NCBI GenBank assembly: GCA_000002435.2
Contig: CM018792.1
Strand: one strand, 5' to 3'
Length of the DNA stretch: 64,000 nt
Source of the DNA: Giardia intestinalis
Lineage: Eukaryota
Part shown: positions 1 to 64,000 of the stretch, piece after piece
Layout: the number at the start of each line of letters is the position of its first letter
Position numbering within the stretch: the first letter of the stretch is position 1
Notes under the pieces: generated by a model
Told to the model about the DNA's origin: nothing
The model's database searches: none
Seen by the model: only the letters and a program-made list of their open reading frames with translations
Position numbers and translations under genes: made by a program

Positions 1-56
1 GATACAATAACCCGGGATATAGACAGGTCGAGCTTTCGCCGAAGACCGGCAACGTT

Positions 57-443
57 ATGGACTATGTACAATACTACCTAGACTTAGGGCTGGCCAACAT
101 CAAAACGCGTACAGAAAACGTCTACACAAGGCATCGTACCGGACATAATGTTCCAACGGCCACTTATAATCTCGAGTACCGCTTCAGTGACGAGTACGGC
201 TCTTCCATTGCGAAACACCTAAACGATCAGGAACTTATAGTGGCCTCCATGAAAACTGAGGGATGGGGGACATACACCCCCATGCGCGCTCTGTACCTGG
301 CCCTACAGAATGACCCAGATGTTTGGAGCGTCTTCCACTCTCATATGAGCTCACTGTGTTACGACAAGAAGATTTCCTTTATCTGTGCGGCTAGAGCCAT
401 TACGATAGAGTCATACAAGTCATGTTTAGCCAAGTTGCAGTGA
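57..443 (+). CDS. hypothetical protein (128 aa)
   Basis: ATG-initiated ORF. No recognisable motifs. Upstream context is cut by the window edge. Confidence 0.3.
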   Translation: MDYVQYYLDLGLANIKTRTENVYTRHRTGHNVPTATYNLEYRFSDEYGSSIAKHLNDQELIVASMKTEGWGTYTPMRALYLALQNDPDVWSVFHSHMSSLCYDKKISFICAARAITIESYKSCLAKLQ

Positions 444-507
444 TCAGTAAATCTCTGCTCTTAAAAGGGAATAAAGCCTGTAGAGTGCGCAGGCTAGCTC
501 TTTCCGG

Positions 508-1104
508 TTACTTGCTGTCTTCAGTCTCTGAAGAACAGTCAGATATGTTAGCAGATTGACATGCAGAAGCGAATCTAGAATTCATGATGGTTCCGGCGAC
601 ACGGGCTACTGAGTCCGTCGTTGGGTTCCGCACTTTTGCAAGACTGTTCATAAGATGTTCTACTGCGAAGGCAAAGGTTGCCCGCTCTATCAAGAGATTC
701 CAGGAAATAATTGAAAGAAAAGCCTGCTGTAAAAGAATAACTTGTTGGAGATTGAACTTATTCTTCGATATGATGACCCACGACTCCAGGGTTGGGGATT
801 CTCGACAAACAAGGTCGTATGATATCATAATAGCACTGAATAAATATCGCCTAATATTGCGGGAATTGAGGGATCCTCGGACTTGATAGTTGATTCGGTT
901 AACTAGGCCACATGCGTAGACAACCACCTCTGCTGGAGCCTGAGACCGTCGGATGATCATAATCGCGAACTCCTTTAACCTGTGCTGAATCGAAGAATCT
1001 CTGAGAAGCTGGGCCATGGCAGTTGCAACGCTCGCACCAACCTCCACTGTTTCAGCCTCAAAGAACTCGCGAAATTCAAGCTCCTCCCCGTCCCAATGTC
1101 TCAT
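508..1104 (-). CDS. hypothetical protein (198 aa)
   Basis: ATG at 1102-1104. An AT-rich block (1105-1160) lies immediately upstream. It is divergent from the 1206 gene across a ~100 bp AT-rich spacer. Confidence 0.35.
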   Translation of the reverse strand: MRHWDGEELEFREFFEAETVEVGASVATAMAQLLRDSSIQHRLKEFAIMIIRRSQAPAEVVVYACGLVNRINYQVRGSLNSRNIRRYLFSAIMISYDLVCRESPTLESWVIISKNKFNLQQVILLQQAFLSIISWNLLIERATFAFAVEHLMNSLAKVRNPTTDSVARVAGTIMNSRFASACQSANISDCSSETEDSK

Positions 1105-1205
1105 GCAGTCTATTTACGTTTTAATTGCATTTGTCCATTCCGTGTAATTCCTATGCAATTCAACTGTAGACTCCGGCGGTTTCCGGTCGCACCTTTGTCT
1201 CAAGG

Positions 1206-2600
1206 ATGAAGTACATTTTTGATCGGATATTTCTGGAAACTCATGAAGCTGGCACTGAGGAATGTCCGGCCTCGGATATTATCTCTTCTACACGTATTTC
1301 AGCAGACACTGGTCCAGAGCCTGAGCAGAGGTGCTGTGTTGCGAGGCCTGTAACAGTATTACAAGCAGCTAAATCGGATTCCTATGCGTCTAGACGAGAA
1401 CGAGAACTGCATAGCGAGATTCAAGGGGCTGAAGTGCAGTGCAAAATTCTGTCTACAACGATACACAAAACAGGACCTGTAAAGGTATTTAGTACGGCAA
1501 CAGATGAAACTGTGAGGGTGTCGACGCACCAAGTTCCTATTCAGCAGATCCGACGCGCAGAGCCGTCCCCAAAGCGTCTAGTGCCAATCCACAACGTTAT
1601 ATCAAATAAGGACTTTGAGGTGACGCGGATTCCTCGGCCTAGTCACAAAGAATCTTCAAGGGATGAAATACCCGAAGTAGACTTAGTTTCCACCTTGACC
1701 AGAAAAACCCCAATACTTACTTCCAAATGCATGGAGAAGTCCACTCTGCACGGTTCACATACAAACGAAGAAGAATCTTCATTTCTTGAGAGTAGCATAT
1801 CAGATTGCAAGCGCGTGTTGTCATCTGCTGGTTGTAGCAGCAGAAGCTGTGGTAAACCGTTTCCACATGAATCTAAAGTGCCTGCCAGTAACGATTCCGA
1901 TAACGACTACCTTTACACCGTTACATCCACAATTAAACACCCCAGCCTAGCTATTGACGATGTCCGCATATTCGAAGTTAAGAGCGCCGTTGACGAGCGT
2001 AGAAAGAAAAAGGACTACACCGATGGGTCATGGAGTACTATCAAGATTGATATGCCTCCGAGGGGTGCTGTTCGGGATGCATCGACACCCTTCATGGCAA
2101 ATACATCTCCGATGGAAACTAATAGGTACGCCCAGGGCAATAATAACGTTAATATGACATTCAATAGAGCAACTGCTGTACGAGTAACACCTACCAAATC
2201 GAACTCCATCGAGATACCGGCGAGCTATGCCAGTCACAGGGTTGAGGAAAGTACGCGTGCAATTCATGACGTGAATACTCCAGTAGAGCACCCTGTAATG
2301 CACTCAGGAATGTATGACATGGTGGAGAATGTTAGCGAAGACGAGATCGACACAGACTACCGAGTGGTGGATGCAAGTGTGTCCGGTAGTGCTCACTCCG
2401 ATTACTCTGATGAAAACTACTGCGTACAATCTCGCATGGAACGAATACACAGACCACCCATAAAGGAAAACACATATTCTGTTATCAAAGGTACGGCAGC
2501 GCGAGTTCCTGCTCCTATTCCCACCACCCTCCAAGACGGGGACAACCTCCGATGTTTTGTGCTTACGTTTGTGGACACAGAGCCCAAGAAGTTCAACTAG
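1206..2600 (+). CDS. hypothetical Ser/Thr-rich low-complexity protein (464 aa)
   Basis: Long ATG ORF with no domain recognised. Convergent with the 2640..3866 gene, leaving a 39 bp gap. Confidence 0.4.
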   Translation: MKYIFDRIFLETHEAGTEECPASDIISSTRISADTGPEPEQRCCVARPVTVLQAAKSDSYASRRERELHSEIQGAEVQCKILSTTIHKTGPVKVFSTATDETVRVSTHQVPIQQIRRAEPSPKRLVPIHNVISNKDFEVTRIPRPSHKESSRDEIPEVDLVSTLTRKTPILTSKCMEKSTLHGSHTNEEESSFLESSISDCKRVLSSAGCSSRSCGKPFPHESKVPASNDSDNDYLYTVTSTIKHPSLAIDDVRIFEVKSAVDERRKKKDYTDGSWSTIKIDMPPRGAVRDASTPFMANTSPMETNRYAQGNNNVNMTFNRATAVRVTPTKSNSIEIPASYASHRVEESTRAIHDVNTPVEHPVMHSGMYDMVENVSEDEIDTDYRVVDASVSGSAHSDYSDENYCVQSRMERIHRPPIKENTYSVIKGTAARVPAPIPTTLQDGDNLRCFVLTFVDTEPKKFN

Positions 2601-2639
2601 AACTCTGTTTGTCCCCATCCATATATAGGATGGATAAGC

Positions 2640-3866
2640 TCACCGTACATCAAGTAAATTACTAAAGAGTACGTCTGCATCATTCTGAGAATCGGCATCA
2701 AATTCCGTGATAACCACATTTCTGCCTGTAATGTCAGTCCTTTTAATGGAGTGTGGTCTCAGTGGCTTCTGAGGCACTCCATTGCTGTGATAGGCGCCAG
2801 TGACGAAACCTGCACCAGTTGAAGGTGGGCGATGTACTCGAAACTCTAATCGATCAAATCTTAATAGATTGGAAGCTCCCTTTGTAGCCAAATCATACTG
2901 CGTAACTCTGGGTCTGTTTCGTGTGCAAGACGCAGTCATTACCATTGGCTTGACTTCCGGTGGCGGGCCTAGCGCCATTATCTCCTGTCTGAATTGCTTT
3001 GCGGTTCGTCTGGGATTAAACGGAAGCAATGCCTGTGGCCGTGCCAAGGGACTCTTCGCCGTTAGCGGCACATGTTGACTAACTCTGGAGCAGTGCCCTA
3101 TCCCAGTTGCCTTGGTTGTGCACATAGTAATAGGAGATTTAGGGTCACATTTTGCCAGTGACGCTTCTTCATAAGTAGCTGGCCCCGGTACTTGACCCTT
3201 TCTTCCCGGTATTTGCTTAGACTCTGAGACAGTTGTGTCCATTGGCTGTGCAGGATCGAGAGGACTGCATCCAGCGCGTGTAGAAGGGTTATGTGGGAGA
3301 GAGTGTCTTGTGGAGATAGAGTACACTCGTGGGGGGCGGGGCACACTGGCAGGCTTTGTAACCTGGTGACTGGTGTTATTCACGCATACGCTTTGACGCA
3401 GCGGGGTACTGACAACAAGGCTCTCACAAGGAGATCCTTTCCACTCAACTGTAGAGTTTGTTGGCGGAGTAAGTGCGTGCAAAGGCACAAGAGGACTAGA
3501 GACACTACTGTTCTGTAAGCCATTGGTGCATCCAATGACAACCATGGAATCACGTTGCAACGGAGGATCTGCGAGGGTATATTGACGGAAGTATAGAGGA
3601 GACTCAAGGACACTTCGGGCAGATGAAATGGATTTCCTCGAACAGCTAATTGGTAGTTGAGCCTCAGTCGCTTGTGGTGAGGCACACATAAGAGATGGTC
3701 TATCAGATGCAGATCCGTTAGAAATAGGCCGTCTCACCGGACGATGCTCTATCTTTGTCAAAAACGTTTCTGCCTTCCTTTCTTTCCAGGCCTTTTCCAG
3801 ACGGTTACCAACTTCAAGTACCTCCCTATATGGTATAGAGGCAGGCGAGCCTCCATACAGAGACAT
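2640..3866 (-). CDS. hypothetical Ser/Pro-rich low-complexity protein (408 aa)
   Basis: ATG at 3864-3866. An AT-rich initiator-like sequence (TTTTTAAATCAGAATTTATTAG) lies just upstream on the coding strand. Confidence 0.4.
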   Translation of the reverse strand: MSLYGGSPASIPYREVLEVGNRLEKAWKERKAETFLTKIEHRPVRRPISNGSASDRPSLMCASPQATEAQLPISCSRKSISSARSVLESPLYFRQYTLADPPLQRDSMVVIGCTNGLQNSSVSSPLVPLHALTPPTNSTVEWKGSPCESLVVSTPLRQSVCVNNTSHQVTKPASVPRPPRVYSISTRHSLPHNPSTRAGCSPLDPAQPMDTTVSESKQIPGRKGQVPGPATYEEASLAKCDPKSPITMCTTKATGIGHCSRVSQHVPLTAKSPLARPQALLPFNPRRTAKQFRQEIMALGPPPEVKPMVMTASCTRNRPRVTQYDLATKGASNLLRFDRLEFRVHRPPSTGAGFVTGAYHSNGVPQKPLRPHSIKRTDITGRNVVITEFDADSQNDADVLFSNLLDVR

Positions 3867-3946
3867 TTTACAGTAACCGACAACGCTGCACCTAACAATT
3901 TTTAAATCAGAATTTATTAGTAACAGTTCTATTGCTCTATTGACAT

Positions 3947-6900
3947 CTAGATTGCAAAATTTGCCAGCTTCGGATTATTGAGGAGATTAAACGCTTGCGT
4001 GAACTCTGCCTTCATATGCTCAATATCCTCGTTCGCCTCCTGTTCCATCTTTGCCGATTCAGCCAAATACCCTGAAGCTAAAGAGTTCAGCCGCCTAGAG
4101 TTTTTAAGAGATTTGAGCAGCATCTTTACAGCGTCGTAAGAGCATCCAATGAGTAGTTGTACCTGCTCTGGCAAATGTGTAAGGACACCATCCTTGACGC
4201 CATTACCCATCGAATCTATCAATGGAAGTGTTACGTGGCCTAATTTATAATAAATCACAGGAGGAGACACAGCTCCGTCAACCTCAGTAGTAGCGCCGGA
4301 AGGCTTTTTAGGGTCTGCTGGCTGCTTCTTCTTGTCCTTATCCCTCAATGGAGAGGCTTGCTGAGTCTGGTCTCCAGACAAGCCTGCTTTGTACTTCAAC
4401 AAGTGCTGTAGAACATCGTCTAGATTTCGACATGTGAGAGTAGAAAGGATCTGAGGCTCCTCCAAAAGAATACTCTTCCCAGAAAAGGTATTGAAGAAAA
4501 TTTCGAGCTGAGTAGCTTCTGCAGTAATAAAATCAAGGCCGCTCGACGGCAAAATGGCGCTCTGGAGACAGCCGGTTTGTGCTGCCTCCTTTACTTTTCC
4601 ACTAGGAGGTTGGTTCTGGTGTGCAGTGGAAAAAGCTGCAGTAGGCTCTGTCTCAAACACGGCCTTTCCGGAGTTAATTGATGCTTCAATGTGCTGCATC
4701 ACTTGTACAAATGTGGCCGAACAGGACTTTATTTCTGACTCTGAAGAGACGCACGAATCTATCAGTATCTTGGTTGACTGTTCATCACCCAACAACTTCA
4801 CCGCCATAGAAGAGGATGGTACAGTGGTATTAGCGACACTCGCCGCAGATGATGCTCCGCTAGTTGGTCGCTTTTTGCCAGCTGCCTGTGCCCTGGCAGA
4901 CCCATCTATTGTGCTTCCAACAGGTGATAAGAAAGATAACAACTCTGAGATTTGCAAGGATGCACAATATGATACTCGGTTGTCGCCGGCCCACGATGGA
5001 TATAGAGATAGCAGAGTGGCTGGAACAGTCACAAGAAGGCAATTAGATATAGAGAGAAGTGTGAGTAGATCCTTATTAAGAGAGTTCAGAAGGCCCTGGC
5101 TGGTGCTAGTATACTCTGATAATGACGTTTTGATTTCCTGCTGCATGCCTAAGGCTTTTTCAGGAAACTTAATCAGAGCCGGCCTGAAACTATCATAAAT
5201 CTTAGCAAACCTCTGGGAAAAAGCGTCACAATTGTTTTTATATCCTTCCTTGTACACTTTCCACGCTCTCTCAATGGACCGATATGTGATCTCAAAGGAG
5301 CACGCACTAAATTGTTTGATTAATGTATCAAAAAGCTTGTCGCGTTGGACCATCAAGTCATGAAGCTGAGTGCGCGCTTCAGTAACTAGCTGGTTTATGC
5401 TGTCATAGGCTTCGCGGTAATAGTGCTGTAGCAACGAAAGCTCATCTTGAAAGGAGGAGTCTTTGAGGCGCTTAATCTTCATGGCAGGCAGAACCATCTG
5501 CTGCGTTGGCGAGGCAACGCATTCCTCCACAGGTGTGGCAGGCCGTAGATCCTTTTTTGAGGACTCTGCTGTCGAGACAATCTCCATTCCATCCAATTCG
5601 CGCGGCTCTATTACTGGTAGTTGCACAGTAGCCAGCTCGTCATCACGAGGCACATAGATGGGCTGAAAGAGGGTGTACGTGGAAAACATCTGCTCCAGTT
5701 CTGCCTGCAGCTGAGTGCAGATGTCACATTCGATAGAGGTATTGTAGAATGCTTTCATCCCAGGTTTGTAGTTAGTCGCTCGAGAGAAAAACTGTTGGAC
5801 CTTAGAGAAAATGGTGCTGGGGAGCTCTGAAATGTCTGCAGCATGTAGGTCGATAGTTCTGGACACTAGATTGGGTTGTTGTGTTACTAGTCGTTTTGGA
5901 GAAGAGCCTCTGGTGGGTGAAATGCGATAGCCAGGTGGAGAGCAAAATCGCTCTCGCACTTCTTCCTGATAGGTAAACGGTGTCTGCAAAACTGTGGCCG
6001 AGCACAGAATGTTCAGAACAGCTACGATCGCACCAATAAGTGCCCCTGCAAAAGAGTTAAATGCCTTCGACCTTTGCTTAAACAAGTCATAGGAAGTAAG
6101 AAACGTGTGATGCCTGTTAATAAGTGAGAGTTCAAATGGGTAGAATACGAATTGCAAAACAACCGTATAAGACAAGTAATAGGCTATTTGTTCAAGCTCG
6201 AAGCTAGCTTCTATTGCAGAAAGAGTATTAGAGAACACAGAATTTAGCGATGTCTTGTTTGGGCACTTGGCTGTCTGCATGAATATCTCTCGTATCGCAC
6301 TCATCCGTTCCTTGAATAAGAACAATCTATTTAGGGCCATTGTTTTAATGGAGATACACTTCTTCTTCATCGCTTCTACTGTTGACACCTTGGCAGAGTA
6401 TTCCGAATTAGCCAGCTTGACAGCCTGAGAAACGTTTTGCATAAGGTATTTGAAAAATAAGAGATCAGTGTGAAGACGACTGTAAGCCTCTTCTCGAAGC
6501 ATGCCTATCGTTGCAAGGAGCGACTGTGAGGCTGCTATAGCAGGATGGATCTTAACGGTGCTAGCAGCAGTATCAACTAAAGGCTGAACTTCTCCGTAAT
6601 TGTTCCGTAGCAAACTTACCGCTAAGTCTGCCACGGCAAAGTCAAAGGGGCCTGCACTATCAAGCCCAGACCATCCTATTGCTTGCTTTGTAAATGATTG
6701 CGTAATGCGCTCGGCAGAGTTTATGTCATTGTGAATGAGTGTTGAGAAGTTCTTTTTAAGGAGAACTTTGCATTCAGCAATAAACGCGTCACAGGCATAT
6801 ATGATGGTACGATCAGCTTGTTCTGGGAAAAGGAGTATGTTTTCATTAACGACTGCATCAAACTTTGTTTTGTATGCGCTTTCTGTGTGCTTAAAGAGTG

Positions 6901-9900
6901 GGTGGGATGCAGAAAGCTGTTTTCTTAGACGCAATGACGTTACTATTCCTCTGGATGAATCAAACGTTAATTCAACAAAGCGGTCCAACCGCTTGGCTGA
7001 TAAAAGGGCGAGAGACTCCTGGAACAGACGCGCCTCTCCTGTGGAGGATACTGTTTGCTTTCCTCTCGATGGGGCTCGAGCTCCAGATCCACTGGCAGAC
7101 CGAGACCCCGAAGGCGCTGCAGCACCTACAGGTACCTCTGGGGTGACGGTGGCATCCAGAATACGCTTCCGCAAAGACAGTATCGTAGACATTGCTCGGT
7201 TCAAAGTTCTGTACTCTACCCCAACATACTTGCTGCATCGCGATTCTATCTGTGCGACTTCTGAATGTAAAAGCTTCACAGTGTAGGGTACTAACGACGT
7301 GCGCAAGTCGTCAGAGATGGTGAGTATTCTGCGGATGTTGCCCATACTACGGGAAAGGATACTGGAGTACGTTTCTGCAAGACGAGACATTATAAGTGCA
7401 ATAACGTGAGTTGATATGTTTCCAAGGACAAGCTTTATTGCTAGACTATCAGAAGACGTATAGGAACGGCAGTCCATGATGATATCAGAGGTTGCATTTG
7501 CCATTGCATCTGCTTGCTGACTTTCTAAGCTGTGAGCTGCAGAGGTGGAGCCTAAAATATTGGGAGGACCCACCATTCTTTGTGACTTGGAGCTCCCTGG
7601 AGATATAATGGACCGATATCCAATCGAACATGCCAAGTCATTCTGCGACTCTTCAGCAGAGCTACATGGCCTTGCAAGGGTTAGAAGCTCGTCAATCCTA
7701 TCCTTATTGCGTGCTGCAAGAGAATTTTCTATTATCTGAGAACCCATGTTGGGAGATTGTCGATTGCCCACAGTGTTCTTACTAGAGAGACGCTTCTCAC
7801 TGTTGGCAGAAGCAGTCAGTCTCTTTCCTTGACAGCTCAATGCTACCACGGTCTGCTTCAGCTTTGTGAGAGTATCTCTAGCTCTGTCGTAGACGCAATC
7901 ACTAAACATCAAGTCGTCCACACTGACAGAGTACTTAGGTTGTGAAACTATTTTTTCAAAGTTTAGCAATGTTGGAGATTTAGTAAAGGCTTTCAACAAT
8001 GAAGACTTTGGCGGGGGTTGAGAGACGGCCTTTTTGGCATCTTTTGTGGAGGAAGGAGGTGCGGCTGCTGGGGGAGAAAGAAGTGGATTTGTTGAAACAG
8101 GCATATCTTGGCCAACCGTAAGGGGGACAATTTTTAGGTGCTCGAAGTCTAGGACTGTGTAGACGAGCTTTAGATATACGTCGAGTTCATCAAGGGGGCG
8201 TTCGTCTGGAACCTTGATTCCTGCAATGACCGCTTCTACATAGTCTGGAAGTTGTGTAGCCAACACGGGCTCGACAGGCCTTTCATCTTCATCATTTCCA
8301 TCCGGCCTTGATTCTGGCCTTGATGTACTGGTCTTTGATTTTGGTGCAGCCTTGGCCTTTTTAGCTGTCTCCTTTTCCCATTCTGCCAGTGCAGAAGCAT
8401 ACGCCTCTGTTGCTACAGAGTTGAGCTTCTGGAGGTAGGCGCTTCTGTAAGAAAGAATCGAGTCTTTGAAATCGGAAACGGCCCTATTGTATGCAATTCG
8501 TTCTCCGTCCTTGTAGAGTAGACGAAGAAGGGAGTGGTACAAAATCAATCGGAGGTCGGCAGGTAAGTTTATGAAGACGCACACACACGTCTTATCATAG
8601 GGGACCTCCTTGGAGAAGAGAACCTGCTGATATCTAGGAGCAATAAGACTAAAAATAAGAGGCTTTTGTTCAGGGACTTGTGCGGCTTGCTTCCCTTTAT
8701 CTTTCTCCTTATTGCCAGGCTCTGGTGATAAGAGCTGCGTAAACTCTGCCAGGACTTGAGCTGGGGTAGCTGCATCTTGAAAGTAGCTAAATCCGTATGC
8801 GCTAATATACGCCTTCATATCCACATCTTTATCAAAGTCAGGTGGCTCTAAAAGTAAATGGTGAGCTGAACTAGAATCTGACTCAGCGGCCTGGTCACTT
8901 GACAGTGGGCGGCCCTTAGAGGATGCCCGCTTCTTGTCCTGATTTGGTGTGGATGCTCGATTATTTGCTTTACTATCTGGCCTGACATTGGAAGGTGGAT
9001 GCTGCTCAATTTTGTTGGGAACCGTTTTGGAATCGTCCTGTATGTGCTCGTGATTTTGTAGATCACTAGCTGTTGCCAATCGATTGATAACACCAATGTC
9101 TGCACTGCGTTCGCTGATGAGATCAGTCAGTTCTGTTATTTGATACTCTGCGCAAGACCAGGGCTCGGCCAGGGAGCCCGTTGGAAAGGGAACATCTCGT
9201 AAAACAACTGCAGCGCAATCTACCAAATCATCAACAGTGACATCCTGAACAGGATTCTTCACTAGTGTATCATTGAACAAAGTAACAGCAGACAGTAAGG
9301 TCTCATCCCTGTCCGCTATTGTGCCAAATAAGGTTAGAAATGCAGACTCCTTCAGTTCTAGACTAAATATATCCAGTAGCGTGTGTAAAACTTTATTCCC
9401 AGTAGGCGATTGATTGGTCATGTTAACAACTGCCTCTTCGCGTTGAACGATGGCGTGTTCCAGCGCATCAAGTAGCTTCTTGGAAATTTGCTTGATCTTT
9501 TGGGCTTCGGAGATATCCCACACGTTCTTCACACGCGTGCTGATGTATTCCAAGCATTTGGTGGATCTACTCCAATCACGAGTAAACCGCTCCTCGATAG
9601 CTTTCAGTGCGTCATCACAGAGCCTGCACCAGTTGTCCTCTAACAGAGTTGTGTGTTTGACTGCCGTGTCGGCCGCTGCACAGAGAGATATAATACACGC
9701 GATAAAAAACGAGTTAGCGTGTACTGTTCTAATCAGGGTTTCCTCGATAAGAGATAAGCGAAGGTCCCACCTTTTCTTCCAGTGAGAGAGGGTTTCCGTT
9801 ATGAGAGCCCTAAGGTCATCACTCAGGATATCAAGCTGCTGCAATGATTCGAGTACATCCTTTGTGCTTTCGGCAAGTGACGTATAGACATCGTCGACTG

Positions 9901-11038
9901 TAAGCTTGAGTTCCTCTAGCCGGTACTGCACATCCTGTTTTCGCGGCAAGAAGACTGTCTTGACCAAGCGTACAGCCATATCCCTAGGATGCTCTGTTCT
10001 AATAGATAAGTCAGTAATGAAATTAAAAAGCGTTGATGAAAACTGTTGCAGTGCCGTATTAACGTCTTGGATGGCTGAAACCATCACCGGAGAAAACTCG
10101 TGCTCATGGTGAATGAAGAGTATATACTGTTCCACAAAGTCGTGAACAAGTTCCATTTTCCGTTGATGTATTATTCTACGGCACAATCCTCTACCATCCT
10201 CCATACACAACAGCGCTCTGTTATGACTGGATGTAATGAACATCAGCATTGAAGTACAGATCCGAGTGATTCGTTCCTCAACCTGGTGGACGATATCTCC
10301 AATGTATGCAAGGATTTCTCCCTCTGTGCAGCATGCATTACCAAGGCCCACCGAGAGCGTCTTAACAGCATCTGTAACGACCTCTCGAAGCATAGATGCT
10401 AGGCCATCGAAGCTTGAGCGAAGCTTTGTAAATACCATGATGACCTCGGCCTCTATTGTCTGCAGCGACGAATTCATTGCATAAGGCCGTACTCCTGGCT
10501 CTTTCACAAGTCGCAAAAACCGTGCGTCAACGCCTGACAAGTAATCCTGAAAAGTCATTCGCGCACGATCGAAATCGACATATAGGGACGAGAAGATTTT
10601 GTCAATATACTGAAGAAAGCTGTCAATCAGCGCTCGCCGTCGCTGCTCCAAAGAATCGGTATACCGTTGCATACGTGTGAGCTGCTGGCCTGCACTGTTA
10701 TCGTATTGTTCAGAAGGATTGGCTGGATCCTGAGTAGCTAAAAGCTCAAATTTCAGGAGAGACCTACCGCTTAGGATGGTGGGGGGCTTGCCTGCCATCG
10801 AATACGATAACCGCGGGGGCTCTGGAAGCGAGCTGTTGGGCTTGGACGGGTCAGGTCGGACAATTTTGAGGGTTGTTGATGAGTTGGCCCATTCCTTGAG
10901 AGCTTCGAAGCTCCGGGGAAACTGCTTAATCGCGAACGGTTGGCTCTGGGTGCGCACTCCATCCTTTCTGGGTTTGGAGAAGACCTTTTCACAGTGGAAG
11001 CTCCTGTGCAGGTTTGCCCCATCTGCAAAAAGATCCAT
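3947..11038 (-). CDS. very large hypothetical protein (2363 aa) with helical/coiled-coil and Ser/Pro-rich low-complexity segments
   Basis: Uninterrupted 7.1 kb ORF with ATG at 11036-11038. It shares a 20-bp AT-rich divergent spacer with the kinase gene. No catalytic motif recognised. Confidence 0.75.
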   Translation of the reverse strand: MDLFADGANLHRSFHCEKVFSKPRKDGVRTQSQPFAIKQFPRSFEALKEWANSSTTLKIVRPDPSKPNSSLPEPPRLSYSMAGKPPTILSGRSLLKFELLATQDPANPSEQYDNSAGQQLTRMQRYTDSLEQRRRALIDSFLQYIDKIFSSLYVDFDRARMTFQDYLSGVDARFLRLVKEPGVRPYAMNSSLQTIEAEVIMVFTKLRSSFDGLASMLREVVTDAVKTLSVGLGNACCTEGEILAYIGDIVHQVEERITRICTSMLMFITSSHNRALLCMEDGRGLCRRIIHQRKMELVHDFVEQYILFIHHEHEFSPVMVSAIQDVNTALQQFSSTLFNFITDLSIRTEHPRDMAVRLVKTVFLPRKQDVQYRLEELKLTVDDVYTSLAESTKDVLESLQQLDILSDDLRALITETLSHWKKRWDLRLSLIEETLIRTVHANSFFIACIISLCAAADTAVKHTTLLEDNWCRLCDDALKAIEERFTRDWSRSTKCLEYISTRVKNVWDISEAQKIKQISKKLLDALEHAIVQREEAVVNMTNQSPTGNKVLHTLLDIFSLELKESAFLTLFGTIADRDETLLSAVTLFNDTLVKNPVQDVTVDDLVDCAAVVLRDVPFPTGSLAEPWSCAEYQITELTDLISERSADIGVINRLATASDLQNHEHIQDDSKTVPNKIEQHPPSNVRPDSKANNRASTPNQDKKRASSKGRPLSSDQAAESDSSSAHHLLLEPPDFDKDVDMKAYISAYGFSYFQDAATPAQVLAEFTQLLSPEPGNKEKDKGKQAAQVPEQKPLIFSLIAPRYQQVLFSKEVPYDKTCVCVFINLPADLRLILYHSLLRLLYKDGERIAYNRAVSDFKDSILSYRSAYLQKLNSVATEAYASALAEWEKETAKKAKAAPKSKTSTSRPESRPDGNDEDERPVEPVLATQLPDYVEAVIAGIKVPDERPLDELDVYLKLVYTVLDFEHLKIVPLTVGQDMPVSTNPLLSPPAAAPPSSTKDAKKAVSQPPPKSSLLKAFTKSPTLLNFEKIVSQPKYSVSVDDLMFSDCVYDRARDTLTKLKQTVVALSCQGKRLTASANSEKRLSSKNTVGNRQSPNMGSQIIENSLAARNKDRIDELLTLARPCSSAEESQNDLACSIGYRSIISPGSSKSQRMVGPPNILGSTSAAHSLESQQADAMANATSDIIMDCRSYTSSDSLAIKLVLGNISTHVIALIMSRLAETYSSILSRSMGNIRRILTISDDLRTSLVPYTVKLLHSEVAQIESRCSKYVGVEYRTLNRAMSTILSLRKRILDATVTPEVPVGAAAPSGSRSASGSGARAPSRGKQTVSSTGEARLFQESLALLSAKRLDRFVELTFDSSRGIVTSLRLRKQLSASHPLFKHTESAYKTKFDAVVNENILLFPEQADRTIIYACDAFIAECKVLLKKNFSTLIHNDINSAERITQSFTKQAIGWSGLDSAGPFDFAVADLAVSLLRNNYGEVQPLVDTAASTVKIHPAIAASQSLLATIGMLREEAYSRLHTDLLFFKYLMQNVSQAVKLANSEYSAKVSTVEAMKKKCISIKTMALNRLFLFKERMSAIREIFMQTAKCPNKTSLNSVFSNTLSAIEASFELEQIAYYLSYTVVLQFVFYPFELSLINRHHTFLTSYDLFKQRSKAFNSFAGALIGAIVAVLNILCSATVLQTPFTYQEEVRERFCSPPGYRISPTRGSSPKRLVTQQPNLVSRTIDLHAADISELPSTIFSKVQQFFSRATNYKPGMKAFYNTSIECDICTQLQAELEQMFSTYTLFQPIYVPRDDELATVQLPVIEPRELDGMEIVSTAESSKKDLRPATPVEECVASPTQQMVLPAMKIKRLKDSSFQDELSLLQHYYREAYDSINQLVTEARTQLHDLMVQRDKLFDTLIKQFSACSFEITYRSIERAWKVYKEGYKNNCDAFSQRFAKIYDSFRPALIKFPEKALGMQQEIKTSLSEYTSTSQGLLNSLNKDLLTLLSISNCLLVTVPATLLSLYPSWAGDNRVSYCASLQISELLSFLSPVGSTIDGSARAQAAGKKRPTSGASSAASVANTTVPSSSMAVKLLGDEQSTKILIDSCVSSESEIKSCSATFVQVMQHIEASINSGKAVFETEPTAAFSTAHQNQPPSGKVKEAAQTGCLQSAILPSSGLDFITAEATQLEIFFNTFSGKSILLEEPQILSTLTCRNLDDVLQHLLKYKAGLSGDQTQQASPLRDKDKKKQPADPKKPSGATTEVDGAVSPPVIYYKLGHVTLPLIDSMGNGVKDGVLTHLPEQVQLLIGCSYDAVKMLLKSLKNSRRLNSLASGYLAESAKMEQEANEDIEHMKAEFTQAFNLLNNPKLANFAI

Positions 11039-11058
11039 TCTTATTTTTAAAATACTTA
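11039..11058. promoter_or_regulatory. 20-bp AT-rich bidirectional initiator (TCTTATTTTTAAAATACTTA) between divergent ATGs
   Basis: This is the entire spacer between ATG 11038 (-) and ATG 11059 (+). It contains an ATTTTAAAAT-like core of the Giardia AT-rich initiator type. Confidence 0.5.
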
Positions 11059-12219
11059 ATGAGCCTTACCACGGGGACAGAGTTAGACAGGGACTATAGG
11101 ATCCTTCAGATGGCCGGACAAGGCGCCTTCGGGACAGTTTACAAAGCAGAGGCCGTGACCACGAGGGAGCTGGTGGCCATCAAGCAGTTAGATTACTCTG
11201 ACTTCAGTGACTCCGAACGCGACGCCATGCGCCAAGAACTTGATGTAATGCCTCTTCTGTCCCATCCACACATCGTCAACTACAAGGCCGTAGTCATGGA
11301 CACCAGAAACCAAAGAGCATATATCGTTATGGAGTTCTGCGAGGGCGGTGAGCTCTCCGAGTTTATTAGAATGCACAAGAACAAGAGGACGAAAATCCAT
11401 GAAGAGATCATTTGGAAATTCATTGCTCAATTGGCGTCTGCTCTCAACTACATGCACAGTCCCTTCAAAAAGAACTCCACGGTCTCGGGGAAGATCATGC
11501 ATAGAGACCTGAAACCGCAGAACATAATGCTGACGAAGACAGGGGACTGCAAGATCTGCGACTTTAATATGTGCCGCTCTGTGCAAACAGCCCGCGCCAA
11601 GACTCTGGCCGGGACTTTAGCGTACCTTGCCCCCGATGTCTGCTCGAATGTCGGCTATACCGAGAAAGCTGACATGTGGTCTCTCGGATGTATCATTTAT
11701 CAGATGTGCGAGTACTCTCTTCCCTTTTATTGGAACGGCATTGAAGATATCCATAAAGATCTGAAGGACATACAGTATAAACCCATAAGCTCAGACTATA
11801 GCAATGACATGAAGGGGGTTGTTAGCTCTCTTCTGGTCCTGGATCCTGCTCTTAGATACTCTGCCAGCGACCTTTTGAGCCATCCCCGAGTCTCCAGGTA
11901 CTTACCTGATCAGACAGCCCCCAGTCAGCAGCATGCACACCGCTCCCCACCTATTATCGCTGCACCACCGCCAATCTCGGATATAATGGCTCCGTGCCCA
12001 ATTTATGAATCTGATAGCCCTGCTCCTGCGCCGGTGCTTAACATACACCCCCCACCGCCCAATCCCAGTGCCTTCTGTGGTCCCGGAAGCGTGGGACACC
12101 AGCATCCCAGCTACAAGCCGCCCACCAAGCAGCAAGCTCCTGTTGTCACGGGGCCCAGAAGCCTACAGAATGCAGGGGTGATCAAAACTCCTGCATATAA
12201 ACCACCGAAACGCCTCTAA
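11059..12219 (+). CDS. Ser/Thr protein kinase, probably NEK family, with Pro-rich C-terminal tail
   Basis: GQGAFGTVYKA glycine loop. VAIK lysine. HRDLKPQNIML catalytic loop. DFN in place of DFG, and APD in place of APE. The track start 11014 is a TTG. The first ATG directly behind the AT initiator is 11059. Confidence 0.8.
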   Translation: MSLTTGTELDRDYRILQMAGQGAFGTVYKAEAVTTRELVAIKQLDYSDFSDSERDAMRQELDVMPLLSHPHIVNYKAVVMDTRNQRAYIVMEFCEGGELSEFIRMHKNKRTKIHEEIIWKFIAQLASALNYMHSPFKKNSTVSGKIMHRDLKPQNIMLTKTGDCKICDFNMCRSVQTARAKTLAGTLAYLAPDVCSNVGYTEKADMWSLGCIIYQMCEYSLPFYWNGIEDIHKDLKDIQYKPISSDYSNDMKGVVSSLLVLDPALRYSASDLLSHPRVSRYLPDQTAPSQQHAHRSPPIIAAPPPISDIMAPCPIYESDSPAPAPVLNIHPPPPNPSAFCGPGSVGHQHPSYKPPTKQQAPVVTGPRSLQNAGVIKTPAYKPPKRL

Positions 12220-12317
12220 GCCCCTTAACTCAATGCTGTTACCTAATAAACAATGCATTTACCTTGGCAACAAATATTTGGAGGCGCGGTGGTCATAGAG
12301 GAGTGCGTAGATATGCA

Positions 12318-15300
12318 TTACGCTGCCATGAGAGATATGTTGTCAGCAGACGCGTTACCAAAGTGTGAGGTGGATCTGGAAAGGGACATGTTGCTTGTAG
12401 ACTTGCCGAGTGAGGACGATTTCATGCGTCCCGTGCCAGACTTACAGACGTAGATACGAAGAAGGAAGAAGATCAGTGCTGCAACTGCACCGACTAGAAG
12501 AATAGCAAAAATAGAGGTGAATGCAATGTTGACTGGTGCTGCGCGACGAGATTCGATTCTATTAACAACAAGAACACCATCCTTCGGCTCCGCGGACAGG
12601 GCTGCGGGGGAACGAATACAAATGCCGTCAAACTTTGTAAATCCGTTGTTACACATGCAGGTGTACTGGTCACCAGAGATACTGAGACACGTGTTAAGGG
12701 GCCCGCCACACATGCCCGCATCGTTCATCCTGCAATACTGGACGCTGCAGTCGGATCCTCCGAGCCCATTTTGGCAGGAGCACAACCCTCTCTTGCACTG
12801 TCCGCCATGTTTGCAGAACGAATCTTTAGTGCAGACGTTGCAAAATTGGCCTGTCGCATTGTCCTTACAGGAGAATGAATCCGGTGTGCTTTTTCGACTG
12901 GAGCACAGCGACCAAGAAGTGCAGGCCTCCATTAATATGTCGAAGACCGGCCGGTTGCGGAATGCAGAGTCAACCTTCCAGGTGCCCTTGACAACGCTGG
13001 CTGCGTCGCTGCTCCAACAGAACTCCAGGTTGCAGTCGTTGAAGAGCTGGATTGACACGTCTGCACCCTGGACATTACTGAGCCTGGCAGCACGGTAAGG
13101 CATCGGCGAAAGGAACGGGAGCCTTCCCTCGTCCATATACCAGTTGCTGCTGGGAGAGAACTTGAAGTATCCACTAGACCCTAGAGACTCCTGTCCATAT
13201 GTGTCCACTTTGCATAATTCAGACAGTGTGAAGTTCTGCACAATGCCTTGAGCCGCAAAAGCTTTATCAAAGACATTACTAAGAGAAGGATCAGCGAGGG
13301 ACATGACACCTGCAAAATCGGTAGCATAGAGGCAGCCTGTGCACGGCGTAGGCCTGGTCTTGCTAGTACTGAGGCCCCCGTACCAAGTGATTGTAGATCC
13401 AGACTTAGCAGTGCCACTGAAGGATAGAGTAGCCATAGAGTGCTTGGCAATGCTTGAGCTCTGGGCCCCAACAAACAGACCGACACCACACGTGGCATCT
13501 GAACTTGCCAGCGTTCCCTCAGCATAGCTATAGCGAATATCCATTAAGTTTGATATCCTTCCTGCATATCCTCCAACATTACAGGATTCTTCTGCTAAAC
13601 ATGTGACACCGTCCTGACACTTAACGTGTATATTCGCATACGACCAGGTCTTATCGCTATCGAAGGTGCCCACGCCTACTGTTGTAAAGCCAATGAATCC
13701 GCCAACGTTGTATGACCCTAGATTCCGAGAGACAGAAATCTTATTTGCAATCGAATAAGAAAGGTAGTGGCGTGACGTGTTTGAAAACCCGGTAAACCCG
13801 CCAATAGATGCATATCTACAATTGGTAATAGTTGCTCCAATGCTACTTGTGTCAGAATATGTATGGCGAACGGTGGAAAACTTGGTGTATCCAGATCCGC
13901 CGCCGATGTAAACATCGCCAACCTTATCGCTACTGCCTTCAACGGCTTTGCTGTAGACGATGTTTTCTCCTACCGCAAAGACAGTTCCCAAACGAGAGTT
14001 GATACTTATGCCTTGTATGCCACCGATGCCCGCCGTTATTCCGTGAGTCTTCACAGCGATCGTCTTATATGTGACGTAAGTGTTACGCATGCTTACATAA
14101 ACCAGGGACCCCGCAACGCCCCCAACAGCCACCACGTGCTCCAGCTCGGTATTCAGGGCTTTATCAGACATTACGTCGACGTTGTTTAACACAGCGCAGC
14201 AGTCGTGTATCTCACCACCCATCTCGTTAACAGTATTTGAAACTGTTCTATGCGCGCCGACAATGCCGCCAACCTTTGCCGAGTTCTTGGTATAGACCTT
14301 AAGAGTATGGATTCGTACGTACGAGTTGCCTATAGACACGAAGCTATCGGATCCTCCACGCATCGCATCTCCAACAAGGCCACCAAGATGGATCTCAGTT
14401 GTATCCGATGTATCTGCAATGGCTATTGTGTCGAGGTACACACGGCCCCCGATAATCCGCCCAGCCGAGAGGGTCCCCACAAGTCCTCCCGCAGCAACGT
14501 GGCCTTTTCCGACCACCGTAGGAGACGCATAGGAAACACAGTCGTTGATGGTCATCCTGTTCACGATGCCGGCGACGCCTCCCGTGTGACAAGCGGAGGT
14601 GGCGTCAGACGAACAATATACCACTGAAGACGATGACAATGAGCGCAGCCTGACGCTCTCAGTGGGAGTGTTGTCATGATTGACAATCCCTCCAACTACG
14701 CCTCCAACGTAGCACTTGGAAGTCTCAGTAGCCGAGCAAGAGACATTCGAGGTTGTGCTGTCTATGTGCTGGATCGCCTGACAAAGACCCACAGCACCTC
14801 CCACAAAAGCACTTCCGCTGATTACTTTGCCCTTAACTAGTGCTGCGGAGGCCACAGAATACCGGAAAACCGCATTCTGGTAGACAACACCAACAAGCCC
14901 ACCCACAGTCAAGTTAGTGACTGCCTGAGTGACCGTGGCGTCGACTATGCTCTGGCTACCAACGGCCAAGTCAGTGAAAGTGCACCCTCCTTGGACTCTC
15001 CCAATCGTTCCACCAACAGCAAAGTACTTCACAAAGATCGTGGTTGTCGTCAAGTTGACGTTGCTATAGAGGCCCGCACCAGCAACAGTATTGCACTTGT
15101 AGTCACCTACAGCACCCCCAATAAACAACCTCGCGTCTTTGTTGTTCCCCAATGAGGTTACGCTGAAGCTCCCCTCGACCCTAACAAGGTAGAAAACAGT
15201 GTCAATAACGCTACCTGCCACAATTCCGGCTCCCGTATCACTCTTTCCGCTAGGGTTAGCCATGGTTATACTTGCGTTGGCGACAAAAGTCACATCATAA

Positions 15301-15581
15301 ATTTGGGCCATATTCAGTTGAGCAAAAAAGCCAACGTTGCCCGTCAGCTCTGCGCTGTCAAACGTGATATTGCGGATGCTTTTTCCCTGACCGTCAAGAA
15401 CGCCTGTGAAGGAGCTCACCGGGGTCCAGGGCTGCGTGAGGACTATGTCATTTTTTAGACGGTAAAACCCGTTGAGATTCGTAGACATGGTACGCAGGTC
15501 CTCCTCTGTCATGACATCGACCACCTCCACCTCTACGGCACAGAGCATGAAAGCCAGAAGCCAGCAGAGGAGAAGTAACAT
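12318..15581 (-). CDS. secreted/membrane protein with GG[LIV]VG (GLUG-like) beta-solenoid repeats, C-terminal EGF-like Cys-rich module and TM anchor (1087 aa)
   Basis: N-terminal signal-like hydrophobic segment. Dozens of GGxVG/VGGxxG repeats. C-terminal CxxC/EGF-like cysteine spacing. A single hydrophobic helix (IFAILLVGAVAALIFFLL) followed by a Ser-rich tail. ATG at 15579-15581 with AT-rich upstream. Confidence 0.7.
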   Translation of the reverse strand: MLLLLCWLLAFMLCAVEVEVVDVMTEEDLRTMSTNLNGFYRLKNDIVLTQPWTPVSSFTGVLDGQGKSIRNITFDSAELTGNVGFFAQLNMAQIYDVTFVANASITMANPSGKSDTGAGIVAGSVIDTVFYLVRVEGSFSVTSLGNNKDARLFIGGAVGDYKCNTVAGAGLYSNVNLTTTTIFVKYFAVGGTIGRVQGGCTFTDLAVGSQSIVDATVTQAVTNLTVGGLVGVVYQNAVFRYSVASAALVKGKVISGSAFVGGAVGLCQAIQHIDSTTSNVSCSATETSKCYVGGVVGGIVNHDNTPTESVRLRSLSSSSVVYCSSDATSACHTGGVAGIVNRMTINDCVSYASPTVVGKGHVAAGGLVGTLSAGRIIGGRVYLDTIAIADTSDTTEIHLGGLVGDAMRGGSDSFVSIGNSYVRIHTLKVYTKNSAKVGGIVGAHRTVSNTVNEMGGEIHDCCAVLNNVDVMSDKALNTELEHVVAVGGVAGSLVYVSMRNTYVTYKTIAVKTHGITAGIGGIQGISINSRLGTVFAVGENIVYSKAVEGSSDKVGDVYIGGGSGYTKFSTVRHTYSDTSSIGATITNCRYASIGGFTGFSNTSRHYLSYSIANKISVSRNLGSYNVGGFIGFTTVGVGTFDSDKTWSYANIHVKCQDGVTCLAEESCNVGGYAGRISNLMDIRYSYAEGTLASSDATCGVGLFVGAQSSSIAKHSMATLSFSGTAKSGSTITWYGGLSTSKTRPTPCTGCLYATDFAGVMSLADPSLSNVFDKAFAAQGIVQNFTLSELCKVDTYGQESLGSSGYFKFSPSSNWYMDEGRLPFLSPMPYRAARLSNVQGADVSIQLFNDCNLEFCWSSDAASVVKGTWKVDSAFRNRPVFDILMEACTSWSLCSSRKSTPDSFSCKDNATGQFCNVCTKDSFCKHGGQCKRGLCSCQNGLGGSDCSVQYCRMNDAGMCGGPLNTCLSISGDQYTCMCNNGFTKFDGICIRSPAALSAEPKDGVLVVNRIESRRAAPVNIAFTSIFAILLVGAVAALIFFLLRIYVCKSGTGRMKSSSLGKSTSNMSLSRSTSHFGNASADNISLMAA

Positions 15582-15720
15582 TTTTTACTCTCGAATTAAA
15601 TGAAGTTGAAAAATGTACACCGAAAATGTGTAAACTTATTAATATAATATTGCGCGTTTGATGCCTGTATGGCCCTGTGCCTTTTCTGGCGCTGCCTGTT
15701 GTCAAAATGGCATAGGGTTG

Positions 15721-18700
15721 CTAACTAAAGTTCTCTTTGTAGCCGCTCATCAGACGCTTCAGACGCTCTTCAATCCCCTTCTCTACAGATTGTACTGCTT
15801 GTAATGTGTCTGTCAACGATGTTCTTATTTGTGCCCCGATGGGCTGATTCGAATGGATCGGGGTCGCAATTTTGGGTTCGTGATCAAGCGCAGCTGCTTT
15901 GACAGCCTCCTGCGCAGAAACTATTCCCAGCTCTGCTACTCGCGCTACATCAGGTGCCATCACCCGAAGCCGCTCTAGGCCAGCCATTGTGTATCCTGTT
16001 TGATATCCCTGCATAGTATCGTCCTTGTCTTCAGTATTAGTTGCTTTAATTGCACCGCTAATCATTCGTGAAGCAGTGTCCACAATGCTGCTCACTGGGA
16101 CCTCCTGTGCAGCAGGAGCGGGAGGAAGCTCGGCCGCAGTTTGAGGTAGGGTCACAGTGTACTTGTTATAGTCTGTAATATAGTTGTCAGCACTTGGTCC
16201 AGTAGTACGCGCACGAATTGCCTTAGTGAGGCACGCCTGAATGTCGTCCATGCAGTCTTTGACTCTTCTCTCGTCCGTCGTCAAGCCGGCTACAGTCCCC
16301 TTCTTACGGATTGCTTCCAGGACATCTTCTACTAAACCCAGCACGTGGTCTAATAGAGCAAGCGACTCCTCTCGTGTCCCCGGTTGTTCAGTAGGCTTTT
16401 GCATTTCGTGGATGGCATGAATGGCGAATGCACTGCCTGATTCTGCGCTTCTACGCATAAAATCTGCTGTTGCTTGCTCAAGGGGAACACTAGTTACATT
16501 TGTTTGATATGCGGGAAATACAACTGTTTCGGAGCCATGATCTGCAACCGCACGCTCCAGGTTCTGGAATGCAACCCGAAGAGAGCTAACGTCCAATTTT
16601 ATTTCCTGCAAAGTAGCGGTAGCAGAGGCCAGCTGCTTTTTTAAACTGTCCAGCTCTGCTTGGGATGTAAGATTCTGATGCTGCAGCTTTTTGTGCGACT
16701 CCTTTATCTGTCTCACCTCGCTGACCTTTCCTGAACGCTCCTGTTTGAGTACCGTGTGCTTCTTTTCGATCTCTTTGAATAATAGCATCTTGGCCGATAG
16801 TTCTCTTTCCTGGCGCTGAAGCTGGCGAAGCTTTATTTCGTTCTTGAGCCTTGCGTCCACTGCTTTACGGAGTTCATTCACGAGAGACTTCACCTGTGCG
16901 TCTTCCAAAGAGCGGGACGCCGCTTGCTTGTTGTAATTCAACGCCGACGCTATGGCTTCTTCGGCTTGCCCCTTTATTTCGGCGTAAAGTTTCTTTTCTA
17001 ACTGGCTGATATCCTCCTCGTGAGAGTTCAAAAGCCTCTTTATGTCAGCCACGGGGATTGCACTCTTGGCTAGAGATCCCGGTGCTGTGGTTGTTGTCCC
17101 AAGCGAAGCCGAGATTATCTTCCTTATGTCAGTAGCACGCTTCTGTGCGGCCATCATGTGTAATTCAGACACCAGAAGGGCCTCCTGTCCTTGACACTCT
17201 AGGTCTGTAATGCGCGCTAGAAGCTCGTCTTTGTAGAGAGTGGCGCGCTCTAGTGCTTGTGTCGCTGTTGTTAGCTTGTCTTTTAGAGCCTGAAGGTCCG
17301 ACTGGGAGGATGGCTGAGGTAGATCAAGCGCAAGAGAGTCAATGGTGCTTACCACATCGTCCTGCTCCGACGTCTTATCCGTCATCTTTGCTTTTGGGGC
17401 GTCTAACCTTGCATTGGCCCTGAGGGTCTCGAGAAACCTATTTGCTAGCATAGCTGCTGTTTCTTGCTGACGGCTAGCATCAGAAAGCTGAGTTTTTGGG
17501 GAGATAACGACATTACCAACAGTCTGTAACGAAACTTGATCTTCCGAAAGGCCTGTGTTAGAGGTTGCAAGAGCAGACTCTGCATGTAAAGAATTGAATA
17601 CGCTGGGGCTTATATTTGTTTCAACAACAGGATCTAGGGACACTATGTTGTGCTTTACCGATATTATATGCGCAGTATTGTCGACACCGCTGGAAGCCAG
17701 AGCAGCAGGGAACGCATCGGTGCTCATTGTGTAAACAGGACTATGTGCATCATGAACATACGCCTGGCCTGTGAGCTCATTCACCTCTTGGACGCCATAC
17801 ATAGCGGGGTCTACAACGTGCGTGATACTCGGCGGTTGGTCAAACAGCTCCACCTCTGGTCTCAAGGAAGTGGATGCTGGGGATACAAAACCTGCTGGTC
17901 TGGGCTGGGGCACTTGGGGAGGTGTCTTTTGCTCATGCATGGTGCTGTTAAATGAAGGATATGACCCGTCATAATGGGGCTCAGACGTCTTTGTGTACTT
18001 GTTTGAGTGCTTATCTTCATAGAGCATGCCCATGTCTGGTTTCATATCATCATCTTTAGTCCCTAAGTCTTGAGCGACAGGTAAAAGGGGAGAAGAGATC
18101 GAGGGGCGAGAGCGGATAGTAGCATCCAGCGCCTTTTGCAGTTCAGAGTCTATGAGATCTGTTACTTCTATAGGGGGGTTGACTGGCGGATGCATGCGAT
18201 TCCTAGCTACCTTGGTTGTCTCAAGAGAAGTCTTGCAAATATGCAACATTGCTAAGAGTGTTTCAGCGTATTGACCAGACTCGCTGGAGCCATTAAACAT
18301 TCCAATGAGGACGGGCCTAGCGCGAGCCAGAATGGGGAGTACAAGCTGAGTTATTGGGGCTGTAGGAATAGGGTTCGCGCTGATGAAGAACTCAACTGTC
18401 TGCCCACTTGATGCTATATCCAGCAGCCCAGTTGTTAGCGCATGAAGAACTGGCCCAGGTGTAGAGTCAATAAGGGTGACAGTAGAAATTGCCCCATTGG
18501 CTTGATTGTAAAGCTGTATTTTGAAGCACATGGTAGAGCTGCTAGGGGCTGGCTCCGCTACACCAGTTGTTTCTCTCTCAGTATAGTTCTTGCTAAGATT
18601 GCGGACATATTCCAAAAGCGTTAAGCTTTGGGCCTTGTCGGCCAGCTGGACCTTTGTAATCTTCATGTTGTCTATTGTCGACTCAAAATCATCTTCTGGT

Positions 18701-19077
18701 GCAAAGTGATCGATAATGACATCATCAAAAAGCTCAAACGCTGAAAAGGTGACCGAGTGGGATGAGTCAACTAACCCAGTTACCTCTGTGAGCAAGGCCT
18801 CAAGTATACCGGCCTGATAAGAAGAAAGCCTGGTCTTGCCCGTCCCCTGGGTCCCCATTACCAGGATTGTGGACGACTCCCCACTGGACAGTGTTCCCAC
18901 GGTGGTCCGAGCAAGATTGTCCACAAATGCCTTGCTTTCATATGCTTCCACGATTGTGCTCATAGAGAATTGCTTCCGCCGTCCATCCTTGCCGCAGAGA
19001 AAAAGAGACGTGCCATCTACCTCTAGATATCTGGGTCGCGGGTCGGAAAGAACAGCGATTGCTTTAGTGGCGTACAT
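15721..19077 (-). CDS. kinesin-like P-loop protein with degenerate switch motifs plus long coiled-coil tail
   Basis: The N-terminus follows the kinesin motor layout: IAVLSDPRPRY; Walker A GTQGTGKT; VTFSAFELFDDVI (cf. VSFLEIYNE); SSSTMCF (cf. SSRSH); LIDSTPGP (cf. DLAGSE). A ~600 aa heptad-rich coiled coil follows. The first ATG is at 19075-19077, directly behind TTTTAAAA. The track start 19098 is a GTG. Confidence 0.6.
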   Translation of the reverse strand: MYATKAIAVLSDPRPRYLEVDGTSLFLCGKDGRRKQFSMSTIVEAYESKAFVDNLARTTVGTLSSGESSTILVMGTQGTGKTRLSSYQAGILEALLTEVTGLVDSSHSVTFSAFELFDDVIIDHFAPEDDFESTIDNMKITKVQLADKAQSLTLLEYVRNLSKNYTERETTGVAEPAPSSSTMCFKIQLYNQANGAISTVTLIDSTPGPVLHALTTGLLDIASSGQTVEFFISANPIPTAPITQLVLPILARARPVLIGMFNGSSESGQYAETLLAMLHICKTSLETTKVARNRMHPPVNPPIEVTDLIDSELQKALDATIRSRPSISSPLLPVAQDLGTKDDDMKPDMGMLYEDKHSNKYTKTSEPHYDGSYPSFNSTMHEQKTPPQVPQPRPAGFVSPASTSLRPEVELFDQPPSITHVVDPAMYGVQEVNELTGQAYVHDAHSPVYTMSTDAFPAALASSGVDNTAHIISVKHNIVSLDPVVETNISPSVFNSLHAESALATSNTGLSEDQVSLQTVGNVVISPKTQLSDASRQQETAAMLANRFLETLRANARLDAPKAKMTDKTSEQDDVVSTIDSLALDLPQPSSQSDLQALKDKLTTATQALERATLYKDELLARITDLECQGQEALLVSELHMMAAQKRATDIRKIISASLGTTTTAPGSLAKSAIPVADIKRLLNSHEEDISQLEKKLYAEIKGQAEEAIASALNYNKQAASRSLEDAQVKSLVNELRKAVDARLKNEIKLRQLQRQERELSAKMLLFKEIEKKHTVLKQERSGKVSEVRQIKESHKKLQHQNLTSQAELDSLKKQLASATATLQEIKLDVSSLRVAFQNLERAVADHGSETVVFPAYQTNVTSVPLEQATADFMRRSAESGSAFAIHAIHEMQKPTEQPGTREESLALLDHVLGLVEDVLEAIRKKGTVAGLTTDERRVKDCMDDIQACLTKAIRARTTGPSADNYITDYNKYTVTLPQTAAELPPAPAAQEVPVSSIVDTASRMISGAIKATNTEDKDDTMQGYQTGYTMAGLERLRVMAPDVARVAELGIVSAQEAVKAAALDHEPKIATPIHSNQPIGAQIRTSLTDTLQAVQSVEKGIEERLKRLMSGYKENFS

Positions 19078-19261
19078 TTTTAAAACATCGCCTGCCACGC
19101 TTACTGCATAATGGATCTTCCTCTTCCGTGTGAGGTAGCACCCTTTCCCCAGGCTCAGACTGAGTCCATGCGCTTCTGCCCCCCAAAGCTTCTGCCAATA
19201 ATATCATCGCAGGTACTCAAAACAGAGGCTGCAAGCCGAGACGAGTAAGTGTAAATGTTTT

Positions 19262-19855
19262 CTATAGTTCACTCTTTGTAGCGTGCTTGTCTGCAGATGC
19301 AAACCGGCGTAGGGCAATCTTCCGTCTGTACTCATCCAGCTCTTTTGCAAATTGGCGGGTCTTCTCTATTTCCATCCGGAGCTCCTCCTCAACAGCAGCA
19401 TTTTCCTTTCTTAGCTCTTCCAGGTCAATGCTTGGGGCAGTGAAGTAGCTGATTGGTAGGGCGTCAACGCTCTTTCGGATCTCTGTAAGGTGCTCTACGA
19501 TGCTTTGCCCCGCCATTGTGCTGATTTCGATTGGTGTGGAAAGGGTCGTGACGTCTGCACCGCCTTTCACAGGAAGTTCGAGGCTTCTATAATACTCTGT
19601 CGGGAATCGCATGCCTAAACGGACAACCCCAACTGCACTTCCAGCCAGCTCCTTATCGTCATCTGTACCGTTCTGAGGTTGCTGCATGGGGGCCGGCTGC
19701 TGCGATGTCTCCAAGTGCCGAAAAGTCATAGATTGCATTCTATCGTCAAGTTCGTAGTTGAGTTCGTAGATGAGCTTCCACTCAATATTGGTGAGTGGGT
19801 CAAACGAAAGGGTGGGAGCCTGGCGAAGAGGGGAATCGTGCTCCTGGGATGCCAT
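19262..19855 (-). CDS. hypothetical coiled-coil protein
   Basis: ORF with charged heptad-like C-terminus. The track start is a GTG at 19924. The ATG at 19853-19855 has an AT-rich leader (GATAAAAAAC). Confidence 0.45.
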   Translation of the reverse strand: MASQEHDSPLRQAPTLSFDPLTNIEWKLIYELNYELDDRMQSMTFRHLETSQQPAPMQQPQNGTDDDKELAGSAVGVVRLGMRFPTEYYRSLELPVKGGADVTTLSTPIEISTMAGQSIVEHLTEIRKSVDALPISYFTAPSIDLEELRKENAAVEEELRMEIEKTRQFAKELDEYRRKIALRRFASADKHATKSEL

Positions 19856-19920
19856 GTTTTTTATCCTTCGGTAAACCTGGAGCCTAGGCTTCATGGACAG
19901 AATAGAGCGCAGGAGCCTTA

Positions 19921-20235
19921 TCACTCCTCGACAAGAAAGCGGGCTCCGTTGACCCCGTACGTATTCAAGAGATGAGTAACGTGCTTTGGCGTAATGATGT
20001 ACGGTGGCTGGCTTTTGTTCATAGTACCTTGATGAATCGCTAATTCCAGAAGCTCCGTATAGAGGCTCTCGGTTATCGCATTAAGTATGAAGTAGGGGTC
20101 TGCCCGATCCAGCATACCCTCAGTTGCTCCTGTGTGCTCTGAAGTAAGGCGGGCCTCTCTATCGCAAAGGGCTACCAGCGCGTCTAGTGCTTCTCTGTCT
20201 AAGTACTCTCGCTTGGTAAAATCAGCCACCTGCAT
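19921..20235 (-). CDS. small hypothetical protein (~105 aa)
   Basis: ORF divergent from IleRS. The internal ATG at 20233-20235 is preferred because the track start at 20316 would place the gene over the IleRS 5-prime coding region. An AT-rich element lies upstream. Confidence 0.4.
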   Translation of the reverse strand: MQVADFTKREYLDREALDALVALCDREARLTSEHTGATEGMLDRADPYFILNAITESLYTELLELAIHQGTMNKSQPPYIITPKHVTHLLNTYGVNGARFLVEE

Positions 20236-20254
20236 TGGTGTTTCGGCCTGATAA

Positions 20255-20275
20255 AAAGAATGGAGTAATTTTAAA
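20255..20275. promoter_or_regulatory. AT-rich initiator (AAAAGAATGGAGTAATTTTAAA) abutting IleRS ATG; palindromic AATTTTAAAAT core may serve the divergent gene as well
   Basis: Sits immediately 5-prime of ATG 20276. Its reverse complement lies 20-40 nt upstream of the minus-strand ATG at 20235. Confidence 0.45.
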
Positions 20276-23200
20276 ATGGCCTTCACCCCGTATGTGCCAC
20301 CGAGCGTGCTCCACATACCTCAGGGCCTACTGGACTTTCCTGCGATGGAGGAGGAGATGCTTAACTACTGGGACCAGATCCAGGCATTTGAGACGCAGCT
20401 CCGCCTCACCAGAAGCTACCCACCTTTCAACTTCTACGACGGTCCGCCGTTCGCCACTGGGCTTCCTCACTACGGTCATCTTTTAGCCGGTACCATAAAG
20501 GATGTTGTCTGTAGATATTATTCGATGAATCGTCGTTATGTGAATCGTCGTTTTGGCTGGGATTGCCACGGACTTCCTGTCGAGTATGAAGTTGACAAGA
20601 TGCTTGACGTCAAGAGCCCTAGCGATGTCATCAATAAAATAGGCATCAGAAAGTACAATCAAACGTGCAGGTCAATCGTCATGAGATATTCGCAGGAGTG
20701 GGAGGCCATCGTCAAGCGATCTGGTCGCTGGATAGACTTTAAGCGTGACTACAAGACTATGAATCTTCTCTTTATGGAGTCTGTGTGGTGGGTGTTTAAA
20801 GAGCTATACGACAAAGGTCTTGTTTATGAGGGGACCAAGGTGATGCCATACAGCACGGCCTGTGCTACGCCTCTATCTAACTTCGAAGCCAACTTAAATT
20901 ACAAAGAGGTCCAAGACATGACGTGTATCGTTAGCTTCCCAGTGATAGTACCAGACACAAACCGCGAGGTGGGTGGGACCGTTGATAAGAACGTGAATGA
21001 GGAGAAGATCTCCCTTTGGAAGAAGGTGTTTTCTCCTTTTCCCGAGGTACACCTAGTGGCTTGGACCACGACACCGTGGACTCTACCCTCCAATCTTGCT
21101 CTTTGCGTCAATCCTTCTCTAGCTTATCTTCTTTGCCGACGAGTGTTGGATTCTGATGGCGGAAAAGCTGAGAACTCACCGTGCTATCTCGTTGCTGAAT
21201 CTCTTGTAAAGACCCTGTTTCCTCCTCTGGTGGACAAAAAGACGAAGAAGGAGACCCCTACGCATGAAGTTCTCCACCGGCTTGTTGGCCAGGACTTGGC
21301 AGGTCTGCGTTACAACCCCCTTTTCCCGTACTTTAAGTCCTCATATGGAGCGAAGCATGCTTGCTGGAAGGTTGTCGCAGATGACTATGTAACGTCAGAC
21401 TCTGGAGTGGGCATAGTCCATATTGCTCCTTTCTTTGGCGAGGACGACTACAGAGTTGGTTTGGAAAACAACATTATCGTGAAGGATGGAGATATCGTTT
21501 GTCCTCTGGACGACTCTGGCAACTTCCTCCCCGACGTTGTTGACTTTGCAGGCCTCTATGTTAAGGACGCCAACAAGCCCATATTAAAGTATCTCAAGGA
21601 GGCCGGCAGGCTTGTCTCCCAGTCTACATGTACCCACAGCTATCCCTATTGTTGGCGCTCAGACACTCCTCTAATCTATCGGGCGATTCCCTCCTGGTTT
21701 GTCCGGGTCGAGCAGATAAAGGATTCCTTGATAAGGAACAACCTGAAGGCCTCTTGGGTTCCAAAGGCAATTCAAGAGAAGAGGTTCCACAACTGGCTGG
21801 AGAATGCCCGTGACTGGTCTATAAGTCGCAACCGCTTTTGGGGCTGCCCGATTCCCATTTGGATGTCAGCCGACAAGACCCAGCTGAAAGTTATTGGAAG
21901 TATCTCGGAGTTGAGTGAGCTGACTGGGGTTCCTCTGACCCGAATCAGGGATATCCACCGGGACTATCTCGATAACATGACAATACCCGATCCGCGAGGG
22001 CCGGACTATCCCCCAATGAGACGCATTTCTCCTGTCTTTGACTGCTGGTTTGAGTCTGGGTCTATGCCCTATGCGCAAAAGCACTACCCATTCCATCCTG
22101 ATTACAAGAAGGCACAGGGCGTAGACGCGTTTCTCAAGGAGTTTCCAGGAGACTTTATCGCTGAAGGCCTTGATCAGACACGAGGCTGGTTCTACACACT
22201 TCTCATTCTCTCAACAGCTCTCTTCGACAGCCCACCGTCCATGAACTGCATCGTCAACGGTCTTGTCCTGGCGAGCGACGGCCAGAAGATGTCCAAGCGT
22301 ATCCGTAACTATCCGGACGTTAACCACATTATCAATACCTATGGGTCCGATGCACTTCGCCTCTATCTGGTAAACTCCCCTGCGGTCCGTGCTCAAGAGC
22401 TGCGGTTCCGTGAGGAAGGTGTAAAGGGCGTGACGAAGGACCTGTTTGTTCCTTGGTACAATAGCTTCCGCTTCTTCACACAACAGGCCACCAGGTATCA
22501 CGAGGTCACAGGGAAAGATTTCCTTTCACTGCTTATTCACTCAGAAAAGCCGCTATTTGAGGAAGCGCTGAAACGAATGGTAACTAGCGTCCTCGATATG
22601 TGGATTTTAGCTTCCTTTGAGCAGTTGGTCGCGACTGTTAGACGCGAAATGGCCTCCTACCAACTATATAACGTGCTTCCTGAGCTTCTACGGTTCATCG
22701 ACGATCTGACAAAATGGTATATCCGCTTCAACAGAGACACGCTCAAGGGAGAGGATGGGGTCAGCGCCACGTACGTCAGTCTAAATGTTTTGTTCTATGT
22801 CCTGTTCATGCTCTGTCGCTTAATGGCACCCTACACTCCTTTTGTGTGCGACTGGATGTACCTTCAACTCAGGCCAGTTATGAATCTCCCCGGTGTGTTC
22901 GATAAAGTGGCATACCGCTCGATCCACTTTTGGGCAGTTCCTAGCCTTGCGCCCAACACCTTCAAGTTTCAAGCACAGCCCAACGTTATCCAGAAGATGA
23001 CTGCGCTCAAAGACGTCATCATGCTCGGGCGGATGGTACGCAAGGACAAGTGTGGGGTCACGTCGTTCAAGATGCCACTGGGGAGTGTTACCATAGCACA
23101 CGACAGGAAGGAAATTCTGGATGAGCTCAAAACTCTGGTGTCGTTCATTCAAAGCGAACTGAATGTCCTCGAGGTCAACTTCCATGTAGGCGAGGAGGGG

Positions 23201-23773
23201 CTGGCAACGTTTGCTGTTATTCCAGACTTTATAGCCATCAAAGAAGTGTATGCTGGGGATAAGAAGGTGCTTGGAAACGTAATCAACAAGGTGAAAGGGC
23301 TCTGTGACATCTCAAAGCCTGAAAACCTAGCCTTTGTAAAGGAGCTCAGAAAGACTGGGCGCTGCCAGCTGGACGGCATAACTGTGACAAGCGATCTATG
23401 CAAAGTAATGCTGGAGCCCATCCCCGTCCCGAATTACGCCAGTGCAGCGGACGAGAACGGATTCCTCTGCTCCTTCGATACACGCATCACTCAAGAGATA
23501 AAGCAGAAGGCTGTCGTGCGTATTCTATTCAGTAAGATTCAACAACTGCGCAGGCGGGTTGGCATGGACTTTCGCGACAAGGCAGATGTCTATGTATACT
23601 CCGTTCAAGAGGGGGACGAGTTGGTCCAGTACGCCGTCGACTCTATTGCAGATCGCTTGAACGGAACAATCCGTAACTCAGAGCCGGGGAACATCGAGAG
23701 CAAATCAGCTACAGAGATGGCCTCGATAGAGAACGACATCTTCAAGTGCACAGTCCAGATTGTCAAATATTAG
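20276..23773 (+). CDS. IARS: isoleucyl-tRNA synthetase, cytoplasmic type (1165 aa)
   Basis: Class I HIGH motif as PHYGHLLAG. KMSKS motif as QKMSKR. tRNA-synthetase class I editing and catalytic core similarity throughout. The length is typical of eukaryotic IleRS. Confidence 0.95.
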   Translation: MAFTPYVPPSVLHIPQGLLDFPAMEEEMLNYWDQIQAFETQLRLTRSYPPFNFYDGPPFATGLPHYGHLLAGTIKDVVCRYYSMNRRYVNRRFGWDCHGLPVEYEVDKMLDVKSPSDVINKIGIRKYNQTCRSIVMRYSQEWEAIVKRSGRWIDFKRDYKTMNLLFMESVWWVFKELYDKGLVYEGTKVMPYSTACATPLSNFEANLNYKEVQDMTCIVSFPVIVPDTNREVGGTVDKNVNEEKISLWKKVFSPFPEVHLVAWTTTPWTLPSNLALCVNPSLAYLLCRRVLDSDGGKAENSPCYLVAESLVKTLFPPLVDKKTKKETPTHEVLHRLVGQDLAGLRYNPLFPYFKSSYGAKHACWKVVADDYVTSDSGVGIVHIAPFFGEDDYRVGLENNIIVKDGDIVCPLDDSGNFLPDVVDFAGLYVKDANKPILKYLKEAGRLVSQSTCTHSYPYCWRSDTPLIYRAIPSWFVRVEQIKDSLIRNNLKASWVPKAIQEKRFHNWLENARDWSISRNRFWGCPIPIWMSADKTQLKVIGSISELSELTGVPLTRIRDIHRDYLDNMTIPDPRGPDYPPMRRISPVFDCWFESGSMPYAQKHYPFHPDYKKAQGVDAFLKEFPGDFIAEGLDQTRGWFYTLLILSTALFDSPPSMNCIVNGLVLASDGQKMSKRIRNYPDVNHIINTYGSDALRLYLVNSPAVRAQELRFREEGVKGVTKDLFVPWYNSFRFFTQQATRYHEVTGKDFLSLLIHSEKPLFEEALKRMVTSVLDMWILASFEQLVATVRREMASYQLYNVLPELLRFIDDLTKWYIRFNRDTLKGEDGVSATYVSLNVLFYVLFMLCRLMAPYTPFVCDWMYLQLRPVMNLPGVFDKVAYRSIHFWAVPSLAPNTFKFQAQPNVIQKMTALKDVIMLGRMVRKDKCGVTSFKMPLGSVTIAHDRKEILDELKTLVSFIQSELNVLEVNFHVGEEGLATFAVIPDFIAIKEVYAGDKKVLGNVINKVKGLCDISKPENLAFVKELRKTGRCQLDGITVTSDLCKVMLEPIPVPNYASAADENGFLCSFDTRITQEIKQKAVVRILFSKIQQLRRRVGMDFRDKADVYVYSVQEGDELVQYAVDSIADRLNGTIRNSEPGNIESKSATEMASIENDIFKCTVQIVKY

Positions 23774-23873
23774 TGGACCATCAATAAATTGCCCTTTTGT
23801 GGTTGATTGAACAATTTCTAAAAAATGTTGCAATTAAATTCTGCCCACGTCAGCCACAAGTTAGCCTCCGGGG

Positions 23874-24995
23874 ATGATATACTTCGTCTTCTGTTCAGCA
23901 GACTGTAACTTAGCTTGCTCGTATTGTGGCAACTCGCCCGAGGATCTCTGCATGCCTGCCAAGCCAACCTATGAGTTCGAGAAGCTCGCGGAGTTTATTG
24001 CCGGAGACGATGATCCTGTCTTCGTGTTTTACGGTGGAGAGCCCTTGCTGAACCGTCCCTATGTATGCCGCGTCATGGATCGCTTTCCAGACGCCACTTT
24101 TGTGCTGCAATCCAACTGCACGTTGCTCTATGATTTGCCCACCCCCTACCTTAAGAGATTCGCCTGCATACTGCTTTCCATTGATGGCCGCCCGGAAACG
24201 GTTGATGCTTATCGGGGAGAGGGCGTCTACGAAAGGATTGAGAAGAACATCAACGACGCCCGCTCTCGAGGATATACTGGACCGATCGTGGCTCGTATGG
24301 CGTGCTCGTTGAAGACAGACATATATAAGGATGTCCACTACCTCATGTATGAATCTCCGCTGAAGTTTGACGCTGTTTATTGGCAGCTAGATGTCGAGTG
24401 GGACTCTCCCATGAATGCCCGTTGGGGGAACTTCGAGGTCTGGATGCGTCAAACATATATGCCAGGGGTTGACAGGCTCTTCAAGGAATGGCGCGAGGGT
24501 CTGGAGCGTGGAGATGTGAAGGTCATTGTCCCGTTCAACACAATTACAGAGGCATACTTGGATTGCAATGCCATCGATGGTGCAGATCCTTCTGTCCCCA
24601 GACGCGGATACTTGCGCTGCTCAGCTGGGCACAAGGCGGTTAGCATCACAACTGATGGCCGAGTGCTGGCGTGTCCTGTTGCAAGCGGGGAATGCTGGAA
24701 CAACCTCGGAAAGCTAAGTGACTCTCGGACCTCTCTCTTGGGTCAGAAGTCTGTTGGAGGAATGTGTGACGTCTGTGAGGTCCGAGAGGTTTGCGGGGGT
24801 CGCTGCTTATACGCAAACCAAACCCTCTGGTGGGGTGATGATGGACATGCCTTAGTGTGTGAGCTCAACAAGCACCTTATCGCCCTTTGTGAATCGCACT
24901 CTGACAGGGTCCAAACGATGCTTGCAACTGGAAAGATCTCATGGGCTCAGTTCCACTTTCCGAGCGAGCGCTACAGTCTGGAGATCATCCCCTGA
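23874..24995 (+). CDS. radical SAM enzyme with C-terminal SPASM-like auxiliary Fe-S cluster domain (anaerobic sulfatase-maturase / peptide-modifying family, 373 aa)
   Basis: CNLACSYC is the CX3CX2C radical SAM cluster motif. FYGGEPLL is the GGEP SAM-binding motif. C-terminal CSAGHKAVSITTDGRVLACP and CDVCEVREVCGGRC give the SPASM cysteine pattern. The stop overlaps the AGTAAAT poly(A) signal. Confidence 0.8.
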   Translation: MIYFVFCSADCNLACSYCGNSPEDLCMPAKPTYEFEKLAEFIAGDDDPVFVFYGGEPLLNRPYVCRVMDRFPDATFVLQSNCTLLYDLPTPYLKRFACILLSIDGRPETVDAYRGEGVYERIEKNINDARSRGYTGPIVARMACSLKTDIYKDVHYLMYESPLKFDAVYWQLDVEWDSPMNARWGNFEVWMRQTYMPGVDRLFKEWREGLERGDVKVIVPFNTITEAYLDCNAIDGADPSVPRRGYLRCSAGHKAVSITTDGRVLACPVASGECWNNLGKLSDSRTSLLGQKSVGGMCDVCEVREVCGGRCLYANQTLWWGDDGHALVCELNKHLIALCESHSDRVQTMLATGKISWAQFHFPSERYSLEIIP

Positions 24996-25001
24996 GTAAA
25001 T
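24995..25001 (+). promoter_or_regulatory. Giardia-type polyadenylation signal AGTAAAT overlapping the TGA stop of the radical SAM gene
   Basis: The string ccTGAGTAAAttcc contains the consensus AGTRAAY. Confidence 0.5.
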
Positions 25002-25055
25002 TCCCGAAAGATTTTAAAATGAATTTGCGGCCTTAGAGAAAAGCGATCCCGAACT

Positions 25056-25460
25056 ATGGTCCACATTCCGAAGGCAGTCTACAAGGCCGTTTACGCGCAT
25101 CTGTACGAGAATGCGTCTCTGGCTCTGAAGGAATACTGGCGCGTAGGGAACGTGCCAGGGATCACGTATGTCGATGAGAATGGCAAGCTCTGCAATCCCA
25201 CCTATCTTCACGTCAATTGTATAATGCAGTCTCTTGAGTCCCGTGGCGTTGTGAAGGATACATTCGCCTGGAGACACCACTACTATCTTCTCACTGAGAA
25301 GGGCGAGCAGTTCATCCGCAAGGAGTTGGATCTCACCGACGATGTTCTCCCGACGCCGTATTCGAAGCCTAGTATTAAGCCTCCTCAATATGCACAGTGC
25401 TTCTCGTCGAAGGGCAAGCCCGATAGAGCCCCCCAGCCTAAGCCCGATGAAGCAAAGTAA
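25056..25460 (+). CDS. RPS10: 40S ribosomal protein S10e
   Basis: MVHIPKAVYKAVYAHLYENASLALKEYW...VKDTFAWRHHYYLLTEKGEQFIRKEL matches the plectin/S10 N-terminal domain. The ortholog consensus is IYELLFKEGV...[26 protein letters not shown]. Strong GC3 bias. Confidence 0.88.
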   Translation: MVHIPKAVYKAVYAHLYENASLALKEYWRVGNVPGITYVDENGKLCNPTYLHVNCIMQSLESRGVVKDTFAWRHHYYLLTEKGEQFIRKELDLTDDVLPTPYSKPSIKPPQYAQCFSSKGKPDRAPQPKPDEAK

Positions 25461-25560
25461 AATCTGAGCCCATAGCTTCCACGCACAGATGATCCCCAGC
25501 GGAATGTTGGAGTAAATCAAGTCCTGGCCCGTGTGGTCTTATCCCTTGAGCCAGATAAAA

Positions 25561-28500
25561 ATGAGTGCTGGGGTGCAGGCTCCCACGCCTGTTAAACGCT
25601 ACTCGTCTCTCTTCCCGACTGGCCAGCACAACATTAGCGATGGCGATGGCGTTGGGCCTGCGTCTGGATCATTCTTGGAGATTTTCCGCTATGTTCACAA
25701 GAAGAGGCCTTCAATGGCAGTTCTGTCCTGCTCGCTGAACACCATTCCTCGGTCAGAGGGTATACTGCGTAAGCTCGGGGTTCCGATAGCTCTGAGCGTG
25801 TCTCCTCTCGCTCCGCTAGACAATCTGCGTGTTGTGGGTCTCCAGTCAAGCAGTATACCCCTAATAACGGCCCCGCCCATTCGTTGCCAGCGGTGTCGGG
25901 GATACATGAATCCATACAACATATTGCTTAACGAAAGCTGGACGTGCGTCCTCTGCTCCCGCGTGAACCCATATCCCCCTAACCGTGTTCCAGCCCTAGT
26001 CTTTAGCGCACAAGCCAACGCCTTTGTTCCCTCTATTCCACCCGAGTGTAGTCCAGGTAACACATGCTCCTTCCCCTACGCGGAGTTCCTCTGTGCTACG
26101 GTGGAGTATGACGTATCGGCTAACCTGGCGTTTCTACCCGCTACCACCGATGCAGCTGCTGCACGGTTTAGCGAGCTGAATCCTGGAGAGGTGTCCCATG
26201 TGCAAGCATCGGTCCTGTCTGCAGATGCCATTATGGAGGCCAATGCCATTACCGTAGCAGCAGAACAGCCTTTTTCAAGTCTAGAATTAGCACAGAATCG
26301 CTTTGAAGGGAACAACATCTCAATACCAAGTACTGAGTGCCTATATGCAAGGAAGCTCCCCGTGCTAAATGCAGATGAGCTTATTGCGAACGCCGTACCT
26401 GTATCGGAGAAAGACTCTGTACATCTTCTGCACAAGGCACAGCCCGTTTGTCTTCCATTTAGTATAATAGTTCTTATTCCAATTACTGTTAATAGCATTA
26501 ATTCAGGGGTTCTCGCCAGCTCATGCACATCCATTTTGTCCTCGCTGCAGCTAATGAACCAGCACATATCCTTTGTACCACTGTTCTATAATCAAAAGAT
26601 CATCTGTTACAGACGGATCAACCACGATCCAGAGCGCATAGAAGAGATAGAAATAACTCCAGATCCTCTAGTGTCGGAGCCAGTTATCCCATATCCGCTT
26701 GAAGAATTGGCCATAACCAGAGACTTCGCAAAGGAACAATCCTTCTTTCAAAAGCTGCTTTCCCGGTTCTACAATCAGGCTGCCGCCTCTGTGGCCGCGG
26801 GTGCAGAGCATTACACCGTGTCCTCAATGATCTCTGCCATTTCTGGGTGCATCTCCACACTACAGAGGATGAGCGGTAAGATAGTAGTTGTTCAAACAGA
26901 TCCTTGCACGCGCGGCATTGGGTGCAATCCCCTTTCCACTATCAACCCAGTTGAGTATTCGAATCCTAGCGTTGAGAAGCTTTACTTATCGAGAAGCATG
27001 TTGATAAATAGACTTGCCTATGCTGCAGCTAGTCATAATATTGGTATTGACATTATAGCTCTGCCCATGGACAAAAACGTGAATTTGGGCCTCGTGCCCC
27101 TATCCTCTCTTTGCGTCATGACAGGTGGCGCGCTTCTCTACAACGAGGCGTCCGCCTATGCCGAAAAGCATTCTGCTAGCGCTATGGGTCTCGGAAATGC
27201 CGATTTTGCCACCAATGCACTATTACGGCTCTTGACTGCAACACAGGGCGTCTCAGCAACTTTGTCAATCCGGACGAGCGAGGGCCTAACAGTTAGCATG
27301 CAAGAAGTCACTGGGAAGCCTGCATCGTCCTCTCTCAGCTCGGCTTTCACTGCTACAGGGGCATCCGCCCTCTGGGCTAATACACGAGACTTCATTGCGA
27401 CTACCATGAGTAGACGCTCCGGGGATGGGTCTGGTAATGAGGATTCCGCCCTCAATAAGGGCATGCTTTCCGCCAGTGGCCAGGCATCTGAAGTCTCAAA
27501 GGGGCGGCCATCCATTGAGAATATTGCACAGCTAATTCAAACAGAAAACAAACCACGCTACAAGGTGTCTTCTGCGGATAACTTCTTTGCAAATTACCTT
27601 AAGGTCTCCGATGTGGAGTACAGTTTTGCCAGCATCTCCGAGTACACTTCCTACGTTATGGAGTTGAAGTATAACGCAAAATTGCCCGCTGAGTGTAGCA
27701 ACAGTTATGTCCAGACAGCGCTTCTTTACACAAGTACAGACGGTTCTCGAAGACTCCGCGTGTCGACACTGCAACTAGCGGTGAGTGACAACCTCACGGA
27801 TATATACTCAAATATAGACCAGAGCATCTATATGAGCTGGTTGGCAAAGAAGCTAGCGTTTCTCACTTTGAATAGCGCCGCACTCGTGATGGGTGACATC
27901 GGCGCGCTTGGAGGACGCATCTTGCTGGAAAAGCCTATCTCAGATAGTGGTGTGGATGTTGAAATCGAGGCTGGTCTTGTGAAGTATGGCAGTATTGTCA
28001 TAGGGTCGGCTGTGCCTGCAAGCGGTGATTATTTATCCATGCCGCTTCATGGGGGAGGCATGGCTGATAACAATCTACTCAACGCATCCCAAGCCAGTCA
28101 GAATATACAGACGTCTGTAGTACAGTCCATTTCCAATTCCCTTGGCCTGCAAGGAAAACGCAAGACCATAGACGAGGGTGTCCGCACAGGGCATATGTCA
28201 GCCAATGGAGCAGCCTACTTGCTTTCTAAATACGGTGGACTACTAACAACGAAACAGCTGCCACTCAACATCGCATCGTCCTCTCTACTCTTCGATGGAG
28301 AATATTCCTATGGGGCCGTTCTTAGAGGGAGAAAAACATTAGAGCAAATGGTGTATCCTCTTATCAGGCAATTTAGAGACCTCTCAACAAGCATTGCAAA
28401 CGACAGACTTACAGTTCCAACTAATATGGACCTAGTTCCGTTCTACCTTATGGGGCTGACACGAACTGCACTCTGTCATGCTCACCGCTCTGAAAGCGAG

Positions 28501-29094
28501 GGTGGTCCCTTTACCGCGGACATGCGATGTAGCACTGCATTCCTAGTTGTCTCTGCGTCGGTCAGCTCCATCGCATCGATGCTTTATCCGGTGATATACA
28601 ACATCACTACTTACTTGACATCCTTTGTCCCAGAAATTGGGACCTACAAGACTGCGCACCCAGAGGCGGTGCTCACCATGCCCGTCTCCATTCCTACACC
28701 AATACGTGCATGCAGCAGATATATAGAAAATCTGACCGGAAGCATCTTATATATCGTATCTGGGAATCTGTCATTCTTTTGGGTAGGATCTCTGGTACCT
28801 GAAGAACTCAGAAGGGGGCTCTTCGGTGCACAGTCGCATGGCGAGTTAAGGGTTGCCCCGTTTAGTCTTTATGCTTCTGCTTCTCAGGACAAAGGCATTT
28901 GCTCCACGCTGCTAAACTTTATTACAATCGTTAAGAGGCTTACGGACTGTTGCGGAGGTGACATTGTAGTTCCCGAGGGAGTTGGTGGCGTGGAGGGCCT
29001 TGTACGCTGGATGCTCGTTGAAGACTCGACCAGTCAAGACAAGAGCTATGCAGACTTTCTAAATGGGTTTGCAACGGCAATTGGTGCTGCGTGA
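25561..29094 (+). CDS. SEC24: COPII coat protein Sec24-like (Sec23/24 family)
   Basis: Sec23/24 zinc finger IRCQRCRGYMNPYNILLNESWTCVLCSRVNPYP. The overall length fits Sec24. The first ATG behind the AT leader (GCCAGATAAAAATG) is 25561. The track start is a GTG. Confidence 0.8.
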   Translation: MSAGVQAPTPVKRYSSLFPTGQHNISDGDGVGPASGSFLEIFRYVHKKRPSMAVLSCSLNTIPRSEGILRKLGVPIALSVSPLAPLDNLRVVGLQSSSIPLITAPPIRCQRCRGYMNPYNILLNESWTCVLCSRVNPYPPNRVPALVFSAQANAFVPSIPPECSPGNTCSFPYAEFLCATVEYDVSANLAFLPATTDAAAARFSELNPGEVSHVQASVLSADAIMEANAITVAAEQPFSSLELAQNRFEGNNISIPSTECLYARKLPVLNADELIANAVPVSEKDSVHLLHKAQPVCLPFSIIVLIPITVNSINSGVLASSCTSILSSLQLMNQHISFVPLFYNQKIICYRRINHDPERIEEIEITPDPLVSEPVIPYPLEELAITRDFAKEQSFFQKLLSRFYNQAAASVAAGAEHYTVSSMISAISGCISTLQRMSGKIVVVQTDPCTRGIGCNPLSTINPVEYSNPSVEKLYLSRSMLINRLAYAAASHNIGIDIIALPMDKNVNLGLVPLSSLCVMTGGALLYNEASAYAEKHSASAMGLGNADFATNALLRLLTATQGVSATLSIRTSEGLTVSMQEVTGKPASSSLSSAFTATGASALWANTRDFIATTMSRRSGDGSGNEDSALNKGMLSASGQASEVSKGRPSIENIAQLIQTENKPRYKVSSADNFFANYLKVSDVEYSFASISEYTSYVMELKYNAKLPAECSNSYVQTALLYTSTDGSRRLRVSTLQLAVSDNLTDIYSNIDQSIYMSWLAKKLAFLTLNSAALVMGDIGALGGRILLEKPISDSGVDVEIEAGLVKYGSIVIGSAVPASGDYLSMPLHGGGMADNNLLNASQASQNIQTSVVQSISNSLGLQGKRKTIDEGVRTGHMSANGAAYLLSKYGGLLTTKQLPLNIASSSLLFDGEYSYGAVLRGRKTLEQMVYPLIRQFRDLSTSIANDRLTVPTNMDLVPFYLMGLTRTALCHAHRSESEGGPFTADMRCSTAFLVVSASVSSIASMLYPVIYNITTYLTSFVPEIGTYKTAHPEAVLTMPVSIPTPIRACSRYIENLTGSILYIVSGNLSFFWVGSLVPEELRRGLFGAQSHGELRVAPFSLYASASQDKGICSTLLNFITIVKRLTDCCGGDIVVPEGVGGVEGLVRWMLVEDSTSQDKSYADFLNGFATAIGAA

Positions 29095-29161
29095 CAGAAT
29101 TAGCCTGAGTTGTTTGTGAGTGACGCCTATAACAAAGCAGTCGCAAGCACTTCAGCAATTT

Positions 29162-30157
29162 CTATAATAAACCGTCCTCTTTCCCCTTTTCCACCAGAGC
29201 CTCCATGTCACCGACAATTTCCGAGATGATTTGCAACTTATCCAAGATAGACAGCTTGCTCTCATACTCTCTGCCTATCTTCGAGGTGGCAAGACAGCGG
29301 AGATACAGGTTGTCTATTCCAAGTATGATGACCCCTATGTTGGCCATTGTCCGGTCAATCGTCAGCTTGTGCTTCGCGATCATAGCACTGAGGCCTGTCG
29401 TGTCCCGCTCCTTTATTTCGAGTTCCTTGATAACATTAGAAGTCTCGCTGTTGATTGCATAGACCTTGGCTGCCTGCATCTTTTCAATAGCCCGTGCTTT
29501 TTCGCGTAGCTGCTCGGCATTAAGCTGCTCGGCGCTTACCTGCTCCATTAGCTTTGCATGGGTGGTTTTCAAGTTGGCATATCTGTGAAGGATCTGGTCA
29601 GCGTAGATGAACTCCTCGGAGGCCTGGGTCACGTTCTGGAGAAAGTCCTCATAGACACTCATGTTACTCAGCTCACGCTTCAGACAGCGAAAGCGGGCAG
29701 CCATTCCCTCCTGTGTATGTAGCAGTTCTGCTTGCAGCATGCGAAGCTGCTCCTCATTGCTATACTCCTCGTGCATCCGGAGTAGCGCAGTCTCCTTCTT
29801 TTCATTGTTCTCCTGGATAAACTTTGTGAACCGCTGCTTGGCCACTTCTAGCTCCTTACGTTGGCTGGCCAGAATGGCCTCGCGGTCCTCGAGCGCCTTT
29901 ATCTCCTCGGTGTAGAGAATCCGGCGCTCGTCCAGCCTCGTCTGATAGTCAGCGAGCTGCTTGCGTTTCTGAAGGAGGACAGTCTCGTCGGAGATATGCT
30001 CGAGGGGATGCTGTGTTCCCGTCGATTCTGAGAAGGCGCCCCTAATGTTGTAGATCTTGTCCAAGGAGTCCGATATCATCTTGTCGACGGAGACCTCCTG
30101 CTTTGATGCATCCAACCGCCGCAAAAACTCAAGGTCGTTGACGTTGTCCTCGTTCAT
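29162..30157 (-). CDS. coiled-coil protein (331 aa), possibly cilia/flagella-associated type
   Basis: Continuous heptad-rich K/E/Q/L sequence. ATG at 30155-30157 with AT-rich leader. No enzymatic motif. Confidence 0.5.
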   Translation of the reverse strand: MNEDNVNDLEFLRRLDASKQEVSVDKMISDSLDKIYNIRGAFSESTGTQHPLEHISDETVLLQKRKQLADYQTRLDERRILYTEEIKALEDREAILASQRKELEVAKQRFTKFIQENNEKKETALLRMHEEYSNEEQLRMLQAELLHTQEGMAARFRCLKRELSNMSVYEDFLQNVTQASEEFIYADQILHRYANLKTTHAKLMEQVSAEQLNAEQLREKARAIEKMQAAKVYAINSETSNVIKELEIKERDTTGLSAMIAKHKLTIDRTMANIGVIILGIDNLYLRCLATSKIGREYESKLSILDKLQIISEIVGDMEALVEKGKEDGLL

Positions 30158-30182
30158 CCCGCACAGAATTTTGAATCAGTAT

Positions 30183-31061
30183 TTACAACAACTCGCCGAT
30201 AGCGTTGCAACCCAGCTTGGTGCCGAGAAGTTCAAGGGTTCTGCGCTTAAACACGTTAGTTGTCAATGTGATGCCCATGCGATTGCGTAGCTTTGTAACG
30301 GCGGCTTCATACGCAGCTGAGTCAGAATTCTTCAAGGCCAAGAGGCACTCATAGATAAACTCTCCTTCGGGGGACCCCACAAGCGTCGGGTCTTGCTTCT
30401 CAAACCTAGAAAGAGCGTCCCTAAGCTGGGCCTCTTCCTGGAAGAAGGTCATGCAGATAAACGATGAAAAGAAGAAATGCTTGGCCGAGTCTCGAAGAGC
30501 AGGGGTCTGAATGCACTCTATGGCAACGTCTTCAAAGATAGATGCGCTTATCTCGTAGTTACTACCAAGACAGGCGCCAAGCTCTGCAAGGCGGATTCTG
30601 CAATTCCGATGTTCGTTAGCCGAGGCGCAGTCATGCTTGAAGGCAACCTCAGCCTTAGCGTAGAGGGCGTATGCTTCTTCGTAATCTTCATGGTCTTCTG
30701 AAAGAACGGCCAGATCCTGGAGGACCTTCCCGGCCTGGGAGTAGCTTCCAATCTGCATGGCAACTGTGGCCAATTGCTTAGCGGTAATGATGGCTAACTG
30801 GAGGTGGTCTTCCTTGTACACTGAAATGGCCGAGCTGTAAAAGTCCAGGGATAGATGCGGCTTCTCATGGGAAAGGCACAGAGAGGCGCACTTCTCGTAA
30901 AGCTCGCCGGCCTTGAGATTGTTTTTTGCAAGCTTATACATGTTTCCCGCCTTCTCGTAATTGTCCACCGCCGCATCCACTGCTCCTTCCTCCTCAGATT
31001 CTTTTGCCAGCATCTCTTCGGCGATCTGGATGTACGCCTCCGCCTGCTTTGCATAACTCAT
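30183..31061 (-). CDS. alpha-SNAP-like TPR protein (soluble NSF attachment protein, 292 aa)
   Basis: Its length and helical TPR-like repeats resemble alpha-SNAP, including the N-terminal A(E/D)xxxKA..YxxAG(N)xY segments and repeated YEEA/ASLCL hairpins. ATG at 31059-31061 behind an AT-rich leader. Confidence 0.6.
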   Translation of the reverse strand: MSYAKQAEAYIQIAEEMLAKESEEEGAVDAAVDNYEKAGNMYKLAKNNLKAGELYEKCASLCLSHEKPHLSLDFYSSAISVYKEDHLQLAIITAKQLATVAMQIGSYSQAGKVLQDLAVLSEDHEDYEEAYALYAKAEVAFKHDCASANEHRNCRIRLAELGACLGSNYEISASIFEDVAIECIQTPALRDSAKHFFFSSFICMTFFQEEAQLRDALSRFEKQDPTLVGSPEGEFIYECLLALKNSDSAAYEAAVTKLRNRMGITLTTNVFKRRTLELLGTKLGCNAIGELL

Positions 31062-31089
31062 GTTTTAATAAAAGAATGGTATTCACTCC

Positions 31090-34000
31090 TTAAAGCATGG
31101 AAGACCCGTAATCCTGGCTCAGAAGGGAGGTCGATGTTTCGTCTGGATGGAACCTCCTGCGAGGGCTCTTCTTCATGGGCCCCTTCCGATTTCTGAAAAG
31201 GAAGAACCAGACCAGAACCCCAGCAACGGAGCCTCCGACAACCACCAGGACGGCTATGGTTATCCCCGCTATGGCTCCAGTGGACATCATCTTACCGGCG
31301 CTCTCTGTGGTCAGGCAGATTACCGAGACGGGATTCTCGTTTGTTCCATTCGTCAGCGGAAGAGTGCAATACTTGCATCCGGGAACACCGACGATTCCAT
31401 CCATGGGTGTGGTGTCGGAACAAGGGCGGCAAGGGCCACTGGCATCGCCAGAGAAGGAAAACGACGCGAAGTACTCATCTTTGCAGCTTTTGCACGTACT
31501 TGGTGATCCCTGCGTGCAGCTTTCGCACTCTGCAGCACAGCTTACACACTCACCATTGACCAGGGACCAACCGGGCTTGCACTCATCGCAAGTTGTCACA
31601 ATGTTGCAGCTGGCGCAGTTTTCGTTTTTACATGCAGTACACGTCCCAGCAAGGTTGCTATATCCTATCTTGCAATAGCTGCAGCTCCCACTAGAGGCCA
31701 TGGAGCAAACGTCCCTACCGGGTAACTTCGATGTCTCGTAGCAGCCGCCTTCGTAGAGGAAATACCCATCGGCACACGCTAAGCACGCACCCTTGGAGTA
31801 GCGAGAACACTCACTAGCCCTCGTAGCTTGGGACTTACATTCTCCGTTGACCGGAACAGAGGTCTGGCTTTGGCACTGGGAGCAGTATTTTGTCTTGGAT
31901 ATCATAGCCCCACAGGACTTGCATCCATCCACGTTGATTCTGCACTCCTCCTTACAGCCAGACGCACCCATTCCGTTGAGGCTATGAACCTTCCCCTCTA
32001 CGCATGAAAGACACTGGGTGCTTTGGGGACCCTGACATGTTTTACAGTCCGCATGACACGGCAGACACTGCGTCTGGTCACCACTCAAGTATGTTCCATC
32101 CTGGCAGAGGCTACAAGCGCGACCTAGCTGCGACACGTCACAGGTTTCACAGTTGTCTATTGCACATGGAACGCAGCGCCCGTCAAGAGGAGTGTGGTGA
32201 TCTGCGCATTCGCAGACCATCTGATTATAGAGGAGCGAGGGCACGCACATCCCTGTACCTCCACACGTACTGTCTGCACAGGTGGTCTTCATGCAGTGCT
32301 TGAAGATATACTCCTCCGGAGGACGGATGTAGCCATCAGCACAGTCAGCGCACGTATCGCCTGCGTGACCCTCATTACACACGCATCTTCCACTTGTAGG
32401 ATCGCACATGCCTCCGCCGTTGCAGACCGTCTGCCCAGCCTCTGAGGTGGTTGTGCATCCGGAGGTAACACAGAAGTATGTAATAGAGTAGCCCGCGCTA
32501 GTATCGTCGATATTCTTATAGCCGCTTTCACAGGTGCAAGAGAACTCCTCCTGTTCCTCGGAGTACGTACACTTCCCGTGGCCACCGCACTCGTAACCCT
32601 TGTCACCGATGGTAGATAAGCACATAACACTGAAACACCTATTAGGCTCCGTCCCAGGCGAATACCCAAGGTTACAGACACACTTGTACGAAGAATCCAC
32701 GGCAGTGCACTTCCCAAAGCCACTACATTCGATCTGCTCACCATCGTAAGTGTCTATACAATTCGAATGAACACACCTCCCATCAACGTTAGAAAATCCA
32801 TTGGCACATGCACACGAGTGAACATCATTTGTCGCAATGCACTCGCCGCCGCCACAGATAGAGGTCACTCCGTTTCCGTCCGTCTGCACACACTCAGAGA
32901 CTATGCACTGCGACTTGCCAACAAGCGAGTACCCGTTGTTGCAGACACAGAACCCACCAGTCGTAGTCTCCTTGCAGCTACCTTGATCGCTGCAAACCAC
33001 CATATCCTCCCCGACTTGGCCGCAGCAATCTGGATGAGGGCACGTATAGGAATCTCCGGAGGGCACTGCCGGGGTGTTGTTGTCACATGCACACATGTAG
33101 CCGGTCCACATCTGAATGCACTGACCCCTTCCGCCGCAGACAACATTATTTCCATTGACATCCCGAGTGACGCATTTCTTGGGAACGCATGTTCCATTAA
33201 CGTTCACGTGCTGTGCAGTGCAAACACAAGAGAAGCCGGTGCCATCGCCCTTGTCCACACAGGCCGCGTGATGATCGCCGCCACAGTAAACGTTGTTTTC
33301 ATCGATACATCCGGCACGAACACACATTGAAAGAGACGCGGTTTTGACGTACCCACTGTTGCAAGTGCACCCATCGGAGGTGCAGGTCCCGGCACCAGCG
33401 AAGCCGCACTCGAGGTACAGATTACCGATTAAGCCAGGGATGGCTTCCCCGGCATCGATCACAACAATGCACTGCGCCAGCGTGCAGTATGGGCCGGTTG
33501 CATAGTATCCCTCTCCACAGTGACACTCATAGCTCCCAGTGACAGGGTTGTAGAAGCAGTCACCGATACCGCTGCAGACATAAGAGAGACTAGGCTCCAC
33601 TCCTTCCCTATCGGCTCCATAGGCCGTGCACGCACTTGGAGCGCAGTAGTTTGAATTAATCAGGGTGAACCCTCGGTTGCACGCACAGGTGGCGAGTTCA
33701 GGGTGCGTCTCATTGGCCACACACGTCCCTCTGCCCTCCCCTCCACAAAGCACAGTCGTGCGGTCCAGAGGGTCATGGTATCCGCAACCGATAGGATAGC
33801 AGCTAGAGCCGCTACCAAAGTATGGATATTCGCAAACGCAACCCCAGTATCCGTAAGTGTCAAGGGCACAAATCCCCAGGCCACCACACATCACGGTGGC
33901 ATCTGTCTCTGGGTCCTGCGTCAGACATGCGTTGGACACACAAGTACCTTTGAAGTACGTGGACCCCGGCCCGCAGAAGCATGTGTAGTCTCCGTGGTCG

Positions 34001-35937
34001 TCTTGGAGGCAGTCACCGAGACCGTTGCAATAAGAATCAGGATTCTGCAGAACCGTCTCGTCTGTTGTTCCCTTAAGGTCCGGATTTAAACAGGCCTTGT
34101 GGATGCATGATGTACGGTATTGCACGTCTCCGAGTTCGCTCTTGATAGCATCCTCCACAGTCACAAAGTTGAATGGGTCCTCACAGCTACAGGTAGATGT
34201 GAGCGCAGACAAACACTGTGGGGCCCCCGGATCGTCTATATACATAGTGTGCCCATCAAGAAGCCCGCAATATAGGTTCAGGGGATATTCCGTCTTTGAA
34301 GGATACGTGCAGCCCCTGTGGACAACCAGGGAGCTGTTATAAGCTACCAAATACTGGCTCTTATCTGGAGTCTTACAGTAAAACACGGAGTCAGCGTCAA
34401 CGCCGTATTGCGAACAAGTAGCTCCTTGTACCCCGTTGCAAATCGTGGGAGGAGATGTGGTGGAATCAGAGACGCACGCGGCCGCGGTGCAAGCATCATT
34501 GATCATATAAGCCGCAGGAGGCCGCCGTTCAGTGTTGCACTCGTTGCAGAGCGTCCCCTTCGTGACGCCATCACATTGACAGATCCAGTTTTCTGGCTTA
34601 GATGCGTCTGCGCTGGACGATGAGATAGTGGCTGTGCCGTTGCCACTGCAAACCCAACTGCCACTGATGAGCTTGGTGGGAATGCACCGCATGCTACGCA
34701 ACGTGAAGCCAGAATTACATTGGCAGCCGTTGGATGTGCATTGCCCCGCTCCGCTGCAAGTCTTATTGACGATGGAATCCCAGCACCCGGGCTTGGCGCA
34801 GACGTTTGTGCCGTGAGCCTCATACCCCTCGTGGCACTTACAGCGGTATGCAAAAAGCCCTTCCAGCACACAGTCTCCGTTGTTGCTGCAGACAGTGTTA
34901 TCGGCAACGCAGCTCTTGGCAACGCACTTTCCATTAATCGTAGTACCCCGCTGATTGTCACACACTTCACAATAGTCGCCGCTGGAATAGCTCATCGGGC
35001 ACTGACAGTAGTACGTATTTGGATTCGTAGGGTCTTCGCCGCCAGACACGCATGCTCCAATATCACTGCATGCTAAAGCCCCATCATTCTGTCGACAAGC
35101 GGGTGCGGTACAATGACCATCGGTAAGTTGAACAAAGCCGCTGAGACATCTGCAACTAAACTGGCTCCCGCTGCTCTCACAGACGCCACCAGTTCCACAC
35201 TCAGTTGCTACGCCCGCTTGGGTGGAGACGCAATTCAGCGGGAGACACTTTGCCGTGCCAACAAGCTGGTACGGATAGCCGCAACGACAGATGTAGCCCG
35301 TGGTGAGCTCCCCAGTAAATGGGTGTTGCTGGATATTCTCAACGCACTCTCCACGGCCCTGGCAAGGCTCTGTGTCCTCCCCATCATAGCAGGACATCGC
35401 GACGCAGGCGCGAAGAAGAGGATCAATCTTCCCAAATCTTGGGTCACAGTTCTGGCACTGGGACCCCGTGTGGATCAGATTGCAGGAGCAGATGTACACA
35501 TCAGGTCTGACCCGGTCTGCCTCCGAGGCGCCGTTGAAGATGCAGATCCCCTGACCACTGCAGGGACGCTCCGTGGTCACCCCGCCGGCCTCCTCGTCAC
35601 CATAGCAATACGAAGAGACACAGCGGCCGGAATACTGGTAGAAGCCGACCGGACAGCTTCCGCACTCCCAGGCGTTCTTGCTTTTCAAGTAGAGACACGT
35701 GCCCCTGCCGCCGCACTCCAAGCCATCCTCAATGCAGCTCGGCGGGATGCAGTTCTCCACAAGGTTAACAAATCCGCGGGAGCAACTGCTGCAATCGTAG
35801 CCCGTCCATCCGGGGGCGCAGACGCAGCGGTAGACCTCTCCGATAAGCGTGCAGGTCCCGTGGTCCCCGCACTCATAGCCCGTATCACCGCACGGCGCGG
35901 CCAGGCCGACCGCCAACATAAGAGACACCTTCAGCAT
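31090..35937 (-). CDS. high cysteine membrane protein (HCMP family, 1615 aa)
   Basis: About 12% Cys, with CxxC and CxC repeats and EGF-like spacing throughout. N-terminal signal peptide. Single C-terminal TM (IAGITIAVLVVVGGSVAGVLVWFFLF). Basic cytoplasmic tail, not CRGKA. Confidence 0.85.
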   Translation of the reverse strand: MLKVSLMLAVGLAAPCGDTGYECGDHGTCTLIGEVYRCVCAPGWTGYDCSSCSRGFVNLVENCIPPSCIEDGLECGGRGTCLYLKSKNAWECGSCPVGFYQYSGRCVSSYCYGDEEAGGVTTERPCSGQGICIFNGASEADRVRPDVYICSCNLIHTGSQCQNCDPRFGKIDPLLRACVAMSCYDGEDTEPCQGRGECVENIQQHPFTGELTTGYICRCGYPYQLVGTAKCLPLNCVSTQAGVATECGTGGVCESSGSQFSCRCLSGFVQLTDGHCTAPACRQNDGALACSDIGACVSGGEDPTNPNTYYCQCPMSYSSGDYCEVCDNQRGTTINGKCVAKSCVADNTVCSNNGDCVLEGLFAYRCKCHEGYEAHGTNVCAKPGCWDSIVNKTCSGAGQCTSNGCQCNSGFTLRSMRCIPTKLISGSWVCSGNGTATISSSSADASKPENWICQCDGVTKGTLCNECNTERRPPAAYMINDACTAAACVSDSTTSPPTICNGVQGATCSQYGVDADSVFYCKTPDKSQYLVAYNSSLVVHRGCTYPSKTEYPLNLYCGLLDGHTMYIDDPGAPQCLSALTSTCSCEDPFNFVTVEDAIKSELGDVQYRTSCIHKACLNPDLKGTTDETVLQNPDSYCNGLGDCLQDDHGDYTCFCGPGSTYFKGTCVSNACLTQDPETDATVMCGGLGICALDTYGYWGCVCEYPYFGSGSSCYPIGCGYHDPLDRTTVLCGGEGRGTCVANETHPELATCACNRGFTLINSNYCAPSACTAYGADREGVEPSLSYVCSGIGDCFYNPVTGSYECHCGEGYYATGPYCTLAQCIVVIDAGEAIPGLIGNLYLECGFAGAGTCTSDGCTCNSGYVKTASLSMCVRAGCIDENNVYCGGDHHAACVDKGDGTGFSCVCTAQHVNVNGTCVPKKCVTRDVNGNNVVCGGRGQCIQMWTGYMCACDNNTPAVPSGDSYTCPHPDCCGQVGEDMVVCSDQGSCKETTTGGFCVCNNGYSLVGKSQCIVSECVQTDGNGVTSICGGGECIATNDVHSCACANGFSNVDGRCVHSNCIDTYDGEQIECSGFGKCTAVDSSYKCVCNLGYSPGTEPNRCFSVMCLSTIGDKGYECGGHGKCTYSEEQEEFSCTCESGYKNIDDTSAGYSITYFCVTSGCTTTSEAGQTVCNGGGMCDPTSGRCVCNEGHAGDTCADCADGYIRPPEEYIFKHCMKTTCADSTCGGTGMCVPSLLYNQMVCECADHHTPLDGRCVPCAIDNCETCDVSQLGRACSLCQDGTYLSGDQTQCLPCHADCKTCQGPQSTQCLSCVEGKVHSLNGMGASGCKEECRINVDGCKSCGAMISKTKYCSQCQSQTSVPVNGECKSQATRASECSRYSKGACLACADGYFLYEGGCYETSKLPGRDVCSMASSGSCSYCKIGYSNLAGTCTACKNENCASCNIVTTCDECKPGWSLVNGECVSCAAECESCTQGSPSTCKSCKDEYFASFSFSGDASGPCRPCSDTTPMDGIVGVPGCKYCTLPLTNGTNENPVSVICLTTESAGKMMSTGAIAGITIAVLVVVGGSVAGVLVWFFLFRNRKGPMKKSPRRRFHPDETSTSLLSQDYGSSML

Positions 35938-36131
35938 TATTTATTGGTGGTTAAATTTGCTGATTTATAGGCTTTTAGTGTGAACTTAAAATCGGTCGTG
36001 GGTGTCTGCAGTTGACCCACAGAGTTCCCTCTACACGCACGCAGTGACCGATTTTTCAACCCTGCCATCTGCGGCCAACTATCTTCAAAGCGACACGCCA
36101 AAGAAGAGCATCAAACCACGGGGTTTACTCT

Positions 36132-36443
36132 CTATCTGTAATAGTCTATCCACTGGACACGGACATCCTGGTTGGCCGGCACGTCGAGCTCGAAGATTGC
36201 CTCTTGTGGCCCCTGGCGCACGTCAAAGTCTCCCCGTTCCTTGGTAATTTCGCCGATCGTCACGTCGAGGCCCTCGCAGTTAGAGATTGCAATGGCCACG
36301 GTCAGGCGCGTGGCGCTGCGGAGCCGAAACTGCACATGCCCGATCCCTCCCGGACATGCTAGGCGAAGCACACTCCCGCTGAGCTCTGCCGTTGCCCCCT
36401 CTCGCGCGTTAACGACCTCGATCTCCCCCGGATTCCCGTCCAT
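36132..36443 (-). CDS. small hypothetical protein (~104 aa), strongly GC3-biased; weak roadblock/LC7-like resemblance
   Basis: ATG-initiated, with MDGNPGEIEVVNAREGATAELSG... sequence. Codon third positions are almost all G/C, like the neighbouring ribosomal protein genes. It shares an 88-bp AT-rich divergent spacer with RPL7. Confidence 0.4.
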   Translation of the reverse strand: MDGNPGEIEVVNAREGATAELSGSVLRLACPGGIGHVQFRLRSATRLTVAIAISNCEGLDVTIGEITKERGDFDVRQGPQEAIFELDVPANQDVRVQWIDYYR

Positions 36444-36531
36444 CTCGACTATTCTGGGAAGCCTGCCCAATAATATTGTAAACCATTTGAATTTGATTTC
36501 TAGGTGATTATTAGTTGAGCCCCCGAACGAG

Positions 36532-37239
36532 ATGCCTATCCCCGAGCTCGTCCTCAAGCACCGCAGGAAGGTCCAGCGTGACATCCGCTCAGCGGCCGAG
36601 CGCGCGACTGAGAAGGAGAAGCGGGCCGCGCTGGTCAAGGATCACGCGGTCAAGTCTGCCCAGGTCTACGCCCGATACTACATTGATCTCGTGGAGTCGG
36701 AGAAGAAGGCGCGCGAGAACGCTCTCAAGAACAACCAGCTCTACGTCCCCGACGAGCCGAAGGTGTACCTCGTCGTGCGCATACGCGGTATCGTCGGAGT
36801 CGCCCCCAAGGTTCGCACGATCCTGAGTCTCCTTCGCCTCCGCCAGATCAACAACGCAGTCTTCATGCGCTGCAACAAGGCGACGCTCAACGCCCTCCGC
36901 ATAGTCGACCATTACGTCACGTATGGCGAGCCCACCGTGGAGACCATCCGCAACCTTATCTACAAAAGAGGGTTCGCGAAGGTCAACGGCCAGCGCATCC
37001 CTATTGTCGACAACAATCTCATCGACGAGCAGCTCAGCAAGCACAACATCCTCTGCGCAGAAGACCTTGTCCACGAGATCTTCACCTGCGGCTCGAGCTT
37101 CAAAGAGGCAAACAACTTCCTGTGGCCGTTCCAGCTGAACTCCGCGGCTCTCAAGGACAAGCGCAACAACTTTGCAGAGGGCGGTGACTTTGGGTACCGC
37201 GGGAAGTACATCAATGAGTTTGTTGCCCGAATGATCTAA
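36532..37239 (+). CDS. RPL7: 60S ribosomal protein L7 (uL30)
   Basis: VYLVVRIRGIVGVAPKVRTILSLLRLRQINNAVFMRCNKATLNALRIVDHYVTYGEPTVETIRNLIYKRGF...EANNFLWPFQLNS is near-identical in pattern to eukaryotic L7. An AGTAAAC poly(A) signal lies 4 nt past the stop. Confidence 0.92.
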   Translation: MPIPELVLKHRRKVQRDIRSAAERATEKEKRAALVKDHAVKSAQVYARYYIDLVESEKKARENALKNNQLYVPDEPKVYLVVRIRGIVGVAPKVRTILSLLRLRQINNAVFMRCNKATLNALRIVDHYVTYGEPTVETIRNLIYKRGFAKVNGQRIPIVDNNLIDEQLSKHNILCAEDLVHEIFTCGSSFKEANNFLWPFQLNSAALKDKRNNFAEGGDFGYRGKYINEFVARMI

Positions 37240-37264
37240 GACAGTAAACGGTGACCGATTTTGG

Positions 37265-39517
37265 ATGGGGGACGGAGAGGCCCGGTACATCACCCGCGTG
37301 AGCCACACCTCTCAGCGGGCAGCAAAGCTCTACTCCGGGGTCCAGCGAGTCGAGTGCAAGACCCGAAGGCGGAAGGGACGCGCCTTAAAGGAGAAGCTGC
37401 AGCAGGCTCGGTGTGCCGCCTCGTCTGCAGATCTAGACCCCTGGCTCACTGAGATTGTTCCTGTGGCTGAGGTAGACATCGTAGAACCAGAGATTCTTGT
37501 ACAGGTCGAGGGGACATGCCCTGAATCAGCCGAAGGGCAGGTGCCGGCGAGTATCCTCCCACTGCTACAGACAAAGTTCCCCTGTGCAACCGAACAAGAT
37601 GCAAAGCTAGTAGCGCCCCTCCTTGATTCTGTCAAGCCCGTAATAATCCTCTCCAGCGAAGCTCCCCTCAAGTACATTACGCTGCCGTTACTTTTGGGAT
37701 CCCCCAAAGTGATGCTGTTTGTGTCCTCGAGCATCACGCGGCGGGAGTCTTTTCTCTACAGTGTTAATACACGAAAGCAGACAGGCGGGCCACAGAAATC
37801 TTATGGGGTTCACTGGGGATATGGATTCAAAAGTCTGGCAGAGTATATTCCATTTGCCGATATATCCTACTATTGCTCAATGGAGCAGATTGAAGCCTAC
37901 AGGCGTGCGCTATGGAAGAATACCCCCAGGGCCGTGGCTGACATGCTTGACACCAGATTTGTCTTAGCCGTTGCAATCTCGTGCCAGGACTTCCTCTCGT
38001 GCCCATTTCAGCATTTCCTCTCCCTTGTGAAGACCCCAGTTCACCACCTAGTCTTAGACTGGGACTCTCGACTCAGAGATATAGCCTTAAATCGGGCCGC
38101 TGCTTTATGTAAGCCTGCCCGACAGATTGTCGTTATAGAAAGGGCGCCACCAATTAGCCATGAAGTAGGTACACACTTGCAACTTAGACAGGTTTATGTG
38201 AAGACCTTTTCAGAGGGCATGCAGGTGCTTGCTGATAGTGGAAGGTTAACCGAACCGTCATCCATGCTTTGCATAGTAGACTCAACGAACATACTACACC
38301 CTAACAAGAGTGCTAGTGTCACAGACAGTGGAGCACTTTGTGTACACCTTAGCACACTTCTGGAATCTTGGACTATTGAGTACCTGGTGCTGTCAGCAAA
38401 GTATGAGCCCTTTGCCTTAAGCCAGATTGACACGCTGGTTTTGGATTGCATAGCTGTACCTACTCAGCTTGTCATTGATAGCATATGTCTTCGCAGTGGC
38501 CTTTCCACAATGAGAGGATTGACTTTTGTTGCTCAGATTGTTTCTCCTAATGCAGTTTTTCAACACATCCAAAGACTGCTGATCAAAAGTCTCACGTCCA
38601 TTCTTTATGGATTTCTGATTGGAAGCCTGCTTTCATCCCAGATCCGATCCACGACTGATGAGCATGTTGTTCTTAGCTTTCAGCGTCTGAGCTTCCAGTT
38701 GAGATTCTTGACAGGGCTAGTGGCTCCTCCTCTCGACGCAGATCTCTGGTGGAATGCTATGTCCGATGTAGCCGCATCCATGGGTCTGTCTCTGCATAGC
38801 TTCGGTCACGAAGTTTATACGTACAAGCTGCTAGGATCAATGAAGCAAGCGACCATTGAACGCAAATATCCTGTCTGCCAATTGATCAAGCAGGCATGCG
38901 AACTAGAAAGCACGCCAGAGCGTTTTACCATGCGAACCCTGCTCTGTCTTATGTCAACCTCTCCACCGAACGGAGTCCCCCTAGATCATGCAGATTTAGA
39001 GAGCCACCTAGCGGCTATCCACGACGCTGAATCGCAGATGGTATGCTGTCCACGCTACACTGAGCTTCCACCCTGCATATTGTTTTCCCGAACGTCGGTT
39101 GAAAATTCAGACCTCACATCTGTTAGCAACCGGTATGCTACCAAAGTTCTTGAGGATCTGAGAATGGGCCTGGACTCCCTGTTGGTTCAATTGATAGAAA
39201 ACTACAGCAAAGAGCTTAGAGATAGTGTACAGTCAGAGTACTCAGATCTCAGTAAGCATGCAGAAGCCGTGCCTTCTGTCAAGCTTTGGAAGGAAAGACT
39301 AGTTAGCCTGCAACGTGCAACCGGGAAGGAGTATAATCCAATTGCCGCATGCATTTCTCTGCTCGCTGAGGACTCCATGGACACTTACCAACTGCACACC
39401 ATCACCGCACTGAAACTATCTTTGGATCACGTTGCTGACCAATGCAGCTTATTCGCTGGAGTCGCTAAGCATATGCTTAAGGCGACTGACGATTTCTTCA
39501 ATCGTCTGAATGTCTAG
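37265..39517 (+). CDS. hypothetical protein (750 aa)
   Basis: Long ATG ORF starting 26 nt after the RPL7 stop. No recognised domain. Confidence 0.55.
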   Translation: MGDGEARYITRVSHTSQRAAKLYSGVQRVECKTRRRKGRALKEKLQQARCAASSADLDPWLTEIVPVAEVDIVEPEILVQVEGTCPESAEGQVPASILPLLQTKFPCATEQDAKLVAPLLDSVKPVIILSSEAPLKYITLPLLLGSPKVMLFVSSSITRRESFLYSVNTRKQTGGPQKSYGVHWGYGFKSLAEYIPFADISYYCSMEQIEAYRRALWKNTPRAVADMLDTRFVLAVAISCQDFLSCPFQHFLSLVKTPVHHLVLDWDSRLRDIALNRAAALCKPARQIVVIERAPPISHEVGTHLQLRQVYVKTFSEGMQVLADSGRLTEPSSMLCIVDSTNILHPNKSASVTDSGALCVHLSTLLESWTIEYLVLSAKYEPFALSQIDTLVLDCIAVPTQLVIDSICLRSGLSTMRGLTFVAQIVSPNAVFQHIQRLLIKSLTSILYGFLIGSLLSSQIRSTTDEHVVLSFQRLSFQLRFLTGLVAPPLDADLWWNAMSDVAASMGLSLHSFGHEVYTYKLLGSMKQATIERKYPVCQLIKQACELESTPERFTMRTLLCLMSTSPPNGVPLDHADLESHLAAIHDAESQMVCCPRYTELPPCILFSRTSVENSDLTSVSNRYATKVLEDLRMGLDSLLVQLIENYSKELRDSVQSEYSDLSKHAEAVPSVKLWKERLVSLQRATGKEYNPIAACISLLAEDSMDTYQLHTITALKLSLDHVADQCSLFAGVAKHMLKATDDFFNRLNV

Positions 39518-39567
39518 TCTCCTCCAATGAAAAGGCCTGACTGCCCACAATCACTTTACAACAAAAA

Positions 39568-40140
39568 ATGGGCAAAGTGGATCTGGGAGACCAGGCTATG
39601 GAGCTGAAGTTTGCTGGTAAACAGCTCGAGAACCAGGCCAGGGGACTGGAGAAAGACGTAACCAAGCTGCGAGATGAGGTTGCGCGACTTATCAACCAGA
39701 ACAATCGCGAACTCGCCAACACAAAGGCAAACCTCCTGGTCGCGAAGCAGAACCAGATAAACCAGCTTTATAAGCTCGCCGGTCAGATGGAGATCATGGC
39801 CACCCAAATGGAGATAGGAGGACTGATGATGGAGAACGCGAAGGAAATCAAAAAGGTGAACAAGAATGTGCAGAAAGCGCTGGCCACGATGGACACGAGT
39901 GCCCTTGCGAAGATTATGCACGACTTCGCAAAGACCGACAAGAACCTCTCCATGAACACTGCCTTCATGGGCCAGATGATGGGTGAGCAGACGAGCGCCA
40001 CCATGGACTCCCAGGTCGCCGCCAAGCTGATCAGGGAGATCGCGATGGAGCAGAGCATCGCGCTCCCGTCGTCGTTTGCGGACCTGACCGTCCAGCAGGA
40101 GGCCGCGGCGGAGCCCGAAAGAGCGGCGGAGATGGTGTAA
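39568..40140 (+). CDS. VPS46: ESCRT-III Snf7-family protein, CHMP1/Vps46 (Did2)-like
   Basis: MELKFAGKQLENQARGLEKDVTKLRDEVARLI aligns with CHMP1 FNLKFAAKELSRSAKKCDKEEKAEKAKIKKAI. The C-terminal TSALAKIMHDFAKT...MGQMM block resembles the CHMP1 C-terminal region. Size is 190 aa. ATG behind ACAACAAAAA. Confidence 0.75.
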   Translation: MGKVDLGDQAMELKFAGKQLENQARGLEKDVTKLRDEVARLINQNNRELANTKANLLVAKQNQINQLYKLAGQMEIMATQMEIGGLMMENAKEIKKVNKNVQKALATMDTSALAKIMHDFAKTDKNLSMNTAFMGQMMGEQTSATMDSQVAAKLIREIAMEQSIALPSSFADLTVQQEAAAEPERAAEMV

Positions 40141-40141
40141 A

Positions 40142-40224
40142 TGCACGCTGTGGGGTTCGAACCCACGCGGGGTCGCCCCCATGAGAGCCTAAATCTCACG
40201 CCTTAACCACTCGGCCAAACGTGC
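40142..40224 (-). tRNA. tRNA-Leu(UAG): tRNA-Leu (anticodon UAG), class II with long variable arm
   Basis: Minus-strand sequence is GCACGTT-TG-GCC-GAGTGGTTAA-GGC-G-TGAGA-TTTAGGC-TCTCA-TGGGGGCGACCCCGC-GTGGG-TTCGAAC-CCCAC-AGCGTGC-A. It has a 7-bp acceptor stem with one G-U pair. The D-loop is GAGTGGTTAA. The anticodon stem is 5 bp and the loop is TT-TAG-GC. The T-arm has GTTCGAA. The variable arm is long. The discriminator is A. Confidence 0.85.
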
Positions 40225-40312
40225 GCGCTCGCGCGTGGAGCCGGGAGGCAGGCGTGTCCGTATGCCTAACCAATTTGAATTCATTTCCGGGTCTGAAAAG
40301 ACAAGGCCCGCG

Positions 40313-41452
40313 ATGTCCCACCGCAAGTTCTCGTGCTGCCGCAAGGGCAACCTCGGCTACCTCCCCCGCAAGCGCTGCACGCGCGGCCGCGGGCGCTGCA
40401 AGACCTTCCCACCAGACGTCCAGGGCGCGCCCATCCACCTCACGGCCTTCCTCGGCTACAAGGCCGGCTGCACGCACGTCATGCGCTTCATCGACCACCG
40501 CGGCTCGAACCTCCACAACCGCCAGGCCATCGACCAGGCGACAATCATCGACGCCCCGCCAATGATCTGCACGGCCATCATCGGGTACGCCAAGACCCCG
40601 AAGGGCCTCCGCGCCGTGACGACCGTCTGGGCCGCCCACATCGCCGAGCCCGCCATGCGTCGCTTCTACCGCAACTACTTCCACGCGGAGAAGACGGCCT
40701 TCTCGACCTACATGAAGAAGGCCGCCGACGGCACATACATCAAGGAGCAGCTTGGGCGCCTTAAGCAGCACGCTGACGTCATCCGCATTGTCGCCCACAC
40801 CCAGCCTGCCCTGACGCCCCTGAAGCAAAAGAAGGCCGACATCATGGAAATCCAGGTCAACGGCGGAGCGAACGTGGCCGAGAAGGTCGACTATGCGTAC
40901 GCCCTCATGGAGAAGCCGATCTCGATCAAGGACGTCTTCAGCGTGGGAGCACAGATCGACACCATCTCCATCACGCGCGGCCGTGGGTTCGAAGGCGTCG
41001 TCACCCGCTGGGGCGTCACCCGTCTTCCGCGTAAGACCCGCCGCGGAAACCGCAAAGTTGCCTGCATCGGTGCCTGGCACCCGGCCAACGTCCAGTATAC
41101 TGTCGCCCGCGCCGGTCAGATGGGTTACTTCCACCGCACGGACACCAATAAGCAGGTCTTTATGATTGACACAGCGGAGAACCCCAGGTGCTGCACAACG
41201 GAGTTCGATCTGACAGACAAGAGCATCAACCCGGTCGGCGGCTTTGTCAACTACGGCCGCGTCCAGGGAGACTTCATCATGATCAAGGGCACGTGCCCAG
41301 GACCCAAGCGCCGCCCGGTTGTCATGCGCAATGCCCTCCTCCCTCACCGCAACTGTCCTCCGGTCCAGCTTCAGTGGATCAGCACGGCCTCCAAGTTCGG
41401 TCACGGTATCTTCGAGACCGTTGAGGAGCGCAGGCAGTTCTACGCCAAGTAG
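40313..41452 (+). CDS. RPL3: 60S ribosomal protein L3 (uL3)
   Basis: MSHRKFSCCRKGNLGYLPRKRC...HLTAFLGYKAGCTHV...VACIGAWHPANVQYTVARAGQMGYFHRTDTNK...SKFGHGIFETVEERRQFY matches eukaryotic L3 end to end. The true ATG is 40313. The track start 40235 is a GTG. Confidence 0.93.
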   Translation: MSHRKFSCCRKGNLGYLPRKRCTRGRGRCKTFPPDVQGAPIHLTAFLGYKAGCTHVMRFIDHRGSNLHNRQAIDQATIIDAPPMICTAIIGYAKTPKGLRAVTTVWAAHIAEPAMRRFYRNYFHAEKTAFSTYMKKAADGTYIKEQLGRLKQHADVIRIVAHTQPALTPLKQKKADIMEIQVNGGANVAEKVDYAYALMEKPISIKDVFSVGAQIDTISITRGRGFEGVVTRWGVTRLPRKTRRGNRKVACIGAWHPANVQYTVARAGQMGYFHRTDTNKQVFMIDTAENPRCCTTEFDLTDKSINPVGGFVNYGRVQGDFIMIKGTCPGPKRRPVVMRNALLPHRNCPPVQLQWISTASKFGHGIFETVEERRQFYAK

Positions 41453-41503
41453 GCCGACCGTGTGCCAAGTGAACCAGGCGCTCCTCCGTTTACTTTGCAA
41501 TGT

Positions 41504-42661
41504 CTACGCCAGCGCGACCAGGTACGATTGTTCCATGCTGACCGGAGAAGCGTGGCCTCCGATGAGTAGGAACGAGTTGCTAGTGACTTGGATACAAGAT
41601 CCCCCTGATCTTCCCGAAAATGGGTCGCCGGAAAGCTTCAAGCGGCGAGGCTCGAAGGTTCTTAGGTCGATAATCCATATGTCGTTGAATATGTCCCAAT
41701 CGTTGCGGCCTCCAATAACGAGCAAGTTGCTCCCAAATGCAAGAAGGCTTGCACCTCGTCGCGGGGATATCTCCTTTAAAGTGCGCTCGCCCCACTGCCC
41801 GTTGACCAGGTCATAGTAGAAGAGCGTGTTATAGTGCCTCCTCTGGTCCAGCCCCCCAAAGAAGTAAACCGTCTCCTCAACCAGGGCCGAGCTGACGCTC
41901 CCCACGGCAATCGGTGGCTTGAGAACGCGAGTCACGGTTTGATCATCAAAGTCCACGATAAAAGCGTCTCCACACGGCACCTTCCGCTTACCGATCCCTC
42001 CATAGAGCAGAGCTTTGCAGCTAGAGATCTTGCAGAAATTGTGGGAATAGCGTGGAGAGATGTGGTCGCCGGCCAGCTTTATCTCAGACGTCTTATATGT
42101 GAAGGGATCAATAGCGTCGACCTTCATGGGGTCAACCTTGCTGCAGGCGTTCCAATACGAAGTTAGGCCCCCGTGGATCAAGTAAAGCTTTTTATACTCG
42201 CAGGCAGCAAAGAGCATGCGAGGCTCGATAGACGGGATCTCCTGGGTCTCAACCAGAATCTCTCCGTAAGATTGGGGAACAAACATATAAAACCTAGACT
42301 TAGGCGGGCTTCCTCCACTGAAATAGTAACACATACTTCGAATGCGAATGATCGGCGCGGTGATCGTTCTTTTAGGAACGCCTAGACGAGTAACTGTCCC
42401 TGTGCCAAAGGAGGCTTGGGAAGGAGAAAACTCCAGCACCTCTCCCAAAAAGGCCGTCTGCGATTCTTCGCTAGTCTTATGCTTGGCCAAATCCACAGGT
42501 GATGCGTGCTTTTCCTGTGGTGAGATCAGACCACATTTCATGTTAATTTGTCCTTTCTCACCAGAAAAAGTAATATTGCTCAAAGGAGGTATCACCGTCA
42601 ACCTTTTGGTATAGGCGCGTTTTCTACCCTTGGCTAGTAGGTGGCTGTGCCTGTACACCAT
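41504..42661 (-). CDS. Kelch-repeat protein (385 aa)
   Basis: Repeated ...Y.FGG / LLVIGG / LIHGG / LLYGG beta-propeller blade signatures with W/Y spacing. ATG at 42659-42661. Confidence 0.7.
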   Translation of the reverse strand: MVYRHSHLLAKGRKRAYTKRLTVIPPLSNITFSGEKGQINMKCGLISPQEKHASPVDLAKHKTSEESQTAFLGEVLEFSPSQASFGTGTVTRLGVPKRTITAPIIRIRSMCYYFSGGSPPKSRFYMFVPQSYGEILVETQEIPSIEPRMLFAACEYKKLYLIHGGLTSYWNACSKVDPMKVDAIDPFTYKTSEIKLAGDHISPRYSHNFCKISSCKALLYGGIGKRKVPCGDAFIVDFDDQTVTRVLKPPIAVGSVSSALVEETVYFFGGLDQRRHYNTLFYYDLVNGQWGERTLKEISPRRGASLLAFGSNLLVIGGRNDWDIFNDIWIIDLRTFEPRRLKLSGDPFSGRSGGSCIQVTSNSFLLIGGHASPVSMEQSYLVALA

Positions 42662-42976
42662 CCAGGACGTAGATATTTAAATTGGGGGATAGGACGGATA
42701 TCACCCTACGACTCTTATCGTCCCATGCCTGCCGGGAATTGTAGTAAGGGATAATTAGTGCAGATCCAGTAATAGGATAGGAGGAGGATATACCACTAAA
42801 TCCTGGACATTAGGCTCATTTTGTAAAACATGCAGGCCTGCGTTTTTCACTCTTTAGCCAATGCACATAAAATTATCAGACACGATTAATTACGAAGAAC
42901 TTTTGCGGGGGTAAGTGTAGAATGACCAGCTAGCTGTAGCTACTTACTGCTACCGCAGAAAAAGCCATGGCGAAGG

Positions 42977-45508
42977 ATGAGCACTGCCGACGTTTATGGG
43001 TTGGCCTTCGGGTCTATACTTTTAATTAGCGTATCCATATCGTGCGGTGCTCTTGTCATTTTTGGTGGATTGAGGCATGCATTCCCGGAGATTTTTCAGC
43101 CACAGCGGCACAGACAGCACACCCTTAGCAGATTTCCTTGGTTCATCGACGTCTTTATTCGTCCTCTGGAGGAGTTTGCGAGGAGGGGAGATCTAGTGCT
43201 TCTTTATATCCTGCATCAGACTGCAGTTATCATCATGCTCTTCATTCTCTCGTCATTCAGTGTGCTGGTCTTGATTCCCGTATACTGGCGTGGCACCATG
43301 CAGGGGAGCCTGGGCTCCGGGTGGTCATCCATAACTATCTCTCATCTGGAAGGAAATTGCTTGGCGTATCTCTTCCCGTTAGTAGCAACGTTCATCTATA
43401 TGTTTATAATTCTGTTCTATTATACCCAACTCAGAAGCTTCTGCGTGCGCATTCAGCAGAGCCTACCACCTCCACGCTACGTACTTCTTCTTCACCTTCC
43501 CAAAGAGCTTCGCTACATACAACCGCTTCAGACAGCGTGCCAGCTAATGTACGGAGAAACATTGCGCTGGATAATACCCGTAACGCAGCGTTTTCATACT
43601 GCTGTTAGATGCATCAAAAAGCAAGACCGCCTAGTACACCGAGCAAGCGTAAAGCTCTGCGAATGCGAATGGTACAGTTGCGCCTTGCAAAAGGAAATGC
43701 AGATGATGACAACGCGCGGGCCGCTGCTTAACAAGCTACTTAATATGAAGCGGATACGAGCCGCTAAAAGATTTGGACGGAGCAAATATTCCTTTAGCCA
43801 GCTTCTCCATAAGTTGGATGGAGCGCAAGAAGAGCTGGACCTCATACTTTTGGGGCAGCCAATTAGCTCCGCGCAATATCAACTGCGCATGGAGCAGATA
43901 GAGTACCCTGACTTTTCTGACTACCAGTGCCTACGTGCACTAGGCAGTGATGCGTGTGAGAGGAATGATTGGCATGAGCACCCTTCAGAGGATTCTACCA
44001 ATTTAACTCAGTGGTTCCGAGGGCTTAAGGTCATGTCTGCAGTGCTTGAATTTCAAGATCCAGCTGCTGCGCACAAGGCGGCACAGATGTCTTTCTCTTC
44101 TAACGCATTTAAGCCTAGGGTCCTCGCTGTCTCTCCTCAGCATGTTGTGTGGAGTAACCTTCAAGTACCCGAAACGCTTCGTGCAGCCTTTCAGGTCCTA
44201 TATGTTCTGCTAGTGTTAATATACCTAACCATATACTTCTTTCCGTCCACAACTCTCGTCAATCTTGTTAACAAACATTCAGCCACATGGTTTCAACAGA
44301 TTTACGGAGGCATGTGCTCACCCCAAAGAAACAGGTGCAAGGCCCAGCCATCCATCAGTGGCGAGACAAGGAGCTCGATTGGCAGCACGACTTGCTATGC
44401 GTGTTACAAAATTACAAGCTACATGATAGTCTTTTTGCCGACGGTGATAACGACTAGCCTCAATTCGTTGCTTCCTGTAGTAATTGGTAGCCTTGCACAG
44501 CTCTGCAGGCCAATGTTTATAACCTCATTACGGATAGTTGAATACCAGACGATATTTTTGTTTCTCATCATCATTCAAGGAGCTCTTCAGATTGTGCTAC
44601 CGTCACTGCTGTCCAATGCTGGCGTTCTCGACTACTCCATCCTCTTGACTTATTCTCTTAATCAGATCCTCAGCCAGATTGGACGCAACATGCCCAATCA
44701 AGTGTTTTCTTTTCTTACATACGTGTGTACTAAGTACTTTGTATTCAGCATACTTTCTCTTTTCCGGCCAGTGGACATTTTGACAACGATATTTAACAAA
44801 ATTGTATATCAGCGCTCGTATTGGCCCATCCGTTCTTATAGGGCAGCCGCACGCTTTAACCTAGCAAAGCTCTGCGCATATAGCTCACACATGTTATGCA
44901 TAGGCTTTCTTTTTGGCATAATAGCTCCGATATCTCTTCCAGTGGTAACTATGGCATACACACTGATGGCAGCAGTTGATAGGCACAATATTCTGTATGT
45001 ACATCCAGTCGATGATGAAAGCTGGTTATCACCAGCTCCAAACATTCTCTTTTTCCTCCAAAACACTATCTTTGTCGGGTTCACCTTCATGCTTGTTGCA
45101 ACTGGTGCATACTATCTCCTTCTGACGGGATGGGTGCGAATAGTATGCTTCTCAGCTAATGTGCTCTTCCTCGCTATCTCGATATTTGTCAAAAAGACCC
45201 ACGACAGGAAGTACAAGCCAAATCCCAGGTATACGGGAGCGTGGAAGGAGACTGGAGTGGATAGAAAGAGCATATTTCAGGTTGATGAGAGCGTTTGGAA
45301 AGTGGACAGCTACCGCGGAAGATTGGAGTGGGGTAGAGTGGACAAGTTTAATGCGATAGGGGAAGAACGGCGTAGATTGGATATAGCAACCAGCGCTAAT
45401 GAAGTAGGGACACTGAGAGTTGGCGAGCACTCACTCAGTACCTTTGAGCGACTAGCTTGTTACACCAGAGTGCACACCATGGCAAGGGAGAGTGCTGACA
45501 ATCAGTGA
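42977..45508 (+). CDS. multi-pass membrane protein of the OSCA/TMEM63/CSC1 (DUF221) channel family
   Basis: Topology runs N-terminal TM, then TM cluster, then a ~250 aa cytosolic insert, then a C-terminal 7-8 TM block. The hallmark motif VSPQHVVWSNLQVPETLRAAFQ is of the AP.P.DV.W.NL.IP type and precedes the C-terminal TM block. Confidence 0.55.
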   Translation: MSTADVYGLAFGSILLISVSISCGALVIFGGLRHAFPEIFQPQRHRQHTLSRFPWFIDVFIRPLEEFARRGDLVLLYILHQTAVIIMLFILSSFSVLVLIPVYWRGTMQGSLGSGWSSITISHLEGNCLAYLFPLVATFIYMFIILFYYTQLRSFCVRIQQSLPPPRYVLLLHLPKELRYIQPLQTACQLMYGETLRWIIPVTQRFHTAVRCIKKQDRLVHRASVKLCECEWYSCALQKEMQMMTTRGPLLNKLLNMKRIRAAKRFGRSKYSFSQLLHKLDGAQEELDLILLGQPISSAQYQLRMEQIEYPDFSDYQCLRALGSDACERNDWHEHPSEDSTNLTQWFRGLKVMSAVLEFQDPAAAHKAAQMSFSSNAFKPRVLAVSPQHVVWSNLQVPETLRAAFQVLYVLLVLIYLTIYFFPSTTLVNLVNKHSATWFQQIYGGMCSPQRNRCKAQPSISGETRSSIGSTTCYACYKITSYMIVFLPTVITTSLNSLLPVVIGSLAQLCRPMFITSLRIVEYQTIFLFLIIIQGALQIVLPSLLSNAGVLDYSILLTYSLNQILSQIGRNMPNQVFSFLTYVCTKYFVFSILSLFRPVDILTTIFNKIVYQRSYWPIRSYRAAARFNLAKLCAYSSHMLCIGFLFGIIAPISLPVVTMAYTLMAAVDRHNILYVHPVDDESWLSPAPNILFFLQNTIFVGFTFMLVATGAYYLLLTGWVRIVCFSANVLFLAISIFVKKTHDRKYKPNPRYTGAWKETGVDRKSIFQVDESVWKVDSYRGRLEWGRVDKFNAIGEERRRLDIATSANEVGTLRVGEHSLSTFERLACYTRVHTMARESADNQ

Positions 45509-46038
45509 ATGAAATCGGTAATAGACAATCCAAACTGATTCATGGTTGCAGATCCCAGTGAGGCGCATTGGGAAGAAGGATTGCGAGATTTTTTGGTGAG
45601 GATGGAGCTTAATTTGTTAGCAGGTCTGCTAGCCCCACTGGAGGCGGCGAATAAAGCTGCTGCGCCGTTTGCGAGATTGCATACTGACTTCTCCTTTTCT
45701 TGAACTAACCGCACAGACCTACCGCAGGCTGTGCAGTGAAGTAAAGCGTAATCTGGTCTAGGATGTTTGTGTGTAATTCTGCGTCCTAGGGAAATCCTAG
45801 TGGAGACTCGCGGCCCAGGAGAGACTATCTCTATACTGTCTAAGTCAATGCTATGGCCACAAAGCGTGCATACCAGTGGAAGGGTGGAATCAACGTTTCC
45901 ACCTACAGCATTCTCTGCAGCACGCATTAGCTCTGCTGAATAGGTGGTTGACGTCTTTAGAACATGCAGCGATAGCGTGGCAAGATGCTGGGCCTTCGCT
46001 TCTTCAAGGGCAGGGTTTGATAAGTCTTCTTCGGTCAT
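45502..46038 (-). CDS. zinc-ribbon protein (CxxC...CxxC), possibly RNase P/MRP subunit Rpr2/Rpp21-like
   Basis: CTLCGH ... (27 aa) ... CTACGR paired CxxC. N-terminal helical segment. ATG at 46036-46038 behind an AT-rich leader. The track start is a GTG. It overlaps the OSCA stop by 7 nt, in convergent orientation. Confidence 0.4.
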   Translation of the reverse strand: MTEEDLSNPALEEAKAQHLATLSLHVLKTSTTYSAELMRAAENAVGGNVDSTLPLVCTLCGHSIDLDSIEIVSPGPRVSTRISLGRRITHKHPRPDYALLHCTACGRSVRLVQEKEKSVCNLANGAAALFAASSGASRPANKLSSILTKKSRNPSSQCASLGSATMNQFGLSITDFIH

Positions 46039-46445
46039 AACTAACTTGCAAAAACAAGTTTTTGACTGCTGTACCACGAATATAAAGTCCGATCAGTATT
46101 CACTGAAGACAATCCTGCTATGCTTGACATTCTGCACTTCCTGCAGAGTAAGGTGCAGACTCCTTTTAAACTCTACAAATTGGTTAGATTGCCGTTAAAG
46201 TTGGCGTGGGTATATGCAATAAGAAGACTCCGCTGCTAGCCTGCCACTTCATAAGCGTGTCTGTCCACCGTGTACCTGCACGGCACAGTGGTCACTACCT
46301 ACAAGCTTTTCAGAAATAGCTGATAGCAAGCTCCTCCTAGATCGAGACAGCTTTGCTTTCGAGGGCAGCTGCGTTCAGAGCCTACGCATGGCATCTTTAT
46401 TCCTGATAGAACCTGCCGCAAACTAACCATTTAAATAATTACTAG

Positions 46446-47723
46446 ATGAACGCGCCAAAAAAGACCCGAAAGCCGTCTATCACCAAAGCTGAAAGCACTC
46501 CTCCTTCTCTCCCTCAGCAGGGGCTTCTTTATACAAACTATCCAGATCTAGGAAAGAATACAAAGGTATACTACTCGACACAGCTAGTGGAATCTCCCGA
46601 ACGTCATAGTTTAGTAGAGCTGAACAAACGGCGAGCAGCTAAGGAATCTCACGCGCTCACTTTGCGGAAGCGGTCTATGACTCACTTGTTTGGAATAACC
46701 GCATCTAGAAGGAACACCCTCCAGGCCTTTGATGAGGTCAATTCCTACACACATTTGAAGCAGATCAACCAGGCCCAGGCAATACGGCTGTCCTTAGCGG
46801 GCAAAAATCGAACAGCCGATAGCGAATATGCGGCCTTGTCGGCAGTCTCACAAACGAGGCTGCTGTATACGCATCCCAAGGCAGAGGCTATTCTCGGCAT
46901 GTCGCAGGTGGAACATGAGCGCTATAATGCACTTCGAGCAGGTGCAGCAATCCCACAAGGGGCACATGGAGAAACTGTTACCGGAGCCACTCTCATGACT
47001 GAGCTGCCACCCGAGACATGGGGAGGCACAGAAGATGTCAGTGGTGAGGCTGATTGTAAGCAGGATCTTCTTAGCGAGCAAGAGCAGCAGCTTCTTAGCA
47101 CTAGGGCAACGGTCTGCGATACTGATGTGACAATGAATGCAGAACTGAGCGTCAAAGAAGCTTATTCTGATTACCTTACTATCGAGGACCTTGCCTTTAG
47201 TCATGCTGGGAATGAGGCTAGGAAAAGGCCCAGAGCCGAACAATTGGCTAACCTGGAGAGGCAACGGCTGATAGCAAAGATAGAGTCTGCGTGTATCCCA
47301 CCAAATGTCAAAATAACATCATCCATAGGAGTCCGTGAGATGGCACTTAAGCCTATACAATCCATACCCTCTACGCTTGTCACATCAAGTCAGGTTCTAG
47401 ACCGGTCAACCCGATCGTTGAAAAACGTTCAGTCAACAACGGCATATGTTAACAAGCTGGTAAGGTCTTGTACAGAGACAACCTACCTGCCTGCGTCAGG
47501 GGGTAGGGAGGACAGGATTCGGCATTCTATCCCATCTTCCCATAGGTTTGTTACGACAGAGGCCTCGACAATGAAAGACCTCATTCACTTTATTCCAGAT
47601 AATTCTCAAGACATGCGAAAACGGAGCAGAGAATCGATTATAGAGCTTTCAGGATCGGGAGGTCCTCGTGTTGCAGATGTGCTTGATGTTCTAGTTTGGT
47701 CTAGGAGATCAACTGCCACATAG
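46446..47723 (+). CDS. hypothetical protein (425 aa)
   Basis: ATG at 46446 directly behind CCATTTAAATAATTACTAG, a strong AT initiator. No domain recognised. Confidence 0.45.
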   Translation: MNAPKKTRKPSITKAESTPPSLPQQGLLYTNYPDLGKNTKVYYSTQLVESPERHSLVELNKRRAAKESHALTLRKRSMTHLFGITASRRNTLQAFDEVNSYTHLKQINQAQAIRLSLAGKNRTADSEYAALSAVSQTRLLYTHPKAEAILGMSQVEHERYNALRAGAAIPQGAHGETVTGATLMTELPPETWGGTEDVSGEADCKQDLLSEQEQQLLSTRATVCDTDVTMNAELSVKEAYSDYLTIEDLAFSHAGNEARKRPRAEQLANLERQRLIAKIESACIPPNVKITSSIGVREMALKPIQSIPSTLVTSSQVLDRSTRSLKNVQSTTAYVNKLVRSCTETTYLPASGGREDRIRHSIPSSHRFVTTEASTMKDLIHFIPDNSQDMRKRSRESIIELSGSGGPRVADVLDVLVWSRRSTAT

Positions 47724-47765
47724 ATCCGTGGACCAATTAGCTAAGTAGCTAGAGAATATCGATAT

Positions 47766-48959
47766 TCACTCACCGGGGGGAAGAAGCATGGTCCTTAGGC
47801 GTGAGTCCTGCACTTCTTGTATCTGTGCACGCTTATCCTCCAGCTCAGAATCACTAAGGCTCATATCGCTTGGCTCTTCATTCAGTCCGTCACTCTCTCT
47901 ATACGCAATGCGCCTTATAAAATGATCCCAACTGGCAAACACGACCATATCCAACTCCTTGTCTCCAGACGCTTGTGTTACCACCTGTGGAACCAGGTTG
48001 ACTGCACATATTCCGTCGAAGAACCGTCTAGATGACCTTGCTTCCTGTAGTTTGCCATGGCAAGTCAAAAAGACCAATCTTTTGCTTCGTAAGCCGATAA
48101 CTATGTGCCCAGTCTTCGAAACAATCTCTTCGTCGCTTGGAAATGCCCAGTCCAAGGCCCAATCCTCTAGCTCGATGCTATACAAATGTGTTTCTTGCTG
48201 ATTCTTCAAGGACCCAGCTAGTTCTGTCTTTTCGCCTGTTTCAGAGTAAAGCTTCTCTAAGAACATGGCCAGTGGAAGCTCAACGCCTCGGATGTGCTTG
48301 TCTGCGCAGGCTGTCCACAGGATTTCTCCTGCAAACTTCACTAGCAGTACGTTGGTAGGATGCGGTTGGAGGCGGTAGATGACTTCCATTGTGTTTCCAT
48401 CAATCACAACAGTTGCGCCATCAGAGCAGGCAGCTGCAAGAAGGATGTGACCATCTCCTGATAGAGGAAGAAGACACAGAGAGTTGACAGCCCTCTGAGA
48501 GATAGATATTGTCGCTGACGTGATATACGGACTTTCCTGAATGGGTGTATTAGGCTCGAATGCCTGCTTATTCCTAGAGATGTCCCACCTGGAGACATAA
48601 CCGTCGGCAGATCCGCTGAAGATATAGTGCTCGTCGTGTGAAAAGATCATGCATTTGACAAAGTCGTTGTGTGAGGTCAATCCGGGACCAGGAGCAAAGA
48701 TCGCGTTGTCAACGATGGTTCTGTCCACTATGGAAAAGCACAGGATCCGTTTGTCCCAGCTTCCCGTGTACATGTGCCGTTTATTTTGCGAAAGAAGAAT
48801 GCAGACTACAGGCCCGGTATGGCCCTCGTAAGAGCGTACCAGTCTGCCTGTTTTCCAGTTAAAGCAGCGCACCTGATGTGTTGCCAGACCGATAAATGTA
48901 TATGGGCCATTAGTGACCGCCGAAACGATCTTGCTCTTGCAGTCTATTTGGTGAAGCAT
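47766..48959 (-). CDS. WD40-repeat protein (397 aa)
   Basis: GHTGPVVCI, TGSWDKRILCF and SGSADGYVSRWD are WD repeat signatures. ATG at 48957-48959. It shares an AT-rich spacer (GGATTTTAAAACTTCTTTAAATAAGAG) with the divergent 49034 gene. Confidence 0.7.
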   Translation of the reverse strand: MLHQIDCKSKIVSAVTNGPYTFIGLATHQVRCFNWKTGRLVRSYEGHTGPVVCILLSQNKRHMYTGSWDKRILCFSIVDRTIVDNAIFAPGPGLTSHNDFVKCMIFSHDEHYIFSGSADGYVSRWDISRNKQAFEPNTPIQESPYITSATISISQRAVNSLCLLPLSGDGHILLAAACSDGATVVIDGNTMEVIYRLQPHPTNVLLVKFAGEILWTACADKHIRGVELPLAMFLEKLYSETGEKTELAGSLKNQQETHLYSIELEDWALDWAFPSDEEIVSKTGHIVIGLRSKRLVFLTCHGKLQEARSSRRFFDGICAVNLVPQVVTQASGDKELDMVVFASWDHFIRRIAYRESDGLNEEPSDMSLSDSELEDKRAQIQEVQDSRLRTMLLPPGE

Positions 48960-49033
48960 GGATCCAGCGCTAGGTGGGACGGATTTTAAAACTTCTTTAA
49001 ATAAGAGACTCTTTTAGACCATCTCAAGAGGAG

Positions 49034-50524
49034 ATGCATACGGGGCCTATTAGTGCCAATGCAGCAACCCGCAATAGCCATAGAAGGCTGCTCATACCGC
49101 TTCCTTCTAACTCTTTTTTACCTCCGCTGCTCTCTCAAAATTGTCTCCAAGCTTTTGTTGCTATGCGCCACGTCAATATAACACCTATTTATAGCGTTTC
49201 TCCCTGCAGTGATAAGGTGCTTCAGGTTTGTACTGAGCCGTGCGTTTCATGCACACTACGTCACGTAATCGACGAGCTTTCGTTTTTGGAGAGTGAATGT
49301 GGCATTAGGCTGGCAGCATCCATTTTTGTCGGGGCCTTGGAAGCATTGGCTTATTTAGCTTGTCTCAGTAGAGTGTGGGGACTAGAGTTAGACATTCAGA
49401 ATATAAATTGGCTGGATATGTTATGCGTAGATGACAGAGGGCAGTGGAAAATAATTGCCCATAAGATGAGTTCTTATCGGGGTGGTCACAAGCCATGCAA
49501 TAGCATATCAGGCACACATACGCCTTCTAATAACTTTCGTACTTGTGATGAAATAGCCCACATGTGTTTACCCGGTATGCAGTCACTGGGACTTATTATA
49601 TTGAATTTACTAGTTGCTGGGTCTCGCATTGACCTAGAGGAAAGTATAACGCTACGAAGTTGGAATAAACTTCAAACGGATATTGCATGCTCCCGAAACA
49701 AACACGAGATTCCTGACCTAAGGCTTTTCATTGATACGCTCAGTATCATATGGGACGAAAACTTCAACCAGCCTGTACATCCATATCACATACTCACGCG
49801 CCTTCTGCCCATTCTTCAGACATACATGAAAGACGAATCTACTAAAAGCGGAGCAGTGGACCCTGAACACAGAAGAAAATCAAAATACTCTCCGCTTATG
49901 CTCGGTGTCTTATCCAAAGACTATGAGCTCGTGCAAAGACACATTTCGTATGCAGGTTGTAGAACAGCATCAGGAATGACAGCCCTTATGATGGCGGCAA
50001 GAGACAATTTTGTAGAAGCCGTACAGATTCTACTTCCCCATGAAGCACACTATAAAACGTTTTTAGGGACTAGATTTGAGAGTAGAACAGCACTGATGTT
50101 CGCAACCCACAACCGCAACTACGACTCCATGCATATACTCTATGAGCAAGAAGCTGGAATCGCTAATGTCTATGGGGCCACATCCTTAATGCGTGCAGCT
50201 CAAAATGGAGATTGTGTAGCAGTTGAGATACTCATGAAGCGCGAAGCAGGAATGGCTAACTACACAGGGTTTACGGCACTGATGAATGGAGCCACAAAAG
50301 GCTTCACCAAAATTGTAAGTTTGCTGCTCCCATTTGAAGCAGGAGGAGTTACAAATGATAAGCACGAATGGGGAAAGGGCCATTCTGCCCTTTCGCTGGC
50401 GGCAATGAATGCTAACAAAGAGGTAGTTTTGTTGTTATATGAAGTTGAGCGACAGTTACTTAAGTCTCGGTGCATATTAACATCCGGAAAAACAGTGATA
50501 GAGGAGCTTATTGAAGGAAAGTAG
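49034..50524 (+). CDS. ankyrin-repeat protein, Giardia Protein 21.1 type (496 aa)
   Basis: At least five tandem ANK repeats in the C-terminal half: G(M/A/F)TALM.AA..N....V..LL. The ~280 aa N-terminal domain lacks kinase catalytic motifs. Confidence 0.75.
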   Translation: MHTGPISANAATRNSHRRLLIPLPSNSFLPPLLSQNCLQAFVAMRHVNITPIYSVSPCSDKVLQVCTEPCVSCTLRHVIDELSFLESECGIRLAASIFVGALEALAYLACLSRVWGLELDIQNINWLDMLCVDDRGQWKIIAHKMSSYRGGHKPCNSISGTHTPSNNFRTCDEIAHMCLPGMQSLGLIILNLLVAGSRIDLEESITLRSWNKLQTDIACSRNKHEIPDLRLFIDTLSIIWDENFNQPVHPYHILTRLLPILQTYMKDESTKSGAVDPEHRRKSKYSPLMLGVLSKDYELVQRHISYAGCRTASGMTALMMAARDNFVEAVQILLPHEAHYKTFLGTRFESRTALMFATHNRNYDSMHILYEQEAGIANVYGATSLMRAAQNGDCVAVEILMKREAGMANYTGFTALMNGATKGFTKIVSLLLPFEAGGVTNDKHEWGKGHSALSLAAMNANKEVVLLLYEVERQLLKSRCILTSGKTVIEELIEGK

Positions 50525-53500
50525 TATAGTTATCTAGTTATGCCAGTTGATTACATGTGTCATACATAACGTGGTAGCCAATAGCTTAATATAATGCTAT
50601 CAATACATATGGTTATCATATTAAGACGCAGGACCTAAATGCTACAGGCGGCCTCAGAAAAAGCTCTCTGAGGGAACAAGAAGTGAGGCGACTAATGCAC
50701 CGAGGATGCTGCAGGCCTCTGTCCACGGAATGCAAACCCATTACTATGCAATTCGCTACCACAGGCTTCTGTTTGCGGTGACACAACTGCTGGGTGTCGC
50801 CACGCTCTGGAAGCTAGTGTACGGGCTCACGTTGTAAGGCCGGCGGACCGGAGGATGCAGGGGCCACAGGGTAGCGACTGACCATCATGGTTCTATAGGC
50901 TCTGCGGCTAGTAGCACAGGGGCAGGGATGCTGCATCCCGGTGATTGGCTCAGGGCCGCACTATCCAATGGGCCGACGACCCTCATGTTGTTTCAATCTG
51001 ACGTGGCCTCCACTGCTGCTCCCGTACGAGTTGGAGAAGGGGCTGGCCCCATCGAATGCGGCAGAGAACAACAGGCGCCCGGCCTTCGGGCGAGGAAGCT
51101 GGGTGATCTCGTCCAGGCGAAGCCGACTCCTCACCGTCCTCTGGGTCCTGCCTCTTCTACCGCCCTGGCACAACATAGCTCGGTAGGGGGCGGCGTGTCT
51201 GCGCTACAGGACGCGTCGTCAAGAAAGAGTGGGCCTGGAGAGACCCGACGGCCACCGCTGGGATAGGCCTCAGAAGCCCTTGGCTGCAGGATACGCTACT
51301 GCCAGGGTCAGTGCAGGCTATGGCTTTGAGGAAGCGCAGGACTGATGGGTGCTATCAGGAAACACCTGGCACGTTCTCGTGTAGAGGGGGACTCAGGCTT
51401 GCGGGCTCGGATGTCTGCCATTTCCGTGTCAAGTTGATGTGACCAGATCAGGGGCAGTGGTCGAGGGATCGATCCACAGGCTCCAGAACAATATGTCGAA
51501 GAACAAGCAATCAGACTGGCGGTGGCTTCGGCAGTGTCGTGGCCCGGGCCTCTTCAGCCGCGCTTGATGGAACCCGACGTTGCGCCAGGCGACGGGACAG
51601 GGCACCGGTCGTCCTTAGAGCATGCAGGAGGCGAGGCTTGTGAGCCCATGGGCGTCTGGCCTGCCAGCTGAGGCCACATCGGTGACGAGGCCCAGGGTGA
51701 TGCAGCGTGGATGACCCTGTGCGCGTGTGCTCTGTGATGACGGGCCTGACGGTGAGTGCAGCAAGGTTATAGGCACGGGCTCTGTCTGGGCCAGGGCCCC
51801 AGAGCTCTTTCTGTCGCAGGGAAGAATAGGGCAGCGCGGTGCAAGGAAGGCATCTAGCAGGATGCTGGGAAACTGACCCGATGTGGCAAATCACGGGCGC
51901 TGCCAAACACGGCGTCTCTTCTCTTAGACAGAAGACAGGCAGAGTGGATGATTGCGGAGGCTGCAGTGTCCGTGGTAGATCGCGGCATCGCAAGGTGGCT
52001 GAGTCTGTGCCGGTGTGTCTGTCCGGGCTCTAAGTGCGCTCTGAGGATCACCTGCTGATGGGCTGGAAGGCCCGAGAAGTGATGCGCTGCCCTTGTCATC
52101 GCGGGCAGCGCCCTGTGGCACGCACTCGAGCCAGCGCCTCCTGGTGGCCAGAAGCAGAGCAGAGGCAGACGGCCGGTCGTGCATCCGTCCAGGCGGCTCA
52201 CTGCGTGTAGAGCGAAGAAGACCACCTGCGCCGCTCGGGTTATTGCTCAGCATCAAGTGCGGATGGAAGGCTGGGCCCGGCAACCAGGGCGCCGACCTGC
52301 ACGCTCCCGTCAGCCATCCCAGGCCGGTCAGAAGCCAGGCTCGACAGGCAGTGCAAATGCCAGGGAAGCCAGCGTGACCATCGGGCCCGCGTTTGAATGC
52401 TAAAAAACTTGGGCAGCGATGGCGACTGTCGTCTTCCTGGGAGGGCGCCTCTTCGCACAGGGTCAGCCGTCCTGGCCCTGCATACTGGGTGCGCGGCTCG
52501 AAGGCGCGCTGTGCTAGTTGTGGACCTGTCAGGCGCTGCAGCCTACGAATAGCACGGACGGATGCAACGGAGTGTCCGCGCAGTGCACTGTCATTGTCCC
52601 AGAGAGCTGTTGTTCTAACCATGCGCCCTACACCGGCTCGGCATACCCCTGCTGCTTCCGCTGCTGGTCTGTCTGCCACTTGTTTATTATAGCGGGGGGC
52701 GCATACGCTTATAGTGTCGTCTAGGCACTGTAGTGGTCTTCTCGGACGGTGCATGTATATTCACATGATGGCCGATGGGTGGAGCGGCTGCCTGATCTTA
52801 GAGCTCTCATTGCAACAAGGCGGGGCGTCGGCTGTCTACACGCCTCTAAGCGAGCCCGCGACCTCTGTGCAGATGCCTGCTCGCCGCGCTCCATAGTGAC
52901 GGCTGTACACCCAGAAGGGGTCGCAGAATCCTCCGCTGTCCTTCGAGGTGGACCACGGCTTGTGCACAGGCTAGCGACGGGGCCTGCGCACCAGTTGCTA
53001 TGGGTCCAGTCTGCCGGGCACCTGGATTACAGTGCACGTCAAGACTGCACACTCGTTTGCATGCTCGCTGCTCGTGTTGGACAGAACTGCGAGGGGTCTG
53101 TCTCTGGCCATCCTCGCCTTAGTGCTTGGCCCTTGATGACACGCCTCAGCAGAGGATGGTGTCTTCTAAGTACTCGGAAGACTATCCGTGCCTGGCGGTT
53201 CCTAGAGAGTCGGTTCGCACAGAAAGCGTAGATGTGCCCGGCGGGCTGGCGGGGTAGGGCTGGGGCTACAGAGACTAGCCATTAGCCCGGATTACAGCAG
53301 GGACACCTGTAGTGCCTCCTCGGCTCCTAAGCGTGGAAAGGCCGTAGAACTTGCAGATGAGTTGGAGGCTGGTTTTTGATTTTATGCATTTGCAGCAGAG
53401 CAGAGTTTACTGAAGGTCCACTTATTCTAAATTCGAGGAGCCTCATCTCCTCCTCACACACGGTGAGATGATCGATTGTAGAGGTGTATTGTGCAAACCG

Positions 53501-55204
53501 GTGGCAGTCAGCGTATATCCAGACGGATACTGCCTGCGTCCTCTTGTGGCAGACCACCACCAGGGCTCCAATCTGCACATCTGTTCTGGCATCTGTCGGG
53601 CAATCATCACCTTTGGTCGAATGATTGCTGTACGTCACACAGCTTGAGCCATCCGTCGACCAGGTGGTGCCATAAGCTCTTGTCCCCTACTTGTCCACCC
53701 GATGCAGACTCTGAGCGCCGCCAGTTGCACTCACGTCTGCACTACTCATCTGGATGCCCCCACTCTTCAAGAGCACATGCCCGCAGCCGATGCTCCGTAT
53801 TACAAGAGGAGCCAGCCGGGCCACTGCGCTGTGCATAGCTCTCCTGGGCGTATTGTTATGCGCGCCCAGCCTTTCCATCTATAAGTCACCACGCAGCTCT
53901 TTCCCACCGTCTCGCGTCCACATGTGCGCCAGCGCCGCCGAGCTTTCGTGGTCTCGAGGGGCCCCTGATGCATGGAGCGCTTGCGCAAAGTCCTTCCACC
54001 ACTGACCCAAGCCGACCCCTCGCAAGATCCTTAGCGGAGTTGCGTCCGAGATGTGTGCCTGCGTTGCTGTCCAGGTGCATGTGCCGGCCCTGGTGCTTCC
54101 CACAAGCTTGCGAGCATCGAGCTGGCCGCTACCGAACCGTATCAGAAGTCAGCACCAGGATGTAGTCCCATCAGTCAGGCTCTGCAGGCTCCCAGAGCTA
54201 CGCATCAAAAGGCCGTTCTTCTTTGGTTGTGCAGCGTGGGGAGATGCACCGAACTACCACACCCTCTCCGTGTGGCGTGGTTTACGACGGGGGACGGGGT
54301 CCCTGTGCTCATGTCTATCTGCCCAGGACGAGTCGCAGCCCGGGTTGACAATGACAAGCGAGCATCGCCCGGCTCCTTGTCAGCGGGTGGGAGATCCCGC
54401 CACCCTAGTACCCACAGCAACGGGTGCCGATCACTGGCAGAGGGACACGACACCCAGGCTCCCGTTCCTTCCACTGATGGTAGCCCACTATGAAGAGCCC
54501 TTTGTCGCCTGCACCAACAACCTCAGGCACTGTGGGTCAGAGCGCCTCCATAGTGGACAGCGGTAGCACTATGATGATCTGGGGTGACAGGAGTCCCGGT
54601 CTATCAACTCAGGAGACAGCACGCTTTGGGCAATGCTTCCCTCCTGTCCAGATCTGGGAGGACTGGCTGCCTTCTGAGCCCACCTGGCACCTTGTCAGGT
54701 GATGGAGTGTCTTAAAGTATTCATTACAAAAGATCAGAAATAGCGCCATGCATTCCCAATAGACCAGAACGTCTCCTAGGCTACTCTATGCTGATTCGCA
54801 CCTTTCATGGACCCTAGCGATCACTGTAATCTTCTCTCGGGATCCCGCAAGGGACTGTCCTTGAGTGCGATTCCCCCACGACAGCCGGGAGTCGCAGACA
54901 TAATCCAAAGGGATGAGAGTACTACAGAGGCTGAGAGGAGAGCGCCGATGCACAGGGGTCCGCAGAGACCCGGTTCGTACAGGGAAGGCGTGGAGGCTGG
55001 CTCTCCAGGGATGTAGAGCCACCAGGAAAGGAGCTGGCAGTGGGGCTTAGGCGCAGCAGAGGCACCCGATCCGTCCTCTGATTGGCCGCGAGGCAGTAGG
55101 CGCATGGGGCGGCATCACCGCTTGTTTTTGGATTTTCTGCTTCCCTGCGCGTTGTGCAGGGGTCCGCAGTGGGCTGAGTATCACAGGCTACACATAGTAG
55201 ATGC
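50525..55204. other. 4.7-kb ORF-poor, moderately GC-rich block without recognisable coding potential
   Basis: The longest ORF is 276 aa with random-looking composition. Both strands are littered with stops. No rRNA 5-prime signature and no TAGGG telomere repeats were found. Confidence 0.5.
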
Positions 55205-55219
55205 GTTTACTACCTAAGT
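55205..55219 (-). promoter_or_regulatory. VSP extended polyadenylation element ACTTAGGTAGTAAAC
   Basis: It lies on the coding strand 2 nt after the VSP TAG stop. It matches the conserved VSP 3-prime element ACTYAGRTAGTRAAY exactly. Confidence 0.8.
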
Positions 55220-55221
55220 AC

Positions 55222-57465
55222 CTACGCCTTCCCTCTGCAGATGAACCACCAGCAGAGGAAGCCGACGAGGCCGGCCACAATGACAACCGCCGCGACAGAG
55301 ATCCCTGCTATGGCACCGGTAGAAAGGCCGCTCTTATTCGTGCTTCCCCCGGTACTTTCACCGTTCATGAGGTAGCAGAGAACGGAGCCACTACCAGCCG
55401 ATGGAGGGGCGCAGCTAGCGCAGTTGGCGACGCCGGTGATGGATCCCCCGTCGCTCTTGTCGCATGCTATACACTTTTCTTTGGACGGGTAGTACCCTGC
55501 AGCGCACACCGTGCACTTGGTGGCGTCGTTCGCATTGCACTCGGAGCACTCAGTGGCGCAGGGAACACACTTCTTAGTGTTACCGCCAGTCTTAGCATAT
55601 CCAGCCTTACACGTGTCGCACTGGTCCTGGCTGGTGCACGTCTTACATCCGGCCGAGCAAGTGATGAGCGCGCCGTTATTCAGCTTGTACCCGTCGGCCG
55701 GAGTCTGACAGGCATCGCTCGCTTCTGCTGCGGCTAAGCAGACGCTCTTTCCGGGGAACTTGGTCGTCTCATAGCAGCCCCCGTTCATACGAAGAAGCCC
55801 GTTGGCGCATTTGTCACAGACACCAGTCCCTTTGGTAGTGCACGTAATAGCCTTTCCGGCCGCCGCCGAGCAGACTCCGTTCTGTGGAAACTGGCCGGCT
55901 TCCTTGCACTTGGAGCAGTAGGCCGTGCCATCGACCGTCAGCTCGCACTTCTCGCAGTTGTTAGCATTTGGCTCGCATCCTGGTTTGCACGTCCCCGTGT
56001 TGCCCTCTCCTTCGTAGCTGAGGGCCTTCTTAGGCTCACAGCTCGTACACCCGTTGGAGTTCCCGTTCGCGCACGTCTTGCACGAGGTATCGCACTTGGC
56101 ACAGGCGGTTTCTTTCTTGTAGTATCCGTCCTTGCAGGTCTCGCACTGTCCTTGCCCGTTGCACAGGAGGCAGTTCTCGACCTCGCACTTCTTGCAGGCC
56201 TTCTTGCCCCCCTCGTTGGTGCCCGCGTAGTAGCCTCCCAGATCTCCGCACGCATCGATGCACTGGCCCGTGGGCGTGAGGGCCTTAGTGCCCTCGCACT
56301 CTGTGCACACCTCCTTGCTTGTCTTCGGCTCACTGCACGTCTTGCAGCCGGGGGTGTTGCACGGCGCCGCAGGGGGGTCGGACTTCTTCATGCACCCGGT
56401 GCCGGCCTCCTCGGGAACGTAGCCCTCAACGCACTCACAAACGCCAGAGGTCTTTTCCTCGTTGGAGTTCAAGGGGCAGCTTTCAACGCACCCCTTCTTG
56501 TTTGGCTGGACCTTCTTCTGGTTTTCGCACGTCTTGCAGGCGACTGCTCCATCGGCGCCCTTCTCGCACGTCGCGCATCCATTGGAGGTCCCCTCGGCGC
56601 ACGCCTTGCACGTCTTCGGCTCAGTGTCGTCGGCGTAGTGGGTGCTTTGATTCTTGCACTCAGTTTCGGTGACGCACGTGCCAGTGTCGCTGCCATTATC
56701 CTTCTTCAGGTACGGCTTGTCGTCCTTACAGGAGGTGCACTTCGCAGCCTCGGTCTTACAGGTCTTGCAACCAGGATCACACGCCTCACAGGTTTTGGTG
56801 CCGCCATTTTTCACGAAGAACCCTTCGGTGCCGGTGCACTCTTCTTCTGTCACGCAGGAGGTGGCTGAATCTGTAGCCGTCTTCAGATACTTACCTTCTT
56901 GGCACGCAGTGCATGTGGCAGCCTTAGTGCCACTAGCTGATAGTTGCTCTGGTTTCTCACAGGTAGCGCACCCAGCCACCCCCGTGTATATCTTATCGCC
57001 AGTAAGTGTTACGCCCGTCGCGTCTCCGCACGAAACAACAGAGTCGTGGGCGTCGTCTGTATCTGCCGGCGGGACAAAGTACTTATTTCCAGCGACAGCC
57101 TCTGTGCACTTACCAGCATCTGCCGCTTGACACATGGCATTGCCAGGGGGTTTTGCTCGTTCATAGCACCCGCCCTTGTACATGAAGGAGTTGCCGTTAC
57201 ATCCTGTACATTTTCCGCCTGCGTGTGTCTTACATACTGCTGTATCAGACGACACATCTGTGCATACCCCGTTGACAGGAGCGCGATCAGCGGGATCTGC
57301 CTTGCATTGAGAGCAATACAATTTACCATCAATCAGAACGTTGCATGCCTCATCGGCACAATTGGTAGTTTGATCTGCACAGGTAGCCGTTCCAGCTTTT
57401 TCTGCTATCTGTGCCGTCCATACAAACTGAAGGATTACCCCCGCGAGAACAAATCTACAGAACAT
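55222..57465 (-). CDS. vsp: variant-specific surface protein (VSP), complete, 747 aa
   Basis: Signal peptide MFCRFVLAGVILQFVWTA. About 11% Cys with many CxxC motifs, and a GGCY motif. C-terminal TM plus invariant CRGKA tail, followed by the VSP poly(A) element. Confidence 0.93.
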   Translation of the reverse strand: MFCRFVLAGVILQFVWTAQIAEKAGTATCADQTTNCADEACNVLIDGKLYCSQCKADPADRAPVNGVCTDVSSDTAVCKTHAGGKCTGCNGNSFMYKGGCYERAKPPGNAMCQAADAGKCTEAVAGNKYFVPPADTDDAHDSVVSCGDATGVTLTGDKIYTGVAGCATCEKPEQLSASGTKAATCTACQEGKYLKTATDSATSCVTEEECTGTEGFFVKNGGTKTCEACDPGCKTCKTEAAKCTSCKDDKPYLKKDNGSDTGTCVTETECKNQSTHYADDTEPKTCKACAEGTSNGCATCEKGADGAVACKTCENQKKVQPNKKGCVESCPLNSNEEKTSGVCECVEGYVPEEAGTGCMKKSDPPAAPCNTPGCKTCSEPKTSKEVCTECEGTKALTPTGQCIDACGDLGGYYAGTNEGGKKACKKCEVENCLLCNGQGQCETCKDGYYKKETACAKCDTSCKTCANGNSNGCTSCEPKKALSYEGEGNTGTCKPGCEPNANNCEKCELTVDGTAYCSKCKEAGQFPQNGVCSAAAGKAITCTTKGTGVCDKCANGLLRMNGGCYETTKFPGKSVCLAAAEASDACQTPADGYKLNNGALITCSAGCKTCTSQDQCDTCKAGYAKTGGNTKKCVPCATECSECNANDATKCTVCAAGYYPSKEKCIACDKSDGGSITGVANCASCAPPSAGSGSVLCYLMNGESTGGSTNKSGLSTGAIAGISVAAVVIVAGLVGFLCWWFICRGKA

Positions 57466-59240
57466 TGGGGTCAGCCGGTTACTAGGAGACGGACAGAACT
57501 ATTAATACATTATTATCAATCTGTGTGATACACAGTAGAGTGTAATACTGGGCACACTTCTGAACGACGTCACGTGAGTGATGAGAACGCCATCCTGTCA
57601 TTCGCGGAGGGCCTCTCATTCTCCCTCGTTATAGACCGTGGCAACAGAGACACAACAGGCAGCTCGTCCGTCTCCGTAAGCATTCCAGGGAGTCCTGCCT
57701 GTCTGTACGAGGAGGTTTACTCTTCCACCAAGGACGGTTTCCGGCTGCTTCCGGTACATCAGTCGTGCCTGGACCGCTAGTCTGTTGACCGCTCGGGATT
57801 TCAGATATGAAGGCTTGGATGTGTCCAGGTTCTGGTGGCGGTGATGGAGTATTCCACGTGGGTTTTTGCAGGGGCGGGTCTTTCTGAAGCATACCGCAGG
57901 CAGATCTGCGATACACTGACCCACTACCATTGACGGGTGCTCTTGCGCTAGTCTTGTATCTGGTTCGCTGATGATCCCCCCTAGACGACATCTTCCGCCA
58001 TCTCTCGGAGAAGCGCGGTCTCAGACCAACCTCCAGTGGAACAACTCATCAGTTCCGCCTGTGTGGCGGGCTTCAGGCTTACCTGCAGGCGTAATCCAGA
58101 AATTTCACGAGTGGGTCTCGTCATTCCTGGCCAGTTCAGAGACGAGGGTTGGTCGTTAATGATATAATAGGGATCTCCCTTCACTTGTATACCAGGAGTC
58201 TTTTGCGTCTCTCAGTCGCTCCGCAGGGGTGTGCTCAGGCTGAGTATGCACGCCGGTCCTTTCGGGGTTCAGGCCTTCTCGTGGACTCTCTGCTCTATCA
58301 GTGGCGCCTCTCCTTGGTCTGCCGCCTTGGTGGGTGTAACTCTGGTCACTGTCCTTTTTTAGATGCTCCCGTCTGTCAGGGGCCGTCATCGGGCTCTCCG
58401 CTGGCTGGGCCTCTCAGTGTCCGGGCAGCTGTGGCTCGAGTCAGGGCTCCCACGGTCGCGGTCACTTGGGTCTCAGTGGGTCAGCTGGTGGGTGAGGCGG
58501 GGTTGGTGGGTGAGGCTGGAGGGCTCTGGTGGGGGCTGAGGCGGGGGGTGTTGTATGTGCCTCTGGATCCGGTGGGCCAGTGGGGTGGTGGGTGATCCCC
58601 TCTCTGTTTGCCAAGGTGGTTGCGTCTGATCCCCAGCCTTCGTTGCACTCCTGAGACAGAGGCACCGACGATCGTGTCGTGTCCCCTGACTGAGCGCCTC
58701 CCTTGGCCCCTGCATGTCTCGGGCAGTACTGCTTCTCTGTTTGACTAGTACGTGAGTGTTGAGGCAGGCCATCGCAGCCTCTCCTGTTGCTCGCTGGTGC
58801 TCTGTGCGGGTCTGCTGAGCCCCTGGCATGCCCTGTCCAGTGCCTCGACGGTAGTTCACCTCGGGCCAGCAGGGGTGTGGATGAGCCTGTGGATGGGATG
58901 GGGTGCTCTCAGGCCTCTAGTGTGATGGCCCTCGAAGACTGGCATGGTGGGGACCGGGTGGGCGGTGTTGTATGTGTCCCTGGTCCGGTGGGCCATGTCG
59001 GGTGATCGCAGCTGTGGTGACTGGAGGCTGTCTATCTGTGACCCATCCCTCTGTGGACTCGGGAGTGCCCTCCGCCCAGGCAACAGTGGTGCTGCTGGGG
59101 CCCTCGCCTGCGGGCGCTGTCCAAAATCTCGCGAGTAAATTCCCGCTCAATTTTTGGCGATGTCCGGAGACGAGGGTTGGTCACGGGCCGTAACGATAAT
59201 CACAGCGGTTGTAAGGAGGAGCTATCTGCGTTCCTCGGCT
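57195..59240. repeat. left arm of perfect inverted duplication (mirror coordinate = 121195 - x); contains VSP 5-prime 270 bp + 1.77 kb upstream
   Basis: Every ORF of 60 aa or more in this arm has a letter-identical twin on the opposite strand of 61955-64000. Examples are 58149..58595(+) with 62600..63046(-), and 58972..59193(+) with 62002..62223(-). Direct base check: 57466-57640 equals the reverse complement of 63555-63729. Identity ends at 59240/61955. The outer limit is set by the window end. Confidence 0.9.
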
Positions 59241-59930
59241 GTTCCGTGGGCGTGCGCACAGCTGGACCTGAAGCGTCGAAGAGCCCGCGAGGACCCGATC
59301 CGCATTATGAATGCAAGATCGTACCTCCGGGGCCCCCAGAGAGCAATCGTGAGTCTCTACTCGGGGGACCACTCCGAAGACGTTTACTCTCTCAGCAGGA
59401 CACACGTGCTGGCTCTGTGGCCAACCGTGTGAGAGCGCCAAGCAACTAACCGAGCACCTGAGAGAAGCAAACGATGACAGACACAGAGTGCTGGGCGACG
59501 ACAAGTTGATCATTCCGGCCCAGTACCGAACCGGACAGCTGCCATGCTCATCCACCAAGGTGCACGCATGATCGCGAGCATCGAGCAGGCTGGGACTGGG
59601 GTCGCGCTCCCCGCTATCAAGGGCCTGAACGCCCTGGTGGGAAGCCCCAGAAGACTCAAGCAACACAGTAGAGCAGGCCCAGAGTAAGGCAGACCCAGAC
59701 CCCGAGAAGGCGAGACGCCGGATAGCAAACAGGGTGAACAACGCGCTGAGCTTCGGGGCAGTTGCTAAGGCTCTCCGCGCCCTTGATGAGACACCCATGG
59801 TAGACATCAAGTCGGAGAAGGCCGACCGCCCTCAGCGCGCTACACCTGTGCGTCCTCCCGAAGGCTACGTTGGCCTTGACTACCCTCCATCGATGAACTC
59901 GACGGGCTGGAGCCGGCAACCGAGGAGGAA

Positions 59931-60676
59931 ATGAGGAAGGCCCTGTTGGGACTCTCAACAAGAAGGCCTCGGGCCGGTCCAGCTCAAGGCGATGAAGCAG
60001 AGCGACAGCTTCGTGAAGTACCTCACGCAGGCATACAACGAGCTGACCACCCACCCCGAGGCGATGCCAGAGGTGATGGCCATGCTCGAGTTCCGGGCGA
60101 TCCTCATCCCGAAGGAGTCCGACGGATACCGCCCGATCGCGATAGGCGAGACGGTGACAAACATCTTCCACCGCGTCCTGCTGAAGGGCTGATCAGGCAT
60201 GCCAACTACCTCTTGTGCGAACAGATCGCCTTCATGCAGAACGCATACGCGGTAGGTGTGAGGAGGGCCCACGAGCTCATCAGCAGGCGGGGATGCACGC
60301 CGTCTCCCTCGACATAACGAACGCCCTCAACTCGCTCCCGAGGGCAGAGGTCGCCAGAGCCCTGAACGAGGCGGGCGTCCCGAAGGTCATGGTCGACCAC
60401 ATCGGGGACTTCCTCGACCTGAGGCACAGCCGGGACGTGAAGTGCGAGGTCTGCGGCGTCCCCCAGGGCGACCCGCTCAGCATGCTCCTCTTCTGCATGG
60501 CCATCGAGCGCCTCCTGAGACGCCTCAAGGAGAGAGGCATCCCCTTCCTTGCCTATGCGGACGACATCGTGGCGTTCCACGACGAGGCCTACCCGGCAGG
60601 TGTGATAACACAGCTGGCCATGGGCCTGACGATCAGGAGCGACAATGCAAGTCCACCATGGCGGGCGAGGAGGTGA
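59931..60676 (+). pseudogene. reverse transcriptase domain remnant (frameshifted)
   Basis: RT motifs 0, 1, 2, 3, A, B-prime/C (YADD) are spread over three reading frames (ORFs 59931.., 59992..60192, 60215..60676). Confidence 0.8.
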
Positions 60677-61219
60677 CCTTCCTCAACCACCCGGTGTCCC
60701 CCACTCCAGCAAGCCTTACCCCAAAGGCCATCGCAGGTGCTGAGACTGCCCTGAGGAAGATCGAGAACGCCCCAATAACCACCCACCAGAAGCTCATCCT
60801 GCTGTCACTCTGTGTGATCCCGATGGTGAACTACGCCCCCCTGGTCGAGATAACATCGGACAAGGCGGACTACGAGGAGCTGACAGACGTCGCACAAGGC
60901 TTCAGCAAGCTAGCCAACAGAAGCTGCGATCGCCTGGTCGACTTCCTGGCGTACCCGAAGGAGAAGGGCGGCCCGGGCCTGCTCATGCTGGGACTCTACC
61001 ACGACGAGCTGCGGAGGGCATGGACTCCCTGGACGTCAACAAGGGGGCCAGAGACCCGGTGGAGCTGTCGGTGGAAGGCCAGGCACTGCAAGGGAAGGGG
61101 GCCTACTTCAACCGCCTCCTCACGCGCACACACCAGCTTTCGGACAGAGCGGCGGCGTGCTGACCGAGGAGGAAAGGGCCCTGAAGCAGAGAGATGGCTC
61201 GATCATGGGGCAGACAAGA

Positions 61220-61689
61220 GGCACCTGCCCGGGCTGCCACACGGCAAGGACCCTCGACCGCGACATGATCGTCACGTGCCTGTACCTCCGCGTCTCGGGG
61301 AAGCTCAACCGGAGCTGGAAGTCAAGACCCACAGCCACCTCAGCGACCAGAACCAGAAGCCCGACATCTGGCTCGTCGACAAGTGCAAGGCAGTGGACGT
61401 GCGTGTCATCCAGCCCCGCCAGATGGATGCCTACTACAACGAGAAGGCCAAGAAGTACAGGGACGGGACGCTCCCGATCATCTACGGGACAGATGGATCC
61501 CTCCACCCCAAGTCCAAGGGGCACCTCGAGGAGCTCCACGTGGACCTCTGTCCGGGCTGCCTTCGCCATCGCCTACATGGCTGCAGAGGCGAACGAGCAC
61601 CTGACGGAGCTGATCAGACGCGACCGGGCCGAAAGCCTGGTCACCCAGAGCGACCGTCTCCTGTCATCCTACTTCTGACAACCGAATGA
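61220..61689 (+). pseudogene. Cys-His motif + restriction-enzyme-like (PD-D/ExK) endonuclease remnant
   Basis: CPGCH...C is in one frame. KPDIWLVDKCKAVDVRVIQ...EKAKKY is in another. The ORF ends at 61689 and is followed by a ~265 bp tail with no poly(A) tract. Confidence 0.6.
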
Positions 61690-61954
61690 ATCCATCCCCG
61701 GGACCCGACGACAACGACCGAGAAGGGGCAAAGACTGGACACACAGCCGAGTTGAATCCCAACCAGAAGAGAAAGCCCGCTAGCTGCTGCTGATCTGTAT
61801 GGACAGTATTGAGAATGACAACAAAGACCAGAGCTTCACTCACCGTGAAGGGAGAACAAGGAGAGGCGCTCTAACAGGCCAGCGAACCTGCAGGACGGCT
61901 TGATCTCTGAAAGAACCGATGTGCACATCCAGTCTGAGTGTACTCCTGTAGAAT

Positions 61955-64000
61955 AGCCGAGGAACGCAGATAGCTCCTCCTTACAACCGCTGTGATTATC
62001 GTTACGGCCCGTGACCAACCCTCGTCTCCGGACATCGCCAAAAATTGAGCGGGAATTTACTCGCGAGATTTTGGACAGCGCCCGCAGGCGAGGGCCCCAG
62101 CAGCACCACTGTTGCCTGGGCGGAGGGCACTCCCGAGTCCACAGAGGGATGGGTCACAGATAGACAGCCTCCAGTCACCACAGCTGCGATCACCCGACAT
62201 GGCCCACCGGACCAGGGACACATACAACACCGCCCACCCGGTCCCCACCATGCCAGTCTTCGAGGGCCATCACACTAGAGGCCTGAGAGCACCCCATCCC
62301 ATCCACAGGCTCATCCACACCCCTGCTGGCCCGAGGTGAACTACCGTCGAGGCACTGGACAGGGCATGCCAGGGGCTCAGCAGACCCGCACAGAGCACCA
62401 GCGAGCAACAGGAGAGGCTGCGATGGCCTGCCTCAACACTCACGTACTAGTCAAACAGAGAAGCAGTACTGCCCGAGACATGCAGGGGCCAAGGGAGGCG
62501 CTCAGTCAGGGGACACGACACGATCGTCGGTGCCTCTGTCTCAGGAGTGCAACGAAGGCTGGGGATCAGACGCAACCACCTTGGCAAACAGAGAGGGGAT
62601 CACCCACCACCCCACTGGCCCACCGGATCCAGAGGCACATACAACACCCCCCGCCTCAGCCCCCACCAGAGCCCTCCAGCCTCACCCACCAACCCCGCCT
62701 CACCCACCAGCTGACCCACTGAGACCCAAGTGACCGCGACCGTGGGAGCCCTGACTCGAGCCACAGCTGCCCGGACACTGAGAGGCCCAGCCAGCGGAGA
62801 GCCCGATGACGGCCCCTGACAGACGGGAGCATCTAAAAAAGGACAGTGACCAGAGTTACACCCACCAAGGCGGCAGACCAAGGAGAGGCGCCACTGATAG
62901 AGCAGAGAGTCCACGAGAAGGCCTGAACCCCGAAAGGACCGGCGTGCATACTCAGCCTGAGCACACCCCTGCGGAGCGACTGAGAGACGCAAAAGACTCC
63001 TGGTATACAAGTGAAGGGAGATCCCTATTATATCATTAACGACCAACCCTCGTCTCTGAACTGGCCAGGAATGACGAGACCCACTCGTGAAATTTCTGGA
63101 TTACGCCTGCAGGTAAGCCTGAAGCCCGCCACACAGGCGGAACTGATGAGTTGTTCCACTGGAGGTTGGTCTGAGACCGCGCTTCTCCGAGAGATGGCGG
63201 AAGATGTCGTCTAGGGGGGATCATCAGCGAACCAGATACAAGACTAGCGCAAGAGCACCCGTCAATGGTAGTGGGTCAGTGTATCGCAGATCTGCCTGCG
63301 GTATGCTTCAGAAAGACCCGCCCCTGCAAAAACCCACGTGGAATACTCCATCACCGCCACCAGAACCTGGACACATCCAAGCCTTCATATCTGAAATCCC
63401 GAGCGGTCAACAGACTAGCGGTCCAGGCACGACTGATGTACCGGAAGCAGCCGGAAACCGTCCTTGGTGGAAGAGTAAACCTCCTCGTACAGACAGGCAG
63501 GACTCCCTGGAATGCTTACGGAGACGGACGAGCTGCCTGTTGTGTCTCTGTTGCCACGGTCTATAACGAGGGAGAATGAGAGGCCCTCCGCGAATGACAG
63601 GATGGCGTTCTCATCACTCACGTGACGTCGTTCAGAAGTGTGCCCAGTATTACACTCTACTGTGTATCACACAGATTGATAATAATGTATTAATAGTTCT
63701 GTCCGTCTCCTAGTAACCGGCTGACCCCAATGTTCTGTAGATTTGTTCTCGCGGGGGTAATCCTTCAGTTTGTATGGACGGCACAGATAGCAGAAAAAGC
63801 TGGAACGGCTACCTGTGCAGATCAAACTACCAATTGTGCCGATGAGGCATGCAACGTTCTGATTGATGGTAAATTGTATTGCTCTCAATGCAAGGCAGAT
63901 CCCGCTGATCGCGCTCCTGTCAACGGGGTATGCACAGATGTGTCGTCTGATACAGCAGTATGTAAGACACACGCAGGCGGAAAATGTACAGGATGTAACG
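61955..64000. repeat. right arm of perfect inverted duplication (reverse complement of 57195-59240)
   Basis: See the left arm entry. It includes the second VSP start. Confidence 0.9.
63730..64000 (+). CDS. vsp: second VSP copy, 5-prime partial (first 90 codons identical to VSP at 55222..57465)
   Basis: ATG at 63730. Translation MFCRFVLAGVILQFVWTAQIAEKAGTATCADQTTNCADEACNVLIDGKLYCSQCK... is identical to the first VSP. It runs off the window. Confidence 0.85.
   Translation, partial: MFCRFVLAGVILQFVWTAQIAEKAGTATCADQTTNCADEACNVLIDGKLYCSQCKADPADRAPVNGVCTDVSSDTAVCKTHAGGKCTGCN

Follow-up and report, generated by a model that had tools for sequence, protein, structure and literature searches.

A VSP gene palindrome of Giardia intestinalis centred on a dead GilD/Genie 2-type retrotransposon that carries terminal inverted repeats

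A long, perfect palindrome on Giardia intestinalis contig CM018792.1 (assembly GCA_000002435.2) was found to be centred on a dead non-LTR retrotransposon copy of the GilD/Genie 2 type. The unique centre meets the arms (59240/61955) where the element's own terminal inverted repeats have their inner edge. All positions refer to the window, that is, the whole 64,000 nt stretch of DNA that was analysed. We consider it probable that the VSP-bearing arms grew outward from these repeats and have since been kept identical by gene conversion. Antigenic variation in this major human parasite draws on a repertoire of VSP genes, and the mode by which this repertoire is duplicated is of real interest. The advance made here is modest, given that the locus itself had already been tabulated; what is added is that the VSP mirror repeat has, as its innermost portion, the inverted ends of the element itself.

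A base-by-base check showed complete complementarity between 57195-59240 and 61955-64000, a length of 2046 bp with 0 mismatches, and this comparison upheld the preliminary description of a palindrome whose unique centre is exactly 59241-61954. As the right arm stops at the window end, the true arms are longer than 2046 bp. A repeat search returned 2067 nt, its extension running through a few mismatches. Beyond the element repeats, each arm comprises at least 1.9 kb here and at least 4 kb by the published annotation, and holds a VSP gene of 747 aa together with its upstream region. No tandem repeats were detected in 50-64 kb, and no further copies of the element or the arms were present elsewhere within the 64-kb window. 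The interval 50.5-55.2 kb contained no convincing ORFs, and housekeeping genes occupied the remaining window.

Three housekeeping ORFs of the window were identical to WB proteins KAE8304495-7, which are encoded on a contig of 2,761,001 bp, and the locus is the published head-to-head VSP pair GL50803_00d112801/112801, the second gene of which is predicted to run beyond the window end. The mirror image of position 57465 is 63730, which predicts a VSP-VSP spacing of 57466-63729, or 6264 bp. Xu et al. 2020 give the same spacing in their Table 2, where the row for d112801/112801 reads chr 4, <- ->, 747 aa, 6264 bp and psiRT (PMC7000408). The locus was therefore already known, and it is itself a member of the identical inverted VSP pairs of WB collected in that table, with no difference from them. 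A related remark has also been made elsewhere (bioRxiv 10.1101/2022.03.07.483299). Among the 19 identical WB pairs, an RT remnant accompanies four of seven that are arranged head-to-head (d112801/112801, 50229/d50229, 111933/111936 and 119706/119707) and none of 12 that are arranged tail-to-tail (PMC7000408). The spacing of d112801/112801 is the widest of the four psiRT pairs (3242, 3301, 3846 and 6264 bp) because approximately 1.6 kb per arm separates the VSP start from the element, an older relic of the element 3' end included. Coordinates of all features are collected in Table 1.

Table 1. Features of the palindrome and its retrotransposon centre, in window coordinates
Feature	Position	Strand	Basis and remarks
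VSP gene, 747 aa, C-terminal CRGKA, head toward element	55222..57465	-	ORF list, VSP homologues, Table 2 of PMC7000408; member of pair GL50803_00d112801 / 00112801
Left perfect arm, extent visible in window	57195..59240		Base-by-base check; continues leftward through VSP gene if published pair identical
Whole dead GilD/Genie 2-type non-LTR copy, ~3024 bp including terminal inverted repeats	59086..62109	+	blastn against four other copies
5' terminal inverted repeat (innermost 155 bp of left arm)	59086..59240	+	Alignment of both ends of all copies
Unique palindrome centre (element body minus terminal repeats)	59241..61954	+	2714 bp; first arm mismatch at 59241
Candidate C2H2-like zinc finger CWLCGQPC...H...H (CWLCGQPCESAKQLTEHLREANDDRH)	59407..59484	+	Pfam zf-C2H2 E 0.005, below cut-off
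Reverse transcriptase fingers, palm and thumb, frameshift-broken	59965..61200	+	RVT_1; tblastn of P0006 and P0002; best PDB matches R2Bm, R2Tg
CCHC remnant (CPGCH...)	61226..61265	+	Compared with P0002 and four DNA copies; second half deleted
Restriction-like endonuclease core KPDIW...VDV...KAKKY and C-terminal ORF end	61357..61678	+	Aligned to R2Bm residues 933-1033
3' terminal inverted repeat (innermost 155 bp of right arm)	61955..62109	+	Same outer truncation as 5' repeat
Right perfect arm, ends at window end	61955..64000		Mirrored VSP start codon predicted at 63730
Older, strongly decayed copy of element 3' UTR and terminal repeat, in right arm	62723..63113	+	Mirror image 58082-58472 in left arm

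The plus-strand order first read from the sequence, namely a zinc finger, an RT, a Cys-His motif and a PD-(D/E)xK endonuclease, was recovered by RVT_1 and R2 profile matches, with the finger falling below its cut-off. For the RT, the Pfam RVT_1 match reached 68 bits (cut-off 29.6; E 1e-18), and its YADD box lies at 60554-60565. The finger scored 17.6 bits against a zf-C2H2 gathering cut-off of 25.2; it aligned with a finger of proteins P0012 and P0013, and a weak alignment to the finger region of R2Bm was also obtained. In the endonuclease core, KPDIW at 61357 is followed by VDV and by KAKKY near 61458. When the family profile was compared with PDB structures it matched R2Bm and R2Tg (E ~2e-25), with the RT as well as the CCHC-endonuclease region aligned, so the identification of the element is not due to chance, and RT and endonuclease can be aligned to non-LTR RTs as the preliminary description had supposed. 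Over R2Bm residues 933-1033 the profile matched the C..C..H..C, RH, KPDI, VDV and K..KY motifs. Distances to the junctions, first put at ~160 bp for the finger on the left and ~265 bp for the ORF end on the right, measured 166 bp (finger start 59407) and 276 bp (stop codon 61676-61678).

The centre shares its domain order of candidate zinc finger, RT, CCHC and PD-(D/E)xK endonuclease with R2 elements (R2Bm, R2Tg; PDB 8gh6, 9dou, 9nl2). In contrast to R2, it lies outside rDNA, shows no evident single target site and has terminal inverted repeats. The family was only ~28-30 % identical to P0012, its nearest intact non-Giardia-like relative, and at ~3 kb the element is shorter than GilM (5,474 bp). 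We assign the centre, by family descriptions, as a dead RLE-type, R2-like non-LTR retrotransposon copy of the GilD/Genie 2 type. GilD of Arkhipova and Morrison 2001 and Genie 2 of Burke, Malik and Eickbush 2002 are reportedly the same dead family of Giardia lamblia WB, and comparison by description revealed no difference between it and the family in the window. The inverted repeats of Genie 2 are reportedly 'up to 172 bp' long (Burke et al. 2002), compared with 155 bp in the window and ~209 bp in a solo copy described below. To our knowledge, the founding GilD/Genie 2 papers do not spell out that the repeats run on into a perfect VSP palindrome whose arms reach 4 kb or more. Like GilD/Genie 2, the window copy resides in WB, is dead, carries microhomology-flanked deletions, and sits beside a VSP gene in a gene-poor, non-telomeric region. 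Its dead state, microhomology deletions and VSP neighbourhood agree with the account of Gladyshev and Arkhipova 2010, who describe GilD as broken by microhomology-mediated deletions and as a neighbour of VSP genes where genes are sparse (PMC2861651).

Decay of the window copy is extensive. Measured against a five-copy majority consensus, its coding part contains at least 15 frameshifting indels that are private to it; the earlier tally of at least four frameshifts and stops had correctly indicated a dead copy but was an undercount. In the consensus itself, 561 codons spanning RT to endonuclease become open again. A 45-bp in-frame deletion with 10 bp of flanking microhomology has cost the CCHC motif its second half, and a 16-bp deletion is associated with 9 bp of microhomology. 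All five element copies examined are dead.

The extent of the element was established by blastn against four other copies, namely L001 (915-4023), L002 (9193-12295), L008 (8577-11641) and L009 (1-2870). BLAST identity to the window copy was 86-89 % over ~3.1 kb and gap-free pairwise identity to it 91-93 %, while identity across all five copies was 91-95 %. Because these four copies align to window positions 59086/59089-62106/62109, the element reaches ~155 bp into each arm, and the preliminary description was mistaken in confining it to the unique centre and in having it fill the spacer from one edge to the other. L008 is a solo copy situated between NOT2-like and EamA-like genes, in flanks unrelated to those of other copies, and lacks both VSP genes and long arms. 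It nevertheless carries terminal inverted repeats of ~209 bp that are 94 % identical (8544-8754 / 11674-11462, 93.9 %), so the repeats belong to the element family. They are also present in L001 and are degenerate in L002. The window repeats lack an outer ~30 bp (GTTTACTCCACCCACCGGTTGCTTCCG) that is found in L008 and L001, and both sides are equally truncated. In every copy, the left and right element ends cease to resemble each other exactly where the perfect arms end.

These observations divide the two readings first proposed for the arms. The suggestion that the element family includes the arms applies to the innermost ~155 bp and fails for the outer sequence of at least 1.9 kb with its VSP gene; likewise, the inner arm sequence does occur elsewhere at the termini of the element, but the outer VSP-bearing arm is missing from the solo copy. 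The alternative suggestion, an inverted duplication around a pre-existing insertion, suits the outer arms, which are a locus-level inverted duplication, and does not suit the innermost ~155 bp, which are the element's own.

The first reading of the sequence had noted neither a poly(A) tail nor a target-site duplication, and this was confirmed: the element 3' end (62109) lacks poly(A), and no target-site duplication lies at the boundaries of L008, the one copy where this could be judged, since the mirrored flanks in the window make any such duplication undetectable there. Among the five copies examined a single specific target site was not evident, the flanks of L008 being unlike those of the window, L001 and L002. 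An Rfam scan covering 55000-64000, with E values of up to 1 allowed, gave no match, so that neither an HDV-like ribozyme nor an R2 RNA element was detected at the element's 5' end. A seemingly conserved core of the repeat, with a candidate promoter and an ATG at 59160, was rejected, as invariant runs of comparable length occur inside the element and the ATG frame is closed in the consensus.

The right arm contains an older relic of the element 3' end, which aligned to 61702-62088 with 62.6 % identity over 404 bp under lenient scoring. Default blastn detected it at 70 % over 114 nt (E 3e-7), and it was also detected by L001, L002 and L009. A weak collinear protein match to the CCHC-endonuclease region was present at 62474-62596 (E 0.07). 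L001, from isolate DHA2, is likewise a palindrome centred on the same element, with arms ~97 % identical. An inner arm cassette of ~1 kb is common to L001 and the window (79 % identity at window 58081-58662), and window positions 58162-58394 match L002 at 72 %; sequence outside 58081 is not shared. VSP orientation is reversed between the two palindromes, with 3' ends facing the element in L001 and 5' ends facing it in the window. Related loci thus combine the same element core with different VSP orientations.

The arms do not diverge at all in the window (0/2046 bp), compared with ~6 % between the L008 repeats, ~3 % between the L001 arms and 5-9 % between paralogous copies. This lack of divergence fits both very recent duplication and ongoing conversion. 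Both window repeats share the same ~30 bp truncation, so the copying of one side from the other postdates it. Palindromes in which a short inverted repeat underlies arms subject to conversion include the Tetrahymena rDNA palindrome, yeast and mammalian palindromic amplification, primate Y palindromes and plastid IR expansion. The window has the same geometry as these, comprising a unique spacer, a pre-existing short inverted repeat and long perfect arms, and its arms are likewise far more alike than paralogous copies, although the process at this locus is deduced from sequence. We infer that the repeats of a dead GilD/Genie 2 copy played a seeding role. They would supply the homology for intrachromosomal fold-back, replication template switching or outward gene conversion, whereby an inverted copy of one flank could be placed on the opposite side and the VSP gene duplicated. 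Arm-to-arm gene conversion would then hold the arms identical as far as homology extends, which is to the inner repeat edge.

The most serious competitor, which we nonetheless regard as unlikely, is that a general pair-forming mechanism produced the VSP inverted duplication and that the element is a bystander, the junction coinciding with its repeats since conversion runs to the end of homology. Several observations favour it. An RT remnant is absent from 15 of 19 identical WB pairs (12 tail-to-tail and three head-to-head), which counts against seeding by the element and means that VSP palindromes can form without it. The tail-to-tail pairs are narrowly spaced at 2.5-2.8 kb, suggesting another, element-independent cassette, and G. 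muris has identical VSP pairs with very few retrotransposon sequences (PMC7641422). Against this, the junction falls exactly at the inner repeat edge, and L001, in another isolate, is also an element-centred palindrome even though its VSP tails point inward. Moreover, the GilD/Genie 2 family has only about ten copies, and given this low number the presence of an RT remnant in four of seven head-to-head pairs is a strong enrichment, in support of seeding by the element.

Far less probable is that the whole palindrome, long arms and centre together, moves or duplicates as a single composite, with long arms belonging to the element family. Homology beyond the 155-210 bp repeats is indeed common to the window, L001 (79 %) and L002 (72 %), and upstream regions are similar among head-to-head pairs (bioRxiv 10.1101/2022.03.07.483299). 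However, solo L008 has the repeats without longer arm sequence, the VSP genes of the window and L001 are oppositely oriented, nothing is shared outside 58081, and the shared inner-arm segment is better read as the older relic of the element 3' end. Least credible is a long-read assembly artefact. The classic identical inverted VSP pair, vsp1267, was reportedly shown experimentally in 1991. The lack of a single mismatch in 2 kb or more might raise suspicion, and such duplicates were once questioned as assembly artefacts in GL2.0 (bioRxiv 10.1101/2022.03.07.483299), but the 2.7-kb unique centre is bounded by the family's own repeats, unlike an adapter-type fold-back, the independent DHA2 assembly (L001) shows the same palindrome type with imperfect arms, and Xu et al. 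2020, who list 19 pairs of this kind, validated their assembly by optical mapping (PMC7000408).

Seeding by the element's repeats at this locus, the reading we prefer, could be extended to layered outward growth, from ~0.2 kb in the solo copy through the ~1 kb cassette of the window and L001 to at least 4 kb here, with GilD/Genie 2 as a recurrent driver of VSP expansion. We hold this extension to be doubtful. Such growth would duplicate whichever VSP gene end adjoins the element, and in its favour L001 shares the inner cassette despite its reversed VSP orientation. If all pairs had palindromes that begin inside the element's own repeats, repeat-seeded palindrome growth would provide a concrete mechanism for the published idea that TE relics drove VSP duplication. 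As pure speculation, a transcript running from arm through centre to arm might form a hairpin of ~1.8 kb with VSP upstream sequence, or a longer one with VSP coding sequence, and such a hairpin could conceivably enter the Dicer/RNAi pathway, which has been implicated in VSP switching.

The repeats also contain a variable patch, of which the window type is found in the left repeat of L001 and another type in the right repeats of L001 and L002. In these two comparators the pattern hints that the left arm may have been the donor.

Base-by-base comparison of the palindrome arms showed perfect complementarity between 57195-59240 and 61955-64000 (2046 bp, 0 mismatches), with pairing first failing at position 59241. 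This places the unique centre at 59241-61954, in exact agreement with a preliminary description made from the sequence alone. A repeat search of the window returned an arm of 2067 nt rather than 2046 bp because it tolerated a few mismatches. Because the window ends within the right arm, the true arms are longer than those visible.

The features tabulated below come from translating the centre in three frames and from a stitched conceptual protein. A family profile was built from alignment A1, comprising the window translation and six database relatives. Among solved relatives, the R2 proteins R2Bm and R2Tg matched this profile best (E ~2e-25), with alignments spanning the reverse transcriptase (RT) and the C-terminal CCHC-endonuclease region alike. 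The order of domains proposed in the preliminary description is therefore real, its zinc finger being a putative one. By these domain features the element groups with, and works like, RLE-type R2-like non-LTR elements, but two features typical of R2 proper are missing: insertion at a single target site, and TPRT marks that can be recognised at the ends.

Coordinates of coding features in the palindrome centre and of the adjoining surface-antigen (VSP) gene
Feature	Position	Strand	Detail	Source
C2H2-like finger	start 59407	+	166 bp from junction	
Reverse transcriptase	YADD at 60554	+		Pfam RVT_1, E 1e-18
CCHC remnant	near 61226	+		translation
Endonuclease core	KPDIW at 61357	+	KPDIW, then VDV, then KAKKY	translation
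Stop codon of element frame	61678	+		translation
VSP gene	55222-57465	-	747 aa, C-terminal CRGKA	ORF list

Close relatives of the element protein were found in Giardia sequences only, all of them pieces of broken ORFs. Four further DNA copies were compared with the window copy: L001 and L002, which both adjoin VSP sequences, and L008, which lies between NOT2-like and EamA-like genes, all from isolate DHA2, and L009 from a metagenome scaffold. Pairwise identity among the five copies was 91-95 %, and their majority consensus reopened 561 codons from RT through endonuclease, relative to which the window copy carries at least 15 private frameshifting indels. Deletions of 45 and 16 bp in the window copy are edged by 10 and 9 bp of microhomology, respectively. 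In their summary of the founding paper, Gladyshev and Arkhipova 2010 (PMC2861651) describe GilD as adjoining VSP genes in gene-poor regions and undergoing microhomology-mediated deletions. Based on its decay, microhomology deletions, gene-poor VSP setting and size (~3.0-3.1 kb, compared with 5,474 bp for GilM), the window copy was assigned to GilD, also called Genie 2; it fits the published description of that family in every feature compared.

Alignments of the four other copies to the window all start at ~59086-59089 and end at ~62106-62109, passing the palindrome junction by 155 bp on either side. The solo copy L008 displays a 213 bp inverted repeat (8544-8754 / 11674-11462, 93.9 %), opening on either side with GTTTACTCCACCC. 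The left and right flanks of L008 are unrelated, do not resemble the outer arms of the window and yielded no target-site duplication. For Genie 2 copies, the abstract of Burke et al. 2002 reportedly gives inverted repeats of at most 172 bp. An end alignment revealed that left and right ends diverge at one common column in every copy, corresponding to 59240/61955 in the window; judged from this alignment, the palindrome 'junction' is the inner boundary of the terminal repeat carried by this family. The preliminary description had the element exactly filling the unique centre. The element does sit there, but all four copies extend into both arms, and the junctions do not bound it, as the terminal repeats also form the inner arms.

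Outside the 155 bp repeat, each arm comprises ~1.6 kb of VSP upstream sequence followed by a VSP gene. On both sides the window repeat is without the outer ~30 bp seen in L008 and L001, and this identical truncation indicates that one side was copied from the other after truncation. The window arms differ at 0 of 2046 bp; the two L008 repeats are ~6 % diverged, the L001 arms ~3 % apart outside a diverged inner patch (outer arms ~97 % identical), and paralogous element copies 5-9 % apart. L001 (DHA2 contig AHGT01000170) is itself a palindrome centred on the same element, with arms 163-1069 / 4773-3869 reaching the contig end and a 34 bp patch of the repeat (1008-1041) strongly diverged between sides. 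Here VSP 3' ends (1-270 and 4666-4759; tail-to-tail) face the element, whereas 5' ends do so in the window. Window 58081-58662 has a homologue in the inner arm of L001 (79 %). Much of this segment (58082-58472, mirrored at 62723-63113), common to L001, L002 and L009, resembles the element 3' end at 61702-62088 (62.6 % over 404 bp; default blastn, 70 % over 114 nt, E 3e-7), and 62474-62596 just upstream gave a weak collinear protein match to the CCHC-endonuclease region (E 0.07). The shared inner-arm segment thus looks like a more ancient copy of the element 3' UTR and terminal repeat, now heavily decayed. Taken with the equal truncation, arm uniformity and L001 palindrome, this relic suggests three layers: a family-wide repeat of ~0.2 kb, an older arm of ~1 kb present at several loci, and a locus-specific extension including the VSP gene.

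No counterpart of window 58662-59089 is present in L001, whose homologous arm segment lies only 35 bp from the element; this suggests that the window lineage gained an insertion or a partial duplication. Each arm also contains a 62 bp direct repeat (58527-58587 and 58945-59004, 84 % identical, 418 bp apart; mirrored at 62191-62250 / 62608-62668).

A distant relative was present in P15 (assemblage E; contig ACVC01000769, 3197-7331) as an RT-endonuclease remnant without the 5' part, sharing ~35-40 % amino-acid identity with the window family. It lies directly upstream of a VSP gene head and is flanked by a 70 nt inverted repeat (5202-5271 / 7262-7331, 80 %) that does not resemble the window repeat in sequence. 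This hints that terminal repeats and VSP association both predate the GilD/Genie 2 family.

ORFs at 46446-47723, 47766-48959 and 49034-50524 were identical to G. intestinalis WB clone C6 proteins KAE8304495-7 / GL50803 tags. The VSP start codon at 57465 mirrors to 63730, so that the two predicted genes would stand 6264 bp apart. In Table 2 of Xu et al. 2020 (PMC7000408), d112801 / 112801 appear on chromosome 4, oriented '<- ->', with 747 aa, a distance of 6264 bp, and 'psiRT', an RT remnant, in the gap. The window locus is this published pair, so the arrangement flagged in the preliminary description is already in the literature, and head-to-head VSP pairs often contain retrotransposon remnants (2022 preprint, 10.1101/2022.03.07.483299). 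Together with the GilD/Genie 2 features, this makes the finding already known; added here are the start of the palindrome within the element's own repeats and the layered arms common to another isolate. The exact 747 aa sequence was not found in the protein collection, where neighbouring WB proteins are present; its closest match was 'VSP AS10' (Q8I8V3, 88 %). The stretch 50500-55200, which separates the VSP gene from the last housekeeping gene, is gene-poor and GC-rich (55-65 %), with low-complexity ORFs only and no convincing ORF. The left arm may extend into this region.

From the locus geometry and comparison of few loci, the most likely origin is repeat-seeded duplication followed by conversion. 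The element's inverted repeats would supply homology for fold-back, replication template switch or outward-spreading conversion; one flank would be copied to the other side, duplicating the VSP gene, and arm-to-arm conversion would prevent the arms from diverging as far as their homology extends. The chief alternative has VSP pairs forming independently of the element, a bystander whose junction only marks where conversion must stop; consistent with this, 15 of the 19 WB pairs are without an RT remnant (Xu et al. 2020 Table 2, PMC7000408), and G. muris has identical pairs and almost no retrotransposons (PMC7641422). Two observations weaken the reading of long arms and centre as a single composite unit: L008 occurs as a solo copy, and L001 has its VSP genes in the opposite orientation. 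The palindrome is unlikely to be an assembly artefact, as its 2.7 kb centre is structured, DHA2 provides an independent palindrome, and Xu et al. 2020 (PMC7000408) report validation by optical maps.

In WB, the identical VSP pairs arranged tail-to-tail, 12 in all, lie 2526-2813 bp apart (Xu et al. 2020 Table 2, PMC7000408), a narrow range suggesting that a second conserved spacer cassette, different from the RT remnant, occupies the centres of their palindromes. Elsewhere in the window, two ORFs, each >400 aa, cover nearly the same stretch on opposite strands: 40196-41500 (-; 434 aa, TTG start) and 40235-41452 (+; 405 aa, GTG start). At the position equivalent to 40196-41500, short-read assemblies call a 402 aa gene.
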